Made by a program: the position numbers and the translations under genes. Below the pieces are notes generated by a model, which saw nothing but the letters and a program-made list of their open reading frames with translations, did no database searches and was not told where the DNA came from. 64,000 nucleotides of DNA. Origin: Patescibacteria group bacterium. GTDB taxonomy: Bacteria; Patescibacteriota; Minisyncoccia; Phycocordibacterales; UBA918. The first letter of the stretch is position 1, and every line of letters begins with the position of its first letter. Shown here in pieces: positions 1 to 64,000 of the stretch. The stretch covers positions 42,333-106,332 of the forward strand of contig JBBTRC010000007.1 of assembly GCA_038065355.1 (NCBI GenBank), in the 5' to 3' direction.

Positions 1-15
1 TAGCAAGTACGGAGT

Positions 16-909
16 TTATCTAATGCCGCTCTCGCAGGCTATGGTTAAGTCTGTGAAAGAGTCTTTGTTAACTTCAAACATATCGTAAGCGCAGTACGGC
101 AAAATATTGGCGGCCGCGGCCGAACGGATGGCGTACTCTCCGGGCGGCAGATCAACGGAGAATGTGCCGTCAGCTGCCGAACTGAACTCCTTGATGACCT
201 GCGACTGGTCGCTCGTCGTCACGACGAGTTTTGTTTGATAGGGTCGGTCGGCACACTGCGGGTCGGGCGGGTCAGAAACAACTGGACAGGTAGGTCCAAG
301 TAGTACGGTGCCTTTTATGCCGCTTCGGCCATCTGTTGTATTTTCTGCAAGGTCGGTGAAGGTTTCGGCAATCTGATCGATGATGACGTCGATAGCAAAC
401 GTTGCTCGTTCTGCTTCACAGGTTTTTCGCTCGACCCCGTCATAATTACCGCACTGTGTCACCTGCGTGCTGAAGGTGAGAATGACGGTGGAGTCGTCGT
501 GGGGAAACGCATACGCATACTGGGTGTAGATACTGCCTGCCGCACCCTCAACCACACTGGTGCGGCAATACTCGCGACTGCCTATGAGCCGACGTTCCGT
601 CCGGCCGGCTCGGACGGAGTCCTCGCCGGCCTCCACACAGGCAAAAGGTTCGCTGAGCACTTGCGCGTGCGGCGGCCAGTCAATCGCACGCTGGTATTTT
701 GTCGGCAACACTTCGGGGTAGCGAAAGGTAATTCTTTGGATGTAGTCGGAGTAGGTCAGCCAATCGTTATGTTCCTCGATGTCTGGCGGAGGGGGAACGG
801 TCGTTACTGAATCCTTTCCCCCGAGCCAATACACCGCCGCGGCCACAATGGCGGGGATTATTATAAAGATGACAACAAAACGCTTTTTCATAATGGAAGT
901 TTGTAGCAC
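16..909 (-). CDS. Hypothetical membrane-anchored extracytoplasmic protein. N-terminal TM helix followed by a PPPP linker and a Cys-containing ectodomain
   Basis: 297-aa ORF. N-terminus MKKRFVVIFIIIPAIVAAAVYWLGG is a signal-anchor. No recognisable catalytic motif. Confidence 0.45.
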   Translation of the reverse strand: MLQTSIMKKRFVVIFIIIPAIVAAAVYWLGGKDSVTTVPPPPDIEEHNDWLTYSDYIQRITFRYPEVLPTKYQRAIDWPPHAQVLSEPFACVEAGEDSVRAGRTERRLIGSREYCRTSVVEGAAGSIYTQYAYAFPHDDSTVILTFSTQVTQCGNYDGVERKTCEAERATFAIDVIIDQIAETFTDLAENTTDGRSGIKGTVLLGPTCPVVSDPPDPQCADRPYQTKLVVTTSDQSQVIKEFSSAADGTFSVDLPPGEYAIRSAAAANILPYCAYDMFEVNKDSFTDLTIACESGIR

Positions 910-1067
910 ATTATCTCAGTGTTACTGTAGCTCCGACGCAACAAATGCACAAGTCAAACCATTTAATTTTCTACACGAGTTTAATCCCAAAAACCTGTCA
1001 CATTTGAATCTTATGCGGACTATGTTACCCTCTTTGCAGACGTTTTTTAACTTGAGAGAGGTGAGTC

Positions 1068-1601
1068 ATGTACGCAAAGCGCGGACTGGAAGACCTGCAA
1101 CCAAACGGTATCTCTGCCAACAGCTTTGAAGAGTTGGCCGACATTGCGGTTGCCGATTTAAAGAGACAAGGCCGAAGCGGCATCGTGTGCGGCCCCATCA
1201 CGACCGGTGGCACGGGCGTGCAGAAATATAATTTCCAAATCTTCAACGCCACCATCAAAGGCCTAGAAACGAACGGCGTCGCCATGTTTAGCCAGATGCC
1301 CTATGAATTTGGCATTCGTCGGTTGACAGTGGAGTGGCACAAACACAACTCCGGCTACTGCGAGCCGATTCTTGAAGTCTTTTACGCCGCATTGCTTGAG
1401 AGCGGACTGATTGACTCCGGACATTTTCTGCCGGGGTGGGCGTCTTCTTATGGGGCACGCTACGAACGAGAGAAACTGGCCACACTCAAAGTGCCAATTC
1501 TTGACGTAGATTTCGAGACGCTCACTGGTTTTGTCGAAGATGAGCACGGCGCTACGCACGCCAAGCACGTGCTTTCGCTTCTGCGACAAAATTGCACCTG
1601 A
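1068..1601 (+). CDS. Hypothetical protein, possibly a nucleoside 2-deoxyribosyltransferase-like (DUF4406-type) fold
   Basis: 177-aa ORF with SD AGAGGTGA upstream. GIVCGPITTGG...YNF...NP pattern resembles the DUF4406/deoxyribosyltransferase N-terminus; weak. Confidence 0.4.
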   Translation: MYAKRGLEDLQPNGISANSFEELADIAVADLKRQGRSGIVCGPITTGGTGVQKYNFQIFNATIKGLETNGVAMFSQMPYEFGIRRLTVEWHKHNSGYCEPILEVFYAALLESGLIDSGHFLPGWASSYGARYEREKLATLKVPILDVDFETLTGFVEDEHGATHAKHVLSLLRQNCT

Positions 1602-1613
1602 CAACGAATATAC

Positions 1614-1642
1614 GAAAGAGCGTCTCGCGACGCTCTTTTTTC
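1614..1642 (+). terminator. Rho-independent terminator after 1068..1601 gene
   Basis: 9-bp stem AAGAGCGTC/GACGCTCTT followed by TTTTTT. Confidence 0.6.
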
Positions 1643-1723
1643 GTGAACTTGACTTCCCATACTTACAATGTACTGTAGTGGCGATTAGCTCTTTACCATA
1701 ACAACAACTCGAAAGGAGATCCC

Positions 1724-3145
1724 GTGGACGCAAAACAAGCTCTTTATCATGCCTCGGAAATGTGGCACAAATTGGCCATCCCGACGTTAGTGGAGTACAT
1801 CAAAATTCCCAACACATCTTCCGATTTCGATCCGAAGTGGAAAGAGAACGGCCACATGGATAAAGTTGTCGACCTCTTCATGACGTGGGCGAAAGATCAA
1901 CCGATTCCCGGCCTTGTTGTCGAACGGTTTGACCTGCCGGAGCGTACCCCGATTATTTTTATGGAAATTCCTCCCTCCGGGGAGGACGTCGGCACAGTCT
2001 TACTCTACGGCCACCTCGACAAACAGCCGGAAATGACCGGTTGGCGAGAGGGGCTCGGTCCGTGGCAACCGGTTCTCGAGGGAGACCGCCTCTATGGGCG
2101 TGGCGGCGCTGACGATGGCTACGCTATGTTTGCGTCGCTCATCGCGGTGCGATTGCTGCTCGAGCAAGGATTACCGCATAGCCGGATTGTGATCATCATC
2201 GAAGCCTCGGAAGAAAGCGGCAGTCCAGACTTGCCGGCGCACGTCGAAGCAATCAAAGATCGCATCGGCGATGTCGAGCTCGTCATTTGCCTTGATTCCG
2301 GTTGCGGCGACTATGAGCGGCTGTGGCAAACGACCTCACTTCGCGGCGTCTGCACCGGAGATCTCACCGTCAAAGTCTTGACGGAAGGTGTACATTCTGG
2401 CGACGCCGGCGGCATTGTCCCCGACAGCGCGCTGTTGGCTTTTTCTCAAATAATGCGGGTGTGCAGATCCACTGGTTTAATCCATCATCAAGAATTCTAT
2501 GTGGATATACCAGCGGATAGGCGAAGACAAGCCAAGGAAACAGGGGAAATATTAGGGAATGCTGTGTATGACAAATTTCCCTGGGTACCAGGCTGTCACC
2601 CTTCTTCCAGACTTGTTCCAGAAGAATTGATCCTTCGTCGCACTTGGTGCCCAACACTCACCCATATTGGTGTAGACGGATTCCCGTCTACGCTCGCTGA
2701 AGCTGGCAACGTCATGCGGCCATACACGACGCTACGACTTTCAGTGCGGACGCCGCCGACTTTGGATGCCAAAAAAGCGCTTGGCATCCTGCAACAGGTA
2801 CTTGGTAAAACTTTACCCGAAGAGACTGAGGCGCAGATCACATTCACTCCCGGCCATGCCGCGAATGGTTGGAATGCACCACCCACAGTTCCATGGCTCG
2901 AAGAAAGCATCAACGACGCTTCACTGAAATTCTTCGGAAAACCAGCGGCGGCGATGGGGGAGGGCGGGACTATTCCGTTCATGGGCATGCTAGGCGAACA
3001 GTTTCCTGAAGCCTGGTTCCTTGTCACCGGCGTGCTCGGTCGCGAATCAAACGCGCACGGTCCGAACGAGTTCTTGCACATTCCGACCGCGATCAATCTC
3101 ACGGCCTGCGTGGCGAAAGTATTGACCGACCACGCCAGTCGCTAA
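1724..3145 (+). CDS. M20 family metallopeptidase (dipeptidase, ArgE/DapE/Dug1-like)
   Basis: 473 aa. Motifs LLYGHLDKQP, GRGGADDGY and EASEESGSPDL are typical of the M20 dimetallo site. Confidence 0.8.
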   Translation: MDAKQALYHASEMWHKLAIPTLVEYIKIPNTSSDFDPKWKENGHMDKVVDLFMTWAKDQPIPGLVVERFDLPERTPIIFMEIPPSGEDVGTVLLYGHLDKQPEMTGWREGLGPWQPVLEGDRLYGRGGADDGYAMFASLIAVRLLLEQGLPHSRIVIIIEASEESGSPDLPAHVEAIKDRIGDVELVICLDSGCGDYERLWQTTSLRGVCTGDLTVKVLTEGVHSGDAGGIVPDSALLAFSQIMRVCRSTGLIHHQEFYVDIPADRRRQAKETGEILGNAVYDKFPWVPGCHPSSRLVPEELILRRTWCPTLTHIGVDGFPSTLAEAGNVMRPYTTLRLSVRTPPTLDAKKALGILQQVLGKTLPEETEAQITFTPGHAANGWNAPPTVPWLEESINDASLKFFGKPAAAMGEGGTIPFMGMLGEQFPEAWFLVTGVLGRESNAHGPNEFLHIPTAINLTACVAKVLTDHASR

Positions 3146-3166
3146 TTTGATTAGCGTCAATCGGCA

Positions 3167-3200
3167 ACCGCCGGAACCTTAGGGTTCCGGCGATTTTTTT
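3167..3200 (+). terminator. Rho-independent terminator after M20 peptidase
   Basis: 10-bp stem CGCCGGAACC/GGTTCCGGCG, TTAG loop, then ATTTTTTT. Confidence 0.65.
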
Positions 3201-3219
3201 ACGAAATTTTAGTCCGATT

Positions 3220-5244
3220 TTACAAAGGTTTTAAAAATGTCGCGGCGCTCCAGCCGTCACTGCCAGTGTCGTAATCGACCTTCCACCAAGTGTAGCCGTT
3301 TGCAGTGACTGGCCCCTCTACAAGTGTGCCACTAGCGCCTGTTGCTTGCGTCCCTGTCACACTGCCACTGGCACTACTGCGCACGTTGAGCGGCCCTAAG
3401 GCCACCACCACCCGACTATTTTGCGTGAAGGTGCTCGCCGCTGTCGGCGTGACCACTGTACTAGCGCTCGCGAGAAACGACCCGGCGCACCAGCCGTCGG
3501 GGCCGTCCTTAAAGTCGACTTTCCACCAGGTGTAGCCATTGGCTACTACCGGTCCACCGACGATAACACCTGTCGCACTGGTTGGTTGGGTTCCAAGCAC
3601 TCCGCCCCCGGCGCTGCTACGGATATTGAGCGGCCCGTCAGTCACTACCGCGCTGCTGCCGGACGAAAGTTCCGACACTGGAGTGACGGCGGGTACCGAA
3701 GTGCCGACTGAGGCAAGCGCAGTGAGTTGCGTATAAAAAGCGGCGTTTCCACTGTTCACGGCTGAATCAAGCGAATTTTTGGCCGGAAAGTTTGTCGACT
3801 TGGTGATACCGCCGAGCGCAATAATGCCGTTTTCGCTCGCGAACGAGGCGCGCGCGGAGTCTGTTCCGCCGCCGCCCACGAAGCTACCGTAGGTCACTTT
3901 GGTCAGGTCGCGATTGAGTTTGACGATAAATGCATCCGACGCTCCGCCGATACTGGTATCGAGAGCATCTTTGGTGACGGGGAAGTTAGGTGAGCCGGTG
4001 TTGCCCGAGATCACTATTTCGCCGGTCGTTTCGAGAAAGGTAGTTCCTTCGCCTTCGTCACGTTTAGTGCCGCCGACGTACGTAGAGGCGACCAACGTCC
4101 GACCGTCTGGAGAAAGCTTGGCAACGTAAGCATCTCCCGTTCCGTTGTTTGCACTTTGGAAAGTGCGTTGAAGGGCTCCTTTGGTGGTGGGAAAGTTGCT
4201 CGAGGTGGTGTAGCCAGTCACATAGGCGTAGCCGAGTGCGTCGACCGCCATTGAATGTGTTTCAAGATCTTCGACCCCAGTACCGCCGAGGTACGTCGCA
4301 TAGAGCAGTTTGCCATTTGCGTTGAATTTTGCGACGACGGTGTCAGCATTACCAGCACGTTTTGTTTGGTACGCGCCAGCGGTAACCGGAAAGTCGTCGG
4401 CATCACTCACGCTGGCGAAGTACACGTCGCCGGTTGGGGCCACCCGAATAGTTGGTTTGCCGGAGTTTTGTCCACTGCCTGAAATGTACGTTGCGTAAAG
4501 AATCTTTGTACCATCGGATGAGAGCTTGGCGTAAATAGTGTTTTGTCCGCCTGGGTGTTTCTTTTGAGCAGCATCAGCCGTAATGAATGAGACTGCGGTA
4601 CTCGATTGGCCAATCGCCAAATGAACCACGTCGTTCTTATCAATATCAATATCTCGGACTACGGTCTGGCGCGCTTCGCCAATATACGTAGACCATTTGA
4701 GCGTACCGGTCGAAGAAAATTTGGCCACAAATCCATTTTGCAAACCGTAGGCGCCGAGCGTGGAGTCGCTGTTGTTTATGAAGTTTTTTTGCGTGACTCC
4801 GGCGGTGGTGGGGAATTGTTCACCGGCTCGGCCGGCGACGTAGACATCACCATGAGGGCCGAGTTCGAGCGCATAGGCGCGATCGTAGTTTGGCCCGCCG
4901 AGGAGCGTAGACCATACTAAGTCGCCCTTCGAGTCAAATTTCATGAGGAAAACGTCCATCGGGCCGTTGGTGCCGAGGGATTTGCCACTGGTACCAAAAG
5001 TGCGGTCGTAAGCTCCGACGGTGGTCGGAAAGTCTGCCGACGCTGTACCCCCGGTTACGTAGATATTGCCTTTCGCATCAATCTCAATATCGCGTGCCTG
5101 CTCCGCGTCGGTTTTAAAGGTGCTCGTACCGTCGAGAATACTGCTACTCTTGAGCGAGTAGCTGGCCAAAGCGTGGAGCGGACTGGCGCTCATAAGAAAT
5201 GCCGTCACGAGGAGGAAAGTAGCGATATTTTTCATACTGTTCAT
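3220..5244 (-). CDS. Secreted beta-propeller repeat (SBBP-type) protein with two C-terminal SH3b-like domains
   Basis: Signal peptide MNSMKNIATFLLVTAFLMSASPLHA. Multiple repeats ending in DFPTT/NFPVT/NFPTTKGA (SBBP hallmark). C-terminus has two copies of LN(I/V)RS...GYTWWKVD(F/Y)..G.DGW, which is the SH3_3 pattern. Start trimmed from the ORF maximum (5325) to the Met preceding the signal peptide. Confidence 0.7.
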   Translation of the reverse strand: MNSMKNIATFLLVTAFLMSASPLHALASYSLKSSSILDGTSTFKTDAEQARDIEIDAKGNIYVTGGTASADFPTTVGAYDRTFGTSGKSLGTNGPMDVFLMKFDSKGDLVWSTLLGGPNYDRAYALELGPHGDVYVAGRAGEQFPTTAGVTQKNFINNSDSTLGAYGLQNGFVAKFSSTGTLKWSTYIGEARQTVVRDIDIDKNDVVHLAIGQSSTAVSFITADAAQKKHPGGQNTIYAKLSSDGTKILYATYISGSGQNSGKPTIRVAPTGDVYFASVSDADDFPVTAGAYQTKRAGNADTVVAKFNANGKLLYATYLGGTGVEDLETHSMAVDALGYAYVTGYTTSSNFPTTKGALQRTFQSANNGTGDAYVAKLSPDGRTLVASTYVGGTKRDEGEGTTFLETTGEIVISGNTGSPNFPVTKDALDTSIGGASDAFIVKLNRDLTKVTYGSFVGGGGTDSARASFASENGIIALGGITKSTNFPAKNSLDSAVNSGNAAFYTQLTALASVGTSVPAVTPVSELSSGSSAVVTDGPLNIRSSAGGGVLGTQPTSATGVIVGGPVVANGYTWWKVDFKDGPDGWCAGSFLASASTVVTPTAASTFTQNSRVVVALGPLNVRSSASGSVTGTQATGASGTLVEGPVTANGYTWWKVDYDTGSDGWSAATFLKPL

Positions 5245-5318
5245 TTTGTCCAATAAAATAAGGGTTATAAGTAAGCCCATACTCTTAATAGCAAATATAC
5301 CATACATTGTGGATAAAC

Positions 5319-5347
5319 TTGACATTTATACTAAAGTGGTGTATCAT
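5319..5347 (+). promoter_or_regulatory. Sigma-70-like promoter TTGACA-17-TATCAT
   Basis: Consensus -35 at 5319-5324 and -10 at 5342-5347, 17-nt spacer, immediately upstream of the small ORF at 5374. Confidence 0.5.
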
Positions 5348-5373
5348 GAGAGGAGGTAAACAGAGGGCTTGAT

Positions 5374-5478
5374 ATGCCAACGAAAACCGACTGGGTAACT
5401 GATTCAAAACGCCTCAACCGGAACGTTTGGCTAGTCGCCATCGCGTTCCTTCTCTTGCTGGCAATTTTTAGCCAGTAA
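5374..5478 (+). CDS. Small single-TM peptide (34 aa). Not in the ORF track because it is too short
   Basis: ATG preceded by GAGGG. Sequence MPTKTDWVTDSKRLNRNVWLVAIAFLLLLAIFSQ has a charged N-terminus and one hydrophobic helix. Flanked by its own promoter and terminator. Confidence 0.4.
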   Translation: MPTKTDWVTDSKRLNRNVWLVAIAFLLLLAIFSQ

Positions 5479-5517
5479 CCGCCTAAAGGGGAAACCTCCT
5501 TCGGGCGGTTTTCTTTT
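5479..5517 (+). terminator. Rho-independent terminator after the small peptide gene
   Basis: Hairpin CCGCC...AAGGGG/CTCCTT...GGGCGG followed by TTTTCTTTTT. Confidence 0.6.
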
Positions 5518-5525
5518 TGCCTACC

Positions 5526-7031
5526 TCACACAATTTTTTTGCGAGTGAGGTGTTCGGTGTAGACACTTTCTTTACGCAGAGAGTAAGAAAGTAGGTACGA
5601 GGTGAACGCGGCAACGATGACGGCGGGCACGATTAGGCCTTCGCCGGTGATTTCAAACATGATAAATAGTGCCGTAAATGGTGCGTGTGTAATGCCAGCA
5701 AAGACCGCGGCCATACCAACCAAGGCAAAGGTAGTGATACTATCAGCGGTACCAAAACCAAATGACCCGAGCGTAAGCGCAAAACTATTTCCGAGCAAGG
5801 TGCCGATGAGGAGCGCGGGAGCGAAGACACCACCTGATCCGCCTGAACCAAGCGTGATGCCGGTCGCGAACATTTTTGCAAAGAGTAACAGCACCATAAA
5901 TAGAAACGGCAGGGAGGATAGTGACAGCAGAGAACTCATGAGCGGGTACGCAGTTGGTTCGTGAATGTAGGGAACGTAGAGTCCGATGAGACCAATCAGC
6001 AGGCCACCGATAGTCGGAGGAATGACGTGAGGCACACGCCAGTGGTGAAACAGGAGCGCCGATCGGTGCAAGATAAAACCAAATAGCAGTGAGATACCGG
6101 CCGCGACGATGCCAAGGACGAGACTAAGGAGTAGGGTTGTGAGGGTGGTGTCGATTTCGTGAGGGAGAGTGAACCGAAGTCCGGGGTAGCCAAGCATACG
6201 CTTGGTGGCCTCGGCCGAGGTAAAGGCGGCGATGATGAGTACCACCAGACTGGTGCGGTCAATTCGTTTTAAGATAAGTTCGGTACTGAATAAGATACCG
6301 GCGAGCGGCGCGCCAAAGGTACCGGCGATGCCCGCCGCCGCACCCGCTCCTAAAAGGAGGCGGGTGCGGCTCTCATCTTGCTTAAATAATTGCCCAATCG
6401 CCGAACCAATCGCCGATCCGATCTGCACGGTCGGCCCTTCGCGTCCGGCCGAACCGCCCGAACCAAGCGTGATGGCGGTGGTGAGGATTTTAATCGGCGC
6501 GATCAGGGCGCGTATTTTGCTGTGTCGGAAGGCGACCGCTTTCATCACTTCTGGCACACCCTCACCCTCGGCCTCGGTGAGTTTTATAAAGGTAAAAATC
6601 AGGCCGACGAGGAAGCCGCCGGCGGTGGGAATAAGCACGCGTTTCCAGTCGGGCAGGGAGGCGAGGTTGCTCGCAAAATCGGCGTCACTCGGAATCTGAA
6701 AAAATATCCAGGTGCTGAACTCAATAAGGAGGTGGAATATGGTCGCACCTATAGCGGCGACGATGCCAGTTGCGACCGCCAGTAGCAAAAGGCTTACGAT
6801 TCCGTGCCTGCTCCAAGTGGTAAATTGACCCATGCAGATACATTGTAGTACACCAATTTGGCGTCCGTTACAGAAAGCTGGTACAGCTCTTGCTCTAATC
6901 ATTACACGTGATACTATCGCCGTAGAAGTTAGAAAGGATATCACGATGAACCCTTTGACCCTTGATCCGCTGCCGACCACGGATGCGGAGTGGGAGGCGA
7001 CTGGGTTTTTTAGATTCAATTCCGTCGACAT
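5526..7031 (-). CDS. ClC family voltage-gated chloride channel / H+-Cl- antiporter
   Basis: GSGGSAGREGPTVQIGSAIG (GREGP selectivity motif), GxFAP motif and many TM helices. The true start is probably internal (e.g. the Met near 6902 or 6833), because the ORF maximum overlaps the divergent hydrolase gene. Confidence 0.75.
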   Translation of the reverse strand: MSTELNLKNPVASHSASVVGSGSRVKGFIVISFLTSTAIVSRVMIRARAVPAFCNGRQIGVLQCICMGQFTTWSRHGIVSLLLLAVATGIVAAIGATIFHLLIEFSTWIFFQIPSDADFASNLASLPDWKRVLIPTAGGFLVGLIFTFIKLTEAEGEGVPEVMKAVAFRHSKIRALIAPIKILTTAITLGSGGSAGREGPTVQIGSAIGSAIGQLFKQDESRTRLLLGAGAAAGIAGTFGAPLAGILFSTELILKRIDRTSLVVLIIAAFTSAEATKRMLGYPGLRFTLPHEIDTTLTTLLLSLVLGIVAAGISLLFGFILHRSALLFHHWRVPHVIPPTIGGLLIGLIGLYVPYIHEPTAYPLMSSLLSLSSLPFLFMVLLLFAKMFATGITLGSGGSGGVFAPALLIGTLLGNSFALTLGSFGFGTADSITTFALVGMAAVFAGITHAPFTALFIMFEITGEGLIVPAVIVAAFTSYLLSYSLRKESVYTEHLTRKKIV

Positions 7032-7800
7032 TCCGCAAAAAATAAGTTACGCACGCACAGTCGGAAACCATTCAACTCTGTTGGCTATGGTGGGCGGCAT
7101 ACCTCGTGACCCGAACAGGCGCGCTATCTTACCAGTAGTTCCTAAATTGTTTGGCCTGCTCGCGTATGAGCTTCAGTCCGAAGAGCACACCAGCCTGTTG
7201 TACCACCAGCCGGGCCTCGGTGCGTCGGGCGGGGACTTTGCTACCGAAACACTTGCCTCACGAGCGCGAACGCTCACTGAGCTTGTAAAGATCTTTGAAT
7301 GCGAGACAAAGTCGTCGCAAGCAATTATTTTTGGATCGAGTGCCGGCGCGTATATGGCATTACGCGCAGCTCGACGATTGCAGTTTGATGGGGCAGTCGT
7401 ACCAAAAGTGGTATTGTTGGCACCGCCAGCTTTTCCTCCGACGATCGACAGTGTGCCCTATGGCCCGGAATTCACGAAGATTGTACGGACTCCGTGGGAT
7501 TTTGCCACCGCACCGATCTTTGACGACTTAGTTGCGTATGTCGAATCTGGCGGATCGGTACTGGTAGTGTATGCCGAGTACGACGAAAACATTCCTCGAA
7601 AAATTCAACAACTGTATCAATCACATGTGGTGCGGTTGCGCGAGCAAGGGAAACCGGTTGCGTACTGGCGCATTCCCGGCGTGACACATTACCTCCGACC
7701 ACCTGATGGAACGGTAGGATACGCTGAATCAAACGACGGGTGCGTGAGAACGGTGGTGTCAAAATTGCGTGACTTCATCACTGGGAAGAATTCTTTCTAA
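6946..7800 (+). CDS. Alpha/beta-hydrolase fold protein
   Basis: Nucleophile elbow GSSAG (GxSxG). SD AAGGA 8 nt before the ATG at 6946. Start trimmed from the ORF maximum at 6832. Confidence 0.55.
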   Translation: MNPLTLDPLPTTDAEWEATGFFRFNSVDIPQKISYARTVGNHSTLLAMVGGIPRDPNRRAILPVVPKLFGLLAYELQSEEHTSLLYHQPGLGASGGDFATETLASRARTLTELVKIFECETKSSQAIIFGSSAGAYMALRAARRLQFDGAVVPKVVLLAPPAFPPTIDSVPYGPEFTKIVRTPWDFATAPIFDDLVAYVESGGSVLVVYAEYDENIPRKIQQLYQSHVVRLREQGKPVAYWRIPGVTHYLRPPDGTVGYAESNDGCVRTVVSKLRDFITGKNSF

Positions 7801-7801
7801 G

Positions 7802-7835
7802 CTCGGCCGCTTTGCGGCCGGGCATTTTTATTATT
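7802..7835 (+). terminator. Rho-independent terminator after hydrolase
   Basis: GC hairpin CGGCCGC-TTTG-GCGGCCG then ATTTTTATTATTTTT. Confidence 0.55.
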
Positions 7836-7909
7836 TTTAGCCATGAAAGCTGGGGATAGACAGTCCGTAGTATACTAATAGAGGTTATTAAATAAATAGG
7901 TAAGCGACC

Positions 7910-8218
7910 ATGTTAACGCTTTATTATAAGGAGACGTGTGTGCACAGCCGCCGAGTAATGCAAGTGGCAAAAGCGCTCAACGTTCCACTCGAGCTTAAAG
8001 ACATTTTTGCTGACGAAGCGACGCTCGCAGAGTTATTGGAAAAAGGTGGCAAAAAGCAGACACCTTTTTTGGTCGATGACGCCAAAAATGTTTCGATGTA
8101 CGAATCGGAGGACATCATCGACTATATCCGTGCCCACTATGCCAGCGCCTCGGCGGTCGCAACCGCGAAGCCTCGAATGCACATCAGCGACGCGGTCTGC
8201 GAATCGTGCGAGGGGTAA
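7910..8218 (+). CDS. Glutaredoxin/GST-N-like thioredoxin-fold protein (monothiol CxxS)
   Basis: MLTLYYKETCVHSRRV..., the CVHS motif near the N-terminus, and ...TPFLVDD... are typical of the Grx/GST_N fold. Confidence 0.5.
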   Translation: MLTLYYKETCVHSRRVMQVAKALNVPLELKDIFADEATLAELLEKGGKKQTPFLVDDAKNVSMYESEDIIDYIRAHYASASAVATAKPRMHISDAVCESCEG

Positions 8219-8221
8219 GAC

Positions 8222-8461
8222 ATGTATGTGAAAGTGCGGGTCTATCCCGGCATGAAAAAAGAAAAGGTAACTGAAATCGGCCCGCATCACTACGAGTGCA
8301 TCCTCAAGGCGCCGGCAAAGCGGAATCTCGCGAACGAACGCCTAAGGGAAATTATTGCTGATATCTACAAGGTGGCGCTACCGGCTGTGCGGATTGTCAC
8401 CGGGCACCGGTCTCCGAGTAAATTGCTTGAGGTCTCATTACCAACACATAAACCTAACTAA
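8222..8461 (+). CDS. DUF167 (YggU-like) family protein
   Basis: 79 aa. MYVKVRVYPGMKKEKV...ILKAPAKRNLANERLREIIADIYKV matches the YggU/UPF0235 pattern. Confidence 0.55.
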   Translation: MYVKVRVYPGMKKEKVTEIGPHHYECILKAPAKRNLANERLREIIADIYKVALPAVRIVTGHRSPSKLLEVSLPTHKPN

Positions 8462-8462
8462 T

Positions 8463-8831
8463 ATGACGTTTCCAACCATTATCTATAAATACAATGGTAT
8501 CTACAGTGGCGAGCAATTGGCAACGCTCACCGATCAAAAACTAGTTACGTTAGAAAAATTCATCAACGACGGAGTGATGGCCACTTGCGAAGTGGAGTTT
8601 GAGAAAGTGACCGCACAACAGCATGGCCAAATCTACCGCGTCGAAGCAAATCTTACCTTGGACGGCACCTTGTATCGGGCGGAAGCGGTGGAAGAAAGTT
8701 TCGAGAAAGCGATAGACGAAGTGCGGAATGAGCTTGATAAAGAATTACGACGGGCGAAAGACAAACAGACCTCGCTCTTAAAGCGAACTGGTCGGAAGAT
8801 CAAAGAGCAACTGCTCGGTTGGAGAAAGTAA
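8463..8831 (+). CDS. hpf: Ribosome hibernation promoting factor / RaiA (YfiA family)
   Basis: MTFPTIIYKYNGIYSGEQLATLTDQKLVTLEKFIN...YRVEANLTLDGTLYRAEAVEESFEKAIDEV shows the typical HPF beta-alpha-beta-beta-beta-alpha layout and conserved residues. Confidence 0.75.
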   Translation: MTFPTIIYKYNGIYSGEQLATLTDQKLVTLEKFINDGVMATCEVEFEKVTAQQHGQIYRVEANLTLDGTLYRAEAVEESFEKAIDEVRNELDKELRRAKDKQTSLLKRTGRKIKEQLLGWRK

Positions 8832-8860
8832 TGAAAACCGATCTCAAATTGAGGTGAGCT

Positions 8861-9724
8861 CTACGAAATTGATTGTAGAAAGCGCGTGAAGTCCATTTCT
8901 TGTTTGCCAGCGGGGACAACGCGGAGGAGGCGGAGCTCGCCCGAGGGGGCGAGCTCCGCCTTTTTAATTTTTACCCGCTCGCCGTTGTAGAGAAAGTAGG
9001 CGTCACCGATTCCAAGGAGTGCATTGATGCGGCACAGTACTAGAAAGGCCGTGTCGCCAGCTGGTAGCGCGTGCGGGTTCAAATCGAGTAAAAAATCTTC
9101 CTTCGCAAATTTGCCCGTGTAGGTAGCGGCTTCATGCATTTGTTCTTGCGGCAATAGCTCACCGGCGAGCCACGCCGGCAGTGCGTCAGCGAGTAGTTCA
9201 CCACCCATTTTTGCGAGTGCACTATCAAGTTCCGGGCCGGGCACGGGCCAATTCTCGCTCGCTATTTCAAAGGGTGCTTGGTCGAGAATTGGCCCGTGGT
9301 CCATCTTCTCATCCATCAACATAATACTGATGCCGATCTCATCACGCTTGTTTTCTAAAATGGCAGTGCGGATAGGGCTTGGCCCCCGAAGTTTTGGCAA
9401 AAGCGACGGGTGTACGTTGAGCACACCGTGTTTCGGAATTTGGAGTAACCATTTCGGCAGTATGAAGTTGTACGCCACGACCACAAACACGCCCCACGCT
9501 TGTTCTGTGAGAGGAGTGAGAGCGGCTTTATCTTTGTATGAAGTCGGTTGAAATACATTAATCTGATGTGCCTCCGCCCATTCTTTTACCGGTGGCGGGG
9601 TGAGCTTTTGCCCGCGGCCGCTTGGCTTATCGGGACTGCAGACGATCAAATCCGGTTGTATATTTGCCGCCCTTAATTCTTCAAGCACAGAAACGCCAAG
9701 CGGCTCGCCGCCAAAAAAGACCAT
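8861..9724 (-). CDS. fmt: Methionyl-tRNA formyltransferase
   Basis: MVFFGG start, N-terminal formyltransferase fold with HPSLLPKLRGPSPI. Immediately downstream of def. Start trimmed from the ORF maximum 9841. Confidence 0.85.
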   Translation of the reverse strand: MVFFGGEPLGVSVLEELRAANIQPDLIVCSPDKPSGRGQKLTPPPVKEWAEAHQINVFQPTSYKDKAALTPLTEQAWGVFVVVAYNFILPKWLLQIPKHGVLNVHPSLLPKLRGPSPIRTAILENKRDEIGISIMLMDEKMDHGPILDQAPFEIASENWPVPGPELDSALAKMGGELLADALPAWLAGELLPQEQMHEAATYTGKFAKEDFLLDLNPHALPAGDTAFLVLCRINALLGIGDAYFLYNGERVKIKKAELAPSGELRLLRVVPAGKQEMDFTRFLQSIS

Positions 9725-9734
9725 TGAGTGTCCA

Positions 9735-10286
9735 CTAGGCGTTGGCATCGTGGGGTGCTTTAGCGGCTTCGTGGACGGTAACGTCGCGCAGTTCGTCCTT
9801 TGTCCAGACTTTTTCAGCTCGGTCGACAAACAGCGTACCATCGAGGTGGTCGTTCTCGTGCTGAATTATTTGCGCCAAGAGGCCGCCGGCGCCACGTGTA
9901 AATTTTTTACCGTGTTCGTCATACGCGACAAGCGTCACGTTGGTGTGACGTCGCACAACGCCATAGCCGTCAGGTACCGACAAGCACCCCTCGCCAACCT
10001 CATGGGTTTTTTTTGAAAATTTAGTAATGTGAGGATTGATAGCGACAAGCGTCGGCAAACGGTCTTCCTCGCCGCTCTGGTCTTCGATTAAAAACAGGCG
10101 CTTCGCTACGCCAATTTGCGGCGCCGCAATCGCCACCGCCGCGTAGCCATCGACACTGTAGGTTTTTATCGCCGCTCGCATGTTTTTGAGAATTTTTTCT
10201 ACCGTGCCATCGGTAAATTCCTCCGGCGTAATCTCCTCCGCAATGCTGTGGAGAGCCATGTGATTTTGTGGTACCAGTTTGGCCAT
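9735..10286 (-). CDS. def: Peptide deformylase
   Basis: All three PDF motifs are present: GYAAVAIAAPQIG (GxGxAAxQ), EGCLS and QHENDHLDG (HExxH). Start at MAKLVPQ. Confidence 0.9.
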   Translation of the reverse strand: MAKLVPQNHMALHSIAEEITPEEFTDGTVEKILKNMRAAIKTYSVDGYAAVAIAAPQIGVAKRLFLIEDQSGEEDRLPTLVAINPHITKFSKKTHEVGEGCLSVPDGYGVVRRHTNVTLVAYDEHGKKFTRGAGGLLAQIIQHENDHLDGTLFVDRAEKVWTKDELRDVTVHEAAKAPHDANA

Positions 10287-10331
10287 ATTTATAGCGGTAT
10301 TATAGCAAAGGAAGCAGATTTTTGCGATACT

Positions 10332-10363
10332 AAAAGAAAACCCTACGCGCGAACGCGTAGGGT
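10332..10363 (-). terminator. Rho-independent terminator after sigma-region-4 gene (minus strand)
   Basis: 10-bp stem ACCCTACGCG/CGCGTAGGGT with T-run on the minus strand (AAAAGAAAA on plus). Confidence 0.55.
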
Positions 10364-10387
10364 AGTGGTCAGTCTCTGGAGCAAAGA

Positions 10388-11110
10388 TCAAAGTTCGGCC
10401 AGGATGTCCTCGTCCAGATGATAGAGAGTGCAACCGTCCTTGGTAACAAATTTTTGCGCAACGGTTTGCCTGAAGAGCCCCATCAATGATGGATGTGAGA
10501 GTTTTTTCAGAGCCCCCGATTCAATTTGCAGCACACGCATCCCACTGATACCTAGCTCTTTCGCAATCTCTTCTGCCGTCGCTTCACGCCCATTGTGCAA
10601 TCCGAAACGCAAGCGCAACACGCGTTCCTCCCGGGATGTTAACTTTGAGAGCGCCTTGGCCAAAGCTTTTCTTGTCTCGTCTGCCTGGAGTAACAGTTCT
10701 GGTGTCGACTGCCCCGATTTAGCATTTGTAAGCTGTTGCACCTCAGCAAATGTCATTTCCGCATGAGCGCGGTTTTTCTTCAGAGAGAGAAATTCTTGCT
10801 CGGTACTGAAGATGTCTTCTGGTAGACACTGAAGTGCAGCGCATATTTCGTGTACGATACTTCGCCAGCTGCCATCTTTAAGTCGGGCGGGTAGCTTCAT
10901 TCCAATCAATAGAAGAATATTGCCGTAAGCACTTGGTTTGCCTATGAGAGTGGCCAAATCTCTGGCGCTTTTAATCTCATGCTCCTCCATTTTGGTAAGC
11001 AGAAGATTGTTTCTGACAATGAACTCAACTCGGAGTGGCTTTGGATTCGACATCGCGTCCTCCCGTAAACTTGCTAATGTAGATTGTACACTGTTTTTAG
11101 TGTATGTCAA
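10388..11110 (-). CDS. Orphan sigma-70 region 4 (RpoD-like 4.1/4.2) domain protein lacking region 2
   Basis: C-terminus LTSREERVLRLRFGLHNGREATAEEIAKELGISGMRVLQIESGALKKLSHPS closely mirrors RpoD region 4.2 including the KLRHPS tail. The N-terminal 140 aa have no region 2/3 motifs. Confidence 0.55.
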   Translation of the reverse strand: MTYTKNSVQSTLASLREDAMSNPKPLRVEFIVRNNLLLTKMEEHEIKSARDLATLIGKPSAYGNILLLIGMKLPARLKDGSWRSIVHEICAALQCLPEDIFSTEQEFLSLKKNRAHAEMTFAEVQQLTNAKSGQSTPELLLQADETRKALAKALSKLTSREERVLRLRFGLHNGREATAEEIAKELGISGMRVLQIESGALKKLSHPSLMGLFRQTVAQKFVTKDGCTLYHLDEDILAEL

Positions 11111-11112
11111 TT

Positions 11113-13005
11113 TTACACAATCCGCTCGGGATTCACTTCTATCTTTATGTAAGGAGGAAGGGTTTTGATGCGTTCCAGTAGAGTTTGATAGGTTGCTTTG
11201 TCATCGGTCTTTAGTCGTAAGAGTGCGTGGGCGAGGGTTTTTTGCGGCGTTGAATTGGGGTTGGTATAAAATTGAGACTCGCCAGACTTAAGGCTGTTTT
11301 TTACCAGTTTACCCACTTCATTCGCGGCGGCCTCCACCCCCGACCATGAGAGCAGAATGAAAGTGGCGTACGGTGGGTAGTGCAACATACGGCGGAGTGA
11401 GATTTCGTCATCATAAAAACGTTCGAGTGCGCCACGCGTGGCATAGGTAAGGAGGGCGTCGGTTTCACTTCGTGTTTGTATCAAGACCTCTTTGGCGGTA
11501 AATTCTCGCAGACGAAGTAATAGTCGAAAAAGAGATTCGTCGGCGCGCCAGGTCGGAATCGAGCGCGTGGCGTCGAGGGACACAACCGCACTCATCTCGA
11601 CACCTCGGCTCAAAAAAGGTAGCGCAATCTGCGTACCGATAAGCACCCCGGATTTTTTGGCAAAAAAATCGTCGGCAATTTTCTTCGCGCGTTTGCCGGT
11701 CGGAGCGGTCAGGTGGTCGATGATAAACGCGTCACTGTCCGGCATTTTTTCTTGCCACTCATCATAAACGTGCTGTACCCCCACACCGCGTTCTCGCAAG
11801 CGCCACGAACCGCACTCGCTGCAGACATCAGCCGCCCGAACTTTTGTGCCCGAGGTGTTTGATACGAACCAGCGTTCTTCTTTATCTCCAGTTCGAGTTC
11901 GAATCAGAGAGTAGGGAGTATTAGAGTCAGGGCAACGAAAGATGTGGCCGCAGTCGATGCAGGCAACGACCGGCGCGAGGCCACTGCGAGCCGCATACAA
12001 AAAGACGTGGCCACGCGCCTCCAGCGTCCGTGTCGCACTCCGTAGCAACTCCGGCGAAAATAGCTGAAACGGGCAGTCGGGTTTTGGTTTGTCTTTCTGT
12101 TTGACGATAGTTAAAGGGGCGGTAAAGGCCAGGCGTTTCACTTCTTCTCCAAGCGTCGTGTACCGCTCGCTTCGCCGGTGCACTTCGTCTTCGGTGCGCG
12201 GGACGGTGTCGCCGAGAATAATACTGCGGCCGGAAACAGCTGCATACGCGATGAGCGCGTCGCGATGGTCGAGGTAGGGACGTTGTCTCGTTTTATAATG
12301 GGGACTGGCGGACTGCTCGACAATGATGCTGAGCAAGTCGATTCGTTCGACGTACGCGTAGGCTGGCGTTGTAATAATGAGTTTGGCCAAGGTTTCGTCT
12401 TCAAGTTTGGCAAATGCATCATCACGTTGGCGCTTGGTGTGGGATGGTGAAATAACGACGAGACGTTCTTCGATACCTTGTCGAAGTTCCTCAACTATAT
12501 AATCGATTTCCACCGCCGTTGGTACCACCAGCAACACCGAACCGCGATGAGCGAAGGTACTCCTAATATGACTTTTGTACGCCAGAATGCGTTCGTCAAA
12601 CCGTCCCGTCAAAATCTGCGGCGTGCTGTCTTCAGTGTGCAGGATTGGGTTTACGACTGGATACGAACGCGCACCCTTGCGCACGTCCGGCGGCAAGAGT
12701 GTGTATATGATAGAACCAACCGTCGCCGGATAGAGCAGAACCAAGCGCGCGGCGGTATCGCGTACGGTTTTGGGCAGCACGGTGGGTTTGTCTTGGTTGG
12801 GCAGTTTGCGTAAAGAAAAGGTGGCCGCTTTGAGCGCCGTTTTTGTACTGCTCACCGGCTTGCTGTCGAGTACGATAGCAGCCTGATTTTTGCCGCGTAT
12901 CGGCACTTGAATAAAGCTCCCGAGCTCGTAGTTGCTACTTGAGAAATAGGAAAGTGATTCAAGCTGGGTGCCACGAATGAGAGGAATGACATGAATCACG
13001 AACAT
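11113..13005 (-). CDS. priA: Primosomal protein N' (PriA) homolog with degenerate Walker A/B
   Basis: N-terminal 3'-DNA-binding domain and central Cys cluster CIDCGH...CPDSNT...CSECGS. Collinear with E. coli PriA, but GxGKT is replaced by TGRFDER and DEEH by VEQS. Confidence 0.75.
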   Translation of the reverse strand: MFVIHVIPLIRGTQLESLSYFSSSNYELGSFIQVPIRGKNQAAIVLDSKPVSSTKTALKAATFSLRKLPNQDKPTVLPKTVRDTAARLVLLYPATVGSIIYTLLPPDVRKGARSYPVVNPILHTEDSTPQILTGRFDERILAYKSHIRSTFAHRGSVLLVVPTAVEIDYIVEELRQGIEERLVVISPSHTKRQRDDAFAKLEDETLAKLIITTPAYAYVERIDLLSIIVEQSASPHYKTRQRPYLDHRDALIAYAAVSGRSIILGDTVPRTEDEVHRRSERYTTLGEEVKRLAFTAPLTIVKQKDKPKPDCPFQLFSPELLRSATRTLEARGHVFLYAARSGLAPVVACIDCGHIFRCPDSNTPYSLIRTRTGDKEERWFVSNTSGTKVRAADVCSECGSWRLRERGVGVQHVYDEWQEKMPDSDAFIIDHLTAPTGKRAKKIADDFFAKKSGVLIGTQIALPFLSRGVEMSAVVSLDATRSIPTWRADESLFRLLLRLREFTAKEVLIQTRSETDALLTYATRGALERFYDDEISLRRMLHYPPYATFILLSWSGVEAAANEVGKLVKNSLKSGESQFYTNPNSTPQKTLAHALLRLKTDDKATYQTLLERIKTLPPYIKIEVNPERIV

Positions 13006-13148
13006 GGGAGGGTATTATAGCAAAATCTCAACCCACCTAGAATTACTATTTTCTACGCCCACCGCCCCAACACCGCCCTCCGAAAATAGTAATTCTAGGT
13101 GGGCTGCAGTCGCAAAACTAAGTGTAACTCAATAGTGGAAGTGTAGAC

Positions 13149-14648
13149 CTAAAACTCGTCTAGGTAGGCGATTTTGGCGCCGAGCGAAGCGAGGCGCTCG
13201 ACCAGCTTTTCGTAGCCGCGGTTAATGCTGTAGATGTTGCGCAACACCGAAGTGCCGGAAGCGCCAAGCATGGCGATCAAAAGAATAGTCGCTGGCCGGA
13301 GCGCCGGCGGACAGATCAGCTCGGTGGCACGAAGTTTCGAAGGGCCGGTAATGTAGATACGGTGGGGGTCAGCTAGGACGGTCTCGGCGCCGAGTTTGTC
13401 GAGCTCGGTAAAATAGATGGCCCGTTTATCGTACATCCAGTCGTGAATCAAAGTTTGACCGGCTGCTTGAGTAGCGATGACGGCAAAAAATGGCAGGTTA
13501 TCAGCATTGATGCCGGGGTAAGGGCGCGAGTGGATTTTATCCGCCGCCGCGGTGAGTTTTGATGGCTTGGTAGTGATGTCAACCAATTTCACTTGACCAT
13601 TGGCGCCGAGGTATGGCTTTGACATGGTGTACTTGAAACCCATCTTTTTTAACGTGAGGAGTTCTAGTTCAAGAAATTCAATCGGACAGCGGGTAATGGT
13701 GATCGAAGAATTAGTCACGATGGCCGCGGTCAAAAAGAACATGCTGTCGGTCGGGTCTTCAGCCAAAGTGTACTCGATGTCTTTTTTAATCTCATCAACT
13801 CCGGTGACGGTGAGTGTGGTGGTACCGACGCCGTCAATCTGCACACCAAGCTCACGCAGGAACACGCACAGCTCCTGCACCATGTAGTTGGCTGAAGCGT
13901 ACTTAATGACAGTAGTGCCGGGGAAGCGGGCGGCGGCCATAAGCACGTTTTCGGTCACGGTGTCGCCCGATTCATAGAGTATGATTTCTTGGGGTTGTTT
14001 TTTCTTGACACTCACCTCGTAGGTGTCGTTGGTGGTTTTGATATCGACACCAAATTCTTCAAGTGCATAGAAATGCGGTCGCACCGTGCGGCTACCGAGC
14101 TTGCAGCCGCCCGACTGCGGTAACGAAAATGTTTTGAGGTGGTGGATGAGCGGCCCGATAAACATGACGATGCTGCGGGTGCGTTTGGCGGATTCGGTGT
14201 TGATGCGTGCTAGGTTAAATGTCCGTGGTGGTGTGATTGAGACAGAGCTTTTGTCCCACTCTACTCGTACGCCGATACTCTGGAGCACCTCAATCAGACG
14301 ATGCACTTCTTCGATACGCGGCATTTTATGAAGTCTCGTCGTGCCGCGATTTAAAAGAGACGCACACAGGAGGCCGACTGCGCCGTTTTTTGATGAATTT
14401 GTTTCGATGGCACCCGTCAGCGTCTGGCCGCCGTCGACACGTACGCTTACGGTACCAGGCGAGAGGGTAATGAGGTTTTTGCCGAGCGCTTTGCCGATAC
14501 GGCGGAGCATGTCGGCACTCACATTTTGCCGGCCCGACTCAATGCGGGCGACCGCGCTCTGGGTAGTTTTAATTTTTTTGGCGAGGGCGGCCTGCGTTAT
14601 CCCAAGTGTTTCTCGCACGTCCGCGATGCGGTTTCCTATGTGTGACAT
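13149..14648 (-). CDS. murA: UDP-N-acetylglucosamine 1-carboxyvinyltransferase (MurA) with fused N-terminal XRE-family HTH domain
   Basis: N-terminus LGITQAALAKKIKTTQSAVARIESGRQNVSADMLRRIGKAL is a classic Cro/C1 HTH. The body has MurA motifs SGGCKLGSRTVRPHF (active-site Cys loop) and a C-terminal RGYEKLVERLASLGAKI. Start at MSHIGNR. Confidence 0.8.
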   Translation of the reverse strand: MSHIGNRIADVRETLGITQAALAKKIKTTQSAVARIESGRQNVSADMLRRIGKALGKNLITLSPGTVSVRVDGGQTLTGAIETNSSKNGAVGLLCASLLNRGTTRLHKMPRIEEVHRLIEVLQSIGVRVEWDKSSVSITPPRTFNLARINTESAKRTRSIVMFIGPLIHHLKTFSLPQSGGCKLGSRTVRPHFYALEEFGVDIKTTNDTYEVSVKKKQPQEIILYESGDTVTENVLMAAARFPGTTVIKYASANYMVQELCVFLRELGVQIDGVGTTTLTVTGVDEIKKDIEYTLAEDPTDSMFFLTAAIVTNSSITITRCPIEFLELELLTLKKMGFKYTMSKPYLGANGQVKLVDITTKPSKLTAAADKIHSRPYPGINADNLPFFAVIATQAAGQTLIHDWMYDKRAIYFTELDKLGAETVLADPHRIYITGPSKLRATELICPPALRPATILLIAMLGASGTSVLRNIYSINRGYEKLVERLASLGAKIAYLDEF

Positions 14649-14656
14649 GAGCAATA

Positions 14657-14676
14657 GCATAGCATATGCGCTATGC
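14657..14676. promoter_or_regulatory. Inverted repeat GCATAGC-n6-GCTATGC (contains palindrome GCATATGC), a candidate operator 9-28 nt upstream of the HTH-MurA start
   Basis: 7-bp perfect arms, overlapping 8-bp palindrome. Position and the fused HTH suggest autoregulation. Confidence 0.35.
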
Positions 14677-14697
14677 GTGGAAGAAACTGTGAAATAC

Positions 14698-14726
14698 TTG
14701 ACAATTAACCTTGAGTGTGATATTAT
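14698..14726 (+). promoter_or_regulatory. Strong sigma-70-like promoter TTGACA-17-TGnTATTAT (extended -10)
   Basis: Consensus -35, 17-nt spacer, TGA-TATTAT extended -10. Confidence 0.55.
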
Positions 14727-14751
14727 GAAGAGAGTCAACAAGAGGTGCGAC

Positions 14752-14907
14752 ATGAAGATTATTTTTAAAGTTCTGCGCGGTATCTGCAGGTTCTTGATTC
14801 TGGCCCTGACGCAGGACCCTTACGCCGAAGTTCGGCGTATAGGTCTGCTCGGCATGCTCGAGGAGCGTCGTCAGAATCCGGCCGCTTTCGCCCATGAGGG
14901 ATGCTAG
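14752..14907 (+). CDS. Small protein (51 aa) in a self-contained promoter/SD/terminator module. Alternatively a ~230-nt sRNA
   Basis: SD AAGAGGTG 4 nt before the ATG. Sequence MKIIFKVLRGICRFLILALTQDPYAEVRRIGLLGMLEERRQNPAAFAHEGC. Terminator follows at 14931. Confidence 0.35.
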   Translation: MKIIFKVLRGICRFLILALTQDPYAEVRRIGLLGMLEERRQNPAAFAHEGC

Positions 14908-14930
14908 ACCGCCGTGTTGACACAATAGGT

Positions 14931-14968
14931 GCCCGAACTTCCGTAAGGAGGTTCGGGCACTATTTTTT
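14931..14968 (+). terminator. Rho-independent terminator
   Basis: Stem GCCCGAAC(TTCC)/(GGAG)GTTCGGGC followed by ACTATTTTTT. Confidence 0.6.
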
Positions 14969-15017
14969 ACCCTCAATTTCCTCTATTTTCTTTAATGCAG
15001 TACTATGATGCTACTGT

Positions 15018-16031
15018 ATGTTTGGTAGCTTTACTCCTAAAGTCGGAATTGATCTTGGTACTACCAATATTTTGGTGTTTGTTCCTGGTCAAGGCATTGT
15101 ATTAAATGAACCGTCGGTGGTGGCCATCTCCGACAACAATCAAGTGCTGGCGGTCGGCACGGAAGCGAAGCTTATGATTGGCCGCACCCCTGACACTATA
15201 CGTGCGTACCGCCCCATGCGTGACGGCGTGATTGCCGACTACCGCGTGACGGAGACAATGCTCCGTTACTTTCTCCGCAAATCCATGAGCAAATACAGTC
15301 TGTTCAAACCAGACGTGATGGTGTCGGTGCCGGCCGGTGTAACCTCGACCGAACGGCGGGCGGTCATCGAAGCGGCCATCAAAGCCGGCGCTAAAAACGC
15401 CTACGTGGTGAAAGAGCCGATTTTGGCCGCCATTGGCGCCGGTGTCCCCATTTATGAGCCGCAGGGACACATGATCGTCGACATCGGCGGGGGTACGATT
15501 GACGTGGCGGTGATTTCGCTTGGCGGCATTGTCGCCGCCAACTCGGTGAAGTGTGCGGGCAACCGCATTGATGCGGCCATCATCGACTACATCAAAAAAT
15601 CCCGCAACCTCTCAGTCGGCGAAAAGACCGCTGAAGAAATCAAAATCCAGATTGGTTCGGCCTTGCCGGTTGAGGAAGAATTAACGATGGACATAAAAGG
15701 ACGGGACGTGTTGTCCGGTTTGCCGCGCACCACCGAACTGAAGACAAATGAAGTAGTGCGCGCAATCAGCCGCGAACTGCGAGAAATGGTCAAAGCCATC
15801 AAAGACGTTTTTCAAGAAACGCCGCCCGAGCTCGCCGCCGACATCATCGATGGCGGCATCATCATGACCGGCGGCACATCGCAACTGCGCAATTTTCCCG
15901 AGCTCATTCGCCGCCGCACCGGCGTGAAAGCGGTGGTGGCTGATCAGGCGCTTTTTTGTGTCGCCAAAGGTACCGGCATTGCGCTTGAACACCTTGATGT
16001 CTACAAACGCGCCGTGTTCGCCAAGAAGTAA
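15018..16031 (+). CDS. mreB: Rod shape-determining protein MreB (solitary paralog, Mbl/MreBH-like position)
   Basis: VGIDLGTTNILVFV...NEPSVVAI, phosphate-1/2 and adenosine motifs of actin-fold MreB, 337 aa. Confidence 0.85.
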   Translation: MFGSFTPKVGIDLGTTNILVFVPGQGIVLNEPSVVAISDNNQVLAVGTEAKLMIGRTPDTIRAYRPMRDGVIADYRVTETMLRYFLRKSMSKYSLFKPDVMVSVPAGVTSTERRAVIEAAIKAGAKNAYVVKEPILAAIGAGVPIYEPQGHMIVDIGGGTIDVAVISLGGIVAANSVKCAGNRIDAAIIDYIKKSRNLSVGEKTAEEIKIQIGSALPVEEELTMDIKGRDVLSGLPRTTELKTNEVVRAISRELREMVKAIKDVFQETPPELAADIIDGGIIMTGGTSQLRNFPELIRRRTGVKAVVADQALFCVAKGTGIALEHLDVYKRAVFAKK

Positions 16032-16125
16032 AAATTTTTCCACAAAAGACTCCGCAGTATCTTTAAGTTTAAAAGGGGATTAGGTCGCATCCTTGTCTCT
16101 GTTTCGCGGTACTATAATAGGTACT

Positions 16126-18888
16126 ATGGAAGGTGTTCCTGCGAAATTTTCTAATCCTCAAGAGGAAATAAACTACTTGCGCGAACGCATCGCCGTGCGC
16201 GAACGGGAACTGCTTGATCGTACACCAGAAATAGACACTGCCGACCGAGAGACCATTGGCCGCCAAGAGCTAAAAGAATATACCAGCTTCACTCCTAAGA
16301 TGGTGCTCAAACCTGACTATGAGCTTACCCATGAGGCACTGACGCGGTCTGTTGAACACATCAAAACCGCATCTGATCCAGCCGAGGAGATTTTGGCTAT
16401 TGCGTACGAAAAGGGAATCAGAAATGCCTTGAGTATTCTCGAAAAGACAGAGAACGCGTTTGTGGTCGACGAAGTGCATCGGCAACTAATAGAGCACCTG
16501 AGGGCCGGCGCAACCCTCGCCAACCTCAAAGAAGGAGTGCCGCCGTGGCATATACTCCACATGACTCTCTACCAAGTGACCTTGCCGGCCGAAGTGGCTC
16601 CGGGCGGACGAGAATACGATCTGGCCGAACTCGCCGGCATGATGCAGCAGCTGTTTGCTGGACTGCGCACTATAGGCTCGGTCAAGGAACACAATCACTT
16701 CACGATTGAGATTGCAGTCGCCAACAACAGCAGTGACATCGTTTTTTACGTCGCGGTGCCCAATGAGTTTACGTCGCTGTTTGAGAAACAAACACACTCA
16801 CTTTTCCCGTCGGCCGTCTTAGAGATACAACCGCACGATTACAACATCTATATAAAAAATGGCAGCACGCACATCGCCGAGATAGCTCTGAAAAAACATC
16901 CAATCTACCTGCTCAAAACTTTTGATACATTCACTTCCGATCCACTGGTAGTGATCTTAAATGCACTGTCGAAAATAGATCACCATGGCACCGGTGCGGC
17001 TGTGCAGTTTGTGGTTCGTCATCCGCGGCGGCAGTATCGCAAGGTGTTTGAACAGATTATCAAGTCCATCGAAAAGGGTACTAAACCACAAGAAGCGATT
17101 GCACAAAGCACCATGGCTGGTGAGTTCGTGGCGACGGTCGGTGAATTGTTCGGGAGCGGCAAGAAAAAAGCCAGTGACGAAGAAGAACCAGTTGTTGTCG
17201 ACACCGCCACGCTTGAGCAGTTTAAACGCAAAATAAAAACTGACCTGGTCGAGGTAAACATCCGCATTGTCGCGTCTTCGGAAAGTGAAGCCAAAGCGCA
17301 ACAAATTTTGACCGAGATCGAGTCAGCGTTTAACCAGTTTGACTCCACCGAAGGCAATCAGATTGTTTTTAAGCAACTTAAAGGCGGCGCGCTTCTCCGG
17401 GCAGAGCAAGCATTTTCGTTTCGGGAACTGACTTCAAACAATCTTTTTCCTCTTTCGCTTGAAGAGCTGTCAACGCTTATTCACTTCCCCGGTAACGGTA
17501 TCCACTCGACGCCGGAGTTCAAACAGTCCTACGCCAAAACCGCCCCGGCGCAAAATGCCATGCCGACCGAGGGCACATTGCTCGGCATCAACAACCATAG
17601 AGGCGTCAAACGGCCCATCTACATCACCGAAGCAGACCGTCTGCGGCATTTCTACATCATCGGCCAGACCGGTACTGGTAAGTCAGTTTTTCTCAAAAAT
17701 CTCATTATCCAAGATATCCAATCCGGCGCGGGTGTCTGTATGATCGATCCTCACGGCACCGATATTGAGGACGTGCTCGGAGCGGTGCCAAAGGAGCGAG
17801 AGCAAGATGTGATTTACTTTGATCCATCCCGCCAAGACCGCGTGCTAGGACTCAACATGCTTGAGTATGACGCGTCCAAACCCGAGCAGAAGACGTTTGT
17901 GGTCAATGAGCTTTTCTCAATCTTTCAGAAGCTCTACGGAGCCAACCCAGAGTCGATGGGTCCGATGTTTGAGCAGTACTTCCGCAATGCCACCTTGCTC
18001 GTCCTCGAAGACCCTGACAGCGGCAACACCCTCATGGATATTTCTCGCGTGCTCGCTGACGCAAAGTACCGCCGACAAAAGCTTGAGAAAGCCACCAACC
18101 CGGTCGTGGTGCAGTTTTGGCGGGAGATTGCGGCCAAAGCCGGCGGGGAAGCGACGCTCGAAAACATTGTGCCGTACATTGTGTCGAAGTTCGACGTATT
18201 CACCGCCAATGACTACATGCGTCCGATTATTGGCCAGCAAAAGAGCGCCTTTAACTTCCGGCAAGTCATGGACGAACGAAAGATTTTGCTCATCAATCTC
18301 TCGAAAGGCCGTCTCGGAGAGATCAACGCCAATCTTATCGGTATGATTGTGGTGGGAAAATTTTTAATGGCTGCGCTCTCGCGTGTCGACGATCCGACCA
18401 AGAGCTTCCCGCCGTTCTATCTTCACATTGATGAATTTCAAAATATTTCGACTAATTCAATAGCGTCCATTTTGTCAGAGGCTCGCAAATACAAACTCGG
18501 GTTGACAGTCGTTCATCAGTTCATTGCGCAATTGGATCCGGTCATCAAAGATGCAGTGTTTGGTAACGTCGGATCAATTGCCGCCTTTCGGGTGGGCAAT
18601 GACGACGCAGTGGCGCTCGAGTCACAGTTTGCCCCAACCTTCACCGCCGCAGAACTCATGAATATTCCAAATTACAACGCGTATCTGCGCGTGCTCGCCA
18701 ACGGTACCCCGACCCTCCCGTTCAGCATCGAGACACTGCCGCTTGAAGATACGGATCACAAACGAGTCGCTGAGCTTATAGAACAAAGCGGCCTTCGCTA
18801 CGGACGACCAAAGCACGACATCGAAGCTGAAATACAAGCACGTTACCAAAGACCAACACCGCCGGTACCGAATGCCCTACGTATGTAG
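16126..18888 (+). CDS. Large soluble P-loop ATPase of the FtsK-HerA superfamily with VirD4/TraG (T4SS coupling protein)-like C-terminal half and a novel ~480-aa N-terminal domain
   Basis: Walker A HFYIIGQTGTGKSV at about residue 520, Walker B FYLHIDEFQN, then ARKYKLGLTVVHQFIAQL (R...G....Q..QL as in VirD4/TraG/TrwB). No TM segments. ATG at 16126 lies 8 nt after a TATAAT (possible leaderless start). The ORF maximum begins at a TTG at 16093. Confidence 0.6.
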   Translation: MEGVPAKFSNPQEEINYLRERIAVRERELLDRTPEIDTADRETIGRQELKEYTSFTPKMVLKPDYELTHEALTRSVEHIKTASDPAEEILAIAYEKGIRNALSILEKTENAFVVDEVHRQLIEHLRAGATLANLKEGVPPWHILHMTLYQVTLPAEVAPGGREYDLAELAGMMQQLFAGLRTIGSVKEHNHFTIEIAVANNSSDIVFYVAVPNEFTSLFEKQTHSLFPSAVLEIQPHDYNIYIKNGSTHIAEIALKKHPIYLLKTFDTFTSDPLVVILNALSKIDHHGTGAAVQFVVRHPRRQYRKVFEQIIKSIEKGTKPQEAIAQSTMAGEFVATVGELFGSGKKKASDEEEPVVVDTATLEQFKRKIKTDLVEVNIRIVASSESEAKAQQILTEIESAFNQFDSTEGNQIVFKQLKGGALLRAEQAFSFRELTSNNLFPLSLEELSTLIHFPGNGIHSTPEFKQSYAKTAPAQNAMPTEGTLLGINNHRGVKRPIYITEADRLRHFYIIGQTGTGKSVFLKNLIIQDIQSGAGVCMIDPHGTDIEDVLGAVPKEREQDVIYFDPSRQDRVLGLNMLEYDASKPEQKTFVVNELFSIFQKLYGANPESMGPMFEQYFRNATLLVLEDPDSGNTLMDISRVLADAKYRRQKLEKATNPVVVQFWREIAAKAGGEATLENIVPYIVSKFDVFTANDYMRPIIGQQKSAFNFRQVMDERKILLINLSKGRLGEINANLIGMIVVGKFLMAALSRVDDPTKSFPPFYLHIDEFQNISTNSIASILSEARKYKLGLTVVHQFIAQLDPVIKDAVFGNVGSIAAFRVGNDDAVALESQFAPTFTAAELMNIPNYNAYLRVLANGTPTLPFSIETLPLEDTDHKRVAELIEQSGLRYGRPKHDIEAEIQARYQRPTPPVPNALRM

Positions 18889-18897
18889 CATATATAT

Positions 18898-20136
18898 ATG
18901 AGCGCCGACAAGCAAAGCACCGAATACCAGAACGTCACCATCGACACCGTGTCCGGACTTGATCTTTTTCTTACCCATATACGGGATGTATACCAAACAG
19001 GACTTCCGAAAAAGTCTGCCAGTTTGAAAAAACAACCCCACAGATCAGTTGCCGACCGGAATCACAAATTTTTACGTACGTACAAAGAGCTTCAGCATGG
19101 CATTATGGCGTGCAAGAAGTCACTTCTCGCCGGCAAGGAAGTGACGACTGCCGAAGCAGGCAAACTGCAAACATTGTACGATCAGTTGCTATCCCTGCGC
19201 GACTCATCTTTACACGAAACGGCCGCTAAAAAAACTCCAGCGGTAGTTCCCGTAGCTTCCACAGCAAAAAATGAAACACACGCCCCATCGTCCGCATTCG
19301 CCACTGACGCGCTAGAAAAGTCTCAATCTACAGTGCCTACCCACTCACTTAGAGAAAAGAAAATACACCCTCTGGCCAGACGTATGTTTCAGAAAGAGGT
19401 GCGAGAAACTAAGCGTCCCTTAGAGACTGCTCGGCTTACAGCAACACCAACACCTTCGCCAGCGACATCAGATAAAAAGAAGAAAGAAGACACGACTCAC
19501 GACAAAGACAAGCAGGTGCCGACTTCGACGAATCCTTCTCGTAGTGCGTCGCCGCCAACACCGGTCACTTTCACACCACAGTCGGCGAGAGTTCGCTCGT
19601 CAGCCCAACCCGCGCCGCCACCAAGACCCACATTCACTCCAACCTCGACCAAAAAAGCCAAAAATCCGTCGGCCACGGCCGCTGTGCGGCCACTTGAATC
19701 CGGCATTGTACAGCCTGACCCAATCCATGAAAAACGATCACTGACGGCCATCTATTTGAATAGGCCTGAATATCGGCAATTTATCGCCGACAACTACTCA
19801 TCGCCAGCTGGATTTGAAAAAATTATTGACAGCACGATCACCGCCATCGAGCGCACACTTACTGACCCAATCGAACGGTGGTTGGGTGAGGTACACGCCA
19901 GTCCGTTTGCTTATTTGGAAAGTATGACACTCTCGGATATTACCGAGTTTAATCAGCAACCGTATGAATTCATCAAGTCAGTACTGGCGAAAGAAAATAT
20001 AAAATACGAAGGCTACGTGCTGTGGGTAGATTTGATACCGGAGATGTTGCGTATCGTTGACGCGCATACCGACATAACCTTCGGCGAATTGTTCGCACGG
20101 TATTTAATTGAAAACGAAATGTTACGGAGTGCGTAG
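18898..20136 (+). CDS. Hypothetical protein with folded N- and C-terminal domains and a long Pro/Thr/Ser-rich disordered centre
   Basis: 412 aa. Central part ...TATPTPSPATSDKKKK...SASPPTPVTFTPQ...PAPPPRPTFTPTSTKK... is low complexity. Tightly spaced after the ATPase. Confidence 0.45.
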   Translation: MSADKQSTEYQNVTIDTVSGLDLFLTHIRDVYQTGLPKKSASLKKQPHRSVADRNHKFLRTYKELQHGIMACKKSLLAGKEVTTAEAGKLQTLYDQLLSLRDSSLHETAAKKTPAVVPVASTAKNETHAPSSAFATDALEKSQSTVPTHSLREKKIHPLARRMFQKEVRETKRPLETARLTATPTPSPATSDKKKKEDTTHDKDKQVPTSTNPSRSASPPTPVTFTPQSARVRSSAQPAPPPRPTFTPTSTKKAKNPSATAAVRPLESGIVQPDPIHEKRSLTAIYLNRPEYRQFIADNYSSPAGFEKIIDSTITAIERTLTDPIERWLGEVHASPFAYLESMTLSDITEFNQQPYEFIKSVLAKENIKYEGYVLWVDLIPEMLRIVDAHTDITFGELFARYLIENEMLRSA

Positions 20137-20201
20137 TCGTAATTCACATCTGTGCGTAACTGTTTTGATTCATCAATTGCAAAAAGTGTTATGATAGGTG
20201 T

Positions 20202-21914
20202 ATGTCCAGCGGAGGTTCTTTTAGTGTAAGTGCCACACGTTCATTTGATCTCGAGTCGCAATCGGGAATTGCGCACGTGCTGACCTCAATTCGTGCCAGC
20301 GATCTTTCAAACTCACAAAAAAACGAGTTGCGTGACATGGTCTTTCTTTATGTGAACGGCGGGCATGATCCGGCCGTGGAGCTTATTCTGGAGAAGAAAC
20401 TCGCCAGCTATGAAGTCGCTCCAGCTCCGAAGAAAGTAACGCCAGGAAGCGTCGTTCGCGCCAACCCGATTGGCGGTGTGCGTCCTGCGCCACGTTCTTT
20501 TGCAATCAAAGGCACCTATCAAGCACCACCACCCGTTGTATCGGCGCCGTCAGCACCTCATGTTGCTGAAGCACCAAAAGCACCAGAGCCGAAGCTCACC
20601 CCCATTCCGGTAGCAACACCCGTTTCACCGCCGCCTCGCTTGCCCGAACCGGAGGCCAAGCCGCTAGTAGAGCCACCAGCGCGCGCCGTGCCGGCCGCTC
20701 CTCCAAAAGTGGCTAGTGTCGCAGTAGCGCCGAACGCTACGCCAAATACGCCAAGCGCCTCAAGCGAGACGCAGAATCAATACTTAGAACGAATCCGCGA
20801 GATCAAATCTATCGTAAACGAAAAGGTCGGCAACCCGGTTAATTTAGTTGATATCAATAATGAAGTGGGGCGTGAGTACATGGGCGCCTTGCTTGATGCG
20901 ATGAAAAAGTTGCACAGCGGTACGTCGGCGGTTTCGGCGATGCGGCGTCTCGAGACTTCATTTATCGCAGTCCAAAGAGCCATTGCCGATCACGAAAAAC
21001 ATCCTACTCATAGTGAGCCGCCAAAGGTTATCATTGCAAAAACAGCCCCGCCGGTTTCACCAAAAATAGAAGAGAAACCAAAAGCACCAGAGCCGAAGCT
21101 CACCCCCATTCCGGTAGCAACACCCGTTTCACCGCCGCCTCGCCCGCCCGAACCGGAGGCCAAGCCGCCAATCGAGCCATCACAACCACGACAATCACCG
21201 CCCACTCCTCCCACTACTGCGGTAAGAGAACAGGTGTCGGCAAATTCCTCATACGTAAAAAGTCAAAAATTACGCATTGAAACACATGATCGTGATGACA
21301 GCGCGCTTACCATTAAGCGACCGGAGCCACCTATGAGAACCCCTGAGCCAGCAGTAGAAGTGAGGCAACCAGCAGCTCCGACTCCGCCACCGATTGCGCA
21401 CACTACACCGATCTCCTCTGACGCTGATAAGCGCTGGGCGGACACGGCTGGTGCGGAATCAGCCACTGCTCCAAGAAGCTCGCCACCAATTACAAAACTC
21501 GACTCGCTGGCAGATCTAAAAAAACCTCGCCGTCCCGACGAATTGCCGACCTCCGCCTCTTTGCAGACTTCCACTGTGAAAGGTGACTCACTCTTCACAA
21601 AAGAAGTCACCGACGGTCTCAACCAGCTCCTGCTCGAGTGGCCAATTTTCAAAAAAAGCGGACTGTTTGGCACCGGTCCGAAAGGGTACGAGCATCCGCT
21701 TTTTAAAAAAATTGCCAATTTGCCGATTCCACTTCTGTTAGCAGGACGTTTTGAGGGCGCGACCCAAGAGATAAAACAAAGCATCACCGACTATATGAAC
21801 GGGTGGCGCTACGAACAGGCAATCATCTACGAGCAAGGAGAAACGTTTGAGCACTACTTACGGCGCGTCATTCGGCACATACTCGATTTGCAAATTAAAA
21901 AAGCCCAGCCATAA
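20202..21914 (+). CDS. Hypothetical proline-rich protein containing a duplicated APEPKLTPIPVATPVSPPPR(L/P)PEPEAKP module
   Basis: 570 aa. Two near-identical 95-nt DNA repeats inside the CDS. Structured N- and C-terminal domains. Confidence 0.45.
   Translation: MSSGGSFSVSATRSFDLESQSGIAHVLTSIRASDLSNSQKNELRDMVFLYVNGGHDPAVELILEKKLASYEVAPAPKKVTPGSVVRANPIGGVRPAPRSFAIKGTYQAPPPVVSAPSAPHVAEAPKAPEPKLTPIPVATPVSPPPRLPEPEAKPLVEPPARAVPAAPPKVASVAVAPNATPNTPSASSETQNQYLERIREIKSIVNEKVGNPVNLVDINNEVGREYMGALLDAMKKLHSGTSAVSAMRRLETSFIAVQRAIADHEKHPTHSEPPKVIIAKTAPPVSPKIEEKPKAPEPKLTPIPVATPVSPPPRPPEPEAKPPIEPSQPRQSPPTPPTTAVREQVSANSSYVKSQKLRIETHDRDDSALTIKRPEPPMRTPEPAVEVRQPAAPTPPPIAHTTPISSDADKRWADTAGAESATAPRSSPPITKLDSLADLKKPRRPDELPTSASLQTSTVKGDSLFTKEVTDGLNQLLLEWPIFKKSGLFGTGPKGYEHPLFKKIANLPIPLLLAGRFEGATQEIKQSITDYMNGWRYEQAIIYEQGETFEHYLRRVIRHILDLQIKKAQP
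20573..20667 (+). repeat. Intragenic direct repeat copy A (95 nt)
   Basis: 93 of 95 nt identical to 21077..21171. Confidence 0.85.
21077..21171 (+). repeat. Intragenic direct repeat copy B (95 nt)
   Basis: 93 of 95 nt identical to 20573..20667. Confidence 0.85.
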
Positions 21915-21921
21915 TAACCTG

Positions 21922-22536
21922 ATGTTGTCGCATCATGCTATTTTGTCGCGCTACGTTGATGTGGAGGATTTTGTTGATATTTCGGTACCGCCGACGACCG
22001 AGTATGTCCGCTTTGATATAGAAAAGTTTGGTATTGATGACGCGCGACGGCTGGTACAGGAAGCCTACCGCCGTCCAACGGAAGGGCATACGGAGCGTCT
22101 TTTGTGCACAGTGTCGAGCGCGGTGACCGTGGAGGCGCAACACGCGCTTTTGAAGTTGCTCGAAGAACCGCCGGTGACGACGAAGTTTGTTTTTGTACTA
22201 CCGGCTGGCGCATCACTTCTCCCGACGCTCCTCTCACGCTTCCACGAACAAGCACCCACGCTGGCGGCGGCTGATACACCGGAGTTTGAAGAATTTTTGC
22301 ACGCCTCATACAGAGAGCGGTTGGCAGTGATTGAAACAAAACTCAAAGCCAAGGACGACAACTGGCAAGCGGCGATAGACAGAGGTCTGCACGCCTACGT
22401 GGAAGGAGCAAGGGGTACGCTTCCGCTTGCAGTACTACAGGAACTACAACTCTTCTTATCTTTTTATCGGAAACGCGGCGCTTCAAATAAAATGCTCCTT
22501 GAGCACCTCTCGATTACTCTGCCGACTCGAAGTTAG
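21922..22536 (+). CDS. holB: Minimal DNA polymerase III delta' subunit-like (clamp-loader AAA+ family, no P-loop)
   Basis: LLKLLEEPP box and LLSRFH (SRC-type) motif. Only ~205 aa. No GxxGxGK(S/T). Confidence 0.55.
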   Translation: MLSHHAILSRYVDVEDFVDISVPPTTEYVRFDIEKFGIDDARRLVQEAYRRPTEGHTERLLCTVSSAVTVEAQHALLKLLEEPPVTTKFVFVLPAGASLLPTLLSRFHEQAPTLAAADTPEFEEFLHASYRERLAVIETKLKAKDDNWQAAIDRGLHAYVEGARGTLPLAVLQELQLFLSFYRKRGASNKMLLEHLSITLPTRS

Positions 22537-22582
22537 CGCAAGAAAGTGTTACACTGCGCGTATAAATCCATACAGCGTCATT

Positions 22583-23125
22583 ATGAATGAAGATTTTGAT
22601 AAACGTTTAGAGGAAGTAAAATCGTGGCTACAAAAAGAATTTGCCGGTATTCGCACTGGTCAGGCCAGCCCAGCCATTCTCGATGGTGTGCGGGTCGAAA
22701 GCTACGGAGTCTTGGTACCGCTCATTCAGGTTGGTAGTATCAGCGTCGAGGACGCGCGGACGCTTCGAGTGTCGCCGTGGGACGCTTCGCAGATTGCGGC
22801 CATTGAACGGGCAATCGGCGACGCCAACCTTGGCGTTTCGGTCTTGACCGACTCGTCGGGCATCCGCGTCAAATTCCCAGAGCTCACGGCCGAGCGCCGC
22901 ACTCAACTTTTGAAGCTGGCAAAAAGCAAGCTCGAAGACTCGCGCATTTCAGTGCGAGGTATCCGCGACGAGGAAATGAAACTGATTGATAAACAAAGCA
23001 AGGAGGGCGCGATTGGCGAAGATGAAAAATTCACTCGTAAAGAAAAGGTACAAACAAAAATCGACGCCATGAACAAAACGCTCGAAGAGCTTTTTGATAA
23101 GAAAGAAGTCGAGCTTCAAAAATAG
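22583..23125 (+). CDS. frr: Ribosome recycling factor
   Basis: MNEDFDKRLEEVKSWLQKEFAGIRTGQASPAILDGVRVESYGVLVPL...ISVRGIRDEE is a full-length RRF. Confidence 0.9.
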   Translation: MNEDFDKRLEEVKSWLQKEFAGIRTGQASPAILDGVRVESYGVLVPLIQVGSISVEDARTLRVSPWDASQIAAIERAIGDANLGVSVLTDSSGIRVKFPELTAERRTQLLKLAKSKLEDSRISVRGIRDEEMKLIDKQSKEGAIGEDEKFTRKEKVQTKIDAMNKTLEELFDKKEVELQK

Positions 23126-23127
23126 CC

Positions 23128-24219
23128 ATGTCAATAATAATTTTTCTTTTGGTGTTGTTTGTGCTGGTCTTGGTGCACGAGTGGGGACATTTTATCGTGG
23201 CCAAAAAAACCGGCATGAGAGTGGACGAATTTGGTATCGGCTTCCCGCCCAAATTATTCAGCCTTAAAAAGGGAGAAACGGAGTATTCTTTCAACCTGTT
23301 GCCAGTCGGCGGTTTTGTCCGGATTTTTGGCGAGAACCCGGAGGAAACAGACGCCGCTTCTTCTGATGCGTCGAGAGCCTTTTCGGCGAGACCAAAATGG
23401 GCACAGGCGCTTGTGCTCGTGGCGGGTGTCGCGATGAATGTGTTGTTTGCGTGGTTTTTATTTACCACCACCTACCTCATCGGCGTACCAACGCCGGTAA
23501 GTGATGATGTAGCGAGCGAAAGTGCGAAACTCTACATCGCCGGAGTACTTCCTGATAGTCCAGCCGACGGGGTGATCCCAAGCGGTGCGGAAATTCTCAG
23601 CATTGCTGACGAAGACGAAACGATCGCCAAACCTTCACCAACTGTTTTTAGCCAGTTTATCAGCGAACGCGCTCCCGACCCAGTGACAATTGTGTTTACA
23701 CACAATCATAAGGAAGAGAGGGTTTCCCTCGCGCCCGTCACGGGTCTAGTAGCTGATAATAAGGAACAGTACCTCATCGGTACTTCGCTCACGTACGTGG
23801 AAATACAAAAACAATCATTCTTTTCCGCGATCGGCAGCGGCTTCACGACTTCTTTGCAGGGACTTAGTGCTATCACGGTTGGTTTACTCACGCTCATCAA
23901 AGATACATTTGTCGGTCAGGCTGACTTTTCAAGCGTCACCGGTCCGGTTGGTATCGTGGGATTGGTGGGTGACGCTGCCGCTTTTGGCTTCACCACCTTA
24001 CTTACTTTTACCGCCATTATTTCACTCAACCTGGCGGTAGTGAACTTACTGCCGTTCCCGGCGCTTGACGGCGGTCGGCTATTGTTTGTGGTACTCGAAG
24101 CCATCGCCAGAAAAAATATTCCGGCCGTGTGGGCGACGCGCGCCAACTTGGTTGGCTTTACACTTCTAATGCTCCTCATGGTGGCAGTGACCTATAATGA
24201 TATTGTTAAGCTACTGTAG
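23128..24219 (+). CDS. rseP: RIP metalloprotease RseP (site-2 protease, M50 family) with PDZ domain
   Basis: HEWGHFIVAK (HExxH in TM1), a PDZ-like segment, and C-terminal LNLLPFPALDGG. Confidence 0.85.
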   Translation: MSIIIFLLVLFVLVLVHEWGHFIVAKKTGMRVDEFGIGFPPKLFSLKKGETEYSFNLLPVGGFVRIFGENPEETDAASSDASRAFSARPKWAQALVLVAGVAMNVLFAWFLFTTTYLIGVPTPVSDDVASESAKLYIAGVLPDSPADGVIPSGAEILSIADEDETIAKPSPTVFSQFISERAPDPVTIVFTHNHKEERVSLAPVTGLVADNKEQYLIGTSLTYVEIQKQSFFSAIGSGFTTSLQGLSAITVGLLTLIKDTFVGQADFSSVTGPVGIVGLVGDAAAFGFTTLLTFTAIISLNLAVVNLLPFPALDGGRLLFVVLEAIARKNIPAVWATRANLVGFTLLMLLMVAVTYNDIVKLL

Positions 24220-24222
24220 TGT

Positions 24223-25488
24223 ATGCGCCAGTCACACCTCTTCACCAAGACTCGAAAGGAAATTCCAGCTGATGAGACGTCTAAGAATGCGGAGCTTCTG
24301 ATCCGCGCCGGTTACGTGCACAAAGAAATGGCCGGCGTATATGCATACCTGCCGCTTGGTCTCTTGGTACAAGAAAAAATCAAACAGATCGTGCGCGAAG
24401 AGATGAGTGCGCTTGGTGGACAGGAACTCATCATGACGGCGCTCCAAAGTAAGGAACTTTGGGAACGGACGCACCGTTGGGATGATGAGGTAGTGGATGT
24501 GTGGTTTAAATCGGAATTAAAAGCGGGTGGGGAAGTCGGCTTCGGCTGGAGTCATGAGGAGCCGATTGGCAACATGATGAAGAACTACCTCTCCAGTTAT
24601 AAAGATCTACCGGTTACGCTCTATCAGTTTCAGACCAAGCTTCGCAATGAACTTAGAGCCAAGAGCGGCGTCATGCGCGGCCGCGAATTTGTTATGAAAG
24701 ATGCCTATTCCTTTGCGCTCGGCGAGGGAGACCACAACGACATCTACGAAAAAATGAAAGGAGCGTACCTGAATGTGTTCAAACGGGTCGGCCTCGGTAA
24801 TGACACCTACGTGACGTTTGCCACCGGCGGCGCGTTTACGCAGTTTAGCCATGAGTTCCAGACAATCTGCGCCGCCGGCGAAGACACTTGCTATATCAGC
24901 AAAGAAAAGGGCATTGCGATCAATGCGGAAGTCATGAATGATGAAGTGCTCAATACACTTGAAGTGACTCGCGAGGAACTCATAGAAACAAAAACAGCTG
25001 AAGTCGGCAACATTTTCAACTTCGGCCGTCAAAAAGCCGAAGATTTAGGACTTATGGTAAAGACCGAAACTGGTGAGAACATTCCTGTCTGGATGGGTTC
25101 ATATGGTATCGGCATCACCAGACTCATGGGAGTGATTGTGGAAAAATTTGCCGATGAAAAGGGAATTGTGTGGCCAGAGGAAGCAGCCCCCTTTACACTC
25201 CACCTCGTGACCCTCAACACCGACGACGCCGAAATAAGAGACTGGGCCGACGGCTTGTACGCAAATTTAAAACGGGCTGGCATAGAAGTACTCTACGACG
25301 ACCGAGATGCGCGTGCAGGAGAAAAGTTTGCTGACAGCGACTTGATTGGAATCCCATACCGAGTGGTGGTAAGCAAAAAAGGCAAAGAACAAGGAAGTTT
25401 TGAGGTGGTGACACGCGCCACTGGTGAAGTACGAAATGTATCTGAAGAGGAACTCTTCCAAGATTTTGCCGCACCCATCGAGACATAG
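24223..25488 (+). CDS. proS: Proline--tRNA ligase, short bacterial form without INS editing domain
   Basis: Class II motifs FQTKLRNELRAKSGVMRGREFVMKDAYSF and GSYGIGITR, plus a C-terminal anticodon-binding domain. 421 aa. Confidence 0.85.
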   Translation: MRQSHLFTKTRKEIPADETSKNAELLIRAGYVHKEMAGVYAYLPLGLLVQEKIKQIVREEMSALGGQELIMTALQSKELWERTHRWDDEVVDVWFKSELKAGGEVGFGWSHEEPIGNMMKNYLSSYKDLPVTLYQFQTKLRNELRAKSGVMRGREFVMKDAYSFALGEGDHNDIYEKMKGAYLNVFKRVGLGNDTYVTFATGGAFTQFSHEFQTICAAGEDTCYISKEKGIAINAEVMNDEVLNTLEVTREELIETKTAEVGNIFNFGRQKAEDLGLMVKTETGENIPVWMGSYGIGITRLMGVIVEKFADEKGIVWPEEAAPFTLHLVTLNTDDAEIRDWADGLYANLKRAGIEVLYDDRDARAGEKFADSDLIGIPYRVVVSKKGKEQGSFEVVTRATGEVRNVSEEELFQDFAAPIET

Positions 25489-25501
25489 TACAATGTTCTA
25501 A

Positions 25502-26572
25502 ATGAACGTATTTACGCGACAACTAAACGCGCTTCTTTCGGCTGTTTCTACCGATATGGCGATCGACTTGGGAACGGCCAACACGCTCGTGTATGTCAAA
25601 GGCAAAGGAATAGTACTCAACGAGCCAACGATTGTCGCTATCAATAAAAAAACCGGCCAACTAGTGGCGGTTGGCAACGATGCAAAGACTATGCTTGGCC
25701 GTACGCCCGCACACATCGAGGTCATTCGCCCGTTGGTTGACGGGGTGATTTCGGACTTCGAAGTCACCGAAGAAATGCTCGCGTACTTGATCGCCAAAGT
25801 GCGCGGTGGTGTCCGTTCAATTGTAGCCCCCCGCATGTTGATTGGTGTGCCGTCTGGGATCACTAACGTTGAAATGCGTGCCGCGCGCGATGCGGCAAAA
25901 AATGCCGGCGCACGCGATGTTTTTTTGATTGAAGAGCCGATGGCTGCCGCCATCGGCGCTAAGTTGCCCGTCGGTAAGCCAATTGGCAGTATGATTATCG
26001 ACATCGGAGGCGGTACCACCGACATCGCCATCATCTCGCTTAATGGCATTGTAGTGTCACGTAACTTGCGCGTCGCGGGCGACCACCTCAATGCGGCGAT
26101 CACTTCATACATTCGCGACCAGTTTAAAATCCACGTTGGCGAAAAAACCGCCGAAGACGCCAAAATCGCTCTGGCTTCAATCGCAGTTACCGAGGGAAAT
26201 AAGGAGCTCGTCGCGCGTGGCCGCGACGTGGTGACCGGCCTGCCGCGCGAGGTCATCATCACCGACGCAGATGTAAGGGACGCAGTCTCGGGACAAGTCG
26301 AAACAATCGTTGAGACGGTGCGAAGCGTGCTTGAAGAAACCCCACCCGAAGTTCTCTCTGACATTATGCAGCGCGGCATCCATCTCTCGGGCGGGGGAGC
26401 ACTGATACCTGGCCTGACCGAGCTCCTTGAACACGAACTCCAGGTGCCGGTCGTGGTGGTCCCTGATCCTCTCCGCGCGGTCGTGCGAGGAGCTGGCATT
26501 GTGGTCGAAAATTTAGACGCCTACGCAGAAATACTTTTAGATCATGAAGGTACGTTCACCACGCAAATTTAA
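25502..26572 (+). CDS. mreB: Rod shape-determining protein MreB (operonic copy)
   Basis: MAIDLGTANTLVYV...NEPTIVAI. Followed by mreC, mreD and mrdA. Confidence 0.9.
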   Translation: MNVFTRQLNALLSAVSTDMAIDLGTANTLVYVKGKGIVLNEPTIVAINKKTGQLVAVGNDAKTMLGRTPAHIEVIRPLVDGVISDFEVTEEMLAYLIAKVRGGVRSIVAPRMLIGVPSGITNVEMRAARDAAKNAGARDVFLIEEPMAAAIGAKLPVGKPIGSMIIDIGGGTTDIAIISLNGIVVSRNLRVAGDHLNAAITSYIRDQFKIHVGEKTAEDAKIALASIAVTEGNKELVARGRDVVTGLPREVIITDADVRDAVSGQVETIVETVRSVLEETPPEVLSDIMQRGIHLSGGGALIPGLTELLEHELQVPVVVVPDPLRAVVRGAGIVVENLDAYAEILLDHEGTFTTQI

Positions 26573-27476
26573 AGACCAACCAATCGTGAGAAATGTGGCG
26601 ATTGCGCTCATTCTCTTGGTCGTTGGAGTAGCGGCTCCAGTCGTGTTTAGTGCGGCGGCCAGATTTGTACTAACTCCGGTACACGTTTTTAATCAGTGGT
26701 TGACCGAGTCGTCAGATACGTTTCCTTCTTATATACGTGAACGCACGGCGCTCTACGAAGAGATAAAAAACCTCAAAAACGAACTGGCCATTGCTGGCCG
26801 TAGCAACATCACTACCGAGCGCCTGTACGAGGAAAATTTACGACTTCGTTCACTGCTTCATGCCTCGACCAGCCCACGCATTGGCGCGGCGGTCGTCGCA
26901 CGACCAGACACCCTGCCGTATGACCTTCTACAGATTGATCAAGGAAGTGAAGCAGGGGTTACGGTTGGCTCGCCCGTGTACATCGGTTCAGACTGGGTGA
27001 TTGGTCTCGTCAAGAGTGTCGCGCCTAAGTACGCCTTCGTCGAACTATTGACTACCCCTGGCTTTTCTTCGACTGTATACATTGCCGGAGCCAACGTGAT
27101 TGCAACTATGGAAGGCTACGGCGGCGGTGTGGCGCGCGTGCGAGTGCCGCAAGGAGTGCCGCTTCAAAGTGGAAATTTGGTACACATTCCTAGTATTGAG
27201 CCAGGCATCTTCGGGCGCGTGTCGCACGTGGAGAACACACCGTCCCAACCCGAACAGTTTGGCTACATCACGCCTGAAATACCCATTCAAAGTATATTTT
27301 TTGTGGCTGTGGCCCCACACGTTCCTATTACTACTGACGGAGAGCTCATCAAAGCACACATAGAAGATTTGCTGATAAAAAATCTATCGCTTGGAGACAC
27401 CGGTACGACCACGACTGCCACAAGCACTGTCGCGAATACCACCGCTAGTACTACAGCAACGGAAAACCAACCATGA
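26544..27476 (+). CDS. mreC: Rod shape-determining protein MreC
   Basis: N-terminal TM, coiled-coil (EEIKNLKNELA...LYEENLRLRSLL), beta-rich C-terminal domain. Position after mreB. Start uncertain (overlaps the mreB end by 29 nt). Confidence 0.6.
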   Translation: MKVRSPRKFKDQPIVRNVAIALILLVVGVAAPVVFSAAARFVLTPVHVFNQWLTESSDTFPSYIRERTALYEEIKNLKNELAIAGRSNITTERLYEENLRLRSLLHASTSPRIGAAVVARPDTLPYDLLQIDQGSEAGVTVGSPVYIGSDWVIGLVKSVAPKYAFVELLTTPGFSSTVYIAGANVIATMEGYGGGVARVRVPQGVPLQSGNLVHIPSIEPGIFGRVSHVENTPSQPEQFGYITPEIPIQSIFFVAVAPHVPITTDGELIKAHIEDLLIKNLSLGDTGTTTTATSTVANTTASTTATENQP

Positions 27477-27721
27477 ACTACCCACTCGCTATTAGTGTGT
27501 ACGTTGGCATCATGATTGCGGTGCTTCACGGAGCGTGGCTCGTGGCCGCTCTCGGCGGCTTATTTTTCTCGTTCCGTTATGGGGCACTCGCGCTGGTACC
27601 CCTGGCATTTTTGCTCGATGGCTACATGGGCGCATTCCATGGAATTCCTATGATGAGTATTGGAGCGACTTTGTGGTACGCACTCTGTGAGTTGATTCGC
27701 GTTCGGTTTAAGTTATTGTAA
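27473..27721 (+). CDS. mreD: Small polytopic membrane protein in the MreD position (MreD-like, short)
   Basis: 82 aa, 3 hydrophobic helices, between mreC and mrdA. Called from synteny only. Confidence 0.35.
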   Translation: MNYPLAISVYVGIMIAVLHGAWLVAALGGLFFSFRYGALALVPLAFLLDGYMGAFHGIPMMSIGATLWYALCELIRVRFKLL

Positions 27722-27725
27722 AGAC

Positions 27726-29444
27726 ATGAGTGCGCTTCGTGATCGGTACACCAAAAACGTCGACGTTGAAGAGGTGCTACTTGATGCTTCTAACATCCCA
27801 TCTTTCAACCGAGGTCGTCTTGAAGGGAAACGCGAACTGCCAATCTCGAAAACCAGCTTACGCACGGTCTCTATATTGTTTCTTATCATCGCGGCCGTAT
27901 TTTTTTATCAAATTTTTTCTTTACAAATTGTGCGCGGCGAAGAGTATCGCAGAATCGCCGAAAACAACCGAGTGGACAAGGCACTCATCATTGCGGAGCG
28001 CGGGGTGGTGTACGACCGCTACGGAGAAATGATGGCTTGGAATGAGGCAGACGAAACCGGCGAGTATGACTTTCCGATCAGAGCCTACACCGACCGCCTG
28101 GGACTCGGGCAGGTCCTCGGGTATGTCAGCTACCCGAAGCGCGACGCACACGGCTTCTTCTTTCGTACCGATTACCTTGGCCGCAACGGCGTTGAAGCGG
28201 CCTACGATCACATTCTGAAGGGTCAAAACGGCAGCAAAATTATCGAAGCAGATGCGCTCCAAGAAGTAGTGAGTGAATTTGCCATTGAGTCACCAACTTC
28301 CGGCCACGAGCTCCACCTTTCCATTGACGCCGAGCTTTCTGAAGCTATGTATAACATCATTGCCACCTCAACCGCGCAGGCTGGTTTCCGGAGCGGCGCT
28401 GGGGCCATTATGGACATTCATACCGGAGAATTGATCGCGCTCACGAGCTATCCTTCCTATGACCCGGAGGTGATGGCTGATGGTGACGACGTGGCGCTTA
28501 TAGAAGCGTATAACAACGACGAGCGCTTGCCGTTCCTCAACAAAGTGATTAGCGGCGCGTATACCCCAGGCTCGATTGTGAAGCCGTTTGTCGCCTACGC
28601 GGCGCTTGATAATAAGATTATCTCGCCGGAAAAGACGATCGTTAGCGACGGGTATATCTTGGTGCCAAATCCGTACAACCCAGATAACCCGTCGCGGTTT
28701 AATGACTGGCGAGTACAAGGACCAATGACCATGCGCGAGGCGATCGCCTTTTCTTCAAACGTCTATTTCTACATCGTCGGCGGTGGATTTGGTGACCAGC
28801 CGGGAGTCGGCATTACCAAGATGGCAGAAAATTTTAGACGCTTTGGTCTGGGGTCGCCAACCGGTATCAATCTGGCGCAAGAACAGCTTGGTGTTGTGCC
28901 TGATCCGGCCTGGAAGACTGAAGTATTTGACGACGACTGGCGCCTCGGCGATACGTACTTCACGGCGATTGGCCAGTTTGGATTTCTCGCGACCCCGATT
29001 CAAATGCTACGTGCCTACGCCGCCCTTGCGAACGGCGGGAAGCTACTCACTCCGCATGTTGAACAGGGAAGAGTGAGCGAAGCGGTTGATTTAGGTTTAA
29101 ATCAAGACTACCTAGAGATCATTCATGAAGGTATGCGCAAGACTGTCAACTACAGCGGCGGTACCGCTCGAGCGCTCGAGCGCTCTGATGTGGCGATCGC
29201 GGCCAAGTCCGGCACGGCCGAGGTAGGTGCGGGCAATGCCTACGTCAATTCCTGGACCGCTGGCTTCTGGCCGTATGAAGATCCGCAGTACGCGTTTGTC
29301 ATGATGATGGATAAGGCACCACGCAGTAACGCGCTTGGCGCCACGAGAATTATGGGCGATGTGTTCGAGTGGATGAGCGTTCATCGGCCGGAGTACCTGG
29401 GAATTGCGAGCGAGGACGTAGATATTGAGGTGACGAATGAGTAG
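27726..29444 (+). CDS. mrdA: Penicillin-binding protein 2 (peptidoglycan D,D-transpeptidase MrdA)
   Basis: SxxK (GSIVKPF), SxN (FSSNVYF), KSGTA. N-terminal TM anchor. Confidence 0.85.
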   Translation: MSALRDRYTKNVDVEEVLLDASNIPSFNRGRLEGKRELPISKTSLRTVSILFLIIAAVFFYQIFSLQIVRGEEYRRIAENNRVDKALIIAERGVVYDRYGEMMAWNEADETGEYDFPIRAYTDRLGLGQVLGYVSYPKRDAHGFFFRTDYLGRNGVEAAYDHILKGQNGSKIIEADALQEVVSEFAIESPTSGHELHLSIDAELSEAMYNIIATSTAQAGFRSGAGAIMDIHTGELIALTSYPSYDPEVMADGDDVALIEAYNNDERLPFLNKVISGAYTPGSIVKPFVAYAALDNKIISPEKTIVSDGYILVPNPYNPDNPSRFNDWRVQGPMTMREAIAFSSNVYFYIVGGGFGDQPGVGITKMAENFRRFGLGSPTGINLAQEQLGVVPDPAWKTEVFDDDWRLGDTYFTAIGQFGFLATPIQMLRAYAALANGGKLLTPHVEQGRVSEAVDLGLNQDYLEIIHEGMRKTVNYSGGTARALERSDVAIAAKSGTAEVGAGNAYVNSWTAGFWPYEDPQYAFVMMMDKAPRSNALGATRIMGDVFEWMSVHRPEYLGIASEDVDIEVTNE

Positions 29445-29581
29445 TTTTAAAGACACGGATCGAGTCCTCCGCTCGCCGTTGGTTCTTATAAAGACGCTTC
29501 GCATCTTGACAAAAACCAAGCTCCGCGAGTTCTTTAAAACTACTCACTCGTCACTGTATCTGGTAACTTTTTTTATGAACA

Positions 29582-29609
29582 TTGACCCGCTCCCGTAACT
29601 GCGTATAAT
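29582..29609 (+). promoter_or_regulatory. Sigma-70-like promoter TTGACC-16-TATAAT upstream of greA
   Basis: Near-consensus hexamers, 16-nt spacer, 18 nt before the greA ATG. Confidence 0.5.
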
Positions 29610-29627
29610 TGGGGGAAATTTTACATT

Positions 29628-30098
29628 ATGAATGACACACAAGCTTTCCTTACCCCTGAGAAATTTGAGGAACTCAAAAAAGAACTCGACCATCTAAAGA
29701 CCGTTCGCCGCAAAGAAGTCGCTGAGTCGCTCGAGTACGCGCGTAGCCTCGGCGACCTTTCAGAAAACGCCGAGTATCAGGAGGCACGTGACATGCAATC
29801 GGCCATTGAGGAACGAATCGGCTACCTGGAGAAGACTATTAAAGAAGCGAAGATTGTGGCGCATGATAAGCATGGTGATGTCGTCGGGCTTGGGTCAAAG
29901 GTGAGTATTCAAAAAGACAAAGATAAAGAAAAGCGAGAATACACGATTGTCGGATCTGACGAAGCCAACATCCATGAGCGCAAGCTTTCGTACCTCTCTC
30001 CCCTCGGCGAAGCGTTGATGGGAAAGCGAAAAGGGGACGATTTTGAGTTTGAAACGCCAGTGGGAAAGCAGAAGTACAAAGTCCTCAAAGTCGAATAG
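29628..30098 (+). CDS. greA: Transcription elongation factor GreA
   Basis: N-terminal coiled-coil ...LGDLSENAEYQEARDMQ... and C-terminal FKBP-like domain. Confidence 0.9.
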   Translation: MNDTQAFLTPEKFEELKKELDHLKTVRRKEVAESLEYARSLGDLSENAEYQEARDMQSAIEERIGYLEKTIKEAKIVAHDKHGDVVGLGSKVSIQKDKDKEKREYTIVGSDEANIHERKLSYLSPLGEALMGKRKGDDFEFETPVGKQKYKVLKVE

Positions 30099-30234
30099 TC
30101 GCGTGCGCAAAAACTCCAGCTACTTTGTTGCTTCCTTCGCTCACATTGTCATCGTATATTGAATACGACTTCAACGCTCGCGGAGTCGCGCCTCGTATCT
30201 GAAGTTTTTTGCATCACGCTTGAATAACGTTAAA

Positions 30235-30272
30235 GCCAAGGCCGGCTCCAAAGGAGCCGGCCTTGGCTTTTT
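30235..30272 (+). terminator. Rho-independent terminator after greA
   Basis: 15-bp perfect stem GCCAAGGCCGGCTCC/GGAGCCGGCCTTGGC, AAA loop, TTTTTCG. Confidence 0.8.
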
Positions 30273-30298
30273 CGGCGTGCTACGCTAGGATTACACAC

Positions 30299-31759
30299 AT
30301 GTCTACCACTGAAGATTTTCGAGCTGACCGAGAAAAAAAAATTGCCCACCTCAAGTCGCTCGGGGTGAATCCTTATCCGGCCAAGGTTGATGTCACACAC
30401 ACTGTGGCCAAAGTGAGTGAGGACTTTTCAGCTCTTGAAGCGAGCAAAACGAGCATCTCTATCGCTGGTCGCATTATGGCGATGCGTGAACACGGCGCAC
30501 TACTTTTTATAGACGTGCAAGATGGTACCGGTAAGCTGCAAGGATTTTGTTCGAAAGACGAGCTCAGAGAAGAACGCTTTTTGCAGTTGCGGGACACCAT
30601 GAGCACCGGTGATTTTATTTCTTTGGCGGGAACCGCCCACACGACAAAGCGCGCCACGCAAGCGATTTTGGTCAAAGACTGGCAGGTAGTCGGGAAAGCG
30701 CTCCAAAATATTCCGACCGAACACTTTGGCATTAAGGACGAAGACGAACGGTTTCGTAAACGTTACCTCGACTTACTGCTCAGCGCCGAAGAACGAGAAC
30801 TGTTTGTCAAAAAAGCCAAATTCTGGGATGTGACCCGTGAGTTTATGAAACGTCATGGGTTTCTTGAAGTGGAAACGCCCACGCTTGAGGTGACGACGGG
30901 CGGCGCCGAGGCGCGGCCGTTTGTGACGCACCACAACGATTTCGATATGGATGTGTACCTGCGCATATCAATAGGTGAGCTGTGGCAAAAGCGCCTGATG
31001 GCCGCCGGTTTTGATAAAACGTTTGAAATCGGGCGAGCGTTTCGTAATGAGGGGACGAGCCCGGAACATTTGCAGGAGTTCACCAATATGGAATTTTATT
31101 GGGCGTATAAAGACTACCAAGCTGGCATGGTGCTCGTGCGCGACCTGTACATTGAGATTGCTGAAAAGGTATTCGGTACGACAAAGTTTGAGATGCGTGG
31201 ACATTCTTTTGATTTGGCCGCTGAGTGGGCTCATATCGACTACAGCGAAGAAATTGAGAAGCAGACTGGGGTAAATATTATGACGGCCAGCGATGAAGAT
31301 CTACGCGCAAAACTTACCGAACTCGGTGTGGTGTACGAAGGCGACAACCGCGAGCGGCTCACCGACACGCTCTGGAAGTATTGCCGAAAACATATCTCTG
31401 GTCCGGCTTTTCTTGTTCATCACCCTAAGCTGGTCGCACCCTTGGCGAAGGCGCGCCCTGACGGAAAGACGGTCGAGATGTTCCAGCCGATTATCGCCGG
31501 TAGTGAAGTTGGTCGTGGCTACAGTGAGCTCAATGATCCAGTCGATCAGCGGGAACGTTTTCTGGTGCAACAGAAACTCATCGATGCCGGCGACGAAGAG
31601 GCCATGATGCCGGACTTTGAATTTGTTGAGATGCTTGAGTACGGAATGCCGCCGACTTGCGGTTTTGGCTTCGGAGAGCGACTGTTTGCTTTTTTGGCCG
31701 GTAAGCCGCTCCGCGAAACCCAGCTATTTCCGCTTATGCGACCAAAAGGAAAGGAATAA
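30299..31759 (+). CDS. lysS: Lysine--tRNA ligase (class II)
   Basis: N-terminal OB anticodon-binding domain, FLEVETP, motif 2 FEIGRAFRNEG, motif 3 GGFGFGERL. Confidence 0.9.
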   Translation: MSTTEDFRADREKKIAHLKSLGVNPYPAKVDVTHTVAKVSEDFSALEASKTSISIAGRIMAMREHGALLFIDVQDGTGKLQGFCSKDELREERFLQLRDTMSTGDFISLAGTAHTTKRATQAILVKDWQVVGKALQNIPTEHFGIKDEDERFRKRYLDLLLSAEERELFVKKAKFWDVTREFMKRHGFLEVETPTLEVTTGGAEARPFVTHHNDFDMDVYLRISIGELWQKRLMAAGFDKTFEIGRAFRNEGTSPEHLQEFTNMEFYWAYKDYQAGMVLVRDLYIEIAEKVFGTTKFEMRGHSFDLAAEWAHIDYSEEIEKQTGVNIMTASDEDLRAKLTELGVVYEGDNRERLTDTLWKYCRKHISGPAFLVHHPKLVAPLAKARPDGKTVEMFQPIIAGSEVGRGYSELNDPVDQRERFLVQQKLIDAGDEEAMMPDFEFVEMLEYGMPPTCGFGFGERLFAFLAGKPLRETQLFPLMRPKGKE

Positions 31760-31780
31760 GGAGGAAAGCAAAAGAAAAAC

Positions 31781-31812
31781 GGCGGCCCTACGGGCCGCCG
31801 TTTTTCTTTTTT
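31781..31812 (+). terminator. Rho-independent terminator after lysS
   Basis: CGGCGGCCC-TAC-GGGCCGCCG followed by TTTTTCTTTTTT. Confidence 0.75.
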
Positions 31813-31842
31813 CATACAATCTTCAAACTGGGATGTGTATAA

Positions 31843-31905
31843 CTGTGGTTGATGGTGGGATGAGGTGGTATAGAATGTTGTGGTGGTGGGAGATAGTGGT
31901 ATACT
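31843..31905 (+). promoter_or_regulatory. mraZ promoter region with array of GTGG boxes at 10-bp periodicity (candidate MraZ operator) and extended -10 TGgTATACT
   Basis: GTGG at about 31846, 31856, 31866, 31880-31889 and 31896. TATACT at 31900-31905 preceded by TG. About 95 nt upstream of the mraZ ATG. Confidence 0.5.
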
Positions 31906-32002
31906 GTGAAAACAGTATGCAAGAGCTAACTTCCGAATCCGCCACAACCGCGTCTCCACATTTGGTTGCGGTCGGTTCGGAAGTTGGCTCGGACTATCAA
32001 GT

Positions 32003-32437
32003 ATGTTGATTGGCGAATACAAGCACACGTTGGATCCCAAGAAACGGCTGTCCTTGCCGTCTAAATGGCGCAAGGAACTTGGGAAATCGCTTGTGGTCAC
32101 TCGCGGACTTGATAACTGTCTCTTTGTATATCCGCTCAAAGAGTGGCAGAAGATCACTGAAAAAGTTGGTCAACTGCCACTTGGTCAAGCGGACACCCGA
32201 AGTTTCAATCGCTTCTTTCTGTCGGGAGCAGTAGAAGTGGAGGTAGATTCAGTTGGACGTATTCTCGTGCCAGATTTCTTGAAAGATTTTGCCACGCTAA
32301 AGAGCAGTGTTGTGCTCGCGGGCATTCATGATCGAATCGAGATTTGGGATGAGAAGAAGTGGGAGAACTATAAACGCACTATCGAAAAACAGGCTGATGC
32401 TTTGGCAGAAAAGCTTGGTGAGATCGGCGTCCTCTAA
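32003..32437 (+). CDS. mraZ: Transcriptional regulator MraZ
   Basis: MLIGEYKHTLDPKKRLSLPSKWR and a second repeat DSVGRILVPDFL (tandem MraZ/SpoVT-AbrB-like domains). Confidence 0.9.
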   Translation: MLIGEYKHTLDPKKRLSLPSKWRKELGKSLVVTRGLDNCLFVYPLKEWQKITEKVGQLPLGQADTRSFNRFFLSGAVEVEVDSVGRILVPDFLKDFATLKSSVVLAGIHDRIEIWDEKKWENYKRTIEKQADALAEKLGEIGVL

Positions 32438-32448
32438 ATCAACTTCGT

Positions 32449-33333
32449 ATGGAACACATCACAGTCCTCAAAGAGGAAGCGGTAGATGCGCTGCACCTAT
32501 CGGCACACAGCACTGTCGTTGACGCTACCTACGGAAGCGGGGGACATGCGAATGCGATTCTCACTCGTCTTAATGAGCGCGGTTGCTACGTTGGCATTGA
32601 TGCCGACGAGAGCGCCCTTACCGGAATCGACGTAGCAAGACACAAAGCCACTGTGCACTTGGTGCACGAAAATTTTCGCAACATCGCGGAAATACTTCGT
32701 TCTTTACATATTGAAAAAGTTGATGCCATCCTGGCCGACCTTGGTTGGCGCATGGAACAGTTTAGCGACGGAGGCAAAGGCTTTTCATTTGCCCAGAGTG
32801 AACCGCTCCAGATGACCTTCGGCGACCCCAACGATTATCCCTTCACGGCCGCCGACATCGTCAATGAGTGGTCGGAAGAGACGCTCGCGAACATCTTCTA
32901 CGGGTACGCTGAAGAACGATTCTCGCGTCGTATCGCCAAGGCCATTGTCGAGGCGAGAGCAAAAACCGTCATTACCACCTCGACGCAACTGGCAAACATT
33001 GTGCTCGCCGCTTTACCCAAGGCCGTAGGGCACAAGCGTATACACGGAGCCACCAAGGTGTTCCAAGCACTTCGCATCGCCGTCAACGACGAGCTCGGCG
33101 CGCTGGAGACACTTTTAAAAGACGGCTTTACGGCTCTGCGACCAGGTGGACACATGGCAATCATCACTTTTCACAGTATTGAAGACCGGCTCGTAAAGCA
33201 CTACTTCCGCGAACTCGTGCGCGAAGGCAGAGGCGACTTTGCACCCAAAAAACCAATTGCGCCGACGGCCACCGAAGCAGCTCACAACCCTCGTGCCAGA
33301 AGCGCCAAATTACGAATTATTAAAAAACTTTGA
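32449..33333 (+). CDS. rsmH: 16S rRNA (cytosine1402-N4)-methyltransferase RsmH (MraW)
   Basis: HITVLKEEAVDAL...VDATYGSGGHA (SAM motif), full length. Confidence 0.9.
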   Translation: MEHITVLKEEAVDALHLSAHSTVVDATYGSGGHANAILTRLNERGCYVGIDADESALTGIDVARHKATVHLVHENFRNIAEILRSLHIEKVDAILADLGWRMEQFSDGGKGFSFAQSEPLQMTFGDPNDYPFTAADIVNEWSEETLANIFYGYAEERFSRRIAKAIVEARAKTVITTSTQLANIVLAALPKAVGHKRIHGATKVFQALRIAVNDELGALETLLKDGFTALRPGGHMAIITFHSIEDRLVKHYFRELVREGRGDFAPKKPIAPTATEAAHNPRARSAKLRIIKKL

Positions 33334-33342
33334 ACTTTTATC

Positions 33343-33648
33343 ATGAACAAAAGTCGCGACCATATCACAAGACAACGACAAACGCTCGCCAGCGTGGGCC
33401 TTTTAGTGACTGTTATTGTCTTGTATATCTACTTTTTAAATATTTCAGTCGTGCACGTGGTCATGCGTAAAGAGGCGGCCAAGTCCGTGAACGAACTCCA
33501 AACAGAAATCGCCATTCTTGAGAGCGCTTTTATTGAATCGCAGCATACGGTCGCGGCTCGTATCGCAACCCTAGAAGGGTACAACCTAGAGAGCGAGAAA
33601 ATCTTCATTACCCGTGGCGATACCAGTTTGGTGTTGCGGGAAAATTAA
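33343..33648 (+). CDS. ftsL: Cell division protein FtsL-like (small bitopic coiled-coil protein)
   Basis: 101 aa, single TM followed by a coiled coil. Conserved position between rsmH and ftsI. Confidence 0.5.
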   Translation: MNKSRDHITRQRQTLASVGLLVTVIVLYIYFLNISVVHVVMRKEAAKSVNELQTEIAILESAFIESQHTVAARIATLEGYNLESEKIFITRGDTSLVLREN

Positions 33649-33654
33649 TCACCT

Positions 33655-35376
33655 ATGCGGCGGGCTCACTTAATACTCCGGATCCGACTGGTATCTGCTG
33701 GCGTTTTACTTTTGGCGCTCGTACTGCTCGCGCGTTTGTATCAAATTCAGATTGTACAGAGCGCCGAATACCACGCACGCGCCGAACGCCAGTATGTGCA
33801 TACAAAGAGCGATTTGTTTTCGCGCGGGTCGATTTACTTTAAAACCCGTGACGGCGAGCATCTATCTGCGGCGGCGGTGCAGTCAGGATTTGTACTGGCG
33901 GCAAATCCCACCCACGTGAATGACAAAGAAGCGTTTTGCACCGCGCTCGCTGATTACATTCAAAACACTCATGAATGGTGTGTAGTCAAAATGTCACAAG
34001 AAGACCGTACCTATGTAGAGCTCGAACAACGTGTGTCAAAGGAAACTGCCGCCACTCTCGAAGAGCTCGTCCCGACTGGTGTATTGCTTTACAAAAATCA
34101 GTGGCGGTACTACCCAGGCGGGTCGGTTGCCGCCCGGACTGTCGGCTTTGTCGGTTATAGTAGCGACGATGGAAATGAGCTGCGTGGTAAGTACGGCCTT
34201 GAACGCCAGTATGACGACGTACTCTACCGTAGCCCGGAGGTGCTCTCGGTCAATTTTTTTGCTGAATTATTTAGCAATGTCGGCGAATTGGTGACTGGCA
34301 AAAACACCGCTCGTTCTGGCGACATCGTTACCACCCTTGAGCCATCTGTCTCGCGGATGCTCGACACGGTGTTGATAGACACCAATGACTTGTACCACAG
34401 CGCGCTGACCGGCGCGGTCATTATGAACCCTAAAACAGGAGCCATCTACGCCATGAACGCAGTGCCCGGGTTTGATTTAAATGATCGAGCGGAGGCGACT
34501 ATTGAGCAATTTAGAAATCCTTTGGTTGAAGACGTGTACGAGTTTGGATCAACCATCAAAGCTCTCACTATGGCCGCTGGATTGGACGCTGGTGCAATTG
34601 CCCCTTACACGACCTACTACGACCCTGGTGAGATCGAACTTGATACCTTTACCATTCGCAACTTCGACGGCCGTGGCCGCGGCACGGTGCCGATGCAAGA
34701 AATTCTTAATCAGTCGCTCAACACCGGTGCGTCATGGATCGTAACGCAAATGGGCAAGCAAAAGTTCCGCGAGTATTTTTTGAATTTTAAACTGGGAAGC
34801 GAAACCGGTATTGACCTCCCGAACGAAGCCTATGGGTTGGTGGACAACCTCCAGTCTCCTCGTGACGTTGAGTATGCGACGGCGTCGTTCGGGCAGGGTA
34901 TCGCGCTCACCCCCATCGCCGCCACCCGCGCATTCGCAGCGCTCGGCAACGGCGGCCACTTGGTGACTCCGCACGTGGCTTCGGGCATCGAGTACAGCGA
35001 CGGCACCTCTAAAGAAATCCGCTACCCAGAAGGAACGCAAGTGCTCAAGCCAGAGACCAGCGAGGAGATCTCTCGCATGTTGAGCGTCGTCGTAGACGAA
35101 GCTTTGCGCGGCGGAAAGGTCGCGCTCCCGCACCACACCATCGCCGCGAAGACAGGCACGGCACAAATTCCCGACCCGGTCAATGGCGGCTACTACGAAG
35201 ACAAGTTTCTCCACTCATTTTTCGGCTATTTTCCGGCCTATGACCCAGAGATTATCGTTTTCATGTATACTGTAGAGCCGCAGGGTGTCCAGTACGCGTC
35301 CGAGACGCTGACCGACCCGTTTATGCAGATTGCAAAGTTTTTGATTAACTACTATTCAATTCCGCCTGACCGCTAA
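33655..35376 (+). CDS. ftsI: Penicillin-binding protein (FtsI-type class B transpeptidase)
   Basis: SxxK (GSTIKALT), SxN (NQSLNTG), KTGTA. N-terminal TM. dcw cluster position. Confidence 0.85.
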   Translation: MRRAHLILRIRLVSAGVLLLALVLLARLYQIQIVQSAEYHARAERQYVHTKSDLFSRGSIYFKTRDGEHLSAAAVQSGFVLAANPTHVNDKEAFCTALADYIQNTHEWCVVKMSQEDRTYVELEQRVSKETAATLEELVPTGVLLYKNQWRYYPGGSVAARTVGFVGYSSDDGNELRGKYGLERQYDDVLYRSPEVLSVNFFAELFSNVGELVTGKNTARSGDIVTTLEPSVSRMLDTVLIDTNDLYHSALTGAVIMNPKTGAIYAMNAVPGFDLNDRAEATIEQFRNPLVEDVYEFGSTIKALTMAAGLDAGAIAPYTTYYDPGEIELDTFTIRNFDGRGRGTVPMQEILNQSLNTGASWIVTQMGKQKFREYFLNFKLGSETGIDLPNEAYGLVDNLQSPRDVEYATASFGQGIALTPIAATRAFAALGNGGHLVTPHVASGIEYSDGTSKEIRYPEGTQVLKPETSEEISRMLSVVVDEALRGGKVALPHHTIAAKTGTAQIPDPVNGGYYEDKFLHSFFGYFPAYDPEIIVFMYTVEPQGVQYASETLTDPFMQIAKFLINYYSIPPDR

Positions 35377-35378
35377 CA

Positions 35379-36713
35379 ATGCCTATGAAAACATTCCTTA
35401 AGTCGTTCGTCATTGCCATTTTGACTTTTGAGGCCTCACTTCTTTTAAAACGTCACCATCCGACCATCGTGGCCGTGACCGGCAGTGTGGGGAAAACTTC
35501 CACCAAAGATGCGATTTACGCCGCGGTGAAAGGTTCGGTGTCCGCCCGAAAAAGCCAAAAGAGTTTTAATTCAGAAATCGGCGTGCCGCTCACCGTGCTC
35601 GGCCTCTCAAACGGTTGGAACAATCCGTTTTTGTGGCTGAAAAATATTTTTGACGGTCTTTTCATTGCCTTGTTTGTAAAAGAATACCCGGCGGTACTCA
35701 TTCTTGAAGCCGGTGTCGACCAGCCTGGCGATATGGCAAAACTCACCGCCTGGGTAAAGCCGGATATCGTCGTGCTGACGAGATTGCCGGCCGTGCCGGT
35801 ACATGTGGAGTTCTTCAAGACTCTCGAAGCCATTGTGGCAGAAAAAATGGTGCTCCTATCGGCGCTCAAGCCAAACGGCACTCTGGTGTACAACAACGAC
35901 GATGAAATCATCGCCAAGGAAAAAGACAAGGTGCGTCAGCGACAGGTGGGCTTTGGCCGTTATGCGCCGACCGATTTCACTGCCTCTGCTGATCGGATTG
36001 TGTACCGCCAAAATATCATCCATGGCCTGTCGTTTGTCGTATCACATGTAGAAGAATCGCACACGGTTACCGCGGCGGGGGTGGTGGGGACACAGTCCGT
36101 CTATAATGTCACCGCCGCGCTCGCTGTCGCGGATGTGCTCGGTGTCCCGCTCTCTGCCGCCGTGGCCAACCTCGCCGACCTTCAGACACCAAACGGCCGG
36201 ATGCGAATTATTCCGGGTTTAAAGGGTAGTACGCTTATTGATGACACCTACAATTCTTCACCTGCCGCCGCCGAAGCAGCGCTCTCAACCTTGCGAGAAA
36301 TTTCTCTGGCCAAACGAAAGATAGCGGTGCTTGGCGATATGCTCGAACTTGGTTCTTTTTCCAATGATGCGCATCGAAAACTAGGCGAGCAGGCGGCTGC
36401 GGCCACTGACCTCTTACTCACTGTGGGCATACGAGCGCGAGTTATTGCCGCCGGCGCGCTCGCGGCAGGGCTTCCCGAAGAAAAAATTCTGCAATATGAA
36501 GATGTCGAACGCGCCGGGCGTGAACTTCAGGGCATTTTGCAATCGGGTGACGTCGTACTTATCAAAGCATCACAGAGTATTCGCGCCGAGCGGATTGTCG
36601 AAGAAGTGATGGCGGATCCAGATCACACCGAACAGCTTCTAGTCCGGCAAGAACCCGAGTGGAAAAAGAAGAAAATTACTCTTGCGCCAGCAAAACCTGC
36701 CGAGGTACACTAA
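35379..36713 (+). CDS. murF: Mur ligase, best fit UDP-MurNAc-tripeptide--D-Ala-D-Ala ligase (MurF) with truncated N-terminal domain
   Basis: P-loop VAVTGSVGKTSTKDAI at residue ~35 (MurF normally has it at ~110). Central and C-terminal Mur ligase domains intact. Confidence 0.65.
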   Translation: MPMKTFLKSFVIAILTFEASLLLKRHHPTIVAVTGSVGKTSTKDAIYAAVKGSVSARKSQKSFNSEIGVPLTVLGLSNGWNNPFLWLKNIFDGLFIALFVKEYPAVLILEAGVDQPGDMAKLTAWVKPDIVVLTRLPAVPVHVEFFKTLEAIVAEKMVLLSALKPNGTLVYNNDDEIIAKEKDKVRQRQVGFGRYAPTDFTASADRIVYRQNIIHGLSFVVSHVEESHTVTAAGVVGTQSVYNVTAALAVADVLGVPLSAAVANLADLQTPNGRMRIIPGLKGSTLIDDTYNSSPAAAEAALSTLREISLAKRKIAVLGDMLELGSFSNDAHRKLGEQAAAATDLLLTVGIRARVIAAGALAAGLPEEKILQYEDVERAGRELQGILQSGDVVLIKASQSIRAERIVEEVMADPDHTEQLLVRQEPEWKKKKITLAPAKPAEVH

Positions 36714-36718
36714 TCAAT

Positions 36719-37270
36719 ATGAATTATATGAAAAATATTATTACCACGTTGGTTCTCGCGCTGCTTTTGACTTCAGCTTTTCCACAGCTCTCGTTCGCCC
36801 AGTCCACCTCGTTTCAACCGACCACTGCTCGCGAGATGATCGCCTACCTCATGGGTCAGATTCAGCAACTGCAAAATCTGAAAGCCATGCTGGAGCGGGC
36901 CGGCAATCCAGCGCGCGTAGTGGCACCTTCAGCGGTGAGTTATGTAACCGTAGACACCTTTGATGCTACCGAGGAAACAGACGTGTCGGCGGCACTCAGT
37001 GGGGAGGTACTGCTGTTTGGCGACGCCACCGCGCAGACGTGGTTTGAATATGGCCAAGACGAGGATTTTCTTGACAGCAAAACGTCCAAAAAAAACGCCT
37101 ATACTCCCTACGACCGTGCGCAAAAGGTGATCGTGACGCGCCTCGAGCCAGATGAAAAATATTTCTTTCGAATAGTGGCGCTCACCAACGACGACCAAGT
37201 TCTCTACGGGAGCGTGGCTACCTTTAGAACAGACGAAGACCCGGATGAAGACGATGACGATGATAATTAA
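36719..37270 (+). CDS. Secreted hypothetical protein with beta-rich body and poly-acidic C-terminal tail
   Basis: Signal peptide MNYMKNIITTLVLALLLTSAFPQLSFA. C-terminus ...DEDPDEDDDDDN. Confidence 0.5.
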   Translation: MNYMKNIITTLVLALLLTSAFPQLSFAQSTSFQPTTAREMIAYLMGQIQQLQNLKAMLERAGNPARVVAPSAVSYVTVDTFDATEETDVSAALSGEVLLFGDATAQTWFEYGQDEDFLDSKTSKKNAYTPYDRAQKVIVTRLEPDEKYFFRIVALTNDDQVLYGSVATFRTDEDPDEDDDDDN

Positions 37271-37272
37271 TT

Positions 37273-37743
37273 ATGCGTAACGTACACGATAGCGCCCCAG
37301 ATTTTGCCCTTCAAGATCAAAACGGGTCCGTGCGTACACTCGCCGAGTACAAAGGGAAGTGGCTGCTTATCTATTTTTATCCCAAAGACGATACGCCGGG
37401 ATGCACGACCGAAGCCTGCACCATTGCCGAAGTGTATGACGAATTTAAAGCGCTTGGCGTCGAGGTGATTGGCATAAGCAAAGACTCGCCGCAGTCGCAC
37501 CAGAAATTCGCCGCCAAATACCACTTGCCATTTACGTTGCTTTCCGATGAATCAACCGATACCATCAAAGCCTACGGCGCCTGGCAGAAGAAAACTTTGT
37601 TCGGTCGCACCGCCATGGGCACTAAACGCGTTTCATATTTAATAAATCCCGCCGGAAAAATAGAAAAAGTGTATCCAAAAGTAGATCCAGCGAATCATGC
37701 CCTTGAGATTCTTGAGGACGTTAGAAAAACAAATGATCAGTAA
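37273..37743 (+). CDS. bcp: Thiol peroxidase Bcp (peroxiredoxin)
   Basis: FYPKDDTPGCTTEAC (peroxidatic and resolving Cys), thioredoxin fold. Confidence 0.9.
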   Translation: MRNVHDSAPDFALQDQNGSVRTLAEYKGKWLLIYFYPKDDTPGCTTEACTIAEVYDEFKALGVEVIGISKDSPQSHQKFAAKYHLPFTLLSDESTDTIKAYGAWQKKTLFGRTAMGTKRVSYLINPAGKIEKVYPKVDPANHALEILEDVRKTNDQ

Positions 37744-37776
37744 AAAGCCGCAGTCAAATTGACTTGCGGCTTTTAA
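37744..37776. terminator. Bidirectional hairpin terminator
   Basis: AAAAGCCGCAGTC-AAATT-GACTTGCGGCTTTT with one bulge. Confidence 0.7.
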
Positions 37777-37788
37777 AGGTTTTTGCCC

Positions 37789-38082
37789 TTAGTGACCCTG
37801 GGGCGATAAGGCCTTGCACGGCAGCGTAGTCGCTACCCCCGCCACTGCTGCTTCAATGTACGGTTTTTTGGCCAAAGGGGCAGCCAAGACGATGCCCGAC
37901 TCGTTACTCTCGGTGAGGTAAATTCTAGAGCCGATCTTTGGCACTTCGTAGCCGCACTCCTCTACGAAGTGTTCACGCAGTCGTTGAGTGTAGTTTTCGT
38001 CAGCTCTTTCAAAGAGCCAAAACATGGCCGGCAGAAGCAATAAAACGGCCACTACACATATCAGTTTCACTGTTGAAGACAT
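37789..38082 (-). CDS. Hypothetical small exported protein
   Basis: 97 aa, N-terminal hydrophobic segment VKLICVVAVLLLLPAMFWLF. Lower GC than surroundings. Confidence 0.4.
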   Translation of the reverse strand: MSSTVKLICVVAVLLLLPAMFWLFERADENYTQRLREHFVEECGYEVPKIGSRIYLTESNESGIVLAAPLAKKPYIEAAVAGVATTLPCKALSPQGH

Positions 38083-38232
38083 GCACCCTCCTCCTTGCTG
38101 TTGGGTTTAAAAGAACGTTTGCACGTATAATACTACAAAGTAGTCTAAAAGTCAAGTTTCCTCTATCCAGTTTATTAGTACCCGAAAGTCGATCCAGCGG
38201 CTCGCGCATACGAAAAGGGGCCTTTTAAGGTT

Positions 38233-38568
38233 TTAAACTTCTAACTCAAACTTCCAGTTCATCTTCACTACCGAGATGTTAAACGGAACGGTAATATTGT
38301 TGTGTTGTTTAAATGGAACAATTTGATCTCGTAGCTTAGCGAGTATTCTTTCCATGTCTTGTTCGGAAACTTCAGAAAATGTAGCGTATACATAAATTTC
38401 AATTGGTGCTGCATTTACCGTCACTTGGTTCGGAGACGCAAAAACAGAAACCTCAGCGGGAGTATATCCCGTTGCTTCTGCCGCAAATTTCTGGATGGCG
38501 GCAGCAACTTTTTGTATTTCTTCCTGTGAAAGTTTGCTCTTTTCGTAGTCAATTCTTACTATGGGCAT
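38233..38568 (-). CDS. Hypothetical protein, possibly tautomerase-superfamily-like (Pro1 after Met)
   Basis: MPIVRIDYEKSKLSQEEIQKVAAAIQKF resembles the 4-OT/MIF-like N-terminal beta-alpha-beta. 111 aa. Low-GC islet. Confidence 0.35.
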   Translation of the reverse strand: MPIVRIDYEKSKLSQEEIQKVAAAIQKFAAEATGYTPAEVSVFASPNQVTVNAAPIEIYVYATFSEVSEQDMERILAKLRDQIVPFKQHNNITVPFNISVVKMNWKFELEV

Positions 38569-38707
38569 GAGTTCATTATATCAAATGTTCCAACATTCCA
38601 TTTTGATGACTCAAATCTGCTGCAATAATCGATCTACACGCTACGTTGCTCGATCCCAGCAAGGGTATTGCTACAAATATTTTGGATATGTTGGCGAATT
38701 AAAGTCA

Positions 38708-39160
38708 TCATTCTGCTCGCTTTTTTCTGCCTGCCACGATGACATGCAGGAGGACGAAAAATGAAAAAATTAGCATCATATTGGCAATAAAAAACAAATT
38801 GAACCAAACGGTTGGTTCCAGATGAGCGCCGTGGGTTGGAGGAATGGTTACGCTGAGTGAAGTATCCTGACTAAAATCAGCGAATCCGAGCCGCCACCAA
38901 AAAACCCGATCAGAAAAAAACAAAGCCCAATAAGGTAGCGCGACCGGGACAAAAACACTTGAAAACAGCGAAAACGGAACCCGCGCCGCTTCTGGCAGCC
39001 ACTGTATTACAGCGAGTCCAGGTTTTGAAACTAGAAATATAAACAAAGATACGTACACAAAGTAGCTACCATAAATCACTAATAGCTTGTTCTTCATACT
39101 CCTTAGTATAGCAGGTAGCGGAGAGTCTCCTATAAAAACAGGAATTTGAAATTCATACAC
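38708..39160 (-). CDS. Hypothetical polytopic membrane protein
   Basis: Multiple hydrophobic helices. Start may be the internal MKNKLLV near 39097. Confidence 0.4.
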   Translation of the reverse strand: MYEFQIPVFIGDSPLPAILRSMKNKLLVIYGSYFVYVSLFIFLVSKPGLAVIQWLPEAARVPFSLFSSVFVPVALPYWALFFSDRVFWWRLGFADFSQDTSLSVTIPPTHGAHLEPTVWFNLFFIANMMLIFSFFVLLHVIVAGRKKRAE

Positions 39161-39192
39161 AAAAACAGTCTCGAATGAGACTGTTTTTGTGT
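39157..39192. terminator. Bidirectional terminator, perfect 16-bp palindrome
   Basis: ACACAAAAACAGTCTC-GAAT-GAGACTGTTTTTGTGT, followed by a second hairpin GCTAGTTCG...CGAACTAGC at 39194-39227. Confidence 0.7.
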
Positions 39193-39258
39193 GCTAGTTC
39201 GTTCCTTCTTGAGTGCTCGAACTAGCTCTCTAGTCGGTGAGCGTTCAGCAGATAGAAA

Positions 39259-39780
39259 TTAACGAATATATTGTTGTATAAAGCTTTTTTCAAAACAATT
39301 GGCTGTATTCGACTGGTCCTTCTCGTGCGTTGAGAAAAATATACTAATAACTATAGCTATTACTGCAAATAATAGTGTCCATGAATTAAAAATTGTTTGT
39401 CTTTTTCTATCCAACGTTCGATCAATAATTTCTATATATGCGGAGCCTTCACTAATATTTTTTCCAACAGCAGATTCAAATTGAAAATAACTAGCAATAT
39501 CTTTGGAGTTTTCTGGTAAACCTTTAAACAAAATATCAGGTGTCTCAAGCTTTTGAACAACAACAAAAAAACGTTTCGCTATATCTTCGTATTGACTACT
39601 ATATTTTCTAAGTCTGCTCGAGTAAAGGGGGAAATTAATTCTGACTCCTTGGATGTCAATAAGAAGCTGTTTGAGCTCATTCAGAATTGGGAAAAGCTCT
39701 TGCTGAACGGTATTCAGTAGTCGCTTTGTTCCTTCCGATACTGGTATTTGTTCCATGTTGGTTACTTCTCGTGCTAGCAC
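39259..39780 (-). CDS. Hypothetical protein with C-terminal TM helix, AT-rich
   Basis: 173-aa ORF (~35% GC versus ~53% locally). The maximal ORF begins 4 nt from the tRNA 3' end. Probable start MEQIPV near 39756. Confidence 0.4.
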   Translation of the reverse strand: MLAREVTNMEQIPVSEGTKRLLNTVQQELFPILNELKQLLIDIQGVRINFPLYSSRLRKYSSQYEDIAKRFFVVVQKLETPDILFKGLPENSKDIASYFQFESAVGKNISEGSAYIEIIDRTLDRKRQTIFNSWTLLFAVIAIVISIFFSTHEKDQSNTANCFEKSFIQQYIR

Positions 39781-39784
39781 GAAT

Positions 39785-39859
39785 TGGTGACCCTACCGGG
39801 AATCGAACCCGGGTTTCCAGGATGAGAACCTGGCGTCCTAGCCGCTAGACGATAGGGCC
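39785..39859 (-). tRNA. tRNA-Glu (anticodon CUC)
   Basis: Reverse complement folds as a cloverleaf: acceptor GGCCCTA/TAGGGTC, D-stem GTCT/GGAC, anticodon stem CCAGG/CCTGG with loop TTCTCAT, T-arm CCGGG-TTCGATT-CCCGG, 3' ACCA encoded. Confidence 0.85.
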
Positions 39860-40063
39860 AAATGTTATCCGGGGAAGAGGATATGTTTGGTGGGCGGCGC
39901 TGGCGAAGCCAGGGGCGGCTCCGGTGGAGCCAGTGATGCTGCTGGCTTCGGTAGCCCGGACCATGACCAGACGCTCGGCATCCCCGGCGCCGGCGATATC
40001 TCCCACGCTGGCTAACCCAGCGCCGCTATTTATAGCAAAAAACCACCAAACCGGAAAGGGCAG

Positions 40064-41911
40064 CTAGTTTGTCTTACGGATTGACTCTTTAATGTCAAAA
40101 CGTGGGTTGACCTTTTTGCCAGGATTGAAGATATCGTCGGGGTCGAAGATGTGCTCAGTTTTTTTGAAAATTTCCAACATGTGCGCGCTAAACATCTTGC
40201 TCAAGTGAGGAGTGCGGATAATGCCGTCGTTGTGTTCACCGCAAATGTTGCCGCCAAATTTGATGGCCGTGTTGAAAAAAACGTCGGCCATTTTTTCAAT
40301 CAACGCTGGAGTCGTTTTGTTGGTGAAATCAAGAAGAGGATAGAAGTGGAAGTGGCCATTGCCGCCGTGTCCATGTATGGCCGACTGGACGTTAAATTCT
40401 TTGAAATGACGCTTCACCTGGGCAAAAAACTTGGAAAGATTTTCCGGCGGTACTGTCATGTCCTCCAAGAAAGCGGCCGGTCGCTTTGTCTTGTCCAAAA
40501 GCTTGGATAGAGAAAAGCTGGCGCGGCGCACTTGCCAGAGCATTTCGGCTTCGTACTGATTCTTCACAACCCGCGCCCGGCCGCCTTTCGCGCTGATGCT
40601 TTTGGCGATAGTGACGGCCGGGGTCTTGGTCGTGGTCTCTTCGTCGAGCGTAATGAGGATGGTGAATTCTGGTACTTTGCCGCCGAAGCGGACGTGGTAG
40701 GTGGTATACATTGAGAACATCACCCGGTAGTACTCGGAACGCTTAATGCGGGCTTTGAAGAAGTCGGGATTTTTGAGGGCGAGTTCATAGGTGAGCGAGT
40801 CGAAAATCTCGATGTTGATAGGATTGTGCTCGAGTGCCTTTACAATCACACTGGCGGCATCGGACAGATCAAAAATAGGCACTACAATGAGCGAGGTATT
40901 TTTCTGAATCGGCAGTGCTCGCAAGGTGAGGTGCGTGATGATGCCGATAGTGCCTTGGCTACCGGAGAAAAGACGGGTGAGGTCAAACACTCCTTTGCCT
41001 TTCTTGAAAGCCTCAACGCCATTGGGCAAGACGTGCCAGAGCGAATACCCGGAAGAATTTTTTGGTGTCGGCGGCTGGCTCTTCTTTATTTCCACTTCGT
41101 TTTTGTTGATGAGTTCAAAAATCTCCCGTGCAATCCGCGCGTGTTCATGATCTTGTTTGATAAGGAGTTTAAATTCGCGGTAGGTAATGGGCTTGATGGT
41201 GTAGGTGTTGCCGTCTTTGAGCACCACATCAAGCGACTCAACCCAGTCGGCACAGTGGCCATAACGAAGCGAGTCCGGACCGGCGGCATTGTTGGCAATG
41301 GAGCCACCGATACTGCAGATATCTTTTGAAGAGGTATAAGGCGGGAGGTAGGCTTGGTGAGCCTTGAGTTTCTTTTCAACATCGCGCCACATGGCCCCGG
41401 GTTCGCAGGTGAAAATAATCTTTCCTTTCTTCTCAATCACTTCGCCGATGTGAGTGAGGTGCGCACAGACGTCGATCACAATTGAGTCGGTGAGTGAGCC
41501 ACCCGAAAGCCCAGTGCCGGCTGCCCGGGGGGTGAGTGAAAGGGAAGAGAAGCGTTTGGTTTCGCGCGCAATCACCCTGGTGGCGATTTCTACGTCGTGC
41601 CTGTTCTTAGGTTGGATCACCACTTGCGGGCGAATGCTAAAAATACTCTCGTCGGTACTGTAGGTGTCAAGTAATTTTTTGTCACTAGAAATGCCGCCGC
41701 GAAAGCCGCTCTCCCGCAGCATTTTTTCTATCAACAAATGACCAAGCGGGTTGCGCTTAAAGCCGTCGGTTACCGAAACGGCTTTCGCGGCGCGTTTTGC
41801 CTCGGCCATTTGTGTCGACGGCGAAATTACTTTTCGCTTGGCGCTTTTGCGCGTTTTTGGCTTCGGTTTAACCACAGTCATTACCTCCGAGGAACTCGTT
41901 TCCATTACCAT
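40064..41911 (-). CDS. FAD-linked oxidase (GlcD / D-lactate dehydrogenase-like) with basic N-terminal extension
   Basis: FAD-binding PCMH region ...TPRAAGTGLSGGSL... and C-terminal HGHGGNGHFHF ... GGNICGEHNDG typical of the FAD-oxidase_C domain. Confidence 0.8.
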   Translation of the reverse strand: MVMETSSSEVMTVVKPKPKTRKSAKRKVISPSTQMAEAKRAAKAVSVTDGFKRNPLGHLLIEKMLRESGFRGGISSDKKLLDTYSTDESIFSIRPQVVIQPKNRHDVEIATRVIARETKRFSSLSLTPRAAGTGLSGGSLTDSIVIDVCAHLTHIGEVIEKKGKIIFTCEPGAMWRDVEKKLKAHQAYLPPYTSSKDICSIGGSIANNAAGPDSLRYGHCADWVESLDVVLKDGNTYTIKPITYREFKLLIKQDHEHARIAREIFELINKNEVEIKKSQPPTPKNSSGYSLWHVLPNGVEAFKKGKGVFDLTRLFSGSQGTIGIITHLTLRALPIQKNTSLIVVPIFDLSDAASVIVKALEHNPINIEIFDSLTYELALKNPDFFKARIKRSEYYRVMFSMYTTYHVRFGGKVPEFTILITLDEETTTKTPAVTIAKSISAKGGRARVVKNQYEAEMLWQVRRASFSLSKLLDKTKRPAAFLEDMTVPPENLSKFFAQVKRHFKEFNVQSAIHGHGGNGHFHFYPLLDFTNKTTPALIEKMADVFFNTAIKFGGNICGEHNDGIIRTPHLSKMFSAHMLEIFKKTEHIFDPDDIFNPGKKVNPRFDIKESIRKTN

Positions 41912-41952
41912 AAGTATAGCAAGACTGGTCTTTTAATGTGCTGGCTTTCCAC

Positions 41953-41990
41953 AAAACAAAAATAGCCGCGCGAAGAAAATCGCGCGGCTT
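41953..41990 (-). terminator. Terminator of 42003..42425 gene (minus strand)
   Basis: AGCCGCGCGA-AGAAAA-TCGCGCGGCT with A-run on the plus side (T-run on minus). Confidence 0.6.
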
Positions 41991-42002
41991 TGAAGTCAGG
42001 TG

Positions 42003-42425
42003 TTAAGCATTCGCGGCAAACGGCAGTGTCAAGACAGGATGACGCTTGATGCCAGCTACCCGCCAGTCTCCGAGTATGTCGAAGCCAAGGAACCTTTCGT
42101 TGGTGAGCGCAGGAAACTCCTCTTTGATTTCGCTCTCAAGCTTATCTGTGTAAAACTCGAGCAGGCAGGCGGAATTTTTCAGCTGTTCCCTAAGCACCCA
42201 TTGCCTGATTGCATTCTTCTCGCCGCGTAGGTTTGTGGCGTCGAAGGCGGCGTCTTTAGCAATCTGTGCACACAGAACCATCAGACACTTCGTGTACGCG
42301 CTTTGGATTGGTCCAAGAATCTCGTGTTTCTTTGGGTCCAAGGGGATTGCGTATGCTTGCACCGTGGGCACACTCGTCTTTTCGTGGGCTTCCTTGTCGA
42401 AAGCCAAAGCTTCGCTTCCACGCAT
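42003..42425 (-). CDS. Hypothetical protein, paralog of 42531..43019 (shared C-terminal EF...DWRVA..K motif)
   Basis: 140 aa. ...EIKEEFPALTNERFLGFDILGDWRVAGIK aligns with ...AIRTEFKLNPEDDFVVLSGWRVALLK of its neighbour. Confidence 0.45.
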   Translation of the reverse strand: MRGSEALAFDKEAHEKTSVPTVQAYAIPLDPKKHEILGPIQSAYTKCLMVLCAQIAKDAAFDATNLRGEKNAIRQWVLREQLKNSACLLEFYTDKLESEIKEEFPALTNERFLGFDILGDWRVAGIKRHPVLTLPFAANA

Positions 42426-42485
42426 TACTGTACTCCCAACAACTCCAATACCATTATAACTCCGTTGTGGGTGACAATCAAAAAG

Positions 42486-42523
42486 GTATAAAAAAGGTCG
42501 CGCGAGCGTAAGCTCGCGCGACC
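42486..42523 (-). terminator. Terminator of 42531..43019 gene (minus strand)
   Basis: 12-bp stem GGTCGCGCGAGC/GCTCGCGCGACC, GTAA loop, A-run on plus. Confidence 0.65.
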
Positions 42524-42530
42524 AACAATT

Positions 42531-43019
42531 TCAACCATTATTCGCGACCAAGACGAGCGAAGGCCGCTTTGTCTCGCTAAGGTCATCTTCCTCGTCATCG
42601 AGTCGAGGCAGAGGCGGTGCTTTCAACAAAGCGACGCGCCAACCAGACAGGACGACAAAATCATCTTCGGGGTTGAGCTTAAACTCTGTTCGAATGGCCT
42701 GTCTGGTAGTTTGCAGAGCGAGTTCAAGTATGTCTCGACGTGCCTTCAGGAGCTGGAGCACTCCCGTAAATTCGCTGGTTCCGCGCATTAGCTTGTTGGC
42801 GCGTGCCAGTATTCTCTTCGTCTCCTCTGTCTGTTCGTGAATAAGCTGACAGAGATTGCGTGACCCAATCGACAATTTTCCGAGCACCTTGTGGCGGACT
42901 GGGTTGTAAGATGCTGCTGAACCTTGGAATCGAGGATTCAATTTTCGTGACTGCACTTCTTTAAGCATCAGGTCGAGCGCTGACGAAACAACTCGTCCGT
43001 TGGTTTGGCACGCGGGCAT
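42531..43019 (-). CDS. Hypothetical protein, paralog of 42003..42425
   Basis: 162 aa. Shares the ...TEF...F..LsGWRVAllK motif. Acidic tail DDEEDDLSE. Confidence 0.45.
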   Translation of the reverse strand: MPACQTNGRVVSSALDLMLKEVQSRKLNPRFQGSAASYNPVRHKVLGKLSIGSRNLCQLIHEQTEETKRILARANKLMRGTSEFTGVLQLLKARRDILELALQTTRQAIRTEFKLNPEDDFVVLSGWRVALLKAPPLPRLDDEEDDLSETKRPSLVLVANNG

Positions 43020-43096
43020 GGTTTTCTCCGTGTAATGTGGAAGGACAAAAGCTGGTGCAATAGTACAATAAAACCATATATTTGTCCATTATCATA

Positions 43097-43123
43097 TAAA
43101 AAACCCGCGCGTCGCCGCGCGGG
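43097..43123 (-). terminator. Terminator of 43147..43584 gene (minus strand)
   Basis: CCCGCGCG-TCGC-CGCGCGGG preceded by AAAAAA on plus. Confidence 0.6.
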
Positions 43124-43146
43124 CTTGAAGTGATGAAGAAAGACCG

Positions 43147-43584
43147 CTAGAGTCCGATCACGACGCCGCGAGGGCCGATGTCGAGTAGATTCATCATGCT
43201 GGCTTTGTCCTTGTCACCTTTGAGTGAAATGGCGATTTTGTTGCCATCGACGAGTAGCATCATTCCATCTTTTCCAAGACGAGCTTGAATAGCAAGATAC
43301 ATTAGGCACTGGGTGTGTTCGACGTAATCCATGAGACAGCTGGCCTCCTTGACTCGGCGGCGGTTTTCACCAACAGTGATTGTTTCGTCTCCTTTGGTTA
43401 GTTGTTTGACTTCGCTAAAAATCTGTAAGACAAGCGAGAAAAGCCGCCGTTCCCGGTCGTTCATCTGGCCGATTATTTGCAGCTGTTCAGCAGCAAGATC
43501 GACACTTTTGATCTCAGGAAACGACGTAGGTGTTTCGAAATCGTTGCCGGTAACTGCATTGGCAAGGCGGTCAAGAAAGTCCAT
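43147..43584 (-). CDS. Hypothetical protein
   Basis: 145-aa ORF with its own terminator. No recognisable domain. Confidence 0.4.
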   Translation of the reverse strand: MDFLDRLANAVTGNDFETPTSFPEIKSVDLAAEQLQIIGQMNDRERRLFSLVLQIFSEVKQLTKGDETITVGENRRRVKEASCLMDYVEHTQCLMYLAIQARLGKDGMMLLVDGNKIAISLKGDKDKASMMNLLDIGPRGVVIGL

Positions 43585-43697
43585 GAAAACCTCCGTTTGG
43601 ACTGGTGGAATCTAGTACATTACAAAGAACAGAACTCATAGTATACAAAAGTAAGTTATTTTGTCAATAAAAATTTCGGTGTGGTATTCTTAGCGGC

Positions 43698-45407
43698 ATG
43701 ACCCAAAGCCAAGCGCTTGATATCCTCAAAACCGGCGCCAATATCTTCCTGACTGGCGAACCGGGCGCCGGCAAGACGCATGTGATCAACCAGTACATCG
43801 CGTGGCTCGAGGCAGCTGGGCTCCACGTCGCGGTGACGGCCTCGACCGGCATCGCCGCCACCCATATCGACGGCATGACCATTCATTCCTGGAGCGGCAT
43901 CGGCATTAAAGACACGCTGTCACCGTACGATCTGGAGTTTATTACGACCAAAGAAACGGTCGTAAAGCGAGTGCGACGCGCGCAGGTCTTAGTGATTGAC
44001 GAAATCTCTATGCTCGACGGGCGCGTGCTCGATATGGTGGATGTAGTATTGCGTACAGTCCGCCAAAAGCCGGAGGCTTTTGGCGGACTGCAGGTGGTAG
44101 TGGTTGGTGACTTCTTCCAGCTACCACCGGTCACAAAGCAAGGCGACGTTATGCGGTATGCCTTTGAGTCGCGGGCATGGGATACACTCAAGCCGCTTAC
44201 GTGCTACATCACCGAGCAGTATCGTCAGGAAGACGAACTTTTGCTCGGGCTACTGGCGTCAATCCGCCGCAATGAAATAGAAGATGATCACTACACACTC
44301 CTACAAGAGCAAACAGAAATTGCCTACGAGCAGATTGAACCAACGCGCTTATATACCCACAACGCCGATGTGGACGCGGTGAACGCCAAAAAACTCGCCG
44401 AGCTACCCGGCGCAGGAAAGATATTTGAAATGCACGGCCGTGGTCGAAAGTCTCTGATCGAAGGGTTGGTAAAAAACTGCCTATCACCCGAACGGCTCAT
44501 ACTAAAAGAAGACGCTATGGTGATGTTTACCAAAAACAATTTTGAAGCCGGCTACGTGAACGGCACGCTTGGGCGCGTGGTGGCTTTTGTGGAAGGTTCG
44601 CCAGTGGTTGAAATCGCTGACGGTACGCGCATTACAGTAGAGACGGAGTCGTGGGAGGTGGTCGAGGATAAGAAAATTCTGGCATCAATTGAGCAACTAC
44701 CGCTTCGCCTCGCCTGGGCGATTACCGTACACAAAAGCCAAGGCATGTCGCTTGACGCCGCTGAAGTTGATCTTTCAAAAGCCTTTGTGTACGGGCAAGG
44801 CTACGTGGCGCTCTCGCGGGTACGTTCGCTCGACGGTCTCAAGGTGCTCGGTATGCATCCGAATGCGCTCCAGGTTGATCCAAAAATTGTTGAACGGGAC
44901 AAAACATTCCGCGGCGATTCAGAAGCGGCAGAGGAGGCTTTTGTCGCCATGGACGAGCGGGAAGTGGCTGACATGCACGAACGGTTTGTGGTAGCCAATG
45001 GCGGAAAACTGCCGAAAGAAGGCGATATTGGGAAGCGGTCGGTGGCCGAACGGGTGCAGGCAGAAAGTACTTTTGCCCACACCAAAAAACTCCTGCTGGA
45101 GAGCAAAGCGGTGGCGCACATTGTACGCTTGCGTTCGCTCACCGAATCAACCGTCTGGGCCCACATTGAAAAGCTTGCCGCTGATGGACAGCTGGCGCTT
45201 GGCGACCTTAAGCATCTTGAGCCAGCCGACATCGACTGGAAGCGTGCGCGCAACGACTTGGACGCGGCCATGATGCAACATGGTACTCTAAAACTCAAAC
45301 CAATTTTTATCGCCTGTGGCGAAAAATATGATTACAACCACGTGCGTCTCGCCCGCACTCAGTTTTTATTAGAAGGCAAACGAGCAAAATCAGAAGATGT
45401 TTTTTGA
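43698..45407 (+). CDS. Pif1/RecD-family (SF1B) DNA helicase with C-terminal winged-HTH-like extension
   Basis: Walker A LTGEPGAGKTHV, motif IVVVGDFFQLPPV, motif ITVHKSQGMSLD. 569 aa. Confidence 0.8.
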   Translation: MTQSQALDILKTGANIFLTGEPGAGKTHVINQYIAWLEAAGLHVAVTASTGIAATHIDGMTIHSWSGIGIKDTLSPYDLEFITTKETVVKRVRRAQVLVIDEISMLDGRVLDMVDVVLRTVRQKPEAFGGLQVVVVGDFFQLPPVTKQGDVMRYAFESRAWDTLKPLTCYITEQYRQEDELLLGLLASIRRNEIEDDHYTLLQEQTEIAYEQIEPTRLYTHNADVDAVNAKKLAELPGAGKIFEMHGRGRKSLIEGLVKNCLSPERLILKEDAMVMFTKNNFEAGYVNGTLGRVVAFVEGSPVVEIADGTRITVETESWEVVEDKKILASIEQLPLRLAWAITVHKSQGMSLDAAEVDLSKAFVYGQGYVALSRVRSLDGLKVLGMHPNALQVDPKIVERDKTFRGDSEAAEEAFVAMDEREVADMHERFVVANGGKLPKEGDIGKRSVAERVQAESTFAHTKKLLLESKAVAHIVRLRSLTESTVWAHIEKLAADGQLALGDLKHLEPADIDWKRARNDLDAAMMQHGTLKLKPIFIACGEKYDYNHVRLARTQFLLEGKRAKSEDVF

Positions 45408-45927
45408 TATGTGGCGCCTTAGAGTAGTGCGCCGCTCTAAGCGGCGACGCACCCGCACTAAAGTTGACGCACACTATCTAGAACACAAAGAAGCGGCGCG
45501 CGAGCTTGTGCTCGCGCGCCTTGCTCACTTCAACCAATACTATGGCTTCTCTTGGAACCGCGTCTCGATCAAAAACCAACGTCGCTCGTGGGGAAGTTGT
45601 TCAGCAAAAAAGAATCTTAATTTTAATTACAAAATCCTCTTCCTGCCGCCTCACTTACAAGATTACATTGTGGTGCACGAGCTTTGTCATCTGATGCACC
45701 TGCACCATCGGCAGGATTTTTGGCACTTAGTGGCCGAGCAAATTCCTGACTACCGAAATTGCAGAAACGAAATAAAAATCATCGACCGGAGCGGCCATCG
45801 CGAGGCCGCCTTCACAGCAGTACTGGCCCGTTATCAATCGTATGCCAAAGAGCCAGCGACGCGACCGACCGGTGCGGCGACCAATTCTCCACGGTCGAGC
45901 GAATTTTCCGCACAAAATGTGGCTTGA
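45397..45927 (+). CDS. DUF45/YgjP-like metal-dependent hydrolase (WLM/M48-like HExxH)
   Basis: YIVVHELCHLMHLHHRQDFWHLVAEQIP matches the DUF45 HExxH...H...FW signature. Confidence 0.65.
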   Translation: MFFDMWRLRVVRRSKRRRTRTKVDAHYLEHKEAARELVLARLAHFNQYYGFSWNRVSIKNQRRSWGSCSAKKNLNFNYKILFLPPHLQDYIVVHELCHLMHLHHRQDFWHLVAEQIPDYRNCRNEIKIIDRSGHREAAFTAVLARYQSYAKEPATRPTGAATNSPRSSEFSAQNVA

Positions 45928-46444
45928 GTTGGTAGTGCTTATATAGACTATTCATAAGTCCCAGATCACCAAAAGAAAACACATCCTTGCGTGCGAGCGA
46001 GAATAGCAAAAACATTTCCGCCGTCCACCGGCCAACGCCGTAGAGCTTGGTGAGCTCGGCAATGACCTCTTCGTCGGTCATATGCACGAAATTCCTTACG
46101 GGAATTTCGTGCCACACCTCCGCATTGTGTTTTAGGTACTGCGTCTTCTTTTCAGACAGTCCACAAGCTTTGAGGGTAGCAAAGTCGGCCGCGAGCACGG
46201 CCTCGGGCGTAAGTTCTTTCAGTAGCGAAACCACTCGCGCTTTTATGGAACGAGCGGCGGCCGTGCTGATCTGTTGGCTGATGATAGAGCTCACAATACT
46301 TCCAAAATACTCGGTTGGTTTTTTTGGTTGCGGGATGGCAATTGGCGCGGTTGCCTCAAGCGAATGCGCGAGCAACCGCGCCATAATCTGGTCGTTTTTC
46401 TTGAAATAGGCGAGAGCGAGAGCCGTATCAACTATTGCAGTCAT
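45812..46444 (-). CDS. HhH-GPD superfamily DNA glycosylase (AlkA / 3-methyladenine glycosylase II-like)
   Basis: HhH LTKLYGVGRWTAEMFLLF followed by the catalytic-Asp region DVFSFGDLGL. C-terminus WSPHRSVASLALW. Confidence 0.75.
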   Translation of the reverse strand: MTAIVDTALALAYFKKNDQIMARLLAHSLEATAPIAIPQPKKPTEYFGSIVSSIISQQISTAAARSIKARVVSLLKELTPEAVLAADFATLKACGLSEKKTQYLKHNAEVWHEIPVRNFVHMTDEEVIAELTKLYGVGRWTAEMFLLFSLARKDVFSFGDLGLMNSLYKHYQLKPHFVRKIRSTVENWSPHRSVASLALWHTIDNGPVLL

Positions 46445-46467
46445 ACCAAGTACTATATACTAGATTT

Positions 46468-47643
46468 ATGGAATTCATCGCCGCGTTTATCGCCTCTTTA
46501 GCCACGTTTTTCGGCCTCGGAAATGTAGACCAAACTCCGCCAGTCTACGTGCCGGATGTGGTAATTGAAGAGAAACTTACCGCCACAACTTCCGCGACCA
46601 CTTCGCCATCGCTACAAACTATGATTGTCGCCGGCGGGTGCTTCTGGTGCGTCGAGGCTGATTTGGAAAAAGTTGAAGGTGTAAAAGAAGTTGTGTCAGG
46701 TTACTCTGGTGGCACTACCGAACATCCGACCTATCAAGATTACAGTGCCGGCGGGCACCGCGAAGCCGTCGAGGTGACCTACGACCCAACCCAAGTTTCG
46801 TTTGAAGATATTTTGATTGTGACGATGAAAACGACCGATCCGACCGACGACGACGGCACGTTTTACGACCGTGGCGATGAGTACTCAGCCGCTTTCTATT
46901 ACGTCACTCCGGAACAAAAAACCATCATAGAAAATCTCATCAAAGAAGTGGACGAACACGGGCCTTACGACAAACCACTCGCCGTTGACGTTGAACCAGC
47001 GGCAACCTTCTGGCCGGCTGAAGACTACCATCAAGATTACTACCAAGGCACTCTGACAAAGTTAAAATACGAGTACTATCGCAACGCCTCCGGCCGCACT
47101 GCGTTTATAGAGAAGTACTGGGGAGCAAATGACCACAGTCCTCGACTGTCCTGGCGAAAAGATGAAACTGCTATCAGTAATAATAAAAAATATATGTGGA
47201 GCAACTATGTAAAACCAAACAAAGAGGAACTTAAGGCCACGTTGACTGACATCGAGTACAAAGTAACTCAAGAAGAGGGGACTGAACGAGCAGGTACGAG
47301 CGATCTCGATAAAAACTACGCTTCTGGCATCTATGTCGACATCCTTTCCGGTGAGCCGCTGTATTCTTCAAAGGATAAATATAATTCAGGCACCGGCTGG
47401 CCTTCATTTGCCAAACCAATTACTCCCGATGCGCTTACTTTGCACGAAGACAGAAAACTTTTCGCAGTCCGCACCGAGACCCGTTCGGCCATTGCTGATA
47501 ACCACCTCGGACATGTGTTTGATGATGGTCCGGCTGATAAAGGCGGCCAGCGCTACTGCATGAATGGTGCCGCGCTTCGCTTCATTCCCAAGGAGGAGAT
47601 GGAAGCTGAAGGATACGGTGACTTTCTTCAGTACGTAGAGTAG
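46468..47643 (+). CDS. msrAB: Exported bifunctional peptide methionine sulfoxide reductase MsrA-MsrB fusion
   Basis: N-terminal hydrophobic anchor. MsrA motif GGCFWCVEA. MsrB domain ...GTGWPSF...RYCMNGAALRF with catalytic Cys. Start uncertain (ORF maximum 46435 is a TTG). Confidence 0.8.
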   Translation: MEFIAAFIASLATFFGLGNVDQTPPVYVPDVVIEEKLTATTSATTSPSLQTMIVAGGCFWCVEADLEKVEGVKEVVSGYSGGTTEHPTYQDYSAGGHREAVEVTYDPTQVSFEDILIVTMKTTDPTDDDGTFYDRGDEYSAAFYYVTPEQKTIIENLIKEVDEHGPYDKPLAVDVEPAATFWPAEDYHQDYYQGTLTKLKYEYYRNASGRTAFIEKYWGANDHSPRLSWRKDETAISNNKKYMWSNYVKPNKEELKATLTDIEYKVTQEEGTERAGTSDLDKNYASGIYVDILSGEPLYSSKDKYNSGTGWPSFAKPITPDALTLHEDRKLFAVRTETRSAIADNHLGHVFDDGPADKGGQRYCMNGAALRFIPKEEMEAEGYGDFLQYVE

Positions 47644-47649
47644 GTACAA

Positions 47650-47687
47650 AGACGCCCGCGATCAGAAATGGTCGCGGGCGTTTTTTC
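47650..47687 (+). terminator. Rho-independent terminator after msrAB
   Basis: ACGCCCGCGA-TCAGAAATGG-TCGCGGGCGT followed by TTTTTT. Confidence 0.75.
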
Positions 47688-47689
47688 CA

Positions 47690-47965
47690 TCACCACCACT
47701 CGTCGCCGTAAACCCGCACCATTAGAGAGGCTATCCACAAACCAGCGATAAAGCAAGCAAGTATGGAAGCTCCTAGTGCGTACAGCATACGAAAATGATA
47801 GGCAATGACTGTGGGATCTGCGCTGTCTGGTCGCGGAAACTTCTCTATCAAGAGCCAGATTTGTGAGCCAGCGGCGAGCGCACACAAAGCTATGCACGCG
47901 AAGTACGCCAGACGATAGACCCATACGTACTCGAACTCGACCCGACCCCTATCCGCAATGTACAT
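47690..47965 (-). CDS. Hypothetical small membrane protein (2-3 TM)
   Basis: 91 aa, hydrophobic. An overlapping alternative frame 47628..47924 also exists, so the choice is uncertain. Confidence 0.3.
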   Translation of the reverse strand: MYIADRGRVEFEYVWVYRLAYFACIALCALAAGSQIWLLIEKFPRPDSADPTVIAYHFRMLYALGASILACFIAGLWIASLMVRVYGDEWW

Positions 47966-48010
47966 AATTTACCTCCAAAGCTGTCGAATCTTTATCATAT
48001 ATTAAGTGTT

Positions 48011-49261
48011 ATGTCAACGAATTTCTGCTGTGTTAGCATATCGGGTATGAAATCAAGGTTGATAGCCGCGACCATCGTGCTCGTGACATTTTTGGGGGTA
48101 TTGTTTCCAGTAACAGCTGGCTACGCGCAATCGGACGCACCCACTGTCTACATGTTTGGCCGTGACGATTGCGGTTTTTGTAAGAAACAATTTGCCTACT
48201 TGCAAAAAGAAGGCATCAACTACGAATATTTAAATGTAGTGACCGACGATGAGGCGAAGCGGCTTTACGATGAAATCACCGCCAAACACGAAATTTCAAA
48301 AGTGACGCCAGTCACGGTGATTGGTGAACGCGTCCTCGTTGGTTTTAACGGTGCAGAAACAACCGGCCAGGCGATTAAAGAGTCGATTGACGCGGCGCGC
48401 GCCTCGGATATCCGTACGCTCGAAGACCACCTGCTGCGCGCGCCGCGTCAAAGCGTCTCGGACGCTGGCAGCTGTACCGACCTCGAGTGCGAAGCTGGCA
48501 CCGGGCAGTTTGTATTTGAACTCCCGTTTCTTGGTATCGTTGATTTACAAACTTTCTCGCTGTTTACCCTATCAGCGGTGCTCGGTGTGATCGACGGTTT
48601 CAACCCGTGCGCGATGTGGGTCTTGATCACCTTTCTTGTTATTCTCTCGCAAGCTGGCAGCAAACAGAAGATGATTTTCTTGGCGGGAGTTTTCATTCTA
48701 GCCGAAGCCATCATGTACAACCTGATCCTCAATGTCTGGTACAAGACGTGGGACTTTGTCGCGCTTGATCAGTACGTCACTCCGCTCGTTGGCTTTCTGG
48801 CGCTCGGCGGGGGAGCCTTCTTCCTGTGGCGTTGGCACAAAAACAAAGATGCGACTCTGGTCTGCGATATCACCGACTTAGACACGCAAGCAAAAACTAT
48901 CAACAAACTCAAAGCCGTAGTCAGCCAACCGATCACGGTCGCGTCTATTCTGGCAATTCTTCTCATCGCCTTCTCAGTCAACATTATCGAGTTTGCCTGC
49001 TCCATTGGTATTCCACAAGCGTATACAAAGATTCTTGAATTGAACGTACTGTCATTTTTCGAACGACAGTTCTACATTTTTATCTATACGCTTGGCTACA
49101 TGGTCGACGATTTCGTTGTTTTTGGTCTGGCCATTTGGGGTTATTCAAAACTACAAGCGCACGGTGGCAAGTATGCGCAACTTTCACTCCTCATTGGCGG
49201 CATCTTGATGCTGCTTCTTGGCGCGCTTCTCATACTGAGTCCAGACGCGCTGGTGTTGTAA
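48011..49261 (+). CDS. Thioredoxin/glutaredoxin-fold domain fused to CcdA/DsbD-like integral membrane thiol-disulfide transporter domain
   Basis: N-terminal TM, then Trx-like domain with CGFC (YMFGRDDCGFCKKQF). Membrane domain has Cys in TM helices (GFNPCAMW, IEFACSIG) as in the CcdA/DsbD family. Adjacent to exported MsrAB. Start may be the Met at 48047. Confidence 0.5.
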   Translation: MSTNFCCVSISGMKSRLIAATIVLVTFLGVLFPVTAGYAQSDAPTVYMFGRDDCGFCKKQFAYLQKEGINYEYLNVVTDDEAKRLYDEITAKHEISKVTPVTVIGERVLVGFNGAETTGQAIKESIDAARASDIRTLEDHLLRAPRQSVSDAGSCTDLECEAGTGQFVFELPFLGIVDLQTFSLFTLSAVLGVIDGFNPCAMWVLITFLVILSQAGSKQKMIFLAGVFILAEAIMYNLILNVWYKTWDFVALDQYVTPLVGFLALGGGAFFLWRWHKNKDATLVCDITDLDTQAKTINKLKAVVSQPITVASILAILLIAFSVNIIEFACSIGIPQAYTKILELNVLSFFERQFYIFIYTLGYMVDDFVVFGLAIWGYSKLQAHGGKYAQLSLLIGGILMLLLGALLILSPDALVL

Positions 49262-49264
49262 CAA

Positions 49265-49330
49265 AAAAGCCCACCGAAATGCGAACGTAATTCATTTATA
49301 GAAGTTGGTTCTAATTAAGGTGGGCTTTTT
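49265..49330. terminator. Long-range hairpin (12-bp stem AAAAAGCCCACC/GGTGGGCTTTTT, ~42-nt loop), bidirectional terminator-like
   Basis: A-run/T-run embedded in the stem, positioned between convergent genes. Confidence 0.45.
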
Positions 49331-49341
49331 CTAGCCTACCC

Positions 49342-49587
49342 TCAAATTTTCCAAAGTTTGAATCCCGAGTAACTCGAGACAAAAGCGATGACGGGTGACG
49401 CAATTAAGAGGCGCGTCGTAAACACCGTTTCGTCGCTCAAGATGTAGATCCCGTGTTCGGGGTCAATCATGAGGACAAGTGACAAGAACGCAAAGAATGC
49501 GCCAAGCACCAACGCCGGAACTGAGAGTAGCTTGATGATGATTTTCCAAGTCGGAATCACATCACCAGTGCTAGAGATGATGGTCAT
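49342..49587 (-). CDS. Hypothetical small membrane protein
   Basis: 81 aa, two hydrophobic helices. Confidence 0.3.
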   Translation of the reverse strand: MTIISSTGDVIPTWKIIIKLLSVPALVLGAFFAFLSLVLMIDPEHGIYILSDETVFTTRLLIASPVIAFVSSYSGFKLWKI

Positions 49588-49694
49588 TTCTGACCTCCTT
49601 TCAAAGGACTGTTACCAAGTAATTATACACAAATCAAAAATATTGTCAATAGTACTGGTGGGTGCTGGAAATACTATGATACATAAGTATTTAT

Positions 49695-50375
49695 ATGGCC
49701 GTACCATTGCCTGAGTTGCTACTCATAGACAAACCCGCCGGTATCACTTCGATGGATGTTATTCGTCGGCTGCGGCGGTTGACCGGTGTCCGCAAAATGG
49801 GCCACGCGGGCACGCTTGATCCGCTGGCGACTGGACTTATGCTGATTGGTGTCGAAAAGGGCACCAAACGGCTCACTGAACTGGTGAAACTAGATAAAGA
49901 ATATCTGGCCGAAGTACGAATCGGCGAGTCGCGCACGACGGGGGATTTGGAAGGAGACATTGTCGAAACCAAGGAGATGACAGAATTGGAAGAACAGAGC
50001 ATTGCTGACACGCTCTCCACTATGGTCGGTGAGATTGAGTTGCCGGTGTCGGCGTACAGTGCGATTAAAAAAGACGGAGTGCCGATGTACAAAAGAGCTA
50101 GACAGGCGGCAAAACAGGGAGAAATGGTGGATGAATTACCAGTGCGAAAAATGAAAGTGTACGAAGCAGAGTTGTTACGCTATGAAATTGGTGACGGAAG
50201 AGCGGTGGCAACCGTCCGTTTTGCCGTCGGAAGCGGTACGTACATTCGCTCGCTGGCGGAAGAACTCGGTCGTCGCCTGGGGTATCCAGCGACTTTGCAA
50301 AACTTGCGCCGGACGAAGGTGGGGGAGTTTCGTATCGAAGACGCCAAGCAGATTGAAGATTTTAAAAAAGAATAG
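49695..50375 (+). CDS. truB: tRNA pseudouridine(55) synthase TruB (no PUA extension)
   Basis: LLLIDKPAGITSMDVIRRLRRL...GHAGTLDPLATGLMLIGV with catalytic Asp in GTLDP. Confidence 0.9.
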   Translation: MAVPLPELLLIDKPAGITSMDVIRRLRRLTGVRKMGHAGTLDPLATGLMLIGVEKGTKRLTELVKLDKEYLAEVRIGESRTTGDLEGDIVETKEMTELEEQSIADTLSTMVGEIELPVSAYSAIKKDGVPMYKRARQAAKQGEMVDELPVRKMKVYEAELLRYEIGDGRAVATVRFAVGSGTYIRSLAEELGRRLGYPATLQNLRRTKVGEFRIEDAKQIEDFKKE

Positions 50376-50405
50376 CCGCGCGCTGACATACGTCAGGCGC
50401 GCGGC
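50375..50405 (-). terminator. GC hairpin terminator serving minus-strand gene 50412..50702 (possibly bidirectional)
   Basis: GCCGCGCGCTGAC-ATAC-GTCAGGCGCGCGGC, A-run on the plus side. Confidence 0.55.
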
Positions 50406-50411
50406 CGTAAG

Positions 50412-50702
50412 CTATCGTTGACTCGGCGCAACTCGCCGCCGTTGGAACAAAATCGCGGCGGACATGAACGCATCGAGTTGATGTTGTGTCGTTCGGTCGG
50501 TAGCCTTTATGGTCACGGTGCCTTCCTCGTTTGTGACCTCAAGCTTTCCATTAAAGAACGTCTGAAGTGCCGCGAGATGCCGACCTTCCACATCGGCGCC
50601 TCGGGCCGTCCAGATAAAATTCTCGTCTACAGCGGGGTGGTTTTTAACGTTGCTCAAGAGTTGACTCCTTAGATTTGCAAAACGGTTGAAAACCACCACC
50701 AT
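50412..50702 (-). CDS. Hypothetical protein
   Basis: 96-aa ORF with terminator. No recognisable domain. Confidence 0.35.
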   Translation of the reverse strand: MVVVFNRFANLRSQLLSNVKNHPAVDENFIWTARGADVEGRHLAALQTFFNGKLEVTNEEGTVTIKATDRTTQHQLDAFMSAAILFQRRRVAPSQR

Positions 50703-50780
50703 ACACCCACTACATTAAAGCATAAGTCATCATGTTTGTAAAGAAGTAAAGAAAACCGCCGACGATAGTATCGTGGGCGG

Positions 50781-51062
50781 TCAAAGTAGGTTGAGTTGTT
50801 TGGCTTTTTCTTTGCGTCGCTGTCCTCTTTTGTCCGCTTTGGCATGCCTTTCGCGCGCGTAAGTTTTCAATCGAGTACTCAGCTCGTTTGTAAGTGCAGC
50901 CAGCTTGTCGTTTGCCAATCCGTCTATTTGATATGTACTGACGGTCGATGAAAGCGCAAGAAACTCTCGAGCAATTTGCCACGAGTATTTTTCCCAAGAA
51001 TTTGGGAATTTACTACAGTGAGGCAAATATTTAATGAGTCGCTTGAATAGTTCCTCATCCAT
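50781..51062 (-). CDS. Hypothetical protein with basic C-terminal tail
   Basis: 93 aa. 8-nt overlap with the upstream ORF (translational coupling). Overlapping alternative frame 50710..50997 rejected. Confidence 0.3.
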   Translation of the reverse strand: MDEELFKRLIKYLPHCSKFPNSWEKYSWQIAREFLALSSTVSTYQIDGLANDKLAALTNELSTRLKTYARERHAKADKRGQRRKEKAKQLNLL

Positions 51063-51450
51063 CTCGCGCCCCGCGACACTTGATGAATGCGGACAGCTTT
51101 GGCAGCAAAGCCATCACTTCCTTCAAATGCTCTCCTCGTTCTCGAAGATCCGCCAAAGCTTTCCCTTTGTGATCAACTAACGCCCGGCAGGTGGGGTCCC
51201 CGAAGGAACTCACATGAAAGCACGAAGTAGTGCCAAAACCACGTCGCGTCAGCCAGAGTTCGTTACAAACAACATCAAACGACGCAGACCAACGGTCGTC
51301 GTCGCGAAGCTTCTGCCAGCGATTGTTGTTGCGAGCGACAACGCTTTTACGTAGGCGCTCCAATGCTTCTTCGAGCGCAGTCGGTTCACCAAGCTCGTTT
51401 TTTGCGATCAAGGCTCTGTCGACGAAGTCGACTTCAAATAATGTGGCCAT
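51055..51450 (-). CDS. Hypothetical protein (Cys/His-containing)
   Basis: 131 aa, ...TSCFHVSSFGDPTCRALVDHKG... No known motif recognised. Confidence 0.35.
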   Translation of the reverse strand: MATLFEVDFVDRALIAKNELGEPTALEEALERLRKSVVARNNNRWQKLRDDDRWSASFDVVCNELWLTRRGFGTTSCFHVSSFGDPTCRALVDHKGKALADLRERGEHLKEVMALLPKLSAFIKCRGARDG

Positions 51451-51512
51451 TCGAACTCTCCCTATGTTGAAGGTTCACCTTCCGTATTTATACCACAAAT
51501 ACTTAAAAAAGT

Positions 51513-51731
51513 CTACTTGTCCTCCTCTGGCACATTGCCATCTTCTGGAATCCGGCCGTCTGGATCTACTATGTGGTAGTTGGCATCCGTGCCCATACGA
51601 ACGGCTTCATAAGCCACTTGTGTCTCCGACGGCAGGGTCACCTCGTCGATGGACTTTTCTTCAACCCCATTTTCTACGATGGCGTCAGGGTTTTCGGGAG
51701 AGGTTTTCTTTCCAAAAAATTCTTTGAACAT
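51513..51731 (-). CDS. Small acidic hypothetical protein
   Basis: 72 aa, rich in Glu/Asp/Pro. Confidence 0.3.
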   Translation of the reverse strand: MFKEFFGKKTSPENPDAIVENGVEEKSIDEVTLPSETQVAYEAVRMGTDANYHIVDPDGRIPEDGNVPEEDK

Positions 51732-51750
51732 AACGTGTGCTACTTATTAT

Positions 51751-52203
51751 CTAAAATAATGATTCGACGACCGCTTTGACATCGCCGCCGTCAGCTTTGC
51801 CAGCGAGCTCTTTCATGGCTGCGCCGACCAGCATACCCATTTTACTCTTGTCGGTAATGCCAAGCTCGGCCTTTTTTGCTTCGACAATCGGACGGATCTC
51901 TTCCTGGCTCATGAGGGTAGGGAGGTAGCTCTCGAGGACGGCTAATTCGGCTTTTTCTGGATCGGCGAGGTCAGTGCGGCCGGCCGCTTCGTACTGCACA
52001 ATTGACTCCTTTCTTTGTTTGGCAAGTCGTTTAATGACTCCGAGTACTTCTTCGTCTTTCAGTATTTCTTGCGGCGTGCGCTTAGTGGCGACTAATTCAT
52101 TGGTAAAGGCGGTCAGCATGCTACGAACGGTGCGCAACTTCACCTCCTGCTTGGCTTTCATGGCTTCTTTCAGCTCGCCTTTGATGGATTCGTGTAGGGT
52201 CAT
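51751..52203 (-). CDS. GatB/YqeY domain-containing protein
   Basis: Collinear with YqeY: LKEAMKAKQEVKLRTVRSMLTAF...LAKQRKESIVQYEAAGRTDLA...ELGITDKSKMGMLVGAAMK. Confidence 0.8.
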   Translation of the reverse strand: MTLHESIKGELKEAMKAKQEVKLRTVRSMLTAFTNELVATKRTPQEILKDEEVLGVIKRLAKQRKESIVQYEAAGRTDLADPEKAELAVLESYLPTLMSQEEIRPIVEAKKAELGITDKSKMGMLVGAAMKELAGKADGGDVKAVVESLF

Positions 52204-52263
52204 ATAAACGATTTTAACACAAAAACCTCCCGACGTTGTCCGTCGGGAGGCGTTGGTGGTTTG

Positions 52264-53073
52264 TTAGTCCCAACCTAATGCTCGTTCGATTGCCGCGTCA
52301 ACATATCGAACGAGGAAGATGAACATATCGTAGAGGAAGTGTATCAGGATTGCTACCAGTAGCCCGTGCTGAAACATGATCAAGAAAAGGAGCATTCCGA
52401 TGAACCATGAGTTCACAAACCCCAAGAGTCCCTGATAGCGGTGACCGTTTCGAAACATACCGTTTGAAACAATCACCGCACTTCCGACCGCCCAGCCGTA
52501 GCCATTGAACAAGATATGTTCGAGTAGGCCAAGCGTACTTAGGTTTGCAATTGGACCAACAACGCTGGTGTAGAGCCAGCTGTAGATCCCAAAGGTCACG
52601 ATATTAAGAACGTACACCCACGGAACTGCTATAAAGAAGAGAAGCCACCGAAAGATGATCTCCTCAAAGACCCCGGCCATTAAACTAAGAGCAAAGCCCT
52701 TCGAGAGAAACTGTTCAGCATCACGGTTGAGACGCGCTTCATTTCTAGTCAGGATCGAGACAATCGTTGTCAACCCGGCTCCCCAGGCAAAAAGCGGCCA
52801 CGCTTGAATGATCGGTTCAAAACTCAACTTTGGTATCACCCAAAACTCAAATAGTCGAAACGGAATTATGTTTGGTGCGAGCAGTTCGACGAACGAAACA
52901 ACACCAAACAAAACAATCGTTTCAATAGCCAGCAACACAGTGCGCTCGTGGACATCCACTCGGTCGAGGATTACTTTTGGTAAATACCGTTCGAGTGCGT
53001 GCGCAACGCGTTCTTGGGCGCCGCGATAGTGACGAGGATCGTTTGTACAGTCATCAGAAAAAGACGTTTGCAC
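52264..53073 (-). CDS. CPBP family intramembrane metalloprotease (CAAX protease-like)
   Basis: EEIIFRWLLF (EExxxR motif 1), later conserved His motifs, polytopic. Confidence 0.6.
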   Translation of the reverse strand: MQTSFSDDCTNDPRHYRGAQERVAHALERYLPKVILDRVDVHERTVLLAIETIVLFGVVSFVELLAPNIIPFRLFEFWVIPKLSFEPIIQAWPLFAWGAGLTTIVSILTRNEARLNRDAEQFLSKGFALSLMAGVFEEIIFRWLLFFIAVPWVYVLNIVTFGIYSWLYTSVVGPIANLSTLGLLEHILFNGYGWAVGSAVIVSNGMFRNGHRYQGLLGFVNSWFIGMLLFLIMFQHGLLVAILIHFLYDMFIFLVRYVDAAIERALGWD

Positions 53074-53189
53074 AGATGCACTCCCTTCGTATCAGGTGTG
53101 GTTTTTCTACAAAAATAATAACAATTAAAATGACTTTGTCAATATCTTAAAAAAGGGATGTACAAGGTACATGATATGATAGTCACACT

Positions 53190-54272
53190 ATGGATCCAGT
53201 GATGATTTTGATTGGGTTGGCGATTGTTATTTTGCTTGTCTTAGTCTACGGGCTGTTTTTCCGGAAGCCACCAGCGCCCGACAACCAAGGCCTCATCCTT
53301 ATGCAGCAACGCCTGGAGGAGCTGACCCGCACCATGGACAGTCGCTTGGGTGAGACCAACAAAGCCATGCAGGAGGGGGCACGTCTACAATTTCGCGAAA
53401 GCAAGGAGTTGATTCAGGAGATCAACAAAGAAATGAATGAGCAACTCCGTAATGTCGTGAAGGGTGTGACAGAAGTGCAAGAAAGTTCCAAGCAAGTTTT
53501 CAGCGTGGCCGAGCAGTTGCAGAATCTTGAAAAGGTTTTAAAACACCAGAAGCAACGAGGGAATTTGGGAGAGGCCAGCCTACAGTTGGCGCTTGAGAAC
53601 ATGCTACCGGCCGGTGCCTACCGGATACAGTACCAATTTCCAGGTGGCGAAACTGTCGATGCAGTCATTGAAACGAAAGACGGCTTGATTCCGGTTGATG
53701 CGAAGTTTTCGCTCGACAATTATCGCCGTCTCGTCGACGCGCAGACCGACTCCGAGCGAGAACTTCTAGAGAAAGAATTCAAAAACGACCTCAAAAAACG
53801 CATCGACGAGACGGCGAAATACATTCGTCCGAAAGACGGCACCCTGCCGTTTGCTTTTATGTACATTCCGGCCGAGGCGATTTACTACGATCTGTTGGTA
53901 AACGAAGTTGGTTCAATCAAGGTCAATACGCGCTCGCTCATCGACTACGCATATAAAGACAAGAACGTGATCATTGTCTCACCGACGACCTTCACTGCCT
54001 ATCTGCAGTCTGTCTTGTACGGTTTTCGGGCGTTTAAGATTGAAGAGAGCGCCAAGCAAATCGGGAAGCAAGTCGAACTCCTCGGCCGACATCTCCAGGC
54101 CTACGACGAATATTTTAAAAAGGTCGGCAATTCGCTCGGCACCACCGTCAACCACTACAATGCTGCGCAAAAAGAACTCGGAAAAATAGACAAAGATGTG
54201 GCGAAGATAGCGGGTGAGGGAATGGAGATAGAAATGCTGGCGCTGGAGAAACCGGATAGGACAGAGGAATAG
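53190..54272 (+). CDS. rmuC: DNA recombination protein RmuC
   Basis: N-terminal TM, long coiled-coil, C-terminal RmuC nuclease-like domain (...DGLIPVDAKFSLDNYRR...FAFMYIPAEAIYYD...). Confidence 0.8.
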   Translation: MDPVMILIGLAIVILLVLVYGLFFRKPPAPDNQGLILMQQRLEELTRTMDSRLGETNKAMQEGARLQFRESKELIQEINKEMNEQLRNVVKGVTEVQESSKQVFSVAEQLQNLEKVLKHQKQRGNLGEASLQLALENMLPAGAYRIQYQFPGGETVDAVIETKDGLIPVDAKFSLDNYRRLVDAQTDSERELLEKEFKNDLKKRIDETAKYIRPKDGTLPFAFMYIPAEAIYYDLLVNEVGSIKVNTRSLIDYAYKDKNVIIVSPTTFTAYLQSVLYGFRAFKIEESAKQIGKQVELLGRHLQAYDEYFKKVGNSLGTTVNHYNAAQKELGKIDKDVAKIAGEGMEIEMLALEKPDRTEE

Positions 54273-54340
54273 AAAATATAGAATAGAGGACAGAAAATAG
54301 GGAAGAGAAAAGAGAGTACGGAATAGAAAGTAAGTAAAAG
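54243..54340 (+). repeat. Polypurine low-complexity tract with degenerate GGAATAGAAA-type repeats
   Basis: About 95 nt that are over 90% purine on the plus strand, between the rmuC stop and its terminator. Confidence 0.6.
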
Positions 54341-54378
54341 AAAACCGCGCCAATGCAAGTGCATGGCGCGGCGGTTTC
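54341..54378 (+). terminator. Rho-independent terminator after rmuC
   Basis: CCGCGCCAATGCA/TGCATGGCGCGG hairpin then CGGTTTCT. Confidence 0.6.
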
Positions 54379-54606
54379 TGATGCGCGACTTATTTAGTTC
54401 CGAGCACCAAAAACAAAGGAATGAAGCAAGCAATTAAGAAGAAAATCGCCGAGACAACTTTTCGGTTGATCCCGAAGAAGTTGGCAATCGGAACTTCGAT
54501 CGTCGCGTTCAGTCTTTCAAAATATGCTCGCATGGTGACTCCTTTTAAGTTCCATCTATCATTATACACGAAAAATGCAAAAAGTCAAGTATGCGCTGGA
54601 ACAGCC

Positions 54607-54634
54607 TTGCAAAAAGGCTCGATTCTTGTATACT
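54607..54634 (+). promoter_or_regulatory. Sigma-70-like promoter TTGCAA-16-TATACT upstream of rplU
   Basis: Near-consensus hexamers 10 nt before the rplU ATG region. Confidence 0.45.
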
Positions 54635-54644
54635 CTCGGTTCAT

Positions 54645-54974
54645 ATGGCAACAAAAACTAATACCCAATCTTTTGCCGTGATCTCAACCGGCGGCAAGCA
54701 ATATGTCGTCCACGAAGGCGATGTGCTTAAGGTTGAGCTCCTCGGCGACCATAAAGAGGGCGACAAAATCACCTTTGACAGCGTGCTGATGACTGACGAT
54801 GGCGCAAAGGCTAAAATCGGCGCACCGACAACTGGCGGCAAAGTCACCGCGACCTATCTCGGCGAGAAAAAGGGCAAGAAGCTCACCATCATCCGCTACA
54901 AAGCCAAGAGCAACCGCGACCGCCGCCTCGGCCATCGCCAACACTACGCAGAAATAAAGATTGAGAAGATTTAG
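54645..54974 (+). CDS. rplU: 50S ribosomal protein L21
   Basis: MATKTNTQSFAVISTGGKQYVVHEGDVLKVE...GKKLTIIRYKAKSNRDRRLGHRQHYAEIKIEKI. Confidence 0.9.
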   Translation: MATKTNTQSFAVISTGGKQYVVHEGDVLKVELLGDHKEGDKITFDSVLMTDDGAKAKIGAPTTGGKVTATYLGEKKGKKLTIIRYKAKSNRDRRLGHRQHYAEIKIEKI

Positions 54975-54980
54975 TAAAAA

Positions 54981-55045
54981 TTCCCCGAAGACCGGGGAAT
55001 TTTTAAAAGCCGGTGAACCTGAGAAGGTTCACCGGCGCGTTTTTG
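54981..55045 (+). terminator. Tandem hairpin terminators after rplU
   Basis: TTCCCCG-AAGAC-CGGGGAA+TTTTT, then GCCGGTGAACCT-GAGAA-GGTTCACCGGC+GCGTTTTT. Confidence 0.7.
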
Positions 55046-55316
55046 GCAGGTCTTTCTCCATCACTACCAAACTGCGACTACGTGGCAGGGGAGTGAGCGC
55101 CTGCCACGCGAGTATGTGCTCATAGGTGTGGCGGGCGGTTCGGGGAAACTTATCCAGAAGTTCAACGTAGTACACATGGCAGGTGGTGAGAAAATACGTC
55201 GGTTCGCCTGCCTGCTGTTTTTTAAAACGGAGGTATTCAAAAAGTTCCTGCAAGGTGAACGAAGCCTCGATGCCATCTCTGTCGACGACAATGGTGTAGG
55301 TGCCATCAATCTTCAT
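55029..55316 (-). CDS. Hypothetical protein
   Basis: 95 aa. The 3' end lies inside the second rplU terminator hairpin, so doubtful. Confidence 0.25.
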   Translation of the reverse strand: MKIDGTYTIVVDRDGIEASFTLQELFEYLRFKKQQAGEPTYFLTTCHVYYVELLDKFPRTARHTYEHILAWQALTPLPRSRSLVVMEKDLPKTRR

Positions 55317-55644
55317 TAATGAACCTCCTTTCCTCCCTTACCCTACAAAAAGATGCGTCCATACGCAATTTGACAATGAGTATTTGAAATGTATAATATC
55401 GAGAGTTGAGTTTTGTTGCGTCTTTCAGTGTTATCAAAAACCACAAAGAGGGAGAACACGATGTTGGAGAATAATCCCGAAACATACGCTGACACACTCG
55501 AAGGTCGTCTGGTCGACGAAAAGATCAGTCCACGTCGCGAGCCGGTTCGTTATGATCATGACACGACGGTCGACGAGGACACACTGTACGACGAAAGACG
55601 TTGACGATAGGCGGTCTCGCTTTGCGAGACCGCCACAACATTAT

Positions 55645-56259
55645 TTACGCGCGATTTTTCAGCGCGTTTTTTATTGTCTCAGCGTCAGCGTACTCGAGCT
55701 CGCTGCCGGTTGAAAGTCCGCGGCCCAGGTGGGAGATTTTTCCGCCAGTGTTTTTTAGTATCGGTGCAACAATTGACTCGACAAACCGAGCGGTGTTTTC
55801 GCCATCGGGGTTAATTGAAAAGCCAAGTATTACTTCCTGCAAATTGTCCTTGGCTCGTGCCTCTACTGTGGCCTTGAGCGCACCGCCACGCAGTTTTTGC
55901 GAGTCGACCGAGTTTAGAAGTGGCACGGTACCGCCGAGTACAAAGTACAACCCGTCGTACACTCCAGCTCGTTCGATGGCCTGGATATCTGAATCGCGCT
56001 CGACGACCAGGAGTCGCGCGTGGTTACGGCTTGACAAGGTGCAAATTGAGCACAGCCGTTCTTCCGTGGTTGTTGAAAAAAAGCGATGGCAGCTCTGACA
56101 CTCGACGACCGTTGATTGGATGTTGGTGATGAGTTTGGCGAGTTCGGCGATGTCGGCCGGGTTCAGAGTGAGTACGTGGAAAGCAAACCGTTTGGCCTGG
56201 CGTGCGCCAACACCCGGGAATTTTTCAAAGAGGGTAATGAGTTTGTCTAAATCGGACAT
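55645..56259 (-). CDS. recR: Recombination protein RecR
   Basis: HhH FPGVGARQAKRFAFHVL, C4 zinc finger CQSCHRF...CSIC, Toprim domain. Confidence 0.9.
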   Translation of the reverse strand: MSDLDKLITLFEKFPGVGARQAKRFAFHVLTLNPADIAELAKLITNIQSTVVECQSCHRFFSTTTEERLCSICTLSSRNHARLLVVERDSDIQAIERAGVYDGLYFVLGGTVPLLNSVDSQKLRGGALKATVEARAKDNLQEVILGFSINPDGENTARFVESIVAPILKNTGGKISHLGRGLSTGSELEYADAETIKNALKNRA

Positions 56260-56369
56260 ACGAGAAAGTGTATCATTGTTTGGTGTTCTGCCGTCCAGCG
56301 ATTTGGCTCGGGGAAAAGAGCCAAATCGGGACGTAAATTCACAATAGTCGCTTCCGCTCGTTTGTTCAT

Positions 56370-57746
56370 TTAAAAATCCTCACCGCCTCCAGCAGCGGCA
56401 TGCTGGGTATCGAGATTGAGGAAGCGGACGTGCTTGTCGTCGAAGTAGAGTTCAGCCTTGCCGACCGGGCCATTGCGGTGCTTTTCAACCAGAATTTCCG
56501 CGATATTCGGCCGTTCGGATTCTTTATCTTTGTTCATTTTGTCTTCGCGATGAATAAACATCACCACGTCAGCATCTTGCTCGATAGAGCCAGAGTCGCG
56601 AAGGTCGGAGAGACGTGGCTTGCCGCCGCGTTGTTCGACTGCTCGCGAGAGCTGTGAAATTGCCAACACTGGTATTTCAAGCTCGCGCGCGAGGATTTTG
56701 AGTGAGCGAGAAATCTCGGTCACTTGTTGCACCATACTGTCGCTGCTCTTCGTCAGAGTGGGGGACATAAGCTGGAGGTAGTCGACAATCAGCATGTCGA
56801 GCCCGTATTCGTTCTTGAGCCGCCTGGCGGCCGAACGCATCTTCACAATGTTGAGTGCCGCCTCATCGATGATGTGAATGGGCGCCTTATGGAGTTTGGT
56901 CATGGCGGCTTGGAGCGCTTCGTACTCATGGTCGTTGGAGAGGCGGCCAGTGCGTAGTTTCCAGGAGTCCACACCCGCTTCGGCCGCCAGCATGCGATCG
57001 ACAAGCTGCTGATCACTCATTTCGAGCGAAAAGATACCAACCGAAGCGTTGTATTTAAGCGCGGCGTTTCTCGCGATATCAAGCGCAAAGGTCGTCTTAC
57101 CCATAGAAGGCCGCGCTGCAATGATGATTAAGTCGGATTTCTGAAAACCAGCCAGCAAGTTGTCGATCGCGGTGTAGCCGGAGGGAACGCCGCGTTGAAT
57201 GTGTTGGTTCTCGCTCAAATGTTCAAAGCGTTCCCAGGCTTCTTGGAGAGCGCTTCCGATGGTGCGGAATTTTTGTGCGCTCGGCGCTTGGGTAGCCTGG
57301 AAGATTTTTTTCTCGGCTTGGTCAAGCGCTTCGTCGACGCTCTCCGGATCGGAGTAGCCGATCTCGGCAATGTCGTCGGCCGCATGAATGAGGCCACGTA
57401 AAGTCGCCTTGGCCTGCACTTGGTCGGCGTAGTACGAAGCGTTGCCGGCGGCGGGGACAGTCTCGATGAGCTCGGTCACGTAAGCCGCGCCGCCGACACG
57501 CTCCAGCTGTGACATTTCCTTGAGCTTCGTCACGACCGACACGAGATCGATCGGGTCGCCCTTGGAAAACAATTTCTGAATGGCGTCGTAGATCTGGCGG
57601 TGTTTGTCAGCGTAAAAGCTCTCTGGGAATACGGTCACCGATACATCGTGCATCACATCCGGCTTTAGGATGATGGCTCCGAGGAGCGCCTTTTCGGCGT
57701 CGACGTTATGCGGTGGGTTGCGGAGCGAACGGTTGGTGTCGGCCAT
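56370..57746 (-). CDS. dnaB: Replicative DNA helicase DnaB
   Basis: N-terminal PPHNVDAEKALLGAIIL, Walker A GARPSMGKTTFAL, RecA-fold C-terminal domain. Confidence 0.9.
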   Translation of the reverse strand: MADTNRSLRNPPHNVDAEKALLGAIILKPDVMHDVSVTVFPESFYADKHRQIYDAIQKLFSKGDPIDLVSVVTKLKEMSQLERVGGAAYVTELIETVPAAGNASYYADQVQAKATLRGLIHAADDIAEIGYSDPESVDEALDQAEKKIFQATQAPSAQKFRTIGSALQEAWERFEHLSENQHIQRGVPSGYTAIDNLLAGFQKSDLIIIAARPSMGKTTFALDIARNAALKYNASVGIFSLEMSDQQLVDRMLAAEAGVDSWKLRTGRLSNDHEYEALQAAMTKLHKAPIHIIDEAALNIVKMRSAARRLKNEYGLDMLIVDYLQLMSPTLTKSSDSMVQQVTEISRSLKILARELEIPVLAISQLSRAVEQRGGKPRLSDLRDSGSIEQDADVVMFIHREDKMNKDKESERPNIAEILVEKHRNGPVGKAELYFDDKHVRFLNLDTQHAAAGGGEDF

Positions 57747-57882
57747 AGGTAAGACCTAGTGTAGCAAATTTATCAGACCCTTGTTTTTGGGCCGTTTCGA
57801 ACAAAATAGGGGATTACCTGTGAATATTGACATTTTAGTAATTTCGTGTATAATAAAAGAGAAACCAAGAAAGGTTCTTTGA

Positions 57883-58116
57883 ATGAGCAGATTGGGTGTT
57901 CAAGAAATACAAGAAATCGAAGAGTCAGCGAAAAGCTCTGCCGCCGGGACGAAACTGACGTTCAATGCGATATTGGGCATGATTATGCTCGCGGCACTGG
58001 CCCCTGGTCTCATCCGCCTATTTTTTACGGACGCCGGACACACTCTCGCTGAAACCTCTGAGACCATGGTGTTTTTCGTCGCAGCGGCGACGTTGAAATA
58101 CATCAGAAAAGGTTGA
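57883..58116 (+). CDS. Hypothetical small membrane protein
   Basis: 77 aa, two hydrophobic segments, followed by a strong terminator. Confidence 0.35.
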   Translation: MSRLGVQEIQEIEESAKSSAAGTKLTFNAILGMIMLAALAPGLIRLFFTDAGHTLAETSETMVFFVAAATLKYIRKG

Positions 58117-58133
58117 GGCGGCAAACAGTCTCT

Positions 58134-58172
58134 AAGCCGCAGCGGAAATTCATTTCCGCTGCGGTATTTTTA
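58134..58172 (+). terminator. Rho-independent terminator
   Basis: 13-bp stem CCGCAGCGGAAAT/ATTTCCGCTGCGG then TATTTTTATT. Confidence 0.75.
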
Positions 58173-58191
58173 TTAAACAATTTTTGTTGCA

Positions 58192-58300
58192 CCACCACCT
58201 TCCATCACACTCAGAGAGTAGTGACTATGGCTGGGTGGGTTTGGCTGGGGCAGCCAAGGAGCGTGCGATTCGAGTGTGATGGAAGGTGGTGGATTTTTAC
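58192..58300 (+). repeat. 21-bp perfect inverted repeat (arms 58192-58212 and 58272-58292) enclosing a 59-nt loop, followed by ATTTTTAC
   Basis: CCACCACCTTCCATCACACTC ... GAGTGTGATGGAAGGTGGTGG. Unusually long perfect stem immediately after another terminator. Confidence 0.85.
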
Positions 58301-58308
58301 TCCACTAT

Positions 58309-58415
58309 TGTCACCTTTGGGCAGTGAGCAGTGTCTTCAAGCTGGTAGCCTTTGAGTTTTATCGCGTCGCGCAGTGTATCAGCCTCAAGCCAATTGCAGG
58401 CGATACTCCGGGACT
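58309..58415 (-). pseudogene. Diverged duplicate of the cysS 3' end (C-terminal ~35 codons), gene fragment
   Basis: Minus-strand translation ...NWLEADTLRDAIKLKGYQLEDTAHCPKVT matches the CysS C-terminus ...NWIEADTLRDAIKLKGYQLEDTPHGPKVTKAE (61593..). DNA about 78% identical with no indels. Confidence 0.75.
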
Positions 58416-58514
58416 TATACACCGTACTGGTCGTAGAGCGCGTTGTTTTCTATTTGTAAACGATATAATGGAGGAGAAGCTTTTTAATATTTACGTAACT
58501 ACTAAAACAATCGT

Positions 58515-58880
58515 ATGGGAAAGCCGTTGATTATGATGATGATCTTGATGCTTATCGCGCTATTTTTTGCCGGGCAGGGCGTGTACATGCACCACAAGGT
58601 GGCAATAGAAGAAGCGACGTTTCACGCGTTGCAACAGGATTACTTTATTCTTTCAAAAGCGGAGCGCGAGGCGGCACCGACTGGTTCAGAGCTCAACCAG
58701 CGACTGGTCGAGATTCAAAATTATCCATCAACTCTGCTTGAGCTTAAGCTCGTCGGAGTAGGGAAGATTCTGACCGGTATCTTCGTGTTGCTATTCGGCA
58801 TTTTGATCGCGCTTATCATGATGCCAGTTCGCCTTGGTAACCGCGTTGGTAACATTATTAAAACTCAGCAAAGCTCATAA
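58515..58880 (+). CDS. Hypothetical membrane protein (N- and C-terminal TM helices, coiled-coil middle)
   Basis: 121-aa ORF. GTG/ATG start after an AT-rich region. No recognisable domain. Confidence 0.4.
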   Translation: MGKPLIMMMILMLIALFFAGQGVYMHHKVAIEEATFHALQQDYFILSKAEREAAPTGSELNQRLVEIQNYPSTLLELKLVGVGKILTGIFVLLFGILIALIMMPVRLGNRVGNIIKTQQSS

Positions 58881-58888
58881 ATATTTCT

Positions 58889-60007
58889 GTGGCCGCGAAT
58901 ACGTTTGACCGGATTATTATCGGAGCCGGTTTCGCTGGCTTGTCGGCCGCGTACCACTTCAGTCTACTCGGTGAACGGGTAGTGGTGCTCGACCGTGGTT
59001 CAGGAAAGGACAACGCCAGCTTCGCTTCAACAGCGGAAATGAACCATGACCCGGATGTCAATTGGGACAAAGTTATTGCTGTGCACGGACTCGAGGCCGC
59101 CAAAGACATTTGGCAATTGACCGAAAAAGCCATCGTGCTGCTGACAGCTTTTGCACACAGAGAGGGTAGCGAGCACTTTGAAGCCAAGCGCGTACCCGCG
59201 CACATGTTCAGCACGACCGCAGAGGGGAGAAGCGCGATTGAACACAAATACGGACGCTATCGGGCGCTTGGCGCAAAAGTGACGCTTGAATCTAATCCTC
59301 ACCTGCTCCATCCATCTTTCAAAGCCGCGCTCACGCTCGTGGGGGATGGGCGTACCAACAATCAGGCGATTTTGCGCACGCTTCGGCGAGCGGTAAAACA
59401 AAATGGCGGGATGGTTTATCACCAGAGGGAAGTGGAGCACATTGAGCCAGGGTCTCCGGTTCATGTGCATACCAGCCACGGCGAGGTGCTCTCTGCCCGG
59501 CGAGTCTTGGTGGCGACTGGTGATCAGTCAATTCCGAAGTTGAAGCGTTTTCCGATTGAGCGACAGCGCACGTACGTTGTTCGCTATGAGTCGCCGCGCT
59601 TAGCCGAGTTGTACCGCACCGCTATGATGTGGGATGTCGCCGAACCATTTCACTACATTCGCTCCTTTGCAGGGCGGCAACTGTGGGTTGGCGGCGAAGA
59701 TGCGCGGGCGGACTCGACGACAAAACACACCGAGTCACAAGCGCTCAAACGACTCCATGAATTTTCCAAGGAAGTGCTACGGCTTGATCGTTCATACACA
59801 CCAACCGGCCATTGGAGCGGGGTCTTTTTCCCGACCGCTCGTTCTCTGCCATACATTATTCCAGCTGATGAAAGCGGTATTGGGTACAGTATTGGTTTTG
59901 GCGGTTCGGGGTTACTGATGAGTTTTGTATCCGGCTACTTGCAAGCCAAGTGGGCGAAAAAACAAGAATCGCATTATCAGCATTTGTTCGCAGATGATCG
60001 AAGATGA
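58889..60007 (+). CDS. FAD-dependent oxidoreductase (DAO family, glycine/D-amino-acid oxidase-like)
   Basis: N-terminal Rossmann motif DRIIIGAGFAGLSAAYHF...VVVLDRG. 372 aa. Confidence 0.75.
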   Translation: MAANTFDRIIIGAGFAGLSAAYHFSLLGERVVVLDRGSGKDNASFASTAEMNHDPDVNWDKVIAVHGLEAAKDIWQLTEKAIVLLTAFAHREGSEHFEAKRVPAHMFSTTAEGRSAIEHKYGRYRALGAKVTLESNPHLLHPSFKAALTLVGDGRTNNQAILRTLRRAVKQNGGMVYHQREVEHIEPGSPVHVHTSHGEVLSARRVLVATGDQSIPKLKRFPIERQRTYVVRYESPRLAELYRTAMMWDVAEPFHYIRSFAGRQLWVGGEDARADSTTKHTESQALKRLHEFSKEVLRLDRSYTPTGHWSGVFFPTARSLPYIIPADESGIGYSIGFGGSGLLMSFVSGYLQAKWAKKQESHYQHLFADDRR

Positions 60008-60106
60008 TCGAAGATGAAGAACACATGAAAGAAAAGCGGTACTACGTCGTAGTAACGAAAGGAGTAAACCGGTTTTTGTTCTTGCATCTTAAAGGAGGAG
60101 ATCTCT

Positions 60107-60547
60107 GTGACAGAACTTTCGTCTGGCCAGCCAGGTGAACGTTTCGTGCTACCGCACGATGAGATGGCGTTTCGTCGAGTCTACCGCGAGCTACTTGCTC
60201 GCGAAGCTATTACCACGGTCTTTCGGCCGGGCAAACGTCAGTGCGGCGACTGGCGCGGTTACTGTCCTGGTGACATTGTGACTGCAAAAGTGATTGCGGA
60301 GGTGGGTTTGGATCGCGCGCGCGTAGCGCCGATTTTCTTACCCGAACCGCGCAAAGTGATTCGAATCGATGAAGTTAAACTCGTTCGAATCGGTGACTTG
60401 GAGGCGCATGATTTCGTAAACGCAACTCCGGATGTGACATCAAAAGCCCAACTACAATGGCATCTTGGTCTTGTATACAACTTGGACAAAGAGACGCTTA
60501 GCGATGACACGCCTATCACAAAGATTACATTCAGCTACCAGCGCTAA
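60107..60547 (+). CDS. Hypothetical protein, possible ASCH/PUA-like beta-barrel
   Basis: GTG start 7 nt after SD AAAGGAGGAG. 146 aa. Weak resemblance to ASCH. Confidence 0.4.
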   Translation: MTELSSGQPGERFVLPHDEMAFRRVYRELLAREAITTVFRPGKRQCGDWRGYCPGDIVTAKVIAEVGLDRARVAPIFLPEPRKVIRIDEVKLVRIGDLEAHDFVNATPDVTSKAQLQWHLGLVYNLDKETLSDDTPITKITFSYQR

Positions 60548-60563
60548 CAAAGGAAAGGTCTCT

Positions 60564-61538
60564 ATGACACAACTATATCGCCTCGCAACACTGCCGCATG
60601 GCAACCCGAACTCGCTTGAAGATTTTGAAACGTACGACCTGACGCCGATCGACCACGAGTATCCCGGTCGCTTTGCGAAAAAAGCCAACCACGTGTTTCG
60701 TTCACTCGACCTACCGATTGGTTTTGCCATGGTGGTGGCTGACCCGAAGGAGGCAGATGCTGTCTATGATAATTTTCGTAAAGATCCAAAATATCGCGGT
60801 GGCGGAACCGGTTCTGGTTTTAAAAATAAAGCACCGGCCTTTCTCGACGTTTTGGATCCACTCGCACGTCGGATCGATGCCGTCAATGTGGTGGTCAAAA
60901 AGGATGGTGCACTCCACGGGTACAACACCGACGGTACGGGCTTTGTGTTCGGACTCAAGGAATTGTTCGCTTGGGAAAAAGACATACACTCTCTTATGGG
61001 TGCAAAAGTGTTGCTCGTTGGTGCCGGTGGCACTGCTGACGCTATTGCCTTTGCGCTCGCCGGTGAGCTTGTACAACTTGATATTGTCAACCGAACAGCT
61101 GAAAAAGCAGTCAAGCTGGCAGAACGCATCACCCACACGCTAGGTATACGAGCTACGGGTTACGGTGAAGACGCGCTTGCCAGGCTAGTGCCCGACGCAG
61201 ACATTATCATCAATGCCTCGACAAAAAGCGCCGAAGGTCCGCTCAAGGACTTTGCCGCCCTCTCATCCGCCGACGGCGATCTTGAGCACAATCTTCGCGA
61301 TAGTGAGCGAGTGATTGCGACAGCCAAACGCTCGGCGGTCGTGTGCGACGTGAATCTCCGCGATAGCGTGTCGCCCACGTTGTCTCTGGCCAAGCAGTAC
61401 GGGCTTCTGACACAGGACGGCCGAGCCATGAACTTCCACCAAGCGGTGGAGGCGCTCTGGCTCATTCATGCCGATGACTTTAGGACTCAGGAAGCAGATA
61501 AACGCACCGTTGCTCGACTCATTGAAGCGGTCTCATGA
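60564..61538 (+). CDS. aroE: Shikimate/quinate 5-dehydrogenase family protein (AroE-like)
   Basis: GYNTDGTGFV (NTDxxG substrate motif), VLLVGAGGTADAIAFAL (NAD(P) Rossmann), IVNRT and IIINAS motifs. Aligns along the length of E. coli AroE. Confidence 0.7.
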   Translation: MTQLYRLATLPHGNPNSLEDFETYDLTPIDHEYPGRFAKKANHVFRSLDLPIGFAMVVADPKEADAVYDNFRKDPKYRGGGTGSGFKNKAPAFLDVLDPLARRIDAVNVVVKKDGALHGYNTDGTGFVFGLKELFAWEKDIHSLMGAKVLLVGAGGTADAIAFALAGELVQLDIVNRTAEKAVKLAERITHTLGIRATGYGEDALARLVPDADIIINASTKSAEGPLKDFAALSSADGDLEHNLRDSERVIATAKRSAVVCDVNLRDSVSPTLSLAKQYGLLTQDGRAMNFHQAVEALWLIHADDFRTQEADKRTVARLIEAVS

Positions 61539-61560
61539 CTTCGTAAGTTAAAAAATATAG

Positions 61561-61593
61561 AAAACCGACGCCACACTGTGGCGTCGGTTTTTT
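61561..61593. terminator. Bidirectional terminator between AroE-like gene and cysS
   Basis: AAAACCGACGCC-ACACTGT-GGCGTCGGTTTTTT. Confidence 0.75.
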
Positions 61594-63005
61594 CATTCAG
61601 CTTTTGTCACTTTTGGGCCGTGGGGAGTGTCCTCAAGCTGGTAGCCCTTCAGCTTGATGGCATCGCGCAGAGTATCAGCTTCGATCCAGTTGCGGGCGAT
61701 GCGGGTGGCTTCGCGGCGGTCAACGAGCTCTTGTATATCGGCTGGCAGTTCATCTGCCGCGACTACGCCGAGTGAACGCCGGCCGTCTTCTTGGTTTTCA
61801 GATAATCCGATATCGAGCACGTCATCCATGGCCATGAGGGTGCCGCATTTTGTGTGGTTATCGAGAGTGTTGTCGCGGATCATTTCCCACATGCATGCAA
61901 TGGCGCCGGGAGTGTCAAGATCGTTTGCGAGCATAAGGTCAAATTTTTCGAGATAGCGGGGTTCGGGGGCGCTGGCTTTTTGTTTAAATTCTTCGTACAT
62001 GTAGCGCTTCAGGCGGTAGAGCGCCTGCTTCGCTCCTTGGAGCGCGTCCCAGGAGAAGTTGATAGGGGAGCGGTAGTGGGCGGTGAGGAGCCAGTAGCGG
62101 TAGTCGTCACCGGAGAATCCCCGGTCCATGAGGTGGCGCAAGGTAATGCCATTGCCGAGCGACTTGGCGATTTTGGCGTTGTCGATAGTGATGAAAGCAT
62201 TGTGGAGCCAATACTTGGCAAAGTGTTTTCCGGTAGCGGCTTCACTTTGTGCAATCTCGGCGTTGTGATGAACCGGAATATGGTCGATGCCTCCGGTGTG
62301 GATGTCGATCTCTTTACCGAGCGTAGCCATCGCCATCGCTGAACATTCAATGTGCCAGCCGGGGAAGCCTTTACCCCAGCGGCTGTCCCAGCCAAGCTCA
62401 CCCTTTTTCCAGACGGCAAAGTCAGCCGGATGCCGCTTTTCGCTGTTGACCTCAACGCGCGCGCCGCTTTTAAGTTTTTGTACGTCGATTTTGCCTAAGC
62501 GCCCGTAGGTCGGGAATTTGGAAATGTCGAAATAAACACCGTCTCCCGTTTCGTAAGTGAAGCCCTTCTCATCGAGGGTCTTTATAAGTGCGATCTGTTT
62601 TTTAACGTACTCGCTGGCTCTGGCCCAAGTGGTCGGCGGCAAGATACGCAGTGCCTCCATATCGGCGAAGAACGCCTGAATGTACGTGTCGGAAAGCTGG
62701 CGCATCGCTTCGAGCGAAACCGGCAGCCCTTCTCGCATGAGACCTTTCATCATTTTGTCTTCGCCGGCATCACCATCGTCGGTAAGGTGGCCAAAGTCGG
62801 TGAGGTTGATGGTGTGTTTTACCAGATATCCACTTCGTACTAGAACGCGCTTTAAGATGTCGGCAAATACATAGGAGCGCAAGTTGCCGATGTGCGCGTA
62901 GTCGTAGACGGTCGGGCCGCAGCTGTACATGGTCACCTGCGGGCTACGGAGCGGCGTAAATACTTCAAGCTTGCCCGTTTCGGTATTAAAGAGTCGTATG
63001 TCCAT
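61593..63005 (-). CDS. cysS: Cysteine--tRNA ligase
   Basis: Start MDIRLFNT. HIGH-like motif HIGNLRSY, zinc-binding Cys, KMSKS-like KIAKSLGN, anticodon-binding C-terminus. ORF maximum 63047. Confidence 0.9.
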   Translation of the reverse strand: MDIRLFNTETGKLEVFTPLRSPQVTMYSCGPTVYDYAHIGNLRSYVFADILKRVLVRSGYLVKHTINLTDFGHLTDDGDAGEDKMMKGLMREGLPVSLEAMRQLSDTYIQAFFADMEALRILPPTTWARASEYVKKQIALIKTLDEKGFTYETGDGVYFDISKFPTYGRLGKIDVQKLKSGARVEVNSEKRHPADFAVWKKGELGWDSRWGKGFPGWHIECSAMAMATLGKEIDIHTGGIDHIPVHHNAEIAQSEAATGKHFAKYWLHNAFITIDNAKIAKSLGNGITLRHLMDRGFSGDDYRYWLLTAHYRSPINFSWDALQGAKQALYRLKRYMYEEFKQKASAPEPRYLEKFDLMLANDLDTPGAIACMWEMIRDNTLDNHTKCGTLMAMDDVLDIGLSENQEDGRRSLGVVAADELPADIQELVDRREATRIARNWIEADTLRDAIKLKGYQLEDTPHGPKVTKAE

Positions 63006-63142
63006 GGCGACGGGAGGCGACGGTTTTTTGAAGAGATTTTGCAACATGGACTTCTAGTGTAGCAAATAACAGGCAAAACATCCTATCCCCCACTACAAAC
63101 ACCATTTTTTGGCGACTCTACGCCAGTGTGAGATAATGCCAC

Positions 63143-64000
63143 TATGTCGATTGAACATAATCCCAAAGAGAAAAAAAATAGTGCCATATTGGGGTATGGT
63201 TTGGCACTCGTTTTGGCCGCCGCCGCCTTCGTATCTGGTGTGCAGTTTGGCCAGCGCGAAATTCCTCTCAACGATCAGACGGCCGGTCTCTACAATTTAT
63301 TTTTTGGCCAAGAGGAGACGGTAGACCCATCAGACCGTCCAGACCTCTCCAAACTCTGGGAGGTGTGGGATTTGCTTGAAGAAAAATATGTGACGGCGAG
63401 TTCAACTGCCGGCGTTACAAAAGAGGAACGCATTGAGGGCGCTATCGAGGGTCTGGTTGACACCTACGGAGATCCCTATACGGTGTACTTACCTCCCGAG
63501 GAGGCGGCTCACTTCAATGAGGACATCTCCGGCAACTTCAGCGGTGTTGGTATGGAGGTGGGGCTACGCGACGGTCTTGTGACCATCATTGCGCCACTCC
63601 CAGAGACACCAGCCGCCAAGGCTGGCCTGCTCGCTGGCGACGTCATTGTCAAAATTGACGAGACTACCACCGAAGACATGCGCATTGACGAAGCGGTGCG
63701 GTTGATACGTGGAGAAAAGGGAACTGTTGTCATTTTGACCATTTTCCGCGAAGGCGAAGATGAATTTCTCACCATACCGGTGACCCGCGACACGATTGAA
63801 ATTCCCACCGTCAAAACCGAAAAAGTCGACGATACCTTTATCATCGCGCTCTACACTTTCAACGCCCTTTCTGAGCAAAAAATGAAAGATGCGCTTACCG
63901 ACTACCTACAAAGCGGCTCAACCAAACTCATTCTCGATCTGCGCGGTAACCCTGGCGGTTTTTTGCAAAGCGCCGTGGCTATCGGGAGCTATTTTCTGCC
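63143..64000 (+). CDS. S41 family C-terminal processing peptidase (Ctp/Prc-like), 5' partial running off the window end
   Basis: ATG at 63143, open to the window end (286 codons). N-terminal TM, PDZ domain (GMEVGLRDGLVTIIAPLPETPAAKAGLLAGDVIVKID), LDLRGNPGG motif. Not in the ORF track because no stop lies in the window. Confidence 0.8.

Follow-up and report, generated by a model that had tools for sequence, protein, structure and literature searches.

PriA, or primosomal protein N', is the replication-restart protein, and the gene at 11113..13005 raises the question of whether it can do its work without a motor. The gene lies on the minus strand of the window (the whole 64-kb stretch of DNA analysed here), as do all other features whose coordinates are given below, and its product of 630 amino acids, read from an ATG start, was originally predicted to be a PriA homolog with ablated helicase motifs. 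Profile and structure searches, the predicted fold, and motif alignments all bear this out. The product, from a tiny uncultured bacterium, is identical to MAG protein AAB388_01265 (Patescibacteria group bacterium), annotated by NCBI as "hypothetical protein," and matches the NCBIfam model TIGR00595 over aa 144-574 (E 4.5e-44) with 150.9 bits, which is below the equivalog cutoff of 230.35 bits. A direct search gave no significant Pfam domain, including the 3'-DNA-binding domain (3'BD, PF17764), and phmmer against the PDB returned only the PriA structures of Klebsiella pneumoniae and Escherichia coli (E about 1e-14). The AlphaFold (AF2) model has a pLDDT of 89.7 and a pTM of 0.89, and keeps the PriA domain order of 3'BD, two RecA-like lobes with a Cys-rich region (CRR) inserted in the second, and C-terminal domain (CTD). 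With this model, the first nine Foldseek matches are all PriA (E 2e-36 to 5e-26, TM up to 0.74 across about 680-770 columns) and the next is Mfd (1e-11); the closest structure is an engineered E. coli PriA from which the winged-helix (WH) domain was deleted (6dcr, TM 0.74/0.73). Sequence, predicted fold, and the conserved gene order priA-def-fmt together identify the product as PriA, and PriAs are its only detectable relatives.

The helicase motifs were located by alignment with E. coli PriA and five other canonical PriAs; in this alignment all six, which come from five phyla, carry GxT(G/S)SGKT, DE(E/C)H, and GRAGR. At the Walker A position (12586..12609), E. coli 224-GVTGSGKT-231 is replaced by TGRFDERI (aa 133-140), in agreement with the TGRFDER first read there; K230 becomes R139, whose codon (CGC) is at least two substitutions from any Lys codon, and T231 becomes I140. 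The Walker B position (12307..12318; E. coli 320-DEEH-323) reads EQSA (aa 230-233), so the motif is lost as predicted, but the VEQS of the prediction was one residue out of register; in the wider family this position reads E-[R/K/H]-E-[S/N]. At the motif VI position (aa 497-506, 11488..11517) a deletion of five amino acids, present in 262 of 262 relatives, takes out the GRAGR arginine-finger motif. Motif III (12199..12213) reads GDTVP where canonical PriAs have GSATP, and 94% of the family share its D266. The claim that no GK(S/T) precedes the Cys cluster can be widened, for there is none in the whole protein or in the three frames of the gene strand. A scan of these frames for GK[ST] and DExH found neither at the motif positions, which disposes of a hidden P-loop in a shifted register; the sole DExH string of the protein, DEVH at aa 273, was rejected as a Walker B candidate since it aligns with E. 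coli "LETLCN," past the motif III position. Nor can a sequencing error account for the missing motifs, since they are missing from 262 independently assembled relatives. The loss is also specific to PriA, as DnaB and the Pif1-like and HerA-like NTPases of the same window keep normal P-loops. Judging by the alignment, every element for ATP binding and hydrolysis is gone: glycines, Lys, and Thr from the P-loop, DEEH from Walker B, and the arginines from motif VI. The protein is therefore predicted to be ATPase-dead, a prediction that draws on its sequence and on the biochemistry of E. coli PriA-K230R and Deinococcus PriA.

The question of whether relatives share the degenerate motifs has a clear answer. 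Full-length relatives (n=262, 27-74% identity) come from Parcubacteria/Paceibacteria and are nearly all 620-660 aa long, and none has a P-loop. At the Walker lysine position 260 have Arg, one has Ile, and one has Lys without the P-loop glycines; the Walker B Asp position always holds an acidic residue (E or D). Residues conserved across all PriAs are kept in the family (Y18, R427/G429, G538/T539, D560, E572, Q597/T598, R625, and P631/P632), which also has invariants of its own (R148, S156, and W401). Members are called "primosomal protein N'" by JGI and NCBI. As read from these sequences, the motif loss is a Parcubacteria-wide trait of a very large family, with hundreds of relatives, and extends beyond one genome.

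The protein had been described as collinear with E. coli PriA, which holds for the 3'BD and the helicase lobes but not for the region between them. The 3'BD (aa 1-111, 12673..13005) is recognizable by alignment, and relatives carry PF17764. The 3'-end pocket of E. coli PriA is formed by D17, Y18, G37, and K61 (PMC5778457). Y20 aligns with Y18 and is Tyr in 261 of the 262 relatives, while S/T stands in place of D17, a replacement seen in several canonical PriAs too. At G37 the alignment is ambiguous; K59 aligns with K61 in a two-species alignment, and a larger alignment places an Arg of the query there, in a column with 174 K and 83 R. The WH domain (about 90 aa, E. coli residues ~110-200) is absent, leaving a 93-column alignment gap against E. 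coli and a short linker at its site (aa 112-128, 12622..12672). This absence and the deletion in motif VI are both additions to the earlier description of the protein. Lobe 1 (aa 129-300, 12106..12621) keeps its RecA-like fold by AF2 secondary structure and Foldseek. The loop after motif II, KTRQRPYLDHR (aa 238-248, 12262..12294), occupies the position of the aromatic-rich loop of PriA that contacts the fork junction, K328-Y335 in E. coli (PMC5175346), and 95% or more of the family share each of its residues P243, D246, and R248. Lobe 2 (aa 301-515, 11461..12105), defined by AF2 and alignment, keeps motifs IV and V: the first reads "ARSGLAP," in which R340 and G342 are conserved, and the second "LIGTQ" (aa 455-459, 11629..11643). 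Of the predicted Cys-rich zinc module (aa 346-402, 11800..11970) the outer site stands, but only five of the eight cysteines are left (C349, C352, C358, C395, and C398) and the module is half-degenerate in the subclade of the query. The outer CxxC...CxxC (C349, C352, C395, and C398) is invariant in 262 of 262 relatives. From the inner four, C358 alone remains, with S361, S382, and S385 in place of the others. This subclade has no inner site left, but about 86-92% of the wider family has it, most members carrying all eight cysteines. This assignment of cysteines to two putative zinc sites follows from their nested pattern. The CTD (aa 546-630, 11116..11370) is evident from AF2, Foldseek, and alignment, and is preceded by a hinge with invariant R538 and P544-P545, equivalent to E. 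coli R625 and P631-P632.

The surroundings of the gene are those of a housekeeping locus. The window has the order priA, a sigma-r4-like ORF, def, and fmt: peptide deformylase (def, 9735..10433) lies downstream of priA in the same orientation, given here as its maximal ORF with a true start that is probably later, and a formyltransferase (fmt-like, 8861..9841) is the last gene of the string. At the loci of two relatives (L008 and L009) priA, def, and fmt are directly adjacent, an arrangement typical of Bacillus subtilis as well. The longer order MreB, HTH-MurA, priA, def, fmt is shared with two relatives, one of them close, at 67% identity to the query, and the other, P0285, distant and reached through P0241 (27% identical). 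DnaB, the presumed primosome cargo, is present at 56370..57746 as originally noted, with Pfam matches to DnaB (108.6 bits) and DnaB_C (333.8 bits) and an intact Walker A (ARPSMGKT). No second PriA-like ORF was found in the 64-kb window, and none of the loader or restart partners DnaC/DnaI, DciA, DnaD, PriB, PriC, and DnaT was recognised there; PriB and DnaT are the partners of the E. coli restart pathway. In sum, this is quite probably a housekeeping gene, the Parcubacteria/Paceibacteria ortholog of PriA (primosomal protein N'), evolved into a pseudohelicase with a scaffold role in restart.

How such a protein might act can be outlined from the parts that are kept. The 3'-end pocket with its Tyr20, the surface of the lobes including the conserved post-motif-II loop, and the CTD would together recognise abandoned forks and D-loops. 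The nucleotide-independent platform could then recruit DnaB, directly or through a loader, which would lead to replisome reloading. The near-invariant Arg139 and the conserved acidic residues 137-138 and 230 probably fill and stabilise the former nucleotide pocket. That the protein binds DNA and recruits DnaB, and that Arg139 acts in this way, is proposed from conserved residues and by analogy with better-known PriAs. A motor-free restart platform is plausible since E. coli PriA-K230R (priA300) and Deinococcus radiodurans PriA already show that one works. E. coli priA300 has the same change of Lys to Arg at the Walker position and is nearly wild type. [quoted passage not shown] The ATPase-deficient D. 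radiodurans PriA, cited as a precedent in the original prediction, is real: it also has the Lys to Arg change, shows neither ATPase nor helicase activity, and binds both forks and DnaB (Lopper et al. 2015, PMC4504706).

Compared with canonical PriAs (K. pneumoniae 4NL4 and E. coli 8FAK), the Patescibacteria protein has the same fold, domain order, pocket Tyr, motifs IV and V, hinge PP, outer zinc site, and priA-def-fmt gene order. Unlike them it is without P-loop, DEEH, GRAGR, and WH domain, and has lost one of two zinc sites in its subclade; its identity to E. coli PriA is about 19-22%. It contains the same set of domains as 6dcr, the E. coli PriA engineered to lack WH. However, both 6dcr and K230R are laboratory variants with single changes in a canonical enzyme, whereas motifs I, II, and VI have all been rebuilt in Patescibacteria. 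The Deinococcota PriAs (PMC4504706) share the Walker A Lys to Arg change, a degenerate Walker B, the absence of the GRAGR motif VI, as seen in the present alignments, retention of the 3'BD, CRR, and CTD, and a trait that is lineage-wide and not strain-specific; by analogy, ATP-free fork binding and hand-off to DnaB would be expected of the Patescibacteria protein as well. The Deinococcus proteins differ in being 750-925 aa long, with 437 aa before the core where the Patescibacteria PriA has 128, in keeping all eight cysteines, and in their GGRPASRF, LEEG, and 2-aa deletion, compared with TGRFDERI, EQSA, and the 5-aa deletion. There is biochemistry behind Deinococcus PriA, while the Patescibacteria PriA is known from its sequence and a model.

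Three lineages have to be considered in asking whether the motor was lost once or several times, since a short PriA of actinobacterial type (Nonomuraea) likewise lacks motifs I, II, and VI. D. radiodurans PriA was recovered with the published 5' primer in metagenome contigs and scores 254.8 bits against TIGR00595, above the cutoff. A match to the published 3' primer in genome contigs was rejected as D. radiodurans priA, being a chance match in a Clostridia MAG (L002), and protein searches of PLSDB yielded canonical PriAs from five phyla and none from Deinococcus or Thermus. A single ancient loss of the ATPase, common to Patescibacteria, Deinococcota, and perhaps the actinobacterial-type PriAs, would account for the same three motifs being missing throughout, and for the Arg shared by Patescibacteria and Deinococcota at the Lys site, often with an acidic residue before it and a hydrophobic one after (ERI, ERL, and ERY/F). 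The replacements are otherwise dissimilar: the motif VI deletions are of 5, 2, and 3 aa in Patescibacteria, Deinococcota, and actinobacterial-type PriAs, respectively, the Walker B positions read E[RKH]E[SN], LEEG, and DEAD or WDDG, and Deinococcus has its long N-terminal region and Pfam matches to the zinc ribbon and PriA_C (PF18319 and PF18074). The origin trees, all neighbor-joining (NJ) on saturated distances, point in both directions. With one Deinococcus sequence, Deinococcus was sister to the Patescibacteria family in 151 of 200 bootstraps, but this grouping was rejected once the Deinococcota branch was broken, when Patescibacteria with Deinococcota fell to 29/200 (25/200 with the motif columns masked). 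A grouping of all three pseudohelicase lineages went from 106/200 with all columns to 64/200. The actinobacterial-type group joined Deinococcota in 128-150 of 200 bootstraps, and a split of CPR with the actinobacterial type was never recovered (0/200). A profile of the family is nearer to canonical PriAs, five of six scoring 231-283 bits and Sinorhizobium 185, than to Deinococcus PriA (140 bits), and the mean distance from CPR to canonical PriAs (2.51) is below that to Deinococcota (2.62). A common loss is thus rather unlikely, and an origin of the Patescibacteria pseudohelicase independent of Deinococcus is probable; it is favoured, though not conclusively, by the profile scores and by the tree with the long branch broken.

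If the protein is a PriA by descent, it might still have left replication restart, either as a DNA-binding factor of recombination, repair, or regulation or as a paralog beside a canonical PriA elsewhere in the genome. The view taken here covers 64 kb of the genome, with no primosome partner recognised nearby, and the protein has lost its WH domain and, in the subclade of the query, one zinc site. The family is also the more divergent, since the profile built from canonical PriAs of six phyla gives this protein and its family 154 bits and Deinococcus PriA 268. Such a change of role is nevertheless improbable in view of the ancestral-looking priA-def-fmt locus found also in distant relatives, the retained pocket Tyr and CTD, the name given to family members by JGI and NCBI, and the single PriA-like ORF of the window.

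A restart PriA with an ATPase or helicase still active on non-canonical residues, with Arg139 serving for the Walker lysine and the acidic residues of the family holding Mg2+, is a much fainter prospect. The near invariance of Arg139 and the constant E or D at the Walker B Asp position would fit such an enzyme, as would the retention of motifs IV and V and of the Q and T of the "QT" element, and for E. coli PriA there is a proposal of another nucleotide site, weaker than the first (PMC5778457). Against it, the same Lys to Arg change alone is sufficient to kill the three motor activities of the E. coli enzyme (PMC5778457), the natural one in Deinococcus goes with a lack of ATPase activity (PMC4504706), and here the P-loop has also lost all its glycines and its Thr, DEEH has other residues in place of its catalytic Glu and its His, and the deletion in motif VI takes away its two arginines. 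A decaying relic of PriA with no selected function, as might be imagined from the reduced genomes of Patescibacteria, the "hypothetical protein" annotation, and the score under the equivalog cutoff, is hardly credible, since this conservation pattern contradicts it: the 630-aa frame is intact and its length recurs in hundreds of relatives down to 27% identity, the 262 relatives keep the same motif-free state with conserved replacement residues, conservation in the family reaches 90% or more at about 70 positions, new family-specific invariants among them, and the gene order is conserved.

The reading of the gene as a restart PriA turned pseudohelicase bears on what PriA is for. A PriA "pseudohelicase" has so far been described only in Deinococcus, and Patescibacteria would be the second, probably independent, case; the open-access literature searched had no paper on PriAs of CPR/Patescibacteria or Actinobacteria that have lost these motifs, and one may be published elsewhere. 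A broader proposal is tentative, its chances a little short of even: that loss of the motor is recurrent and stable, and that the whole Parcubacteria/Paceibacteria radiation (hundreds of 50%-identity clusters) independently turned PriA into a WH-less, nucleotide-free scaffold in which a network of Arg and acidic residues replaces ATP-Mg, with the actinobacterial-type PriA being similar. If this is true, a large share of bacterial diversity restarts replication with no helicase activity in PriA, contrary to the textbook view that the helicase motifs of PriA are conserved across bacteria. A second and much larger lineage without the motor, in which the fork-recognition parts are strongly constrained, and a third hinted at in Actinomycetota would form a natural experiment. 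What is essential in PriA seems to be the recognition of specific DNA structures and the nucleation of the primosome, with the helicase seemingly an accessory that is dispensable in some lineages. Replication-restart capacity is under-called in Patescibacteria genomes, since their PriAs fall below curated thresholds and are often annotated as "hypothetical." The minimal 630-aa architecture would also make a convenient system for separating the scaffold function of PriA from its motor function.

The actinobacterial-type PriAs behind the third case, represented by the PRK14873 models ("primosome assembly protein PriA"), are about 650-740 aa long and so likewise short; these models give the 11113..13005 PriA 34-54 bits, compared with cutoffs of 812-980. 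Three such proteins, from the chromosome of Nonomuraea gerenzanensis and the metagenomic P0466 and P0467, are all without GK[ST] and GRxGR. The Nonomuraea protein, from the one named actinomycete, is without motifs I, II, and VI; in P0466 and P0467 Walker B is still DEAD-like.

The gene at 11113..13005 (-) is a genuine ORF of 630 aa with an ATG start, and its product is a PriA homolog, as the original prediction held. A Pfam scan gives no significant match; the NCBIfam PriA equivalog TIGR00595 matches residues 144-574 (E 4.5e-44) at 150.9 bits, below its cutoff of 230.35, and the remaining NCBIfam matches are PriA models without exception. A search of all PDB sequences matches PriA of K. pneumoniae and E. 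coli alone (E ~1e-14), in alignments that begin at residue 142, immediately past the P-loop position. An AlphaFold2 model, computed from an alignment of 76 sequences, has high confidence (pLDDT 89.7, pTM 0.89) and its nine top PDB structural matches are PriA (E 2e-36 to 5e-26), with Mfd the first non-PriA match (E 1e-11); the highest TM-scores, 0.74 and 0.73, are to 6dcr, an engineered winged-helix-deletion E. coli PriA. The identical protein at NCBI is a MAG entry from a Patescibacteria-group bacterium, named "hypothetical protein."

Motif positions come from alignment to the E. coli MG1655 priA product and to five more canonical PriAs, of Bacillota, Bacteroidota, Cyanobacteriota, and Alphaproteobacteria. 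Walker A, 224-GVTGSGKT-231 in E. coli, is 133-TGRFDERI-140, in agreement with the dead motif first read as TGRFDER in place of GxGKT. Walker B (E. coli 320-DEEH-323) is 230-EQSA-233; its loss had been recognized, but in a register ("VEQS") off by one residue. Motif III is GDTVP (E. coli GSATP), and motif VI (E. coli GRAGR) is lost through a 5-aa deletion, which the original prediction overlooked although it was right about motifs I and II. GK[S/T], said to be missing before the Cys cluster, is absent throughout the protein, and no GK[ST] occurs in any frame of the gene, which disposes of a P-loop in a shifted register. The Walker-lysine position has the codon CGC, at least two changes away from Lys. 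DEVH at 273 is the sole DExH-like string, but is rejected as Walker B, lying downstream of motif III.

The proposed collinearity with E. coli PriA applies to the 3'-DNA-binding domain and the core, but the winged-helix domain (~90 residues in E. coli PriA) has no counterpart in the alignment. Residues ~1-111 correspond to the 3'-DNA-binding domain of E. coli PriA. In the pairwise alignment, Lys59 is the counterpart of E. coli Lys61, and Tyr20 that of E. coli Tyr18, which stacks onto the 3'-terminal sugar (PMC5778457). The Cys-rich zinc module is present as a region with its first and last (outer) CxxC pairs intact, but has only five Cys (349, 352, 358, 395, and 398) versus eight in E. coli, with Ser at three of the four inner positions. 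The same three replacements and a longer intervening hairpin are found at aa 346-402 (11800..11970 (-)) in the subclade of relatives 62-74% identical, where Cys358 is invariant though its presumed zinc partners are lost; the sequence P0002 has one additional Cys, at position 382.

The best 120 homologs have 62-74% identity, are nearly all exactly 630 aa, and bear the names Kaiserbacteria, Nomurabacteria, Pacebacteria, or Parcubacteria. Among 50%-identity representatives, searched exhaustively, 774 clusters match at E<=1e-30, of which the best 150 are 27-60% identical to the protein and mainly 620-660 aa. A word-based search seeded with a 27%-identical relative returns the names Paceibacterota, Wolfebacteria, Zambryskibacteria, and Parcubacteria, with PF17764 (the Pfam PriA 3'-DNA-binding domain) in most matches. 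The survey of relatives that had been proposed makes the trait family-wide: none of 262 aligned full-length Parcubacteria/Paceibacteria members has a P-loop and all have the motif VI deletion. At the Walker-lysine column, 260 members have Arg, one has Ile, and one has Lys but no P-loop glycines; at the Walker B Asp column, every member has Glu or Asp. Motif loss common to 262 relatives rules out a sequencing error hiding GKT, which had been named beforehand as a possible refutation, and the conservation pattern across the same sequences argues strongly against gene decay. Every one of the 262 retains the outer four Cys, and ~86-92% retain the inner four, which confines loss of the second zinc site to the subclade of the protein. 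Conservation reaches 90% or more at approximately 70 positions, including (E. coli numbering) Y18, P253, Y327, R338, R427, G429, G488, G490, G538, T539, D560, E572, Q597, T598, R625, P631, P632, and P729, which are common to all PriAs; R139, R148, S156, and W401 (numbering of the Patescibacteria protein) are invariants peculiar to the family. Also conserved is a post-motif-II loop, R-P-Y-x-D-x-R, located where E. coli PriA has the aromatic-rich loop that crosslinks to the fork junction (PMC5175346). Because of this family-wide pattern the protein is, as judged from sequence conservation, remodelled and under selection rather than decaying.

The parallel drawn with Deinococcus is on record: D. 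radiodurans PriA has a natural K to R change and negligible unwinding and ATPase activity, but retains ssDNA and fork binding and an interaction with DnaB (PMC4504706). Its gene was found in a metagenome collection via the 5' cloning primer of that study, in a locus whose 925-aa ORF, from (GTG)TLWTV to VNPRST-TGA, matches both published primers exactly. The Deinococcus motifs are GGRPASRF and LEEG with a 2-aa motif VI deletion, whereas the Patescibacteria protein has TGRFDERI, EQSA, and a 5-aa deletion; D. radiodurans PriA also keeps the full set of eight Cys, and its core is preceded by 437 residues. The Patescibacteria family profile scores five of the six canonical PriAs at 231-283 bits, Sinorhizobium PriA at 185, and Deinococcus PriA at 140, while a canonical six-phylum profile scores Deinococcus PriA at 268 and the Patescibacteria protein at 154. 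A shared origin of the two losses would fit a first NJ tree, in which a single Deinococcus sequence joined the Patescibacteria family in 151/200 bootstraps. When eight more Deinococcota PriAs were added, one from Trueperaceae, the grouping fell to 29/200 (25/200 with motif II, III, and VI columns masked) and each lineage was monophyletic in 193-200/200. Profile scores and trees together thus favour, but do not prove, an independent origin of the Patescibacteria loss; the trees use a distance method (NJ) only, with saturated distances (~2.5).

Two short metagenomic PriAs (P0466 and P0467, ~660 aa) that surfaced in the Deinococcus search lack GK[ST] and GRAGR, and their Walker B is DEAD-like. 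The alignment of P0467 with its best NCBIfam match, PRK14873 ("primosome assembly protein PriA"), runs end to end. The collections contain one named relative of P0467, a PriA homolog encoded on the Nonomuraea gerenzanensis chromosome (an actinomycete; NZ_LT559118.1 4355424-4361530, ORF ~2387-4615 of that locus), and this homolog has no GK[ST], DExH/D, or GRxGR. These PriAs group with Deinococcota in 128-150/200 NJ bootstraps and with the Patescibacteria family in 0/200. These actinobacterial-type PriAs are possibly a third natural pseudohelicase lineage, which suggests that the PriA motor has been lost more often than the literature states, with one cultured genome behind the third case.

E. 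coli PriA K230R (priA300) is without ATPase, helicase, and translocase activity, yet priA300 cells are near wild type, the protein assembles primosomes in vitro, and helicase activity is required only in the PriA-PriC pathway (PMC5778457). With the same K to R change and far heavier active-site damage, we infer that the Patescibacteria PriA is incapable of ATP hydrolysis. It would most likely be a nucleotide-independent platform that recognizes forks and D-loops and nucleates DnaB reloading, with the retained pocket Tyr, post-motif-II loop, zinc-bound Cys-rich region, and C-terminal domain as expected working parts. The former nucleotide pocket may be filled by a salt-bridge network, as the near-invariance of Arg139 alongside acidic residues at 137-138 and 230 suggests. 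The natural PriA pseudohelicase is already known as a type, and Deinococcus is the sole exception given in a 2017 review (PMC5778457); searches of the open literature gave no account of lost PriA motifs in CPR/Patescibacteria or Actinobacteria. What is new is a very large and probably independent Patescibacteria lineage of more minimal architecture, without the winged-helix domain, with motif VI deleted, and with one zinc site lost in the subclade of the protein. Given the priA300 and Deinococcus precedents the finding is not startling, but its scale is notable and useful to replication-restart specialists.

The gene lies in a string of HTH-MurA (13149..14753), priA, a 240-aa sigma70-region-4-like ORF, def, and fmt, all (-), with MreB divergent upstream. 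A close relative (P0027, on a contig of 997 kb) and a distant relative (P0285) share the order MreB / HTH-MurA / priA / def / fmt, an argument for this being the ancestral priA locus. Searches with a canonical PriA profile and with E. coli PriA find no second PriA-like ORF in the window. DnaB is confirmed at 56370..57746 and, with two further P-loop NTPases of the window, has a normal Walker A; the motif loss is therefore specific to PriA. DnaC/DnaI, DciA, DnaD, PriB, PriC, and DnaT were not recognized among ~40 annotated window ORFs.

A Pif1-like SF1 helicase (43698..45407 (+)) has Walker A GEPGAGKT and a C-terminal HTH_40 domain, and lies near RmuC (53190..54272) and RecR (55645..56259). Rep is thought to cover for the PriA motor in E. 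coli priA300; that these three might do so here is speculation.

The 240-aa ORF (10388..11110 (-)) has a Sigma-70 region 4 domain (55 bits) and is a lineage-specific insertion, since def directly follows priA in both relatives; as it shares 46 nt with the maximal def ORF, the true start of def probably lies farther downstream. The MurA-like enolpyruvyl transferase (EPSP_synthase family) carries an N-terminal HTH_3 (Xre-type) DNA-binding domain, a fusion also found beside priA in close and distant Parcubacteria relatives (loci L008, 4122-5666, and L009, 2611-4110). Between MreB and the DNA_pol3_delta2-like/RRF/M50 block, which adjoin in the relative L008, 16093..21914 (+) has three genes and is probably an inserted island: a 931-aa HerA/DUF87- and T4SS-coupling-protein-like ATPase (GQTGTGKS), followed by two proteins, of 412 and 570 aa, that match nothing in Pfam. 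At 38001..40000, GC falls to 0.42 versus 0.48-0.57 in the rest of the window and long ORFs are few; integration or foreign DNA may account for the dip, which adjoins the only tRNA found in the window, tRNA-Glu (anticodon CTC, 39785..39859 (-)). Two MreB paralogs, at 15018..16031 (+) and 25502..26572 (+) (434 and 436 bits), are accompanied by MreC (26544..27476) and a PBP2-like transpeptidase (27726..29444), making a full rod-shape system with MreB duplicated in a reduced-genome bacterium.

Follow-up and report, generated by a model that had tools for sequence, protein, structure and literature searches.

The window, a 64,000-nt stretch of a Patescibacteria genome that was analysed as a whole, contains on its minus strand a long open reading frame of 534 aa (13149..14753). 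Within this frame lies a gene, here called HTH-murA, in which a helix-turn-helix (HTH) segment precedes a MurA domain (Table 1). Its neighbours in the window are priA, mreB and a 51-aa ORF. The assignment of the start codon to the ATG at 14648, which gives a predicted protein of 499 aa, is supported; this ATG was preferred because the majority of the 120 closest homologues have the same length of 499 aa. The 105-nt upstream extension of the long frame would cross the predicted promoter and operator of the gene.

Table 1. Features of the HTH-murA locus in window coordinates.
Feature	Position	Strand	Basis and remarks
HTH-murA CDS	13149..14648	-	499 aa plus TAG stop; Pfam, NCBIfam and homologue length
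XRE/Cro-C1-type HTH	14469..14648	-	residues 1-60 (about 1 to ~58); HTH_3, AF2 model, codon bias
Domain junction GKNLITLSPG	14454..14483	-	residues 56-65; lowest-confidence part of the AF2 model
Complete MurA (UDP-GlcNAc enolpyruvyl transferase) domain	13152..14453	-	residues 66-499; structure and sequence alignment to solved MurAs
Catalytic loop SGGCKLGSRTV	14082..14114	-	Cys182 at 14103-14105; aligned to GGCAIGQRP / GGCAIGSRP of solved MurAs
Predicted extended -10 (TG-C-TATGCT) of HTH-murA	14656..14664	-	read from sequence and cross-species register
Candidate operator, 20-bp palindrome	14657..14676	.	conserved core ATAGC-N6-GCTAT at 14659-14674
Divergent mreB	15018..16031	+	divergent neighbour in 28/28 fusion loci

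Architecture of the HTH-MurA protein

The initial annotation had described an in-frame fusion of an HTH to MurA, and this fusion proved to be real and conserved. Both domains occurred together in 120/120 best database relatives. In addition, the same architecture and the 499-aa length recurred across hundreds of independent assemblies (NCBI, JGI, ENA, Logan, Tara), and the reading frame was continuous in 27 species genomes. No stop codon or frameshift was found between the HTH and MurA; the frame is uninterrupted. Finally, over the first 65 codons of 13 species, the differences numbered 191, 108 and 500 at codon positions 1, 2 and 3, respectively. This bias indicates that the HTH is translated and that purifying selection acts on it, and it rules against a true start further downstream that would leave the HTH untranslated. 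The independent assemblies, the continuous frames and the third-position bias all speak against an artefact, that is, a frameshift, a misassembly or a wrong start with the HTH not being part of MurA. We found no point in favour of this explanation, which is effectively refuted and keeps a negligible probability.

The HTH matched the HTH_3 profile (PF01381) with 49-51 bits against a cutoff of 23 (residues 43-94 in the numbering of the 534-aa ORF), and the isolated HTH segment matched it at 1.6e-13; the profiles HTH_31 and HTH_19 were matched as well. In the AF2 model (mean pLDDT 86.5), the segment forms a separate helical domain with helices at residues 4-15, 19-25, 30-38 and 45-55, and the predicted recognition helix is TTQSAVARIE (residues 28-37). 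Across 30 fusions, many positions of the HTH do not vary, and the closest solved relatives include the 434 repressor (E = 3e-5) and a HigA-like antidote protein. At the domain junction, residues 61-64 fall below a pLDDT of 50. In our own sequence comparison, the junction corresponds to the 'LEIRF' tail at the C-terminus of small antitoxin-type HTH proteins.

The remainder of the protein has the two-domain EPSP-synthase/MurA fold, as judged by Pfam and the AF2 model. The EPSP_synthase profile (PF00275) was fully covered (profile positions 1-417; 156 bits; residues 106-521 of the 534-aa ORF), and the modelled MurA part matched solved MurAs (5ujs, 1uae and others) with E-values down to 3e-40 and a target-normalised TM of ~0.9. 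The NCBIfam MurA subfamily PRK09369 (NF006873) passed its cutoff (321.4 bits; cutoff 297), whereas the TIGR01072 equivalog (311; cutoff 392.7) and NF009470 (215; cutoff 552) remained below theirs. Cys182 of the catalytic loop corresponds to E. coli Cys115 and Arg187 to Arg120. No variation was seen across 30 fusions at seven residues, K87, N88, C182, R187, D383, R451 and R477. In alignments to solved MurAs, these residues fall on the catalytic motifs, which comprise, in E. coli numbering, Lys22/Asn23, the Cys115 loop, Arg120, Asp305, Arg371 and Arg397. The RGYE motif is also present. The Asp of the 'DLR' motif (Asp369) is replaced, the fusions reading PPALRP with an invariant Ala449. The same change was seen in the non-fused Patescibacteria relatives P0122, P0123, P0125 and P0136, so it belongs to the lineage and did not result from the fusion. 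Thus the annotation of a complete MurA with its Cys loop is upheld by the alignments, and at the level of sequence the domain is catalytically intact. The protein is probably active as a MurA enzyme.

The palindrome, its conservation and its association with XRE-type genes

An inverted repeat of 7 bp with a 6-nt spacer had been noted at the 5' end of the gene, and we found it as a single copy in the 64 kb: GCATAGC-ATATGC-GCTATGC, read on the plus strand, lies 9-28 nt upstream of the ATG. The palindrome as such held across species. Its full 7+7 extent did not, and the unit common to the loci is ATAGC-N6-GCTAT. The 7+7 repeat alone is weak evidence, since a search with up to three mismatches gave five matches against 2.2 expected. 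Rfam searches of the whole window (gathering thresholds) and of 14500-15150 (by E-value) did not identify the palindrome as a known RNA element. The same searches returned a tRNA-Glu at 39788-39859 (39785-39859 by ARAGORN) and a meaningless match to rivX.

The right half-site overlaps a predicted extended -10, TGcTATGCT, which sits 7 nt before the HTH-murA ATG. This spacing implies a leaderless or near-leaderless mRNA, and no Shine-Dalgarno sequence was seen at HTH-murA. An automatic promoter scan gave no minus-strand murA promoter; the extended -10 was read from the cross-species register, as other loci carry TGcTATA(A/C/G/T)T in the same position, and several of them have an ATGACA -35 at 18 nt upstream. 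The element TGCTATAAT also precedes priA (13014-13022). The right half-site coincides with a generic extended -10, and part of its conservation is therefore promoter conservation.

The conservation of the site was assessed in 28 full-length loci (27 GTDB species and the window). Exactly one ATAGC-N6-GCTAT site was present per 4.5-11 kb in 28/28 loci, invariably in the region that separates the fusion gene from the divergent mreB. In 27 of them, a distance of 10-35 nt remains from the end of the site to the start codon; in the remaining locus, L012, the site is ~120 nt upstream. The flanking intergenic sequence is nearly randomised (~0.3 bits/position; 77% ungapped mismatch), and the spacer of the palindrome is moderately conserved (1.56 bits), with the positions beside the right half (T.TG) more conserved than their mirror positions. 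Since the pattern itself served as the anchor of the alignment, the half-site score of 2.0 bits is circular; the argument for an operator rests on the single site at the same place in each locus and on the flanks and spacer, to which the anchoring does not extend. Two further loci lack the palindrome: L025, which encodes a non-fused MurA (63% identity) with mreB still nearby, and L038, a fusion with a decayed HTH. Linkage of mreB to a non-fused murA was seen in L025 and also in L028. The mreB of the window lies at a distance of 340 nt, beyond an inserted promoter-terminator unit. Neither the 51-aa ORF nor the 290-nt insert between operator and mreB has a counterpart in any locus compared, which places both outside the conserved system.

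Fusions from distant clades, which are not adjacent to mreB, have variants of the site that are symmetric or nearly so, in most cases ATATC-N6-GATAT. Among those with an intact HTH, the promoter of the fusion's own gene or operon bears ATATCATATATGATAT in L034 and L164, ATATCAGATATGATAT in L040, ATATCATATAGGATAT in L039, ATAACATATATGCTAT in L162 and ATCTCATATGTGAGAT in L037; the last is GC-rich and keeps the symmetry without resembling a -10. A rule relating the residue before the recognition-helix Gln to the half-site (T or K for ATAGC, S for ATATC) was abandoned because P0137 has TSQ together with an ATAAC...GCTAT site. The catalytic Cys loop is lost in the deeper fusion clades (P0131, P0133, P0137, P0143, P0145, P0232, P0239), and three of the Cys-less fusions adjoin a separate murA of 438-452 aa. 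For these deeper clades, the loss of the catalytic Cys and the adjacent true murA-murB make it probable that the MurA fold works as a sensor.

The palindrome was also followed in metagenomes. A related XRE gene lay within 1.5 kb of 78 of the 120 exact 18-mer sites; for fully flanked sites the figure was 40/55, compared with 1/64 control windows. Conversely, 78/79 HTH matches in 674 kb adjoin the palindrome. Many of these 18-mer loci are Gp49(PF05973)-HTH_3 operons, in which the palindrome lies between a TTGACT -35 and the -10. The metagenome loci alone yielded Gp49 toxin genes, and no toxin gene adjoins HTH-murA in the window. The presence of the same half-sites in the same place in 28 loci, their absence from L025 and L038, the variants of the distant clades and the tie of the 18-mer to related XRE genes all argue that the palindrome, proposed earlier as a candidate, is probably the cognate operator of the HTH.

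Proposed autoregulation and its alternatives

We consider it likely that HTH-MurA is a bifunctional enzyme-repressor (a "trigger enzyme"), in which an active housekeeping MurA represses its own gene. The C-terminal 434 residues would constitute the active enzyme, the housekeeping copy at the conserved murA-mreB locus, and the N-terminal ~60 residues would act as an XRE-type HTH like that of the HigA antitoxins of Gp49/HigB operons. The two HTHs of a dimer would bind the half-sites ATAGC and GCTAT, whose centres are 11 bp, or one helical turn, apart. The bound protein would occlude RNA polymerase, because the right half-site lies in the predicted extended -10 and the transcript would begin at or next to the ATG. 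By this occlusion, MurA would set its own synthesis through negative feedback. From the comparative evidence we infer that HTH-MurA binds DNA, that it dimerises and, since the core of the palindrome overlaps the predicted -10, that it should repress, and not activate, the synthesis of a leaderless or near-leaderless mRNA. We counted against the proposed dimer that the MurA of E. coli has been described as monomeric; the AF2 model represents a monomer only. The TIGR01072 score, the Asp-to-Ala change in the DLR motif and the generic nature of the -10 overlap were counted against the enzyme-repressor reading.

Three other explanations were weighed. The palindrome might be a symmetric promoter element, with back-to-back extended -10s (TGCTATA on each strand) for murA and mreB, and the HTH might have some other role. 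This would fit the -10-like right half, the recurrence of that element before priA, the divergent mreB in 28/28 loci and the bias of conservation towards the T.TG positions. However, the left half-site is missing from the generic promoters of the window. In the toxin-antitoxin loci, the palindrome stands before an operon that is read in one direction only, and its left half falls in the -35/-10 spacer, which needs no specific sequence. The motif is tied to HTH genes (78/79 HTH matches adjacent, versus 1/64 control windows), is gone where the HTH is lost and keeps its symmetry in the GC-rich variant that is unlike a -10; moreover, the mreB of the window stands far off, past the inserted unit. 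We regard the promoter explanation as unlikely. Similarly improbable is that the protein is mainly a transcription factor whose MurA domain senses a ligand with little or no catalysis, a conventional murA being located elsewhere in the genome. The Cys-less deeper clades, three of them beside a separate murA, the subthreshold TIGR01072 score and the altered DLR motif are compatible with this possibility. Nevertheless, all the checked catalytic residues other than the DLR Asp are invariant at 78-84% overall identity, and the Ala is common to non-fused relatives. The gene also occupies the murA-mreB position that a non-fused murA holds in L025 and L028, and neither the rest of the 64-kb window nor the 7.5-kb loci from the 27 species yielded a second murA.

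Last, the XRE-like HTH of RodZ binds MreB, and the HTH of the fusion could be a RodZ-like protein-protein module that tethers MurA to MreB filaments and does not contact DNA. The strict murA-mreB linkage (28/28 loci) agrees with such a role. The linkage holds for HTH-less MurA too, so it does not explain the HTH, and the distant fusions are not beside mreB. The RodZ-type profile HTH_25 gave no match at E <= 0.01 (Pfam), whereas HTH_3, HTH_31 and HTH_19 matched; the HTH leads directly into MurA, without the transmembrane segment that follows it in a RodZ-like protein. A tether would also leave the conserved cognate palindrome unexplained, and we consider it very improbable.

The enzyme-repressor reading could be extended in two ways. 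Closure of MurA induced by a substrate or product (UDP-GlcNAc, PEP, UDP-MurNAc) might modulate DNA binding, with transcription following the flux; we offer this speculative idea tentatively. The Cys-less fusions that flank a real murA-murB suggest that the MurA fold can sense. Joining these readings, the Patescibacteria might possess a family of MurA-fold one-component regulators of peptidoglycan synthesis, made by the grafting of a HigA HTH and its operator onto MurA, with a ligand-gated enzyme-repressor in the clade of the window and Cys-less pseudoenzyme sensors in the deeper clades. There, a sensor at a shared divergent promoter would control a separate murA-murB operon and the ddl and Mur-ligase genes on its own side. 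We see this broader scheme as possible, though more doubtful than probable.

If the proposed self-repression is true, it would represent a novel way of achieving cell-wall homeostasis, in uncultivated hosts with tiny genomes and very few regulators. MurA is the gate into cell-wall synthesis and the target of fosfomycin. The fusion would further exemplify the recruitment of an antitoxin module, HTH plus operator, to the control of an essential housekeeping gene, and a natural gradation that leads from an active enzyme-repressor to a regulator that is a pseudoenzyme would illustrate the way in which an enzyme can give rise to a sensor domain. As a defined protein/DNA pair, HTH-MurA and TATAGCATATATGCTATA-type sites can be tested in vitro although the hosts are uncultivated.

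Comparison with known systems

To our knowledge, no DNA-binding form of MurA has been known, and our literature search agreed with the earlier statement that such a protein lacks a characterised precedent. The known control of MurA is post-translational, by UDP-MurNAc inhibition and, in Firmicutes, by ReoM/ClpCP proteolysis, and not self-transcriptional. HTH-MurA shares with the conventional enzymes of E. coli and E. cloacae (1uae, 5ujs) the fold and the equivalents of K22/N23, the C115 loop, R120, D305, R371 and R397. It differs from them by 'ALR' in place of 'DLR' and by the additional 65-residue N-terminal HTH and linker, which is present in none of the solved chains (411-454 residues).

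The literature search gave no description of the fusion or of the 16-mer motif, and the sole related site was that of M. tuberculosis HigA1 (Rv1956). HigA1 is described as binding ATATAGG(N)6CCTATAT and repressing its own locus (PMC8669151); its TATAG half-site and N6 layout resemble the site of the fusion. The HTHs of HigA-type antitoxins are up to ~56% identical to that of the fusion over ~52 residues. The Gp49/HigB-HigA operons carry an 18-bp palindrome, TATAGCATATATGCTATA, identical to that of the fusion and placed over the -10 of the regulator's operon, as expected for a putative autoregulatory site, and both systems appear to share a leaderless or short-leader geometry of transcription. 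In contrast, the antitoxins have an N-terminal extension of ~30 residues that is missing from HTH-MurA, which instead carries a 434-residue enzyme at its C-terminus. By sequence comparison, the HTH is thus a relative or derivative of an antitoxin and not an antitoxin; it looks like a domesticated HigA-type module.

The 434 repressor/Cro and the C proteins of restriction-modification systems, whose transcripts are often leaderless, likewise use a small XRE HTH on palindrome half-sites one helical turn apart over their own promoter, as proposed here. The HTH_3 match and the four-helix model of the fusion, together with a putative cognate palindrome whose half-sites are about one helical turn apart in the loci compared, are consistent with such an HTH. 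Unlike in those systems, no phage or restriction-modification genes surround HTH-murA, and its HTH is covalently joined to an enzyme.

A pathway enzyme joined to a DNA-binding domain is the hallmark of the trigger enzymes. BirA combines biotin ligase with an HTH, NadR combines an XRE-type HTH with NMN adenylyltransferase/ribosylnicotinamide kinase, and PutA combines an RHH with proline dehydrogenase. Archaeal RbkR is described as a riboflavin kinase joined to an HTH (PMC5397151). Like these four, HTH-MurA has an N-terminal DNA-binding domain and a pathway enzyme in one chain, and it would share with them an operator at the promoter of its own or pathway genes and a feedback logic. It differs from them in that the enzyme is MurA, which catalyses the first committed step of peptidoglycan synthesis, that the HTH is of the antitoxin type and that, with one site per locus, self-regulation alone is evident.

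The HTH-MurA gene and its conservation

The longest minus-strand ORF at the locus (13149..14753) encodes 534 aa. Its nearest relatives in the homologue search are mostly 499 aa long and begin at the position of the window ATG 14648, so we took 13149-14648 as the gene. The initial annotation had proposed an in-frame XRE HTH and MurA with the catalytic Cys loop, and the profile searches agreed. In the 534-aa numbering, Pfam HTH_3 matched residues 43-94 (49 bits, cutoff 23) and EPSP_synthase matched full length at residues 106-521 (156 bits). In NCBIfam, the C-terminal part scored 321 bits in the MurA subfamily PRK09369 (cutoff 297) and 311, below the cutoff of 392.7, for the stricter TIGR01072 equivalog. 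In the AlphaFold2 model (pLDDT 86.5), the HTH forms a separate helical domain (helices 4-15, 19-25, 30-38 and 45-55), the junction at residues 56-65 has low confidence, and the MurA body matches solved MurA structures at a target-normalised TM of ~0.9. None of the solved MurA chains compared with the model contains an HTH.

PF00275 and PF01381 were both present in all of the best 120 matches (78-100% identity), which came from NCBI, JGI, ENA, Logan and Tara assemblies labelled Patescibacteria, Parcubacteria, Paceibacteria, Kaiserbacteria or Nomurabacteria. P0001, a protein of a Patescibacteria-group MAG, was 100% identical to the window protein. When one genome from each GTDB species was scanned, 27 further species had the full-length fusion. 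In 13 of these 27, the first 65 codons carried 191, 108 and 500 substitutions at codon positions 1, 2 and 3, whereas the 60 nt upstream of the gene were 77% mismatched. This comparison indicates that the HTH is translated and under purifying selection, and speaks against a true start downstream of it, an objection that the annotation itself had raised.

K87, N88, C182, R187, D383, R451 and R477 were invariant in 30 fusions and align with the K22/N23, C115, R120, D305, R371 and R397 motifs of solved MurAs. The Asp of the 'DLR' motif is replaced by Ala (PPALRP, Ala449 at window 13302-13304), as in the whole lineage, fused and non-fused MurA alike. No second murA was found within the 64-kb window. 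Since non-fused murA is likewise linked to mreB in two homologous loci (L025 and L028), this linkage leaves the HTH unexplained, and gene order points to the fused gene as the housekeeping murA of the lineage.

The palindrome and neighbouring promoters

The inverted repeat lies where the initial annotation had placed it. By itself the repeat would not reach significance; when three mismatches were allowed, the window held 5 matches against 2.2 expected. Each of the 28 full-length loci (27 species and the window) contained exactly one ATAGC-N6-GCTAT in its 4.5-11 kb, always between the fusion gene and divergent mreB. In 27 loci, the gap between the site and the start codon was 10-35 nt; in the remaining one (L012), the site lies ~120 nt upstream. 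The perfect 18-mer TATAGCATATATGCTATA was the commonest form; in the window site, the spacer starts with GC in place of AT. The 6-nt spacer of the palindrome held 1.56 bits, and intergenic DNA outside the element was scrambled, with ~0.3 bits per position. Anchoring the alignment on the half-sites makes their own value of 2.0 bits circular. In L001 (2964-2999), the candidate operator is lengthened to a perfect 36-bp palindrome, GACAGACAC-TATAGCATATATGCTATA-GTGTCTGTC.

The right half-site is part of a predicted extended -10 (T-R-T-G-c-TATAnT), and several loci have an ATGACA -35 18 nt upstream. Because the window -10 is so close to the ATG and no Shine-Dalgarno precedes it, the HTH-murA mRNA should be leaderless or nearly so. 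The sequences between murA and priA look like a terminator or insulator and then a second leaderless extended -10 promoter, similar in style to that of HTH-murA but lacking the left half-site. No Shine-Dalgarno was found before mreB (14997-15020, +), where TACTAT lies 11 nt ahead of the ATG at 15018, and TGCTATACT (41913-41921) lies directly upstream of the minus-strand ORF 40064..41911. Many genes of this genome may have leaderless or very-short-leader mRNAs. A ~290-nt insert (14680-14965, +) between the operator and mreB is missing from the 27 related species; it had no homologue among the fetched loci and no Rfam match.

Coordinates of the HTH-murA region and of homologous and metagenome loci
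Feature	Location	Strand	Details
HTH-murA	13149-14648	-	ATG 14648; 499-aa homologues
Cys loop SGGCKLGSRTV	14082-14114	-	sequence
Palindrome GCATAGC-ATATGC-GCTATGC	14657-14676		9-28 nt before ATG; single copy in window
-10 TATGCT	14656-14661	-	7 nt before HTH-murA ATG
Inverted repeat CCCACCTAGAATTACTATTTTC ... GAAAATAGTAATTCTAGGTGGG	13032-13103	-	perfect, 22 bp, 28-nt loop; between murA stop and priA
priA promoter element TGCTATAAT	13014-13022		7 nt before priA ATG 13005
Promoter TTGACA-17-TATTAT with TG	14698-14726	+	insert; near-consensus
51-aa ORF, MKIIFKVLRGICRF...	14752-14907	+	insert; GAGGTG Shine-Dalgarno
Internal hairpin	near 14815-14845		insert; 9-bp stem
Terminator	14928-14961		insert; 15-bp stem
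Non-fused MurA	L025 2896-4314
Cys-less HTH-'MurA' paralogues	L034 3001-4503; L162 4001-5530; L164 3498-5003
Distant palindrome ATATCATATATGATAT	L034, L164
Distant palindrome ATATCAGATATGATAT	L040
Distant palindrome ATATCATATAGGATAT	L039		5' of NUDIX - nucleotidyltransferase - fusion operon
Distant palindrome ATAACATATATGCTAT	L162
Distant palindrome ATCTCATATGTGAGAT	L037		GC-rich
Metagenome examples with TATAGCATATATGCTATA	L041-L160: L094 (palindrome 9006-9023), L131, L079, L087, L043

Probable origin of the HTH and fate of its site

We sought the exact 18-mer in metagenome contigs and obtained at least 120 sites; 9 of the 120 listed were HTH-MurA loci. With an HMM built from the N-terminal part of the fusion, we detected an XRE-HTH ORF within 1.5 kb of 78 of the 120 listed sites, at 40 of the 55 listed sites flanked on both sides by 700 nt or more, and in 1 of 64 control windows taken from those contigs. 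Nearly all HTH matches in 674 kb of contigs (78/79) adjoined the palindrome. Many listed sites stand upstream of two-gene operons encoding a Gp49/HigB-like toxin (PF05973, 78-87 bits) and then a ~90-100-aa HTH_3 protein, whose TTGACT-17-TATAnT promoter has the palindrome as its spacer and -10; others precede a ~93-aa solo HTH gene. TATAGCATATATGCTATA thus recurs widely in metagenomes as an operator-like element of Gp49/HigB-HTH_3 toxin-antitoxin operons and ~93-aa solo XRE genes. Two metagenome loci, L118 and L120, carry two copies of the 18-mer, 33 nt apart in L120. The metagenome HTHs are up to ~56% identical to the fusion HTH, with TxQSxxxRxExG in common. For M. tuberculosis HigA1, binding to ATATAGG(N)6CCTATAT and repression of its own locus have been reported (PMC8669151); this site and the fusion palindrome are alike in the TATAG half-site and N6 layout. 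The related HTHs at the same 18-mer, the toxin operons and the likeness to the HigA1 site indicate that the fusion HTH is an antitoxin-type autorepressor module. It appears to have been acquired with its operator, but without the N-terminal extension of the antitoxins and without a toxin.

The HTH and the site are associated in the fusion lineage as well. L025, whose non-fused MurA is 63% identical and still near mreB, has neither HTH nor palindrome. Two unrelated minus-strand ORFs separate its MurA gene from mreB, and its upstream stretch ATAAGCGCATATCC may derive by decay from an operator of the window type, ATAGCGCATATGCTAT. In L038, a fusion at 44% identity, the N-terminus no longer scores as an HTH and no palindrome was found. 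Fusions at 31-54% identity with an intact HTH have a 16-bp palindrome at their own gene or operon promoter, with symmetric or near-symmetric half-site changes.

Cys-less paralogues and a model of autoregulation

Clustering at 50% gave representatives of at least 10 full-length fusion clusters, down to 31% identity. Seven of these (P0131, P0133, P0137, P0143, P0145, P0232 and P0239) no longer have the Cys loop or the arginine of RGYE, and several of the seven retain the K/N and Asp305-equivalent positions. Three Cys-less fusions (L034, L162 and L164) belong to cell-wall gene clusters and are oriented divergently from a separate murA of 438-452 aa, with ddl and/or Mur-ligase genes downstream on the fusion's own side. 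In L034 and L162, murB comes after the separate murA; in L164, that murA forms an operon with a 164-aa gene and a Mur ligase, in the order 164-aa gene - Mur ligase - murA. The palindrome falls within the shared promoter region of 25-85 nt. These paralogues look like pseudoenzymes and are likely dedicated cell-wall regulators with a MurA-derived sensor. Their position facing a separate murA makes a regulatory role for the architecture hard to doubt and suggests that the MurA fold can act as a ligand sensor. This lends some weight to the idea that ligands gate DNA binding in the active-enzyme clade as well, which we propose only tentatively.

We considered other explanations. A palindrome acting purely at the promoter level would fit the overlap of the right half-site with the -10, but symmetric half-site change is explained by a protein dimer and not by a one-sided promoter element, and we regard this reading as improbable. 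The fusion could be a regulator only, as the Cys-less paralogues appear to be, with a second murA elsewhere; the invariant catalytic residues point to an active enzyme, and we give this no better a chance. An HTH serving as a RodZ-like tether to MreB would suit the neighbouring mreB, but the fusion has no HTH_25 match, making a tether less probable again. Recurrence of the fusion across species leaves next to no room for an artefact.

In the favoured autoregulation model, an HTH-MurA dimer would bind ATAGC/GCTAT, with half-site centres 11 bp apart, and cover the -10 and the start site, repressing its own leaderless transcript. The first committed peptidoglycan step would thereby be under negative autoregulation. 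The sequence comparisons show the fused architecture, its conservation and the association of HTH and site; from these the model infers binding, dimerisation, the sign of regulation and catalysis. Because window mreB is 340 nt away, beyond the inserted promoter-ORF-terminator unit, it is probably outside this control.

Source annotations call the fusion proteins plain MurA. The initial annotation had named no characterised precedent for a DNA-binding domain on MurA, and our literature searches, in which the motif was also sought as a literal string, likewise gave no description of HTH-MurA or its operator; the 16-mer core of TATAGCATATATGCTATA was not found in the literature searched. HTH-MurA involves an essential antibiotic-target enzyme, documents the domestication of a toxin-antitoxin module and, with its site, provides a directly testable protein-DNA pair. 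BirA, NadR, PutA and RbkR are known enzyme-repressors, and the control proposed for HTH-MurA follows the same logic.

What the first reader, a model, noticed from the sequence alone, without database searches (positions are those of the whole stretch)
16126..21914. Soluble VirD4/TraG-like ATPase with a novel N-terminal half, co-transcribed with two proline-rich disordered proteins inside a core housekeeping array
The 920-aa protein carries Walker A (GQTGTGKS), Walker B (HIDEFQN) and the R...G....Q..QL segment of T4SS coupling-protein/FtsK-HerA ATPases. It has no TM helices, and its first ~480 aa match nothing I recognise. Two tightly spaced genes follow (412 and 570 aa). Both are dominated by Pro/Thr/Ser low-complexity linkers with folded termini. 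The trio sits between a solitary mreB paralog and holB-frr-rseP-proS-mreBCD-mrdA, all co-directional, which argues for a conserved core function (DNA translocation/segregation, cell envelope or competence-like machinery) rather than a mobile conjugation module. A TATAAT lies 8 nt before the ATPase ATG, suggesting a leaderless transcript. This is the best candidate in the window for an undescribed system.
Basis: partly seen in the sequence, partly recalled or inferred. Interest (0 to 1): 0.6.

Follow-up and report, generated by a model that had tools for sequence, protein, structure and literature searches.

The report
Core soluble coupling-type ATPase module
A relative of the ATPases that feed DNA into bacterial conjugation machines, lacking their membrane anchor, is a highly conserved chromosomal gene in the ultra-small Parcubacteria, next to floppy proline-rich partner proteins; its job is untested but most likely involves moving DNA.

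Summary
Three co-directional genes (920, 412 and 570 aa) lie between a solitary mreB and holB. The 920-aa protein has intact Walker A/B motifs and no TM helix. The other two are Pro/Thr/Ser-rich with folded ends.

The protein is a vertically inherited core gene of Parcubacteria. More than 537 species representatives carry it, at 56-70% identity across the clade that shares this synteny, about as conserved as frr. It always sits in housekeeping arrays and never next to T4SS genes.

Its closest outside relatives are TM-less 'DUF87' ATPases paired with Replic_Relax proteins. These occupy the coupling-protein slot of Bacillus conjugation-type plasmids and also occur in Bacillus phages (SPO1 gp27.4/27.3, phage G gp156).

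The mreB linkage and ORF3 are clade-specific. A small N-terminal module (a separate gene in other lineages), an ORF2-type protein and a DUF5663-like protein travel with the ATPase more widely. The leaderless -10 box is real but is a genome-wide habit.

Most likely this is a domesticated coupling-type DNA motor. The function is untested.

The parts
16113..16118 (+). TATAAT -10 box, 7 nt before the ATPase ATG (leaderless-type promoter)
   Evidence: Read from the sequence. A hexamer matching TATAAT at 5/6 or better lies 6-9 nt before the ATG in 46 of 74 orthologous loci, and an SD-like motif appears in only 6 of 74. The same arrangement precedes 16 ORFs in the window against 0.35 in shuffles.
16126..16554 (+). 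ATPase aa 1-143: helical N-terminal extension. It is a separate small gene in most other lineages.
   Evidence: Helices only in the AF2 model. A subclass of about 800 aa matches the query only from aa ~144. That subclass has a 100-180-aa gene directly upstream in at least 48 of 78 loci. That small protein aligns to aa 81-126 (hhalign probability 87%, E 4e-6).
16555..17565 (+). ATPase aa ~144-480: DUF8128 (PF26449) alpha/beta domain, function unknown
17566..18888 (+). ATPase aa ~481-920: VirB4/TrwB/HerA-type P-loop motor with an all-alpha insertion (aa ~587-716). Walker A is at nt 17662-17685 and Walker B at nt 18424-18444.
18898..20136 (+). ORF2 (412 aa): Thr/Ser/Pro-rich protein with a weakly conserved N-terminus and a conserved C-terminal domain of about 130 aa; 9 nt after the ATPase stop
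   Evidence: No Pfam, NCBIfam, PADLOC or PHROG match. The C-domain is 28-48% identical in L001, L003 and L005, while total length there ranges from 635 to 1117 aa. Across loci the length range is 204-1404 aa, and the gene is sometimes absent. A C-domain HMM also finds the protein that follows the ATPase in rearranged loci L067 and L073. Some orthologues have one central TM-like segment; the window copy has none.
20190..20195 (+). TATGAT -10-like box, 6 nt before the ORF3 ATG
   Evidence: Read from the sequence and listed in the window-wide scan.
20202..21914 (+). ORF3 (570 aa): three small helical domains (nt 20244-20411, 20763-20999, 21600-21905) joined by two Pro-rich disordered linkers
   Evidence: AF2 model. 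There are 516 homologues, all 'hypothetical' with no Pfam domain. Median identity across the clade is 74% for the C-domain and 63% for the middle domain. ORF3 is present downstream of the ATPase in 35 of 40 syntenic loci and in 0 of 19 rearranged loci. Foldseek against PDB gave nothing significant.
20573..20678 (+). 106-nt direct repeat, copy 1 (copy 2 is at 21077-21182, 94% identical); it encodes KAPEPKLTPIPVATPVSPPPR in both linkers of ORF3
15018..16031 (+). mreB1: solitary MreB paralogue, a clade-specific neighbour, with its own TATGAT 8 nt before the ATG
   Evidence: Pfam MreB_Mbl 2.6e-130 and NCBIfam MreB. It is 43% identical to mreB2 at 25502-26572. It lies within 2.5 kb upstream of the ATPase in 45 of 48 loci of the clade, at median 84% identity, and in 0 of 23 loci outside it.
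21922..22536 (+). holB (DNA polymerase III delta'), next gene, with its own promoter TTGCAA-16-CATAAT ending 6 nt before the ATG and overlapping the ORF3 stop codon
   Evidence: holB follows ORF3 in 32 of 40 loci of the clade.

Best explanation
The 920-aa gene encodes the Parcubacteria (Paceibacteria-type Patescibacteria) core member of a TM-less branch of the VirD4/VirB4/HerA ATPases.

Shown: it has three parts. These are a helical N-terminal module (aa 1-143, a separate upstream gene in most other lineages), the DUF8128 alpha/beta domain (aa ~144-480), and a catalytically intact P-loop motor with an all-alpha insertion (aa ~481-875).

Shown: its nearest relatives outside Patescibacteria are soluble 'DUF87' ATPases that pair with Replic_Relax proteins. 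They occupy the coupling-protein slot of Bacillus conjugation-type plasmids and also occur in Bacillus phages.

Inferred: an ancestral plasmid or phage coupling-type DNA motor was fixed in the chromosome. It now works as a cytoplasmic, probably hexameric, ATP-driven motor acting on DNA. Here DUF8128 and the N-terminal module take the place of the membrane anchor, as the docking or substrate-recognition part.

Inferred: the accessory proteins (ORF2-type, DUF5663-like and, in this clade, ORF3) act as long flexible tethers or adaptors. ORF2 orthologues in some genomes carry a TM-like segment.

Not resolved: which membrane or cell-cycle machine the motor serves (T4SS, ComEC/type IV pilus DNA uptake, or the divisome).

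For: Core status: more than 537 GTDB species representatives carry a relative, and the best 80 are all Patescibacteria. Identity is 56-70% across the syntenic clade, against frr 55-70%, holB 32-45% and priA 22-36%. About 170 loci were examined, all in housekeeping arrays and none with VirB4 or other T4SS genes.

Outside relatives: the Bacillus plasmid protein matches at hhalign probability 100%, E 6.6e-44, over aa 188-877. It lies directly upstream of Replic_Relax, TcpE, a VirB4 (AAA_10) and a lytic transglycosylase, and is the only other large ATPase on the 27.5-kb plasmid. SPO1 gp27.4 is followed by gp27.3, a Replic_Relax protein (2.9e-12). phrog_5156 matches at 2.5e-79 over aa 187-904. Phage G gp156 aligns structurally over 825 columns. 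All of these relatives lack TM segments.

DNA-related neighbours in Patescibacteria: holB follows in 32 of 40 loci and dnaX is nearby in 19 of 83. priA is upstream. RecJ, RNase H and ComEC flank the gene in L059, L067 and L073. A Xer-like recombinase is nearby in 7 of 83 loci.

Module: the N-terminal module shows gene fission/fusion. The DUF5663-like small protein lies next to the ATPase in three different synteny contexts. An ORF2-type protein follows the ATPase in rearranged loci.

Literature: T4CP homologues were found in 2,918 of 3,035 Patescibacteria genomes, only 148 of them near virB4, and the authors say exaptation 'cannot be ruled out' (PMC12102498).
Against: There is no experimental evidence for any member of the family, and no paper mentions DUF8128 or DUF5663.

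The superfamily also contains motors that handle proteins or drive assembly (VirB4, EccC), so the fold does not prove a DNA substrate.

Housekeeping arrays also hold unrelated genes (frr, proS, ndk, map), so the DNA-related neighbours are weak evidence in reduced, syntenic genomes.

All curated T4CP models score below their cut-offs.

The role of DUF8128 is unknown and its fold has no PDB counterpart.

The window ORF2 has no TM segment while some orthologues do, so the tether idea is not uniform.

I could not show that the T4CP hits counted in PMC12102498 are this family.
Confidence: 0.45

Rival explanations
1. It is the missing coupling protein of the patescibacterial type IV secretion system and handles proteins, not DNA. 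The signal-peptide-less, extended ORF2 and ORF3 proteins are its substrates or substrate adaptors and are delivered to the cell surface or to the host cell.
For: The ATPase is of the T4CP/VirB4 type. The Saccharibacteria T4SS is essential, lacks a recognisable coupling protein and relaxase, and may export proteins (PMC10633639). T4CP genes are often encoded away from virB4 (PMC12102498). ORF2 and ORF3 have no signal peptide or TM segment but have conserved C-terminal domains. Some ORF2 orthologues carry a TM-like segment followed by a region that looks LysM-like by eye, which suggests surface exposure.
Against: No T4SS gene lies near the ATPase in about 170 loci. The T4CP homologue of S. epibionticum was reported as non-essential while the T4SS genes are essential (PMC12102498). 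ORF3 is confined to one clade and ORF2 is sometimes absent. Pfam did not confirm the LysM-like motif. The closest relatives pair with Replic_Relax, a DNA-processing family, even in non-conjugative phages.
Confidence: 0.2
2. It is a soluble chromosome-segregation or cell-division DNA pump, analogous to B. subtilis SftA or to the FtsK motor. It is recruited to the MreB cytoskeleton or divisome through its N-terminal domains and the Pro-rich linker proteins, which would then be the functional counterpart of the long FtsK linker.
For: A highly conserved mreB paralogue lies immediately upstream in 45 of 48 loci of this clade. FtsQ-like POTRA genes are nearby in 8 of 83 loci of the ~800-aa subclass and a Xer-like recombinase in 7 of 83. 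A PilM-family actin-like protein follows the ATPase in L093. Universal core conservation fits a cell-cycle role. SftA is a precedent for a TM-less translocase (own knowledge).
Confidence: 0.15
3. It is the ATPase of an anti-phage defence system of the HerA, DptH or MADS type.
Against: The gene is a core gene with 56-70% identity and fixed housekeeping synteny across many species, which is the opposite of the patchy, fast-evolving pattern of defence genes. No Sir2, nuclease, methyltransferase or Dpt/Dnd partner lies nearby. ORF2 and ORF3 have no PADLOC match.
Confidence: 0.03
4. It is part of a mobile conjugative or integrative element that happens to sit here.
For: There is sequence kinship to TraD/VirD4/CD1115 models and to plasmid and phage proteins.
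Against: There is no relaxase, VirB4, integrase or tRNA target next to it in the window. GC content of 0.50-0.52 matches the flanks. The same position between the same housekeeping genes recurs in 45 or more species.
Confidence: 0.02

Closest known systems
Type IV coupling proteins (VirD4 / TrwB / TraD / TraG; Pfam PF02534, PF10412, PF12696)
   Different: It has no N-terminal TM anchor and carries about 480 extra N-terminal residues (helical module plus DUF8128). It scores below every curated cut-off. It is never linked to a relaxase or MPF genes in Patescibacteria. It is a vertically inherited core gene.
TM-less DUF8128+DUF87 ATPases paired with Replic_Relax in Bacillus plasmids (e.g. NZ_CP154917.1, WP_345805471.1) and Bacillus phages (SPO1 gp27.4/gp27.3, phage G gp156, phrog_5156)
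   Same: They share the two-domain architecture over about 690 residues (hhalign E 6.6e-44; Foldseek 825 columns). They are soluble. On the plasmids they sit in the coupling-protein slot upstream of TcpE and VirB4.
   Different: Identity is only 20-26%. They lack the N-terminal helical module. The plasmid protein has a long acidic C-terminal tail. The partner is Replic_Relax, not ORF2, DUF5663 or ORF3. They are on mobile elements. They are themselves uncharacterised.
VirB4 / TraC-type T4SS ATPases
   Different: Profile comparison with a genuine plasmid VirB4 (AAA_10) finds nothing beyond a weak C-terminal stretch. Full-length TrwK aligns over only 358 residues. Patescibacteria have a separate true VirB4 near the replication origin (PMC12102498).
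HerA / DptH-type translocases (DUF87, PF01935)
   Different: No NurA, Sir2 or Dpt partner is present. The N-terminal domain is alpha/beta and is not an evident HAS barrel. The distribution is that of a core gene, not a patchy one.
FtsK / SpoIIIE, and soluble SftA
   Same: They belong to the same superfamily. SftA shows that a TM-less translocase can be recruited by an N-terminal domain (own knowledge). FtsK also uses a long Pro/Gln-rich linker.

Membership tests
Type IV coupling protein (VirD4/TrwB/TraD) | N-terminal transmembrane anchor | tested here: not met
   The highest 19-residue hydropathy mean is 1.77, inside the ATPase core (aa 733), and nothing is hydrophobic in the first 480 residues.
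Type IV coupling protein (VirD4/TrwB/TraD) | TrwB-type nucleotide-binding domain with Walker A/B | tested here: met
Type IV coupling protein (VirD4/TrwB/TraD) | All-alpha domain inserted between Walker A and Walker B | tested here: met
   The AF2 model has only helices in aa 587-716, between the two motifs. Precomputed faint or weak PF10412 TrwB_AAD_bind hits occur in homologues. This is a model-based inference.
Type IV coupling protein (VirD4/TrwB/TraD) | Score above the curated family thresholds | tested here: not met
   PF02534 20.0 against 20.1 bits, PF10412 18.8 against 20.5, PF12696 19.4 against 22. NCBIfam TraD 43.9 against 366, CD1115 31 against 250.
Type IV coupling protein (VirD4/TrwB/TraD) | Genomic linkage to a relaxase and mating-pair-formation genes | tested here: not met
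   None in the 64-kb window or in about 170 related loci. The feature is met only for the distant Bacillus plasmid relatives.
DUF8128 (Pfam PF26449) | Match to the Pfam model over the N-terminal half | tested here: met
   The precomputed annotation of the identical protein P0001 and of all listed homologues is PF26449. The model is missing from my Pfam copy, so I did not rescore it.
VirB4 | VirB4-type N-terminal domain and AAA_10 / CagE_TrbE_VirB signature | tested here: not met
   No such Pfam hit. hhalign against a genuine AAA_10 VirB4 gives probability 1%. Full-length TrwK aligns over the motor half only.
VirB4 | Encoded beside VirB3, VirB6 and VirB8 homologues | tested here: not met
FtsK/SpoIIIE | FtsK_SpoIIIE motor domain above threshold, and a gamma (winged-helix) domain | tested here: not met
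HerA | DUF87 central domain | tested here: met
HerA | N-terminal HAS barrel and a NurA (or defence effector) partner gene | tested here: not met
Anti-phage defence ATPases (MADS mad8, DptH) | System partners nearby and a patchy, island-like distribution | tested here: not met
   Only the ATPase domain matches mad8 (4.1e-14). ORF2 and ORF3 have no PADLOC match. The distribution is core and syntenic.

The most novel reading that the evidence does not exclude
Parcubacteria have turned a plasmid or phage coupling ATPase into a core cytoplasmic DNA motor. Together with its detachable N-terminal module, a DUF5663-like protein and long disordered tethers (ORF2-type, ORF3), it would form an undescribed envelope-linked DNA-handling machine. 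One possibility is the unidentified cytoplasmic motor for ComEC/type IV pilus-dependent import of foreign DNA in these bacteria, which cannot make their own nucleotides. Another is a dedicated segregation pump tied to a specialised MreB.
Probability: 0.15. Interest if true: 0.8.

Novelty: new variant of a known kind. Interest (0 to 1): 0.55.

Why it matters
Patescibacteria make up a large share of bacterial diversity, and most of their conserved lineage-specific genes have no known role.

This ATPase is about as conserved as ribosome recycling factor across the clade. It is present in hundreds of species and derives from conjugation or phage-type machinery, yet it is never next to secretion genes.

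A 2025 survey noted near-universal 'orphan' T4CP homologues in the phylum and left their function open. This analysis gives that orphan class:
- a concrete architecture;
- a defined partner set;
- tractable relatives in Bacillus plasmids and phage SPO1, where genetics is easy.

If the protein is a DNA motor for uptake, transfer or segregation, it bears on how these epibionts acquire or partition DNA. If it handles proteins, it would be the missing coupling protein of an essential T4SS.

Tried and rejected
- Sequence search of PDB with two family profiles found only P-loop matches to TrwB and DotL, and nothing for the N-terminal half.
- Foldseek of the ORF3 model against PDB gave only non-significant helical-bundle hits. 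The afdb50 library was unavailable.
- ORF2 and ORF3 had no match in Pfam, NCBIfam, PADLOC or PHROGs.
- I tested whether ORF2 and ORF3 are paralogues. hhalign probabilities were at most 1.4%, so I rejected this.
- I tested whether the DUF5663-like small gene is present in the window. There is no hit in any of the six frames.
- An Rfam search for the strong hairpin upstream of mreB1 found nothing credible.
- Literature searches for DUF8128, DUF5663, Patescibacteria+DUF87, Patescibacteria+MreB+coupling protein and CPR+FtsK+MreB all returned zero papers.
- A cluster look-up to get taxonomy for distant representatives gave almost no names.
- I tried to map the window's relatives onto the T4CP table of PMC12102498. 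The relevant assemblies are not in the stored part of the supplement.
- The LysM-like motif seen by eye in tier-2 ORF2-type proteins was not confirmed by Pfam.
- The defence-system and mobile-element readings were considered and rejected on distribution and context.
Full report
**Observation.**

Homologues start M-x-E-G, which fixes the start at ATG 16126 rather than the upstream in-frame TTG.

Walker A (GQTGTGKS, aa 513-520), Walker B (HIDEFQN, aa 767-773) and the ARKYKLGLTVVHQFIAQL segment are present and invariant among close homologues. None of the three proteins has a TM-like segment. The only hydrophobic peak (1.77) lies inside the conserved ATPase core.

ORF3 is 14% proline. ORF2 is rich in Thr, Ser and Pro. 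The flanks are as described: a genuine MreB upstream, and holB, frr, rseP, proS, a second mreB, mreC and PBP2 downstream. GC content is uniform across the region. The window holds no T4SS gene, no integrase and no tRNA next to the locus.

**The ATPase.**

Curated libraries give only weak hits. DUF87 is above its cut-off. The T4CP models (T4SS-DNA_transf, TrwB_AAD_bind, TraG-D_C) and FtsK_SpoIIIE are below theirs, and the NCBIfam TraD/VirD4/CedD models are far below.

In the model the N-terminal half consists of a helical extension (aa 1-143) followed by two beta-alpha-beta-beta-alpha-beta-type units. A set of polar residues is invariant even in 35%-identical relatives: E195, Q294, K369, R433 and E447.

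**Distribution and conservation.**

The full-length protein is 66-73% identical in at least 120 protein clusters from Nomura-, Kaiser-, Pace- and other Parcubacteria. The best 80 are all Patescibacteria.

Many records titled 'uncultured Candidatus Saccharibacteria' share the same synteny and 60-70% identity, so those labels are probably generic. I could not establish presence outside Parcubacteria-type lineages.

The N-terminal half alone finds 831 clusters (at 50% identity) in 1.8 billion representatives.

In the 54 loci with at least 55% identity (tier 1), median identities to the window are:

| Protein | Median identity |
|---|---|
| mreB1 | 84% |
| ATPase | 66% |
| frr | 63% |
| holB | 38% |
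| murA | 36% |
| priA | 27% |

The ATPase is therefore among the most constrained proteins of the region.

**Synteny.**

In tier 1 the order is fmt-def-priA-(HTH-murA)-mreB1-ATPase-ORF2-(small ORF)-ORF3-holB-frr-rseP-proS-mreB2-mreC. Counts:

| Feature | Tier 1 | Tier 2 |
|---|---|---|
| mreB1 within 2.5 kb upstream | 45 of 48 | 0 of 23 |
| ORF3 C-domain downstream | 35 of 40 | 0 of 19 |
| holB downstream | 32 of 40 | 0 of 19 |

In the 26 loci at 47-53% identity (tier 2) the gene sits after genes I read by eye as rplO-secY-adk-map and before ndk and an MBL/beta-CASP gene.

A third set is the ~800-aa subclass, with 83 loci from metagenomes and long contigs. It shares the map/adk/ndk context, so these are orthologues. 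It also shows dnaX (19 loci), a PMT_2 glycosyltransferase (16), GtrA (13), an FtsQ-like POTRA protein (8), a Xer-like recombinase (7) and, once, a PilM-family gene followed by a small TM protein.

Three tier-2 loci read RecJ - ATPase - ORF2-type protein - small ORF - RNase H - ComEC. No locus contains VirB4 or other T4SS genes.

The gene is therefore a chromosomal core gene.

**The accessory genes.**

ORF3 is a distinct family of at least 516 proteins, all annotated as hypothetical. It has three small helical domains joined by two Pro-rich disordered linkers. The C-domain is up to 83% identical across the clade. Foldseek finds no significant structural relative.

ORF2 keeps a C-terminal domain of about 130 aa and a weaker N-terminal one. 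Its length ranges from 204 to 1404 aa, it is missing in several loci, and in some genomes it carries one central TM-like segment. An HMM of its C-domain also recognises the long protein that follows the ATPase in two rearranged tier-2 loci. ORF2 and ORF3 are not detectably paralogous.

A fourth component is absent from the window. It is a ~100-aa protein found between ORF2 and ORF3 in 13 tier-1 loci, after the ORF2-type protein in two tier-2 loci, and within two genes of the ATPase in 6 of 83 loci of the ~800-aa subclass. One of those members scores as Pfam DUF5663.

The ~800-aa subclass lacks the first ~140 residues. Instead it has a 100-180-aa gene abutting the ATPase upstream in at least 48 of 78 loci, and 32 of these cluster with the N-termini of longer ATPases. 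Its profile aligns co-linearly with residues 81-126 of the window protein (probability 87%, E 4e-6). This points to a fission/fusion relationship.

The widely conserved module is thus {N-terminal helical module, DUF8128-ATPase, DUF5663-like protein, ORF2-type protein}. ORF3 and mreB1 are additions specific to one clade.

**Relatives outside Patescibacteria.**

PHROGs family 5156 (function unknown) matches residues 187-904 at E 2.5e-79. tblastn finds 20-26%-identical proteins covering both domains in 43 phage records, nearly all Bacillus phages (phage G gp156, SPO1 gp27.4, CP-51, JL, Wes44, PBC1). It also finds them on Bacillus plasmids annotated 'DUF87 domain-containing protein'.

Profile comparison with the plasmid protein gives probability 100% and E 6.6e-44 over residues 188-877. 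The same profile does not recognise that plasmid's genuine VirB4. Phage G gp156 aligns structurally over its whole length. None of these relatives has a TM segment, and the plasmid protein ends in a long acidic tail.

On two plasmids (27.5 and 64.7 kb) the gene is the first of an operon: DUF87 ATPase - Replic_Relax - conjugal transfer proteins - TcpE - VirB4 (AAA_10) - large transfer protein - lytic transglycosylase. This is the coupling-protein slot of a Gram-positive conjugation module, with no other candidate T4CP on the smaller plasmid.

In phage SPO1, gp27.4 is followed by gp27.3, which is also a Replic_Relax protein (2.9e-12). In Wes44 the gene lies in the DNA-metabolism region.

So a soluble ATPase plus Replic_Relax pair is a mobile-element module. 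The patescibacterial gene is its chromosomal cousin, without the Replic_Relax partner.

**Transcription.**

The TATAAT box 7 nt before the ATG is real. In orthologous loci a hexamer matching at 5/6 or better lies 6-9 nt before the ATG in 46 of 74 cases, in both synteny tiers, and an SD-like motif appears in only 6.

The window contains 16 such boxes opening ORFs of at least 100 aa, against 0.35 in shuffles. They include those of priA, mreB1, the ATPase, ORF3 and mreB2. holB has a full TTGCAA-16-CATAAT promoter ending 6 nt before its ATG.

Leaderless-type starts are therefore a habit of this genome. The 'trio' probably comprises at least two transcription units, ATPase+ORF2 and ORF3. No + strand terminator-like site is listed between the mreB1 stop (16031) and position 20475; the only two inside the module lie within the ORF3 coding sequence (20475-20491 and 20825-20840).

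**Interpretation.**

The following are shown:
- family placement of the motor;
- intact catalytic motifs;
- solubility;
- core status;
- synteny patterns;
- the module components;
- the plasmid and phage relatives with their contexts.

The following is inferred. The protein is a domesticated coupling-type motor that acts on DNA. DUF8128 and the N-terminal module replace the membrane anchor as a docking or recognition device, and the disordered proteins act as tethers.

The DNA inference rests on four observations:
- the superfamily the motor belongs to;
- the Replic_Relax pairing in both conjugative and non-conjugative elements;
- the replication-module position in phages;
- recurrent but weak neighbourhood links to holB, dnaX, priA, recJ, rnhA, comEC and xer.

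Published work supports the setting. T4CP homologues occur in 2,918 of 3,035 Patescibacteria genomes, almost never near virB4, and exaptation is left open (PMC12102498). The Saccharibacteria T4SS lacks a recognisable coupling protein and relaxase (PMC10633639). I could not verify that those T4CP hits are this family.

The stored part of that paper's table lists both 't4cp1' (349) and FtsK/TcpA-like 't4cp2' (166) hits. This suggests a separate FtsK-type protein exists and weakens the idea that this protein replaces FtsK.

Rivals in order of weight:
- a protein-handling coupling ATPase for the essential T4SS, with ORF2 and ORF3 as substrates or adaptors;
- an SftA-like segregation or division pump tied to MreB or the divisome;
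- a defence ATPase or a mobile module, both poorly supported.

**Novelty.**

The kind is known: a VirD4/VirB4/HerA-branch ATPase. Its domains carry Pfam numbers. Its abundance in Patescibacteria as an 'orphan T4CP' has been noted. I found the following in no paper:
- the TM-less DUF8128 architecture as a core gene;
- its fission/fusion N-terminal module;
- the conserved partners (ORF2-type, DUF5663-like, ORF3);
- the kinship with the Bacillus plasmid and phage ATPase-Replic_Relax pair.

I class it as a new variant of a known kind, of moderate interest, with a minority chance of marking an undescribed DNA-handling machine.

Noticed in passing
window 13149-14753 (-): MurA carries an N-terminal XRE-type HTH domain (aa ~38-97; Pfam HTH_3 6.5e-13). 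The fusion is conserved in relatives (L001, L003, L005) and lies divergently next to mreB1. It is reminiscent of the MreB-binding HTH of RodZ. That is my speculation and is untested.
   Followed up: partly
window 14928-14961 (+): A strong hairpin (15-bp stem, 9 G-C pairs) followed by a T-run lies in the divergent murA-mreB1 intergenic region, about 57 nt upstream of the mreB1 ATG. There is no credible Rfam match. It could be a terminator of an unannotated small RNA or a regulatory element.
   Followed up: partly
whole window (e.g. 13005 -, 15018 +, 16126 +, 20202 +, 25502 +, 41905 -, 48011 +, 53190 +): Leaderless-type gene starts are common. There are 16 cases of a -10 hexamer 5-9 nt before an ATG opening an ORF of at least 100 aa, against 0.35 in shuffles. 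SD-like motifs are rare upstream of the ATPase orthologues.
   Followed up: partly
window 38001-40000: GC content drops to 0.42, against 0.48-0.57 elsewhere, next to the only tRNA gene (tRNA-Glu, 39785-39859, - strand). This may be an insertion or island.
   Followed up: no
window 20573-20678 and 21077-21182: A 106-nt direct repeat (94% identical) lies inside ORF3 and duplicates a Pro-rich linker segment. It suggests recent expansion or recombination within the linkers and fits their hypervariable length across species.
   Followed up: yes
window 11113-13005 (-): A 630-aa protein with no Pfam hit is a divergent PriA (TIGR00595 4.5e-44, below the curated cut-off). It is conserved next to def-fmt in relatives.
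   Followed up: yes
L059, L067, L073 (tier-2 loci): The gene order is RecJ - ATPase - ORF2-type protein (single TM-like segment, and a LysM-like motif seen by eye but not by Pfam) - DUF5663-like ORF - RNase H - ComEC. This is the only direct neighbourhood link between this ATPase and the DNA-uptake channel.
   Followed up: partly
L090 (phage SPO1) 4743-8280; L087/L089 (Bacillus plasmids): The soluble DUF8128-like ATPase is immediately followed by a Replic_Relax (PF13814) protein both in conjugation-type Bacillus plasmids and in the lytic phage SPO1 (gp27.4/gp27.3). I found no paper describing this two-gene module.
   Followed up: partly
L009, L011, L015, L025, L033 and other GTDB loci: Many MAG records titled 'uncultured Candidatus Saccharibacteria bacterium' carry the same Parcubacteria-type synteny, with ATPases 60-70% identical to Nomura- and Kaiserbacteria. 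The organism names in these records are probably generic or wrong.
   Followed up: no
window 27726-29444 and 33655-35376 (+); 43698-45407 (+): There are two PBP2-type transpeptidases in one window, and a PIF1-family helicase with a C-terminal HTH_40 domain.
   Followed up: no
L093 12539-14596: In one locus of the ~800-aa subclass the ATPase is followed by a 500-aa PilM-family protein with a C-terminal TM segment (by eye, possibly a PilM-PilN fusion) and by a small 179-aa TM protein. This is a possible link to the type IV pilus machinery, seen only once.
   Followed up: no
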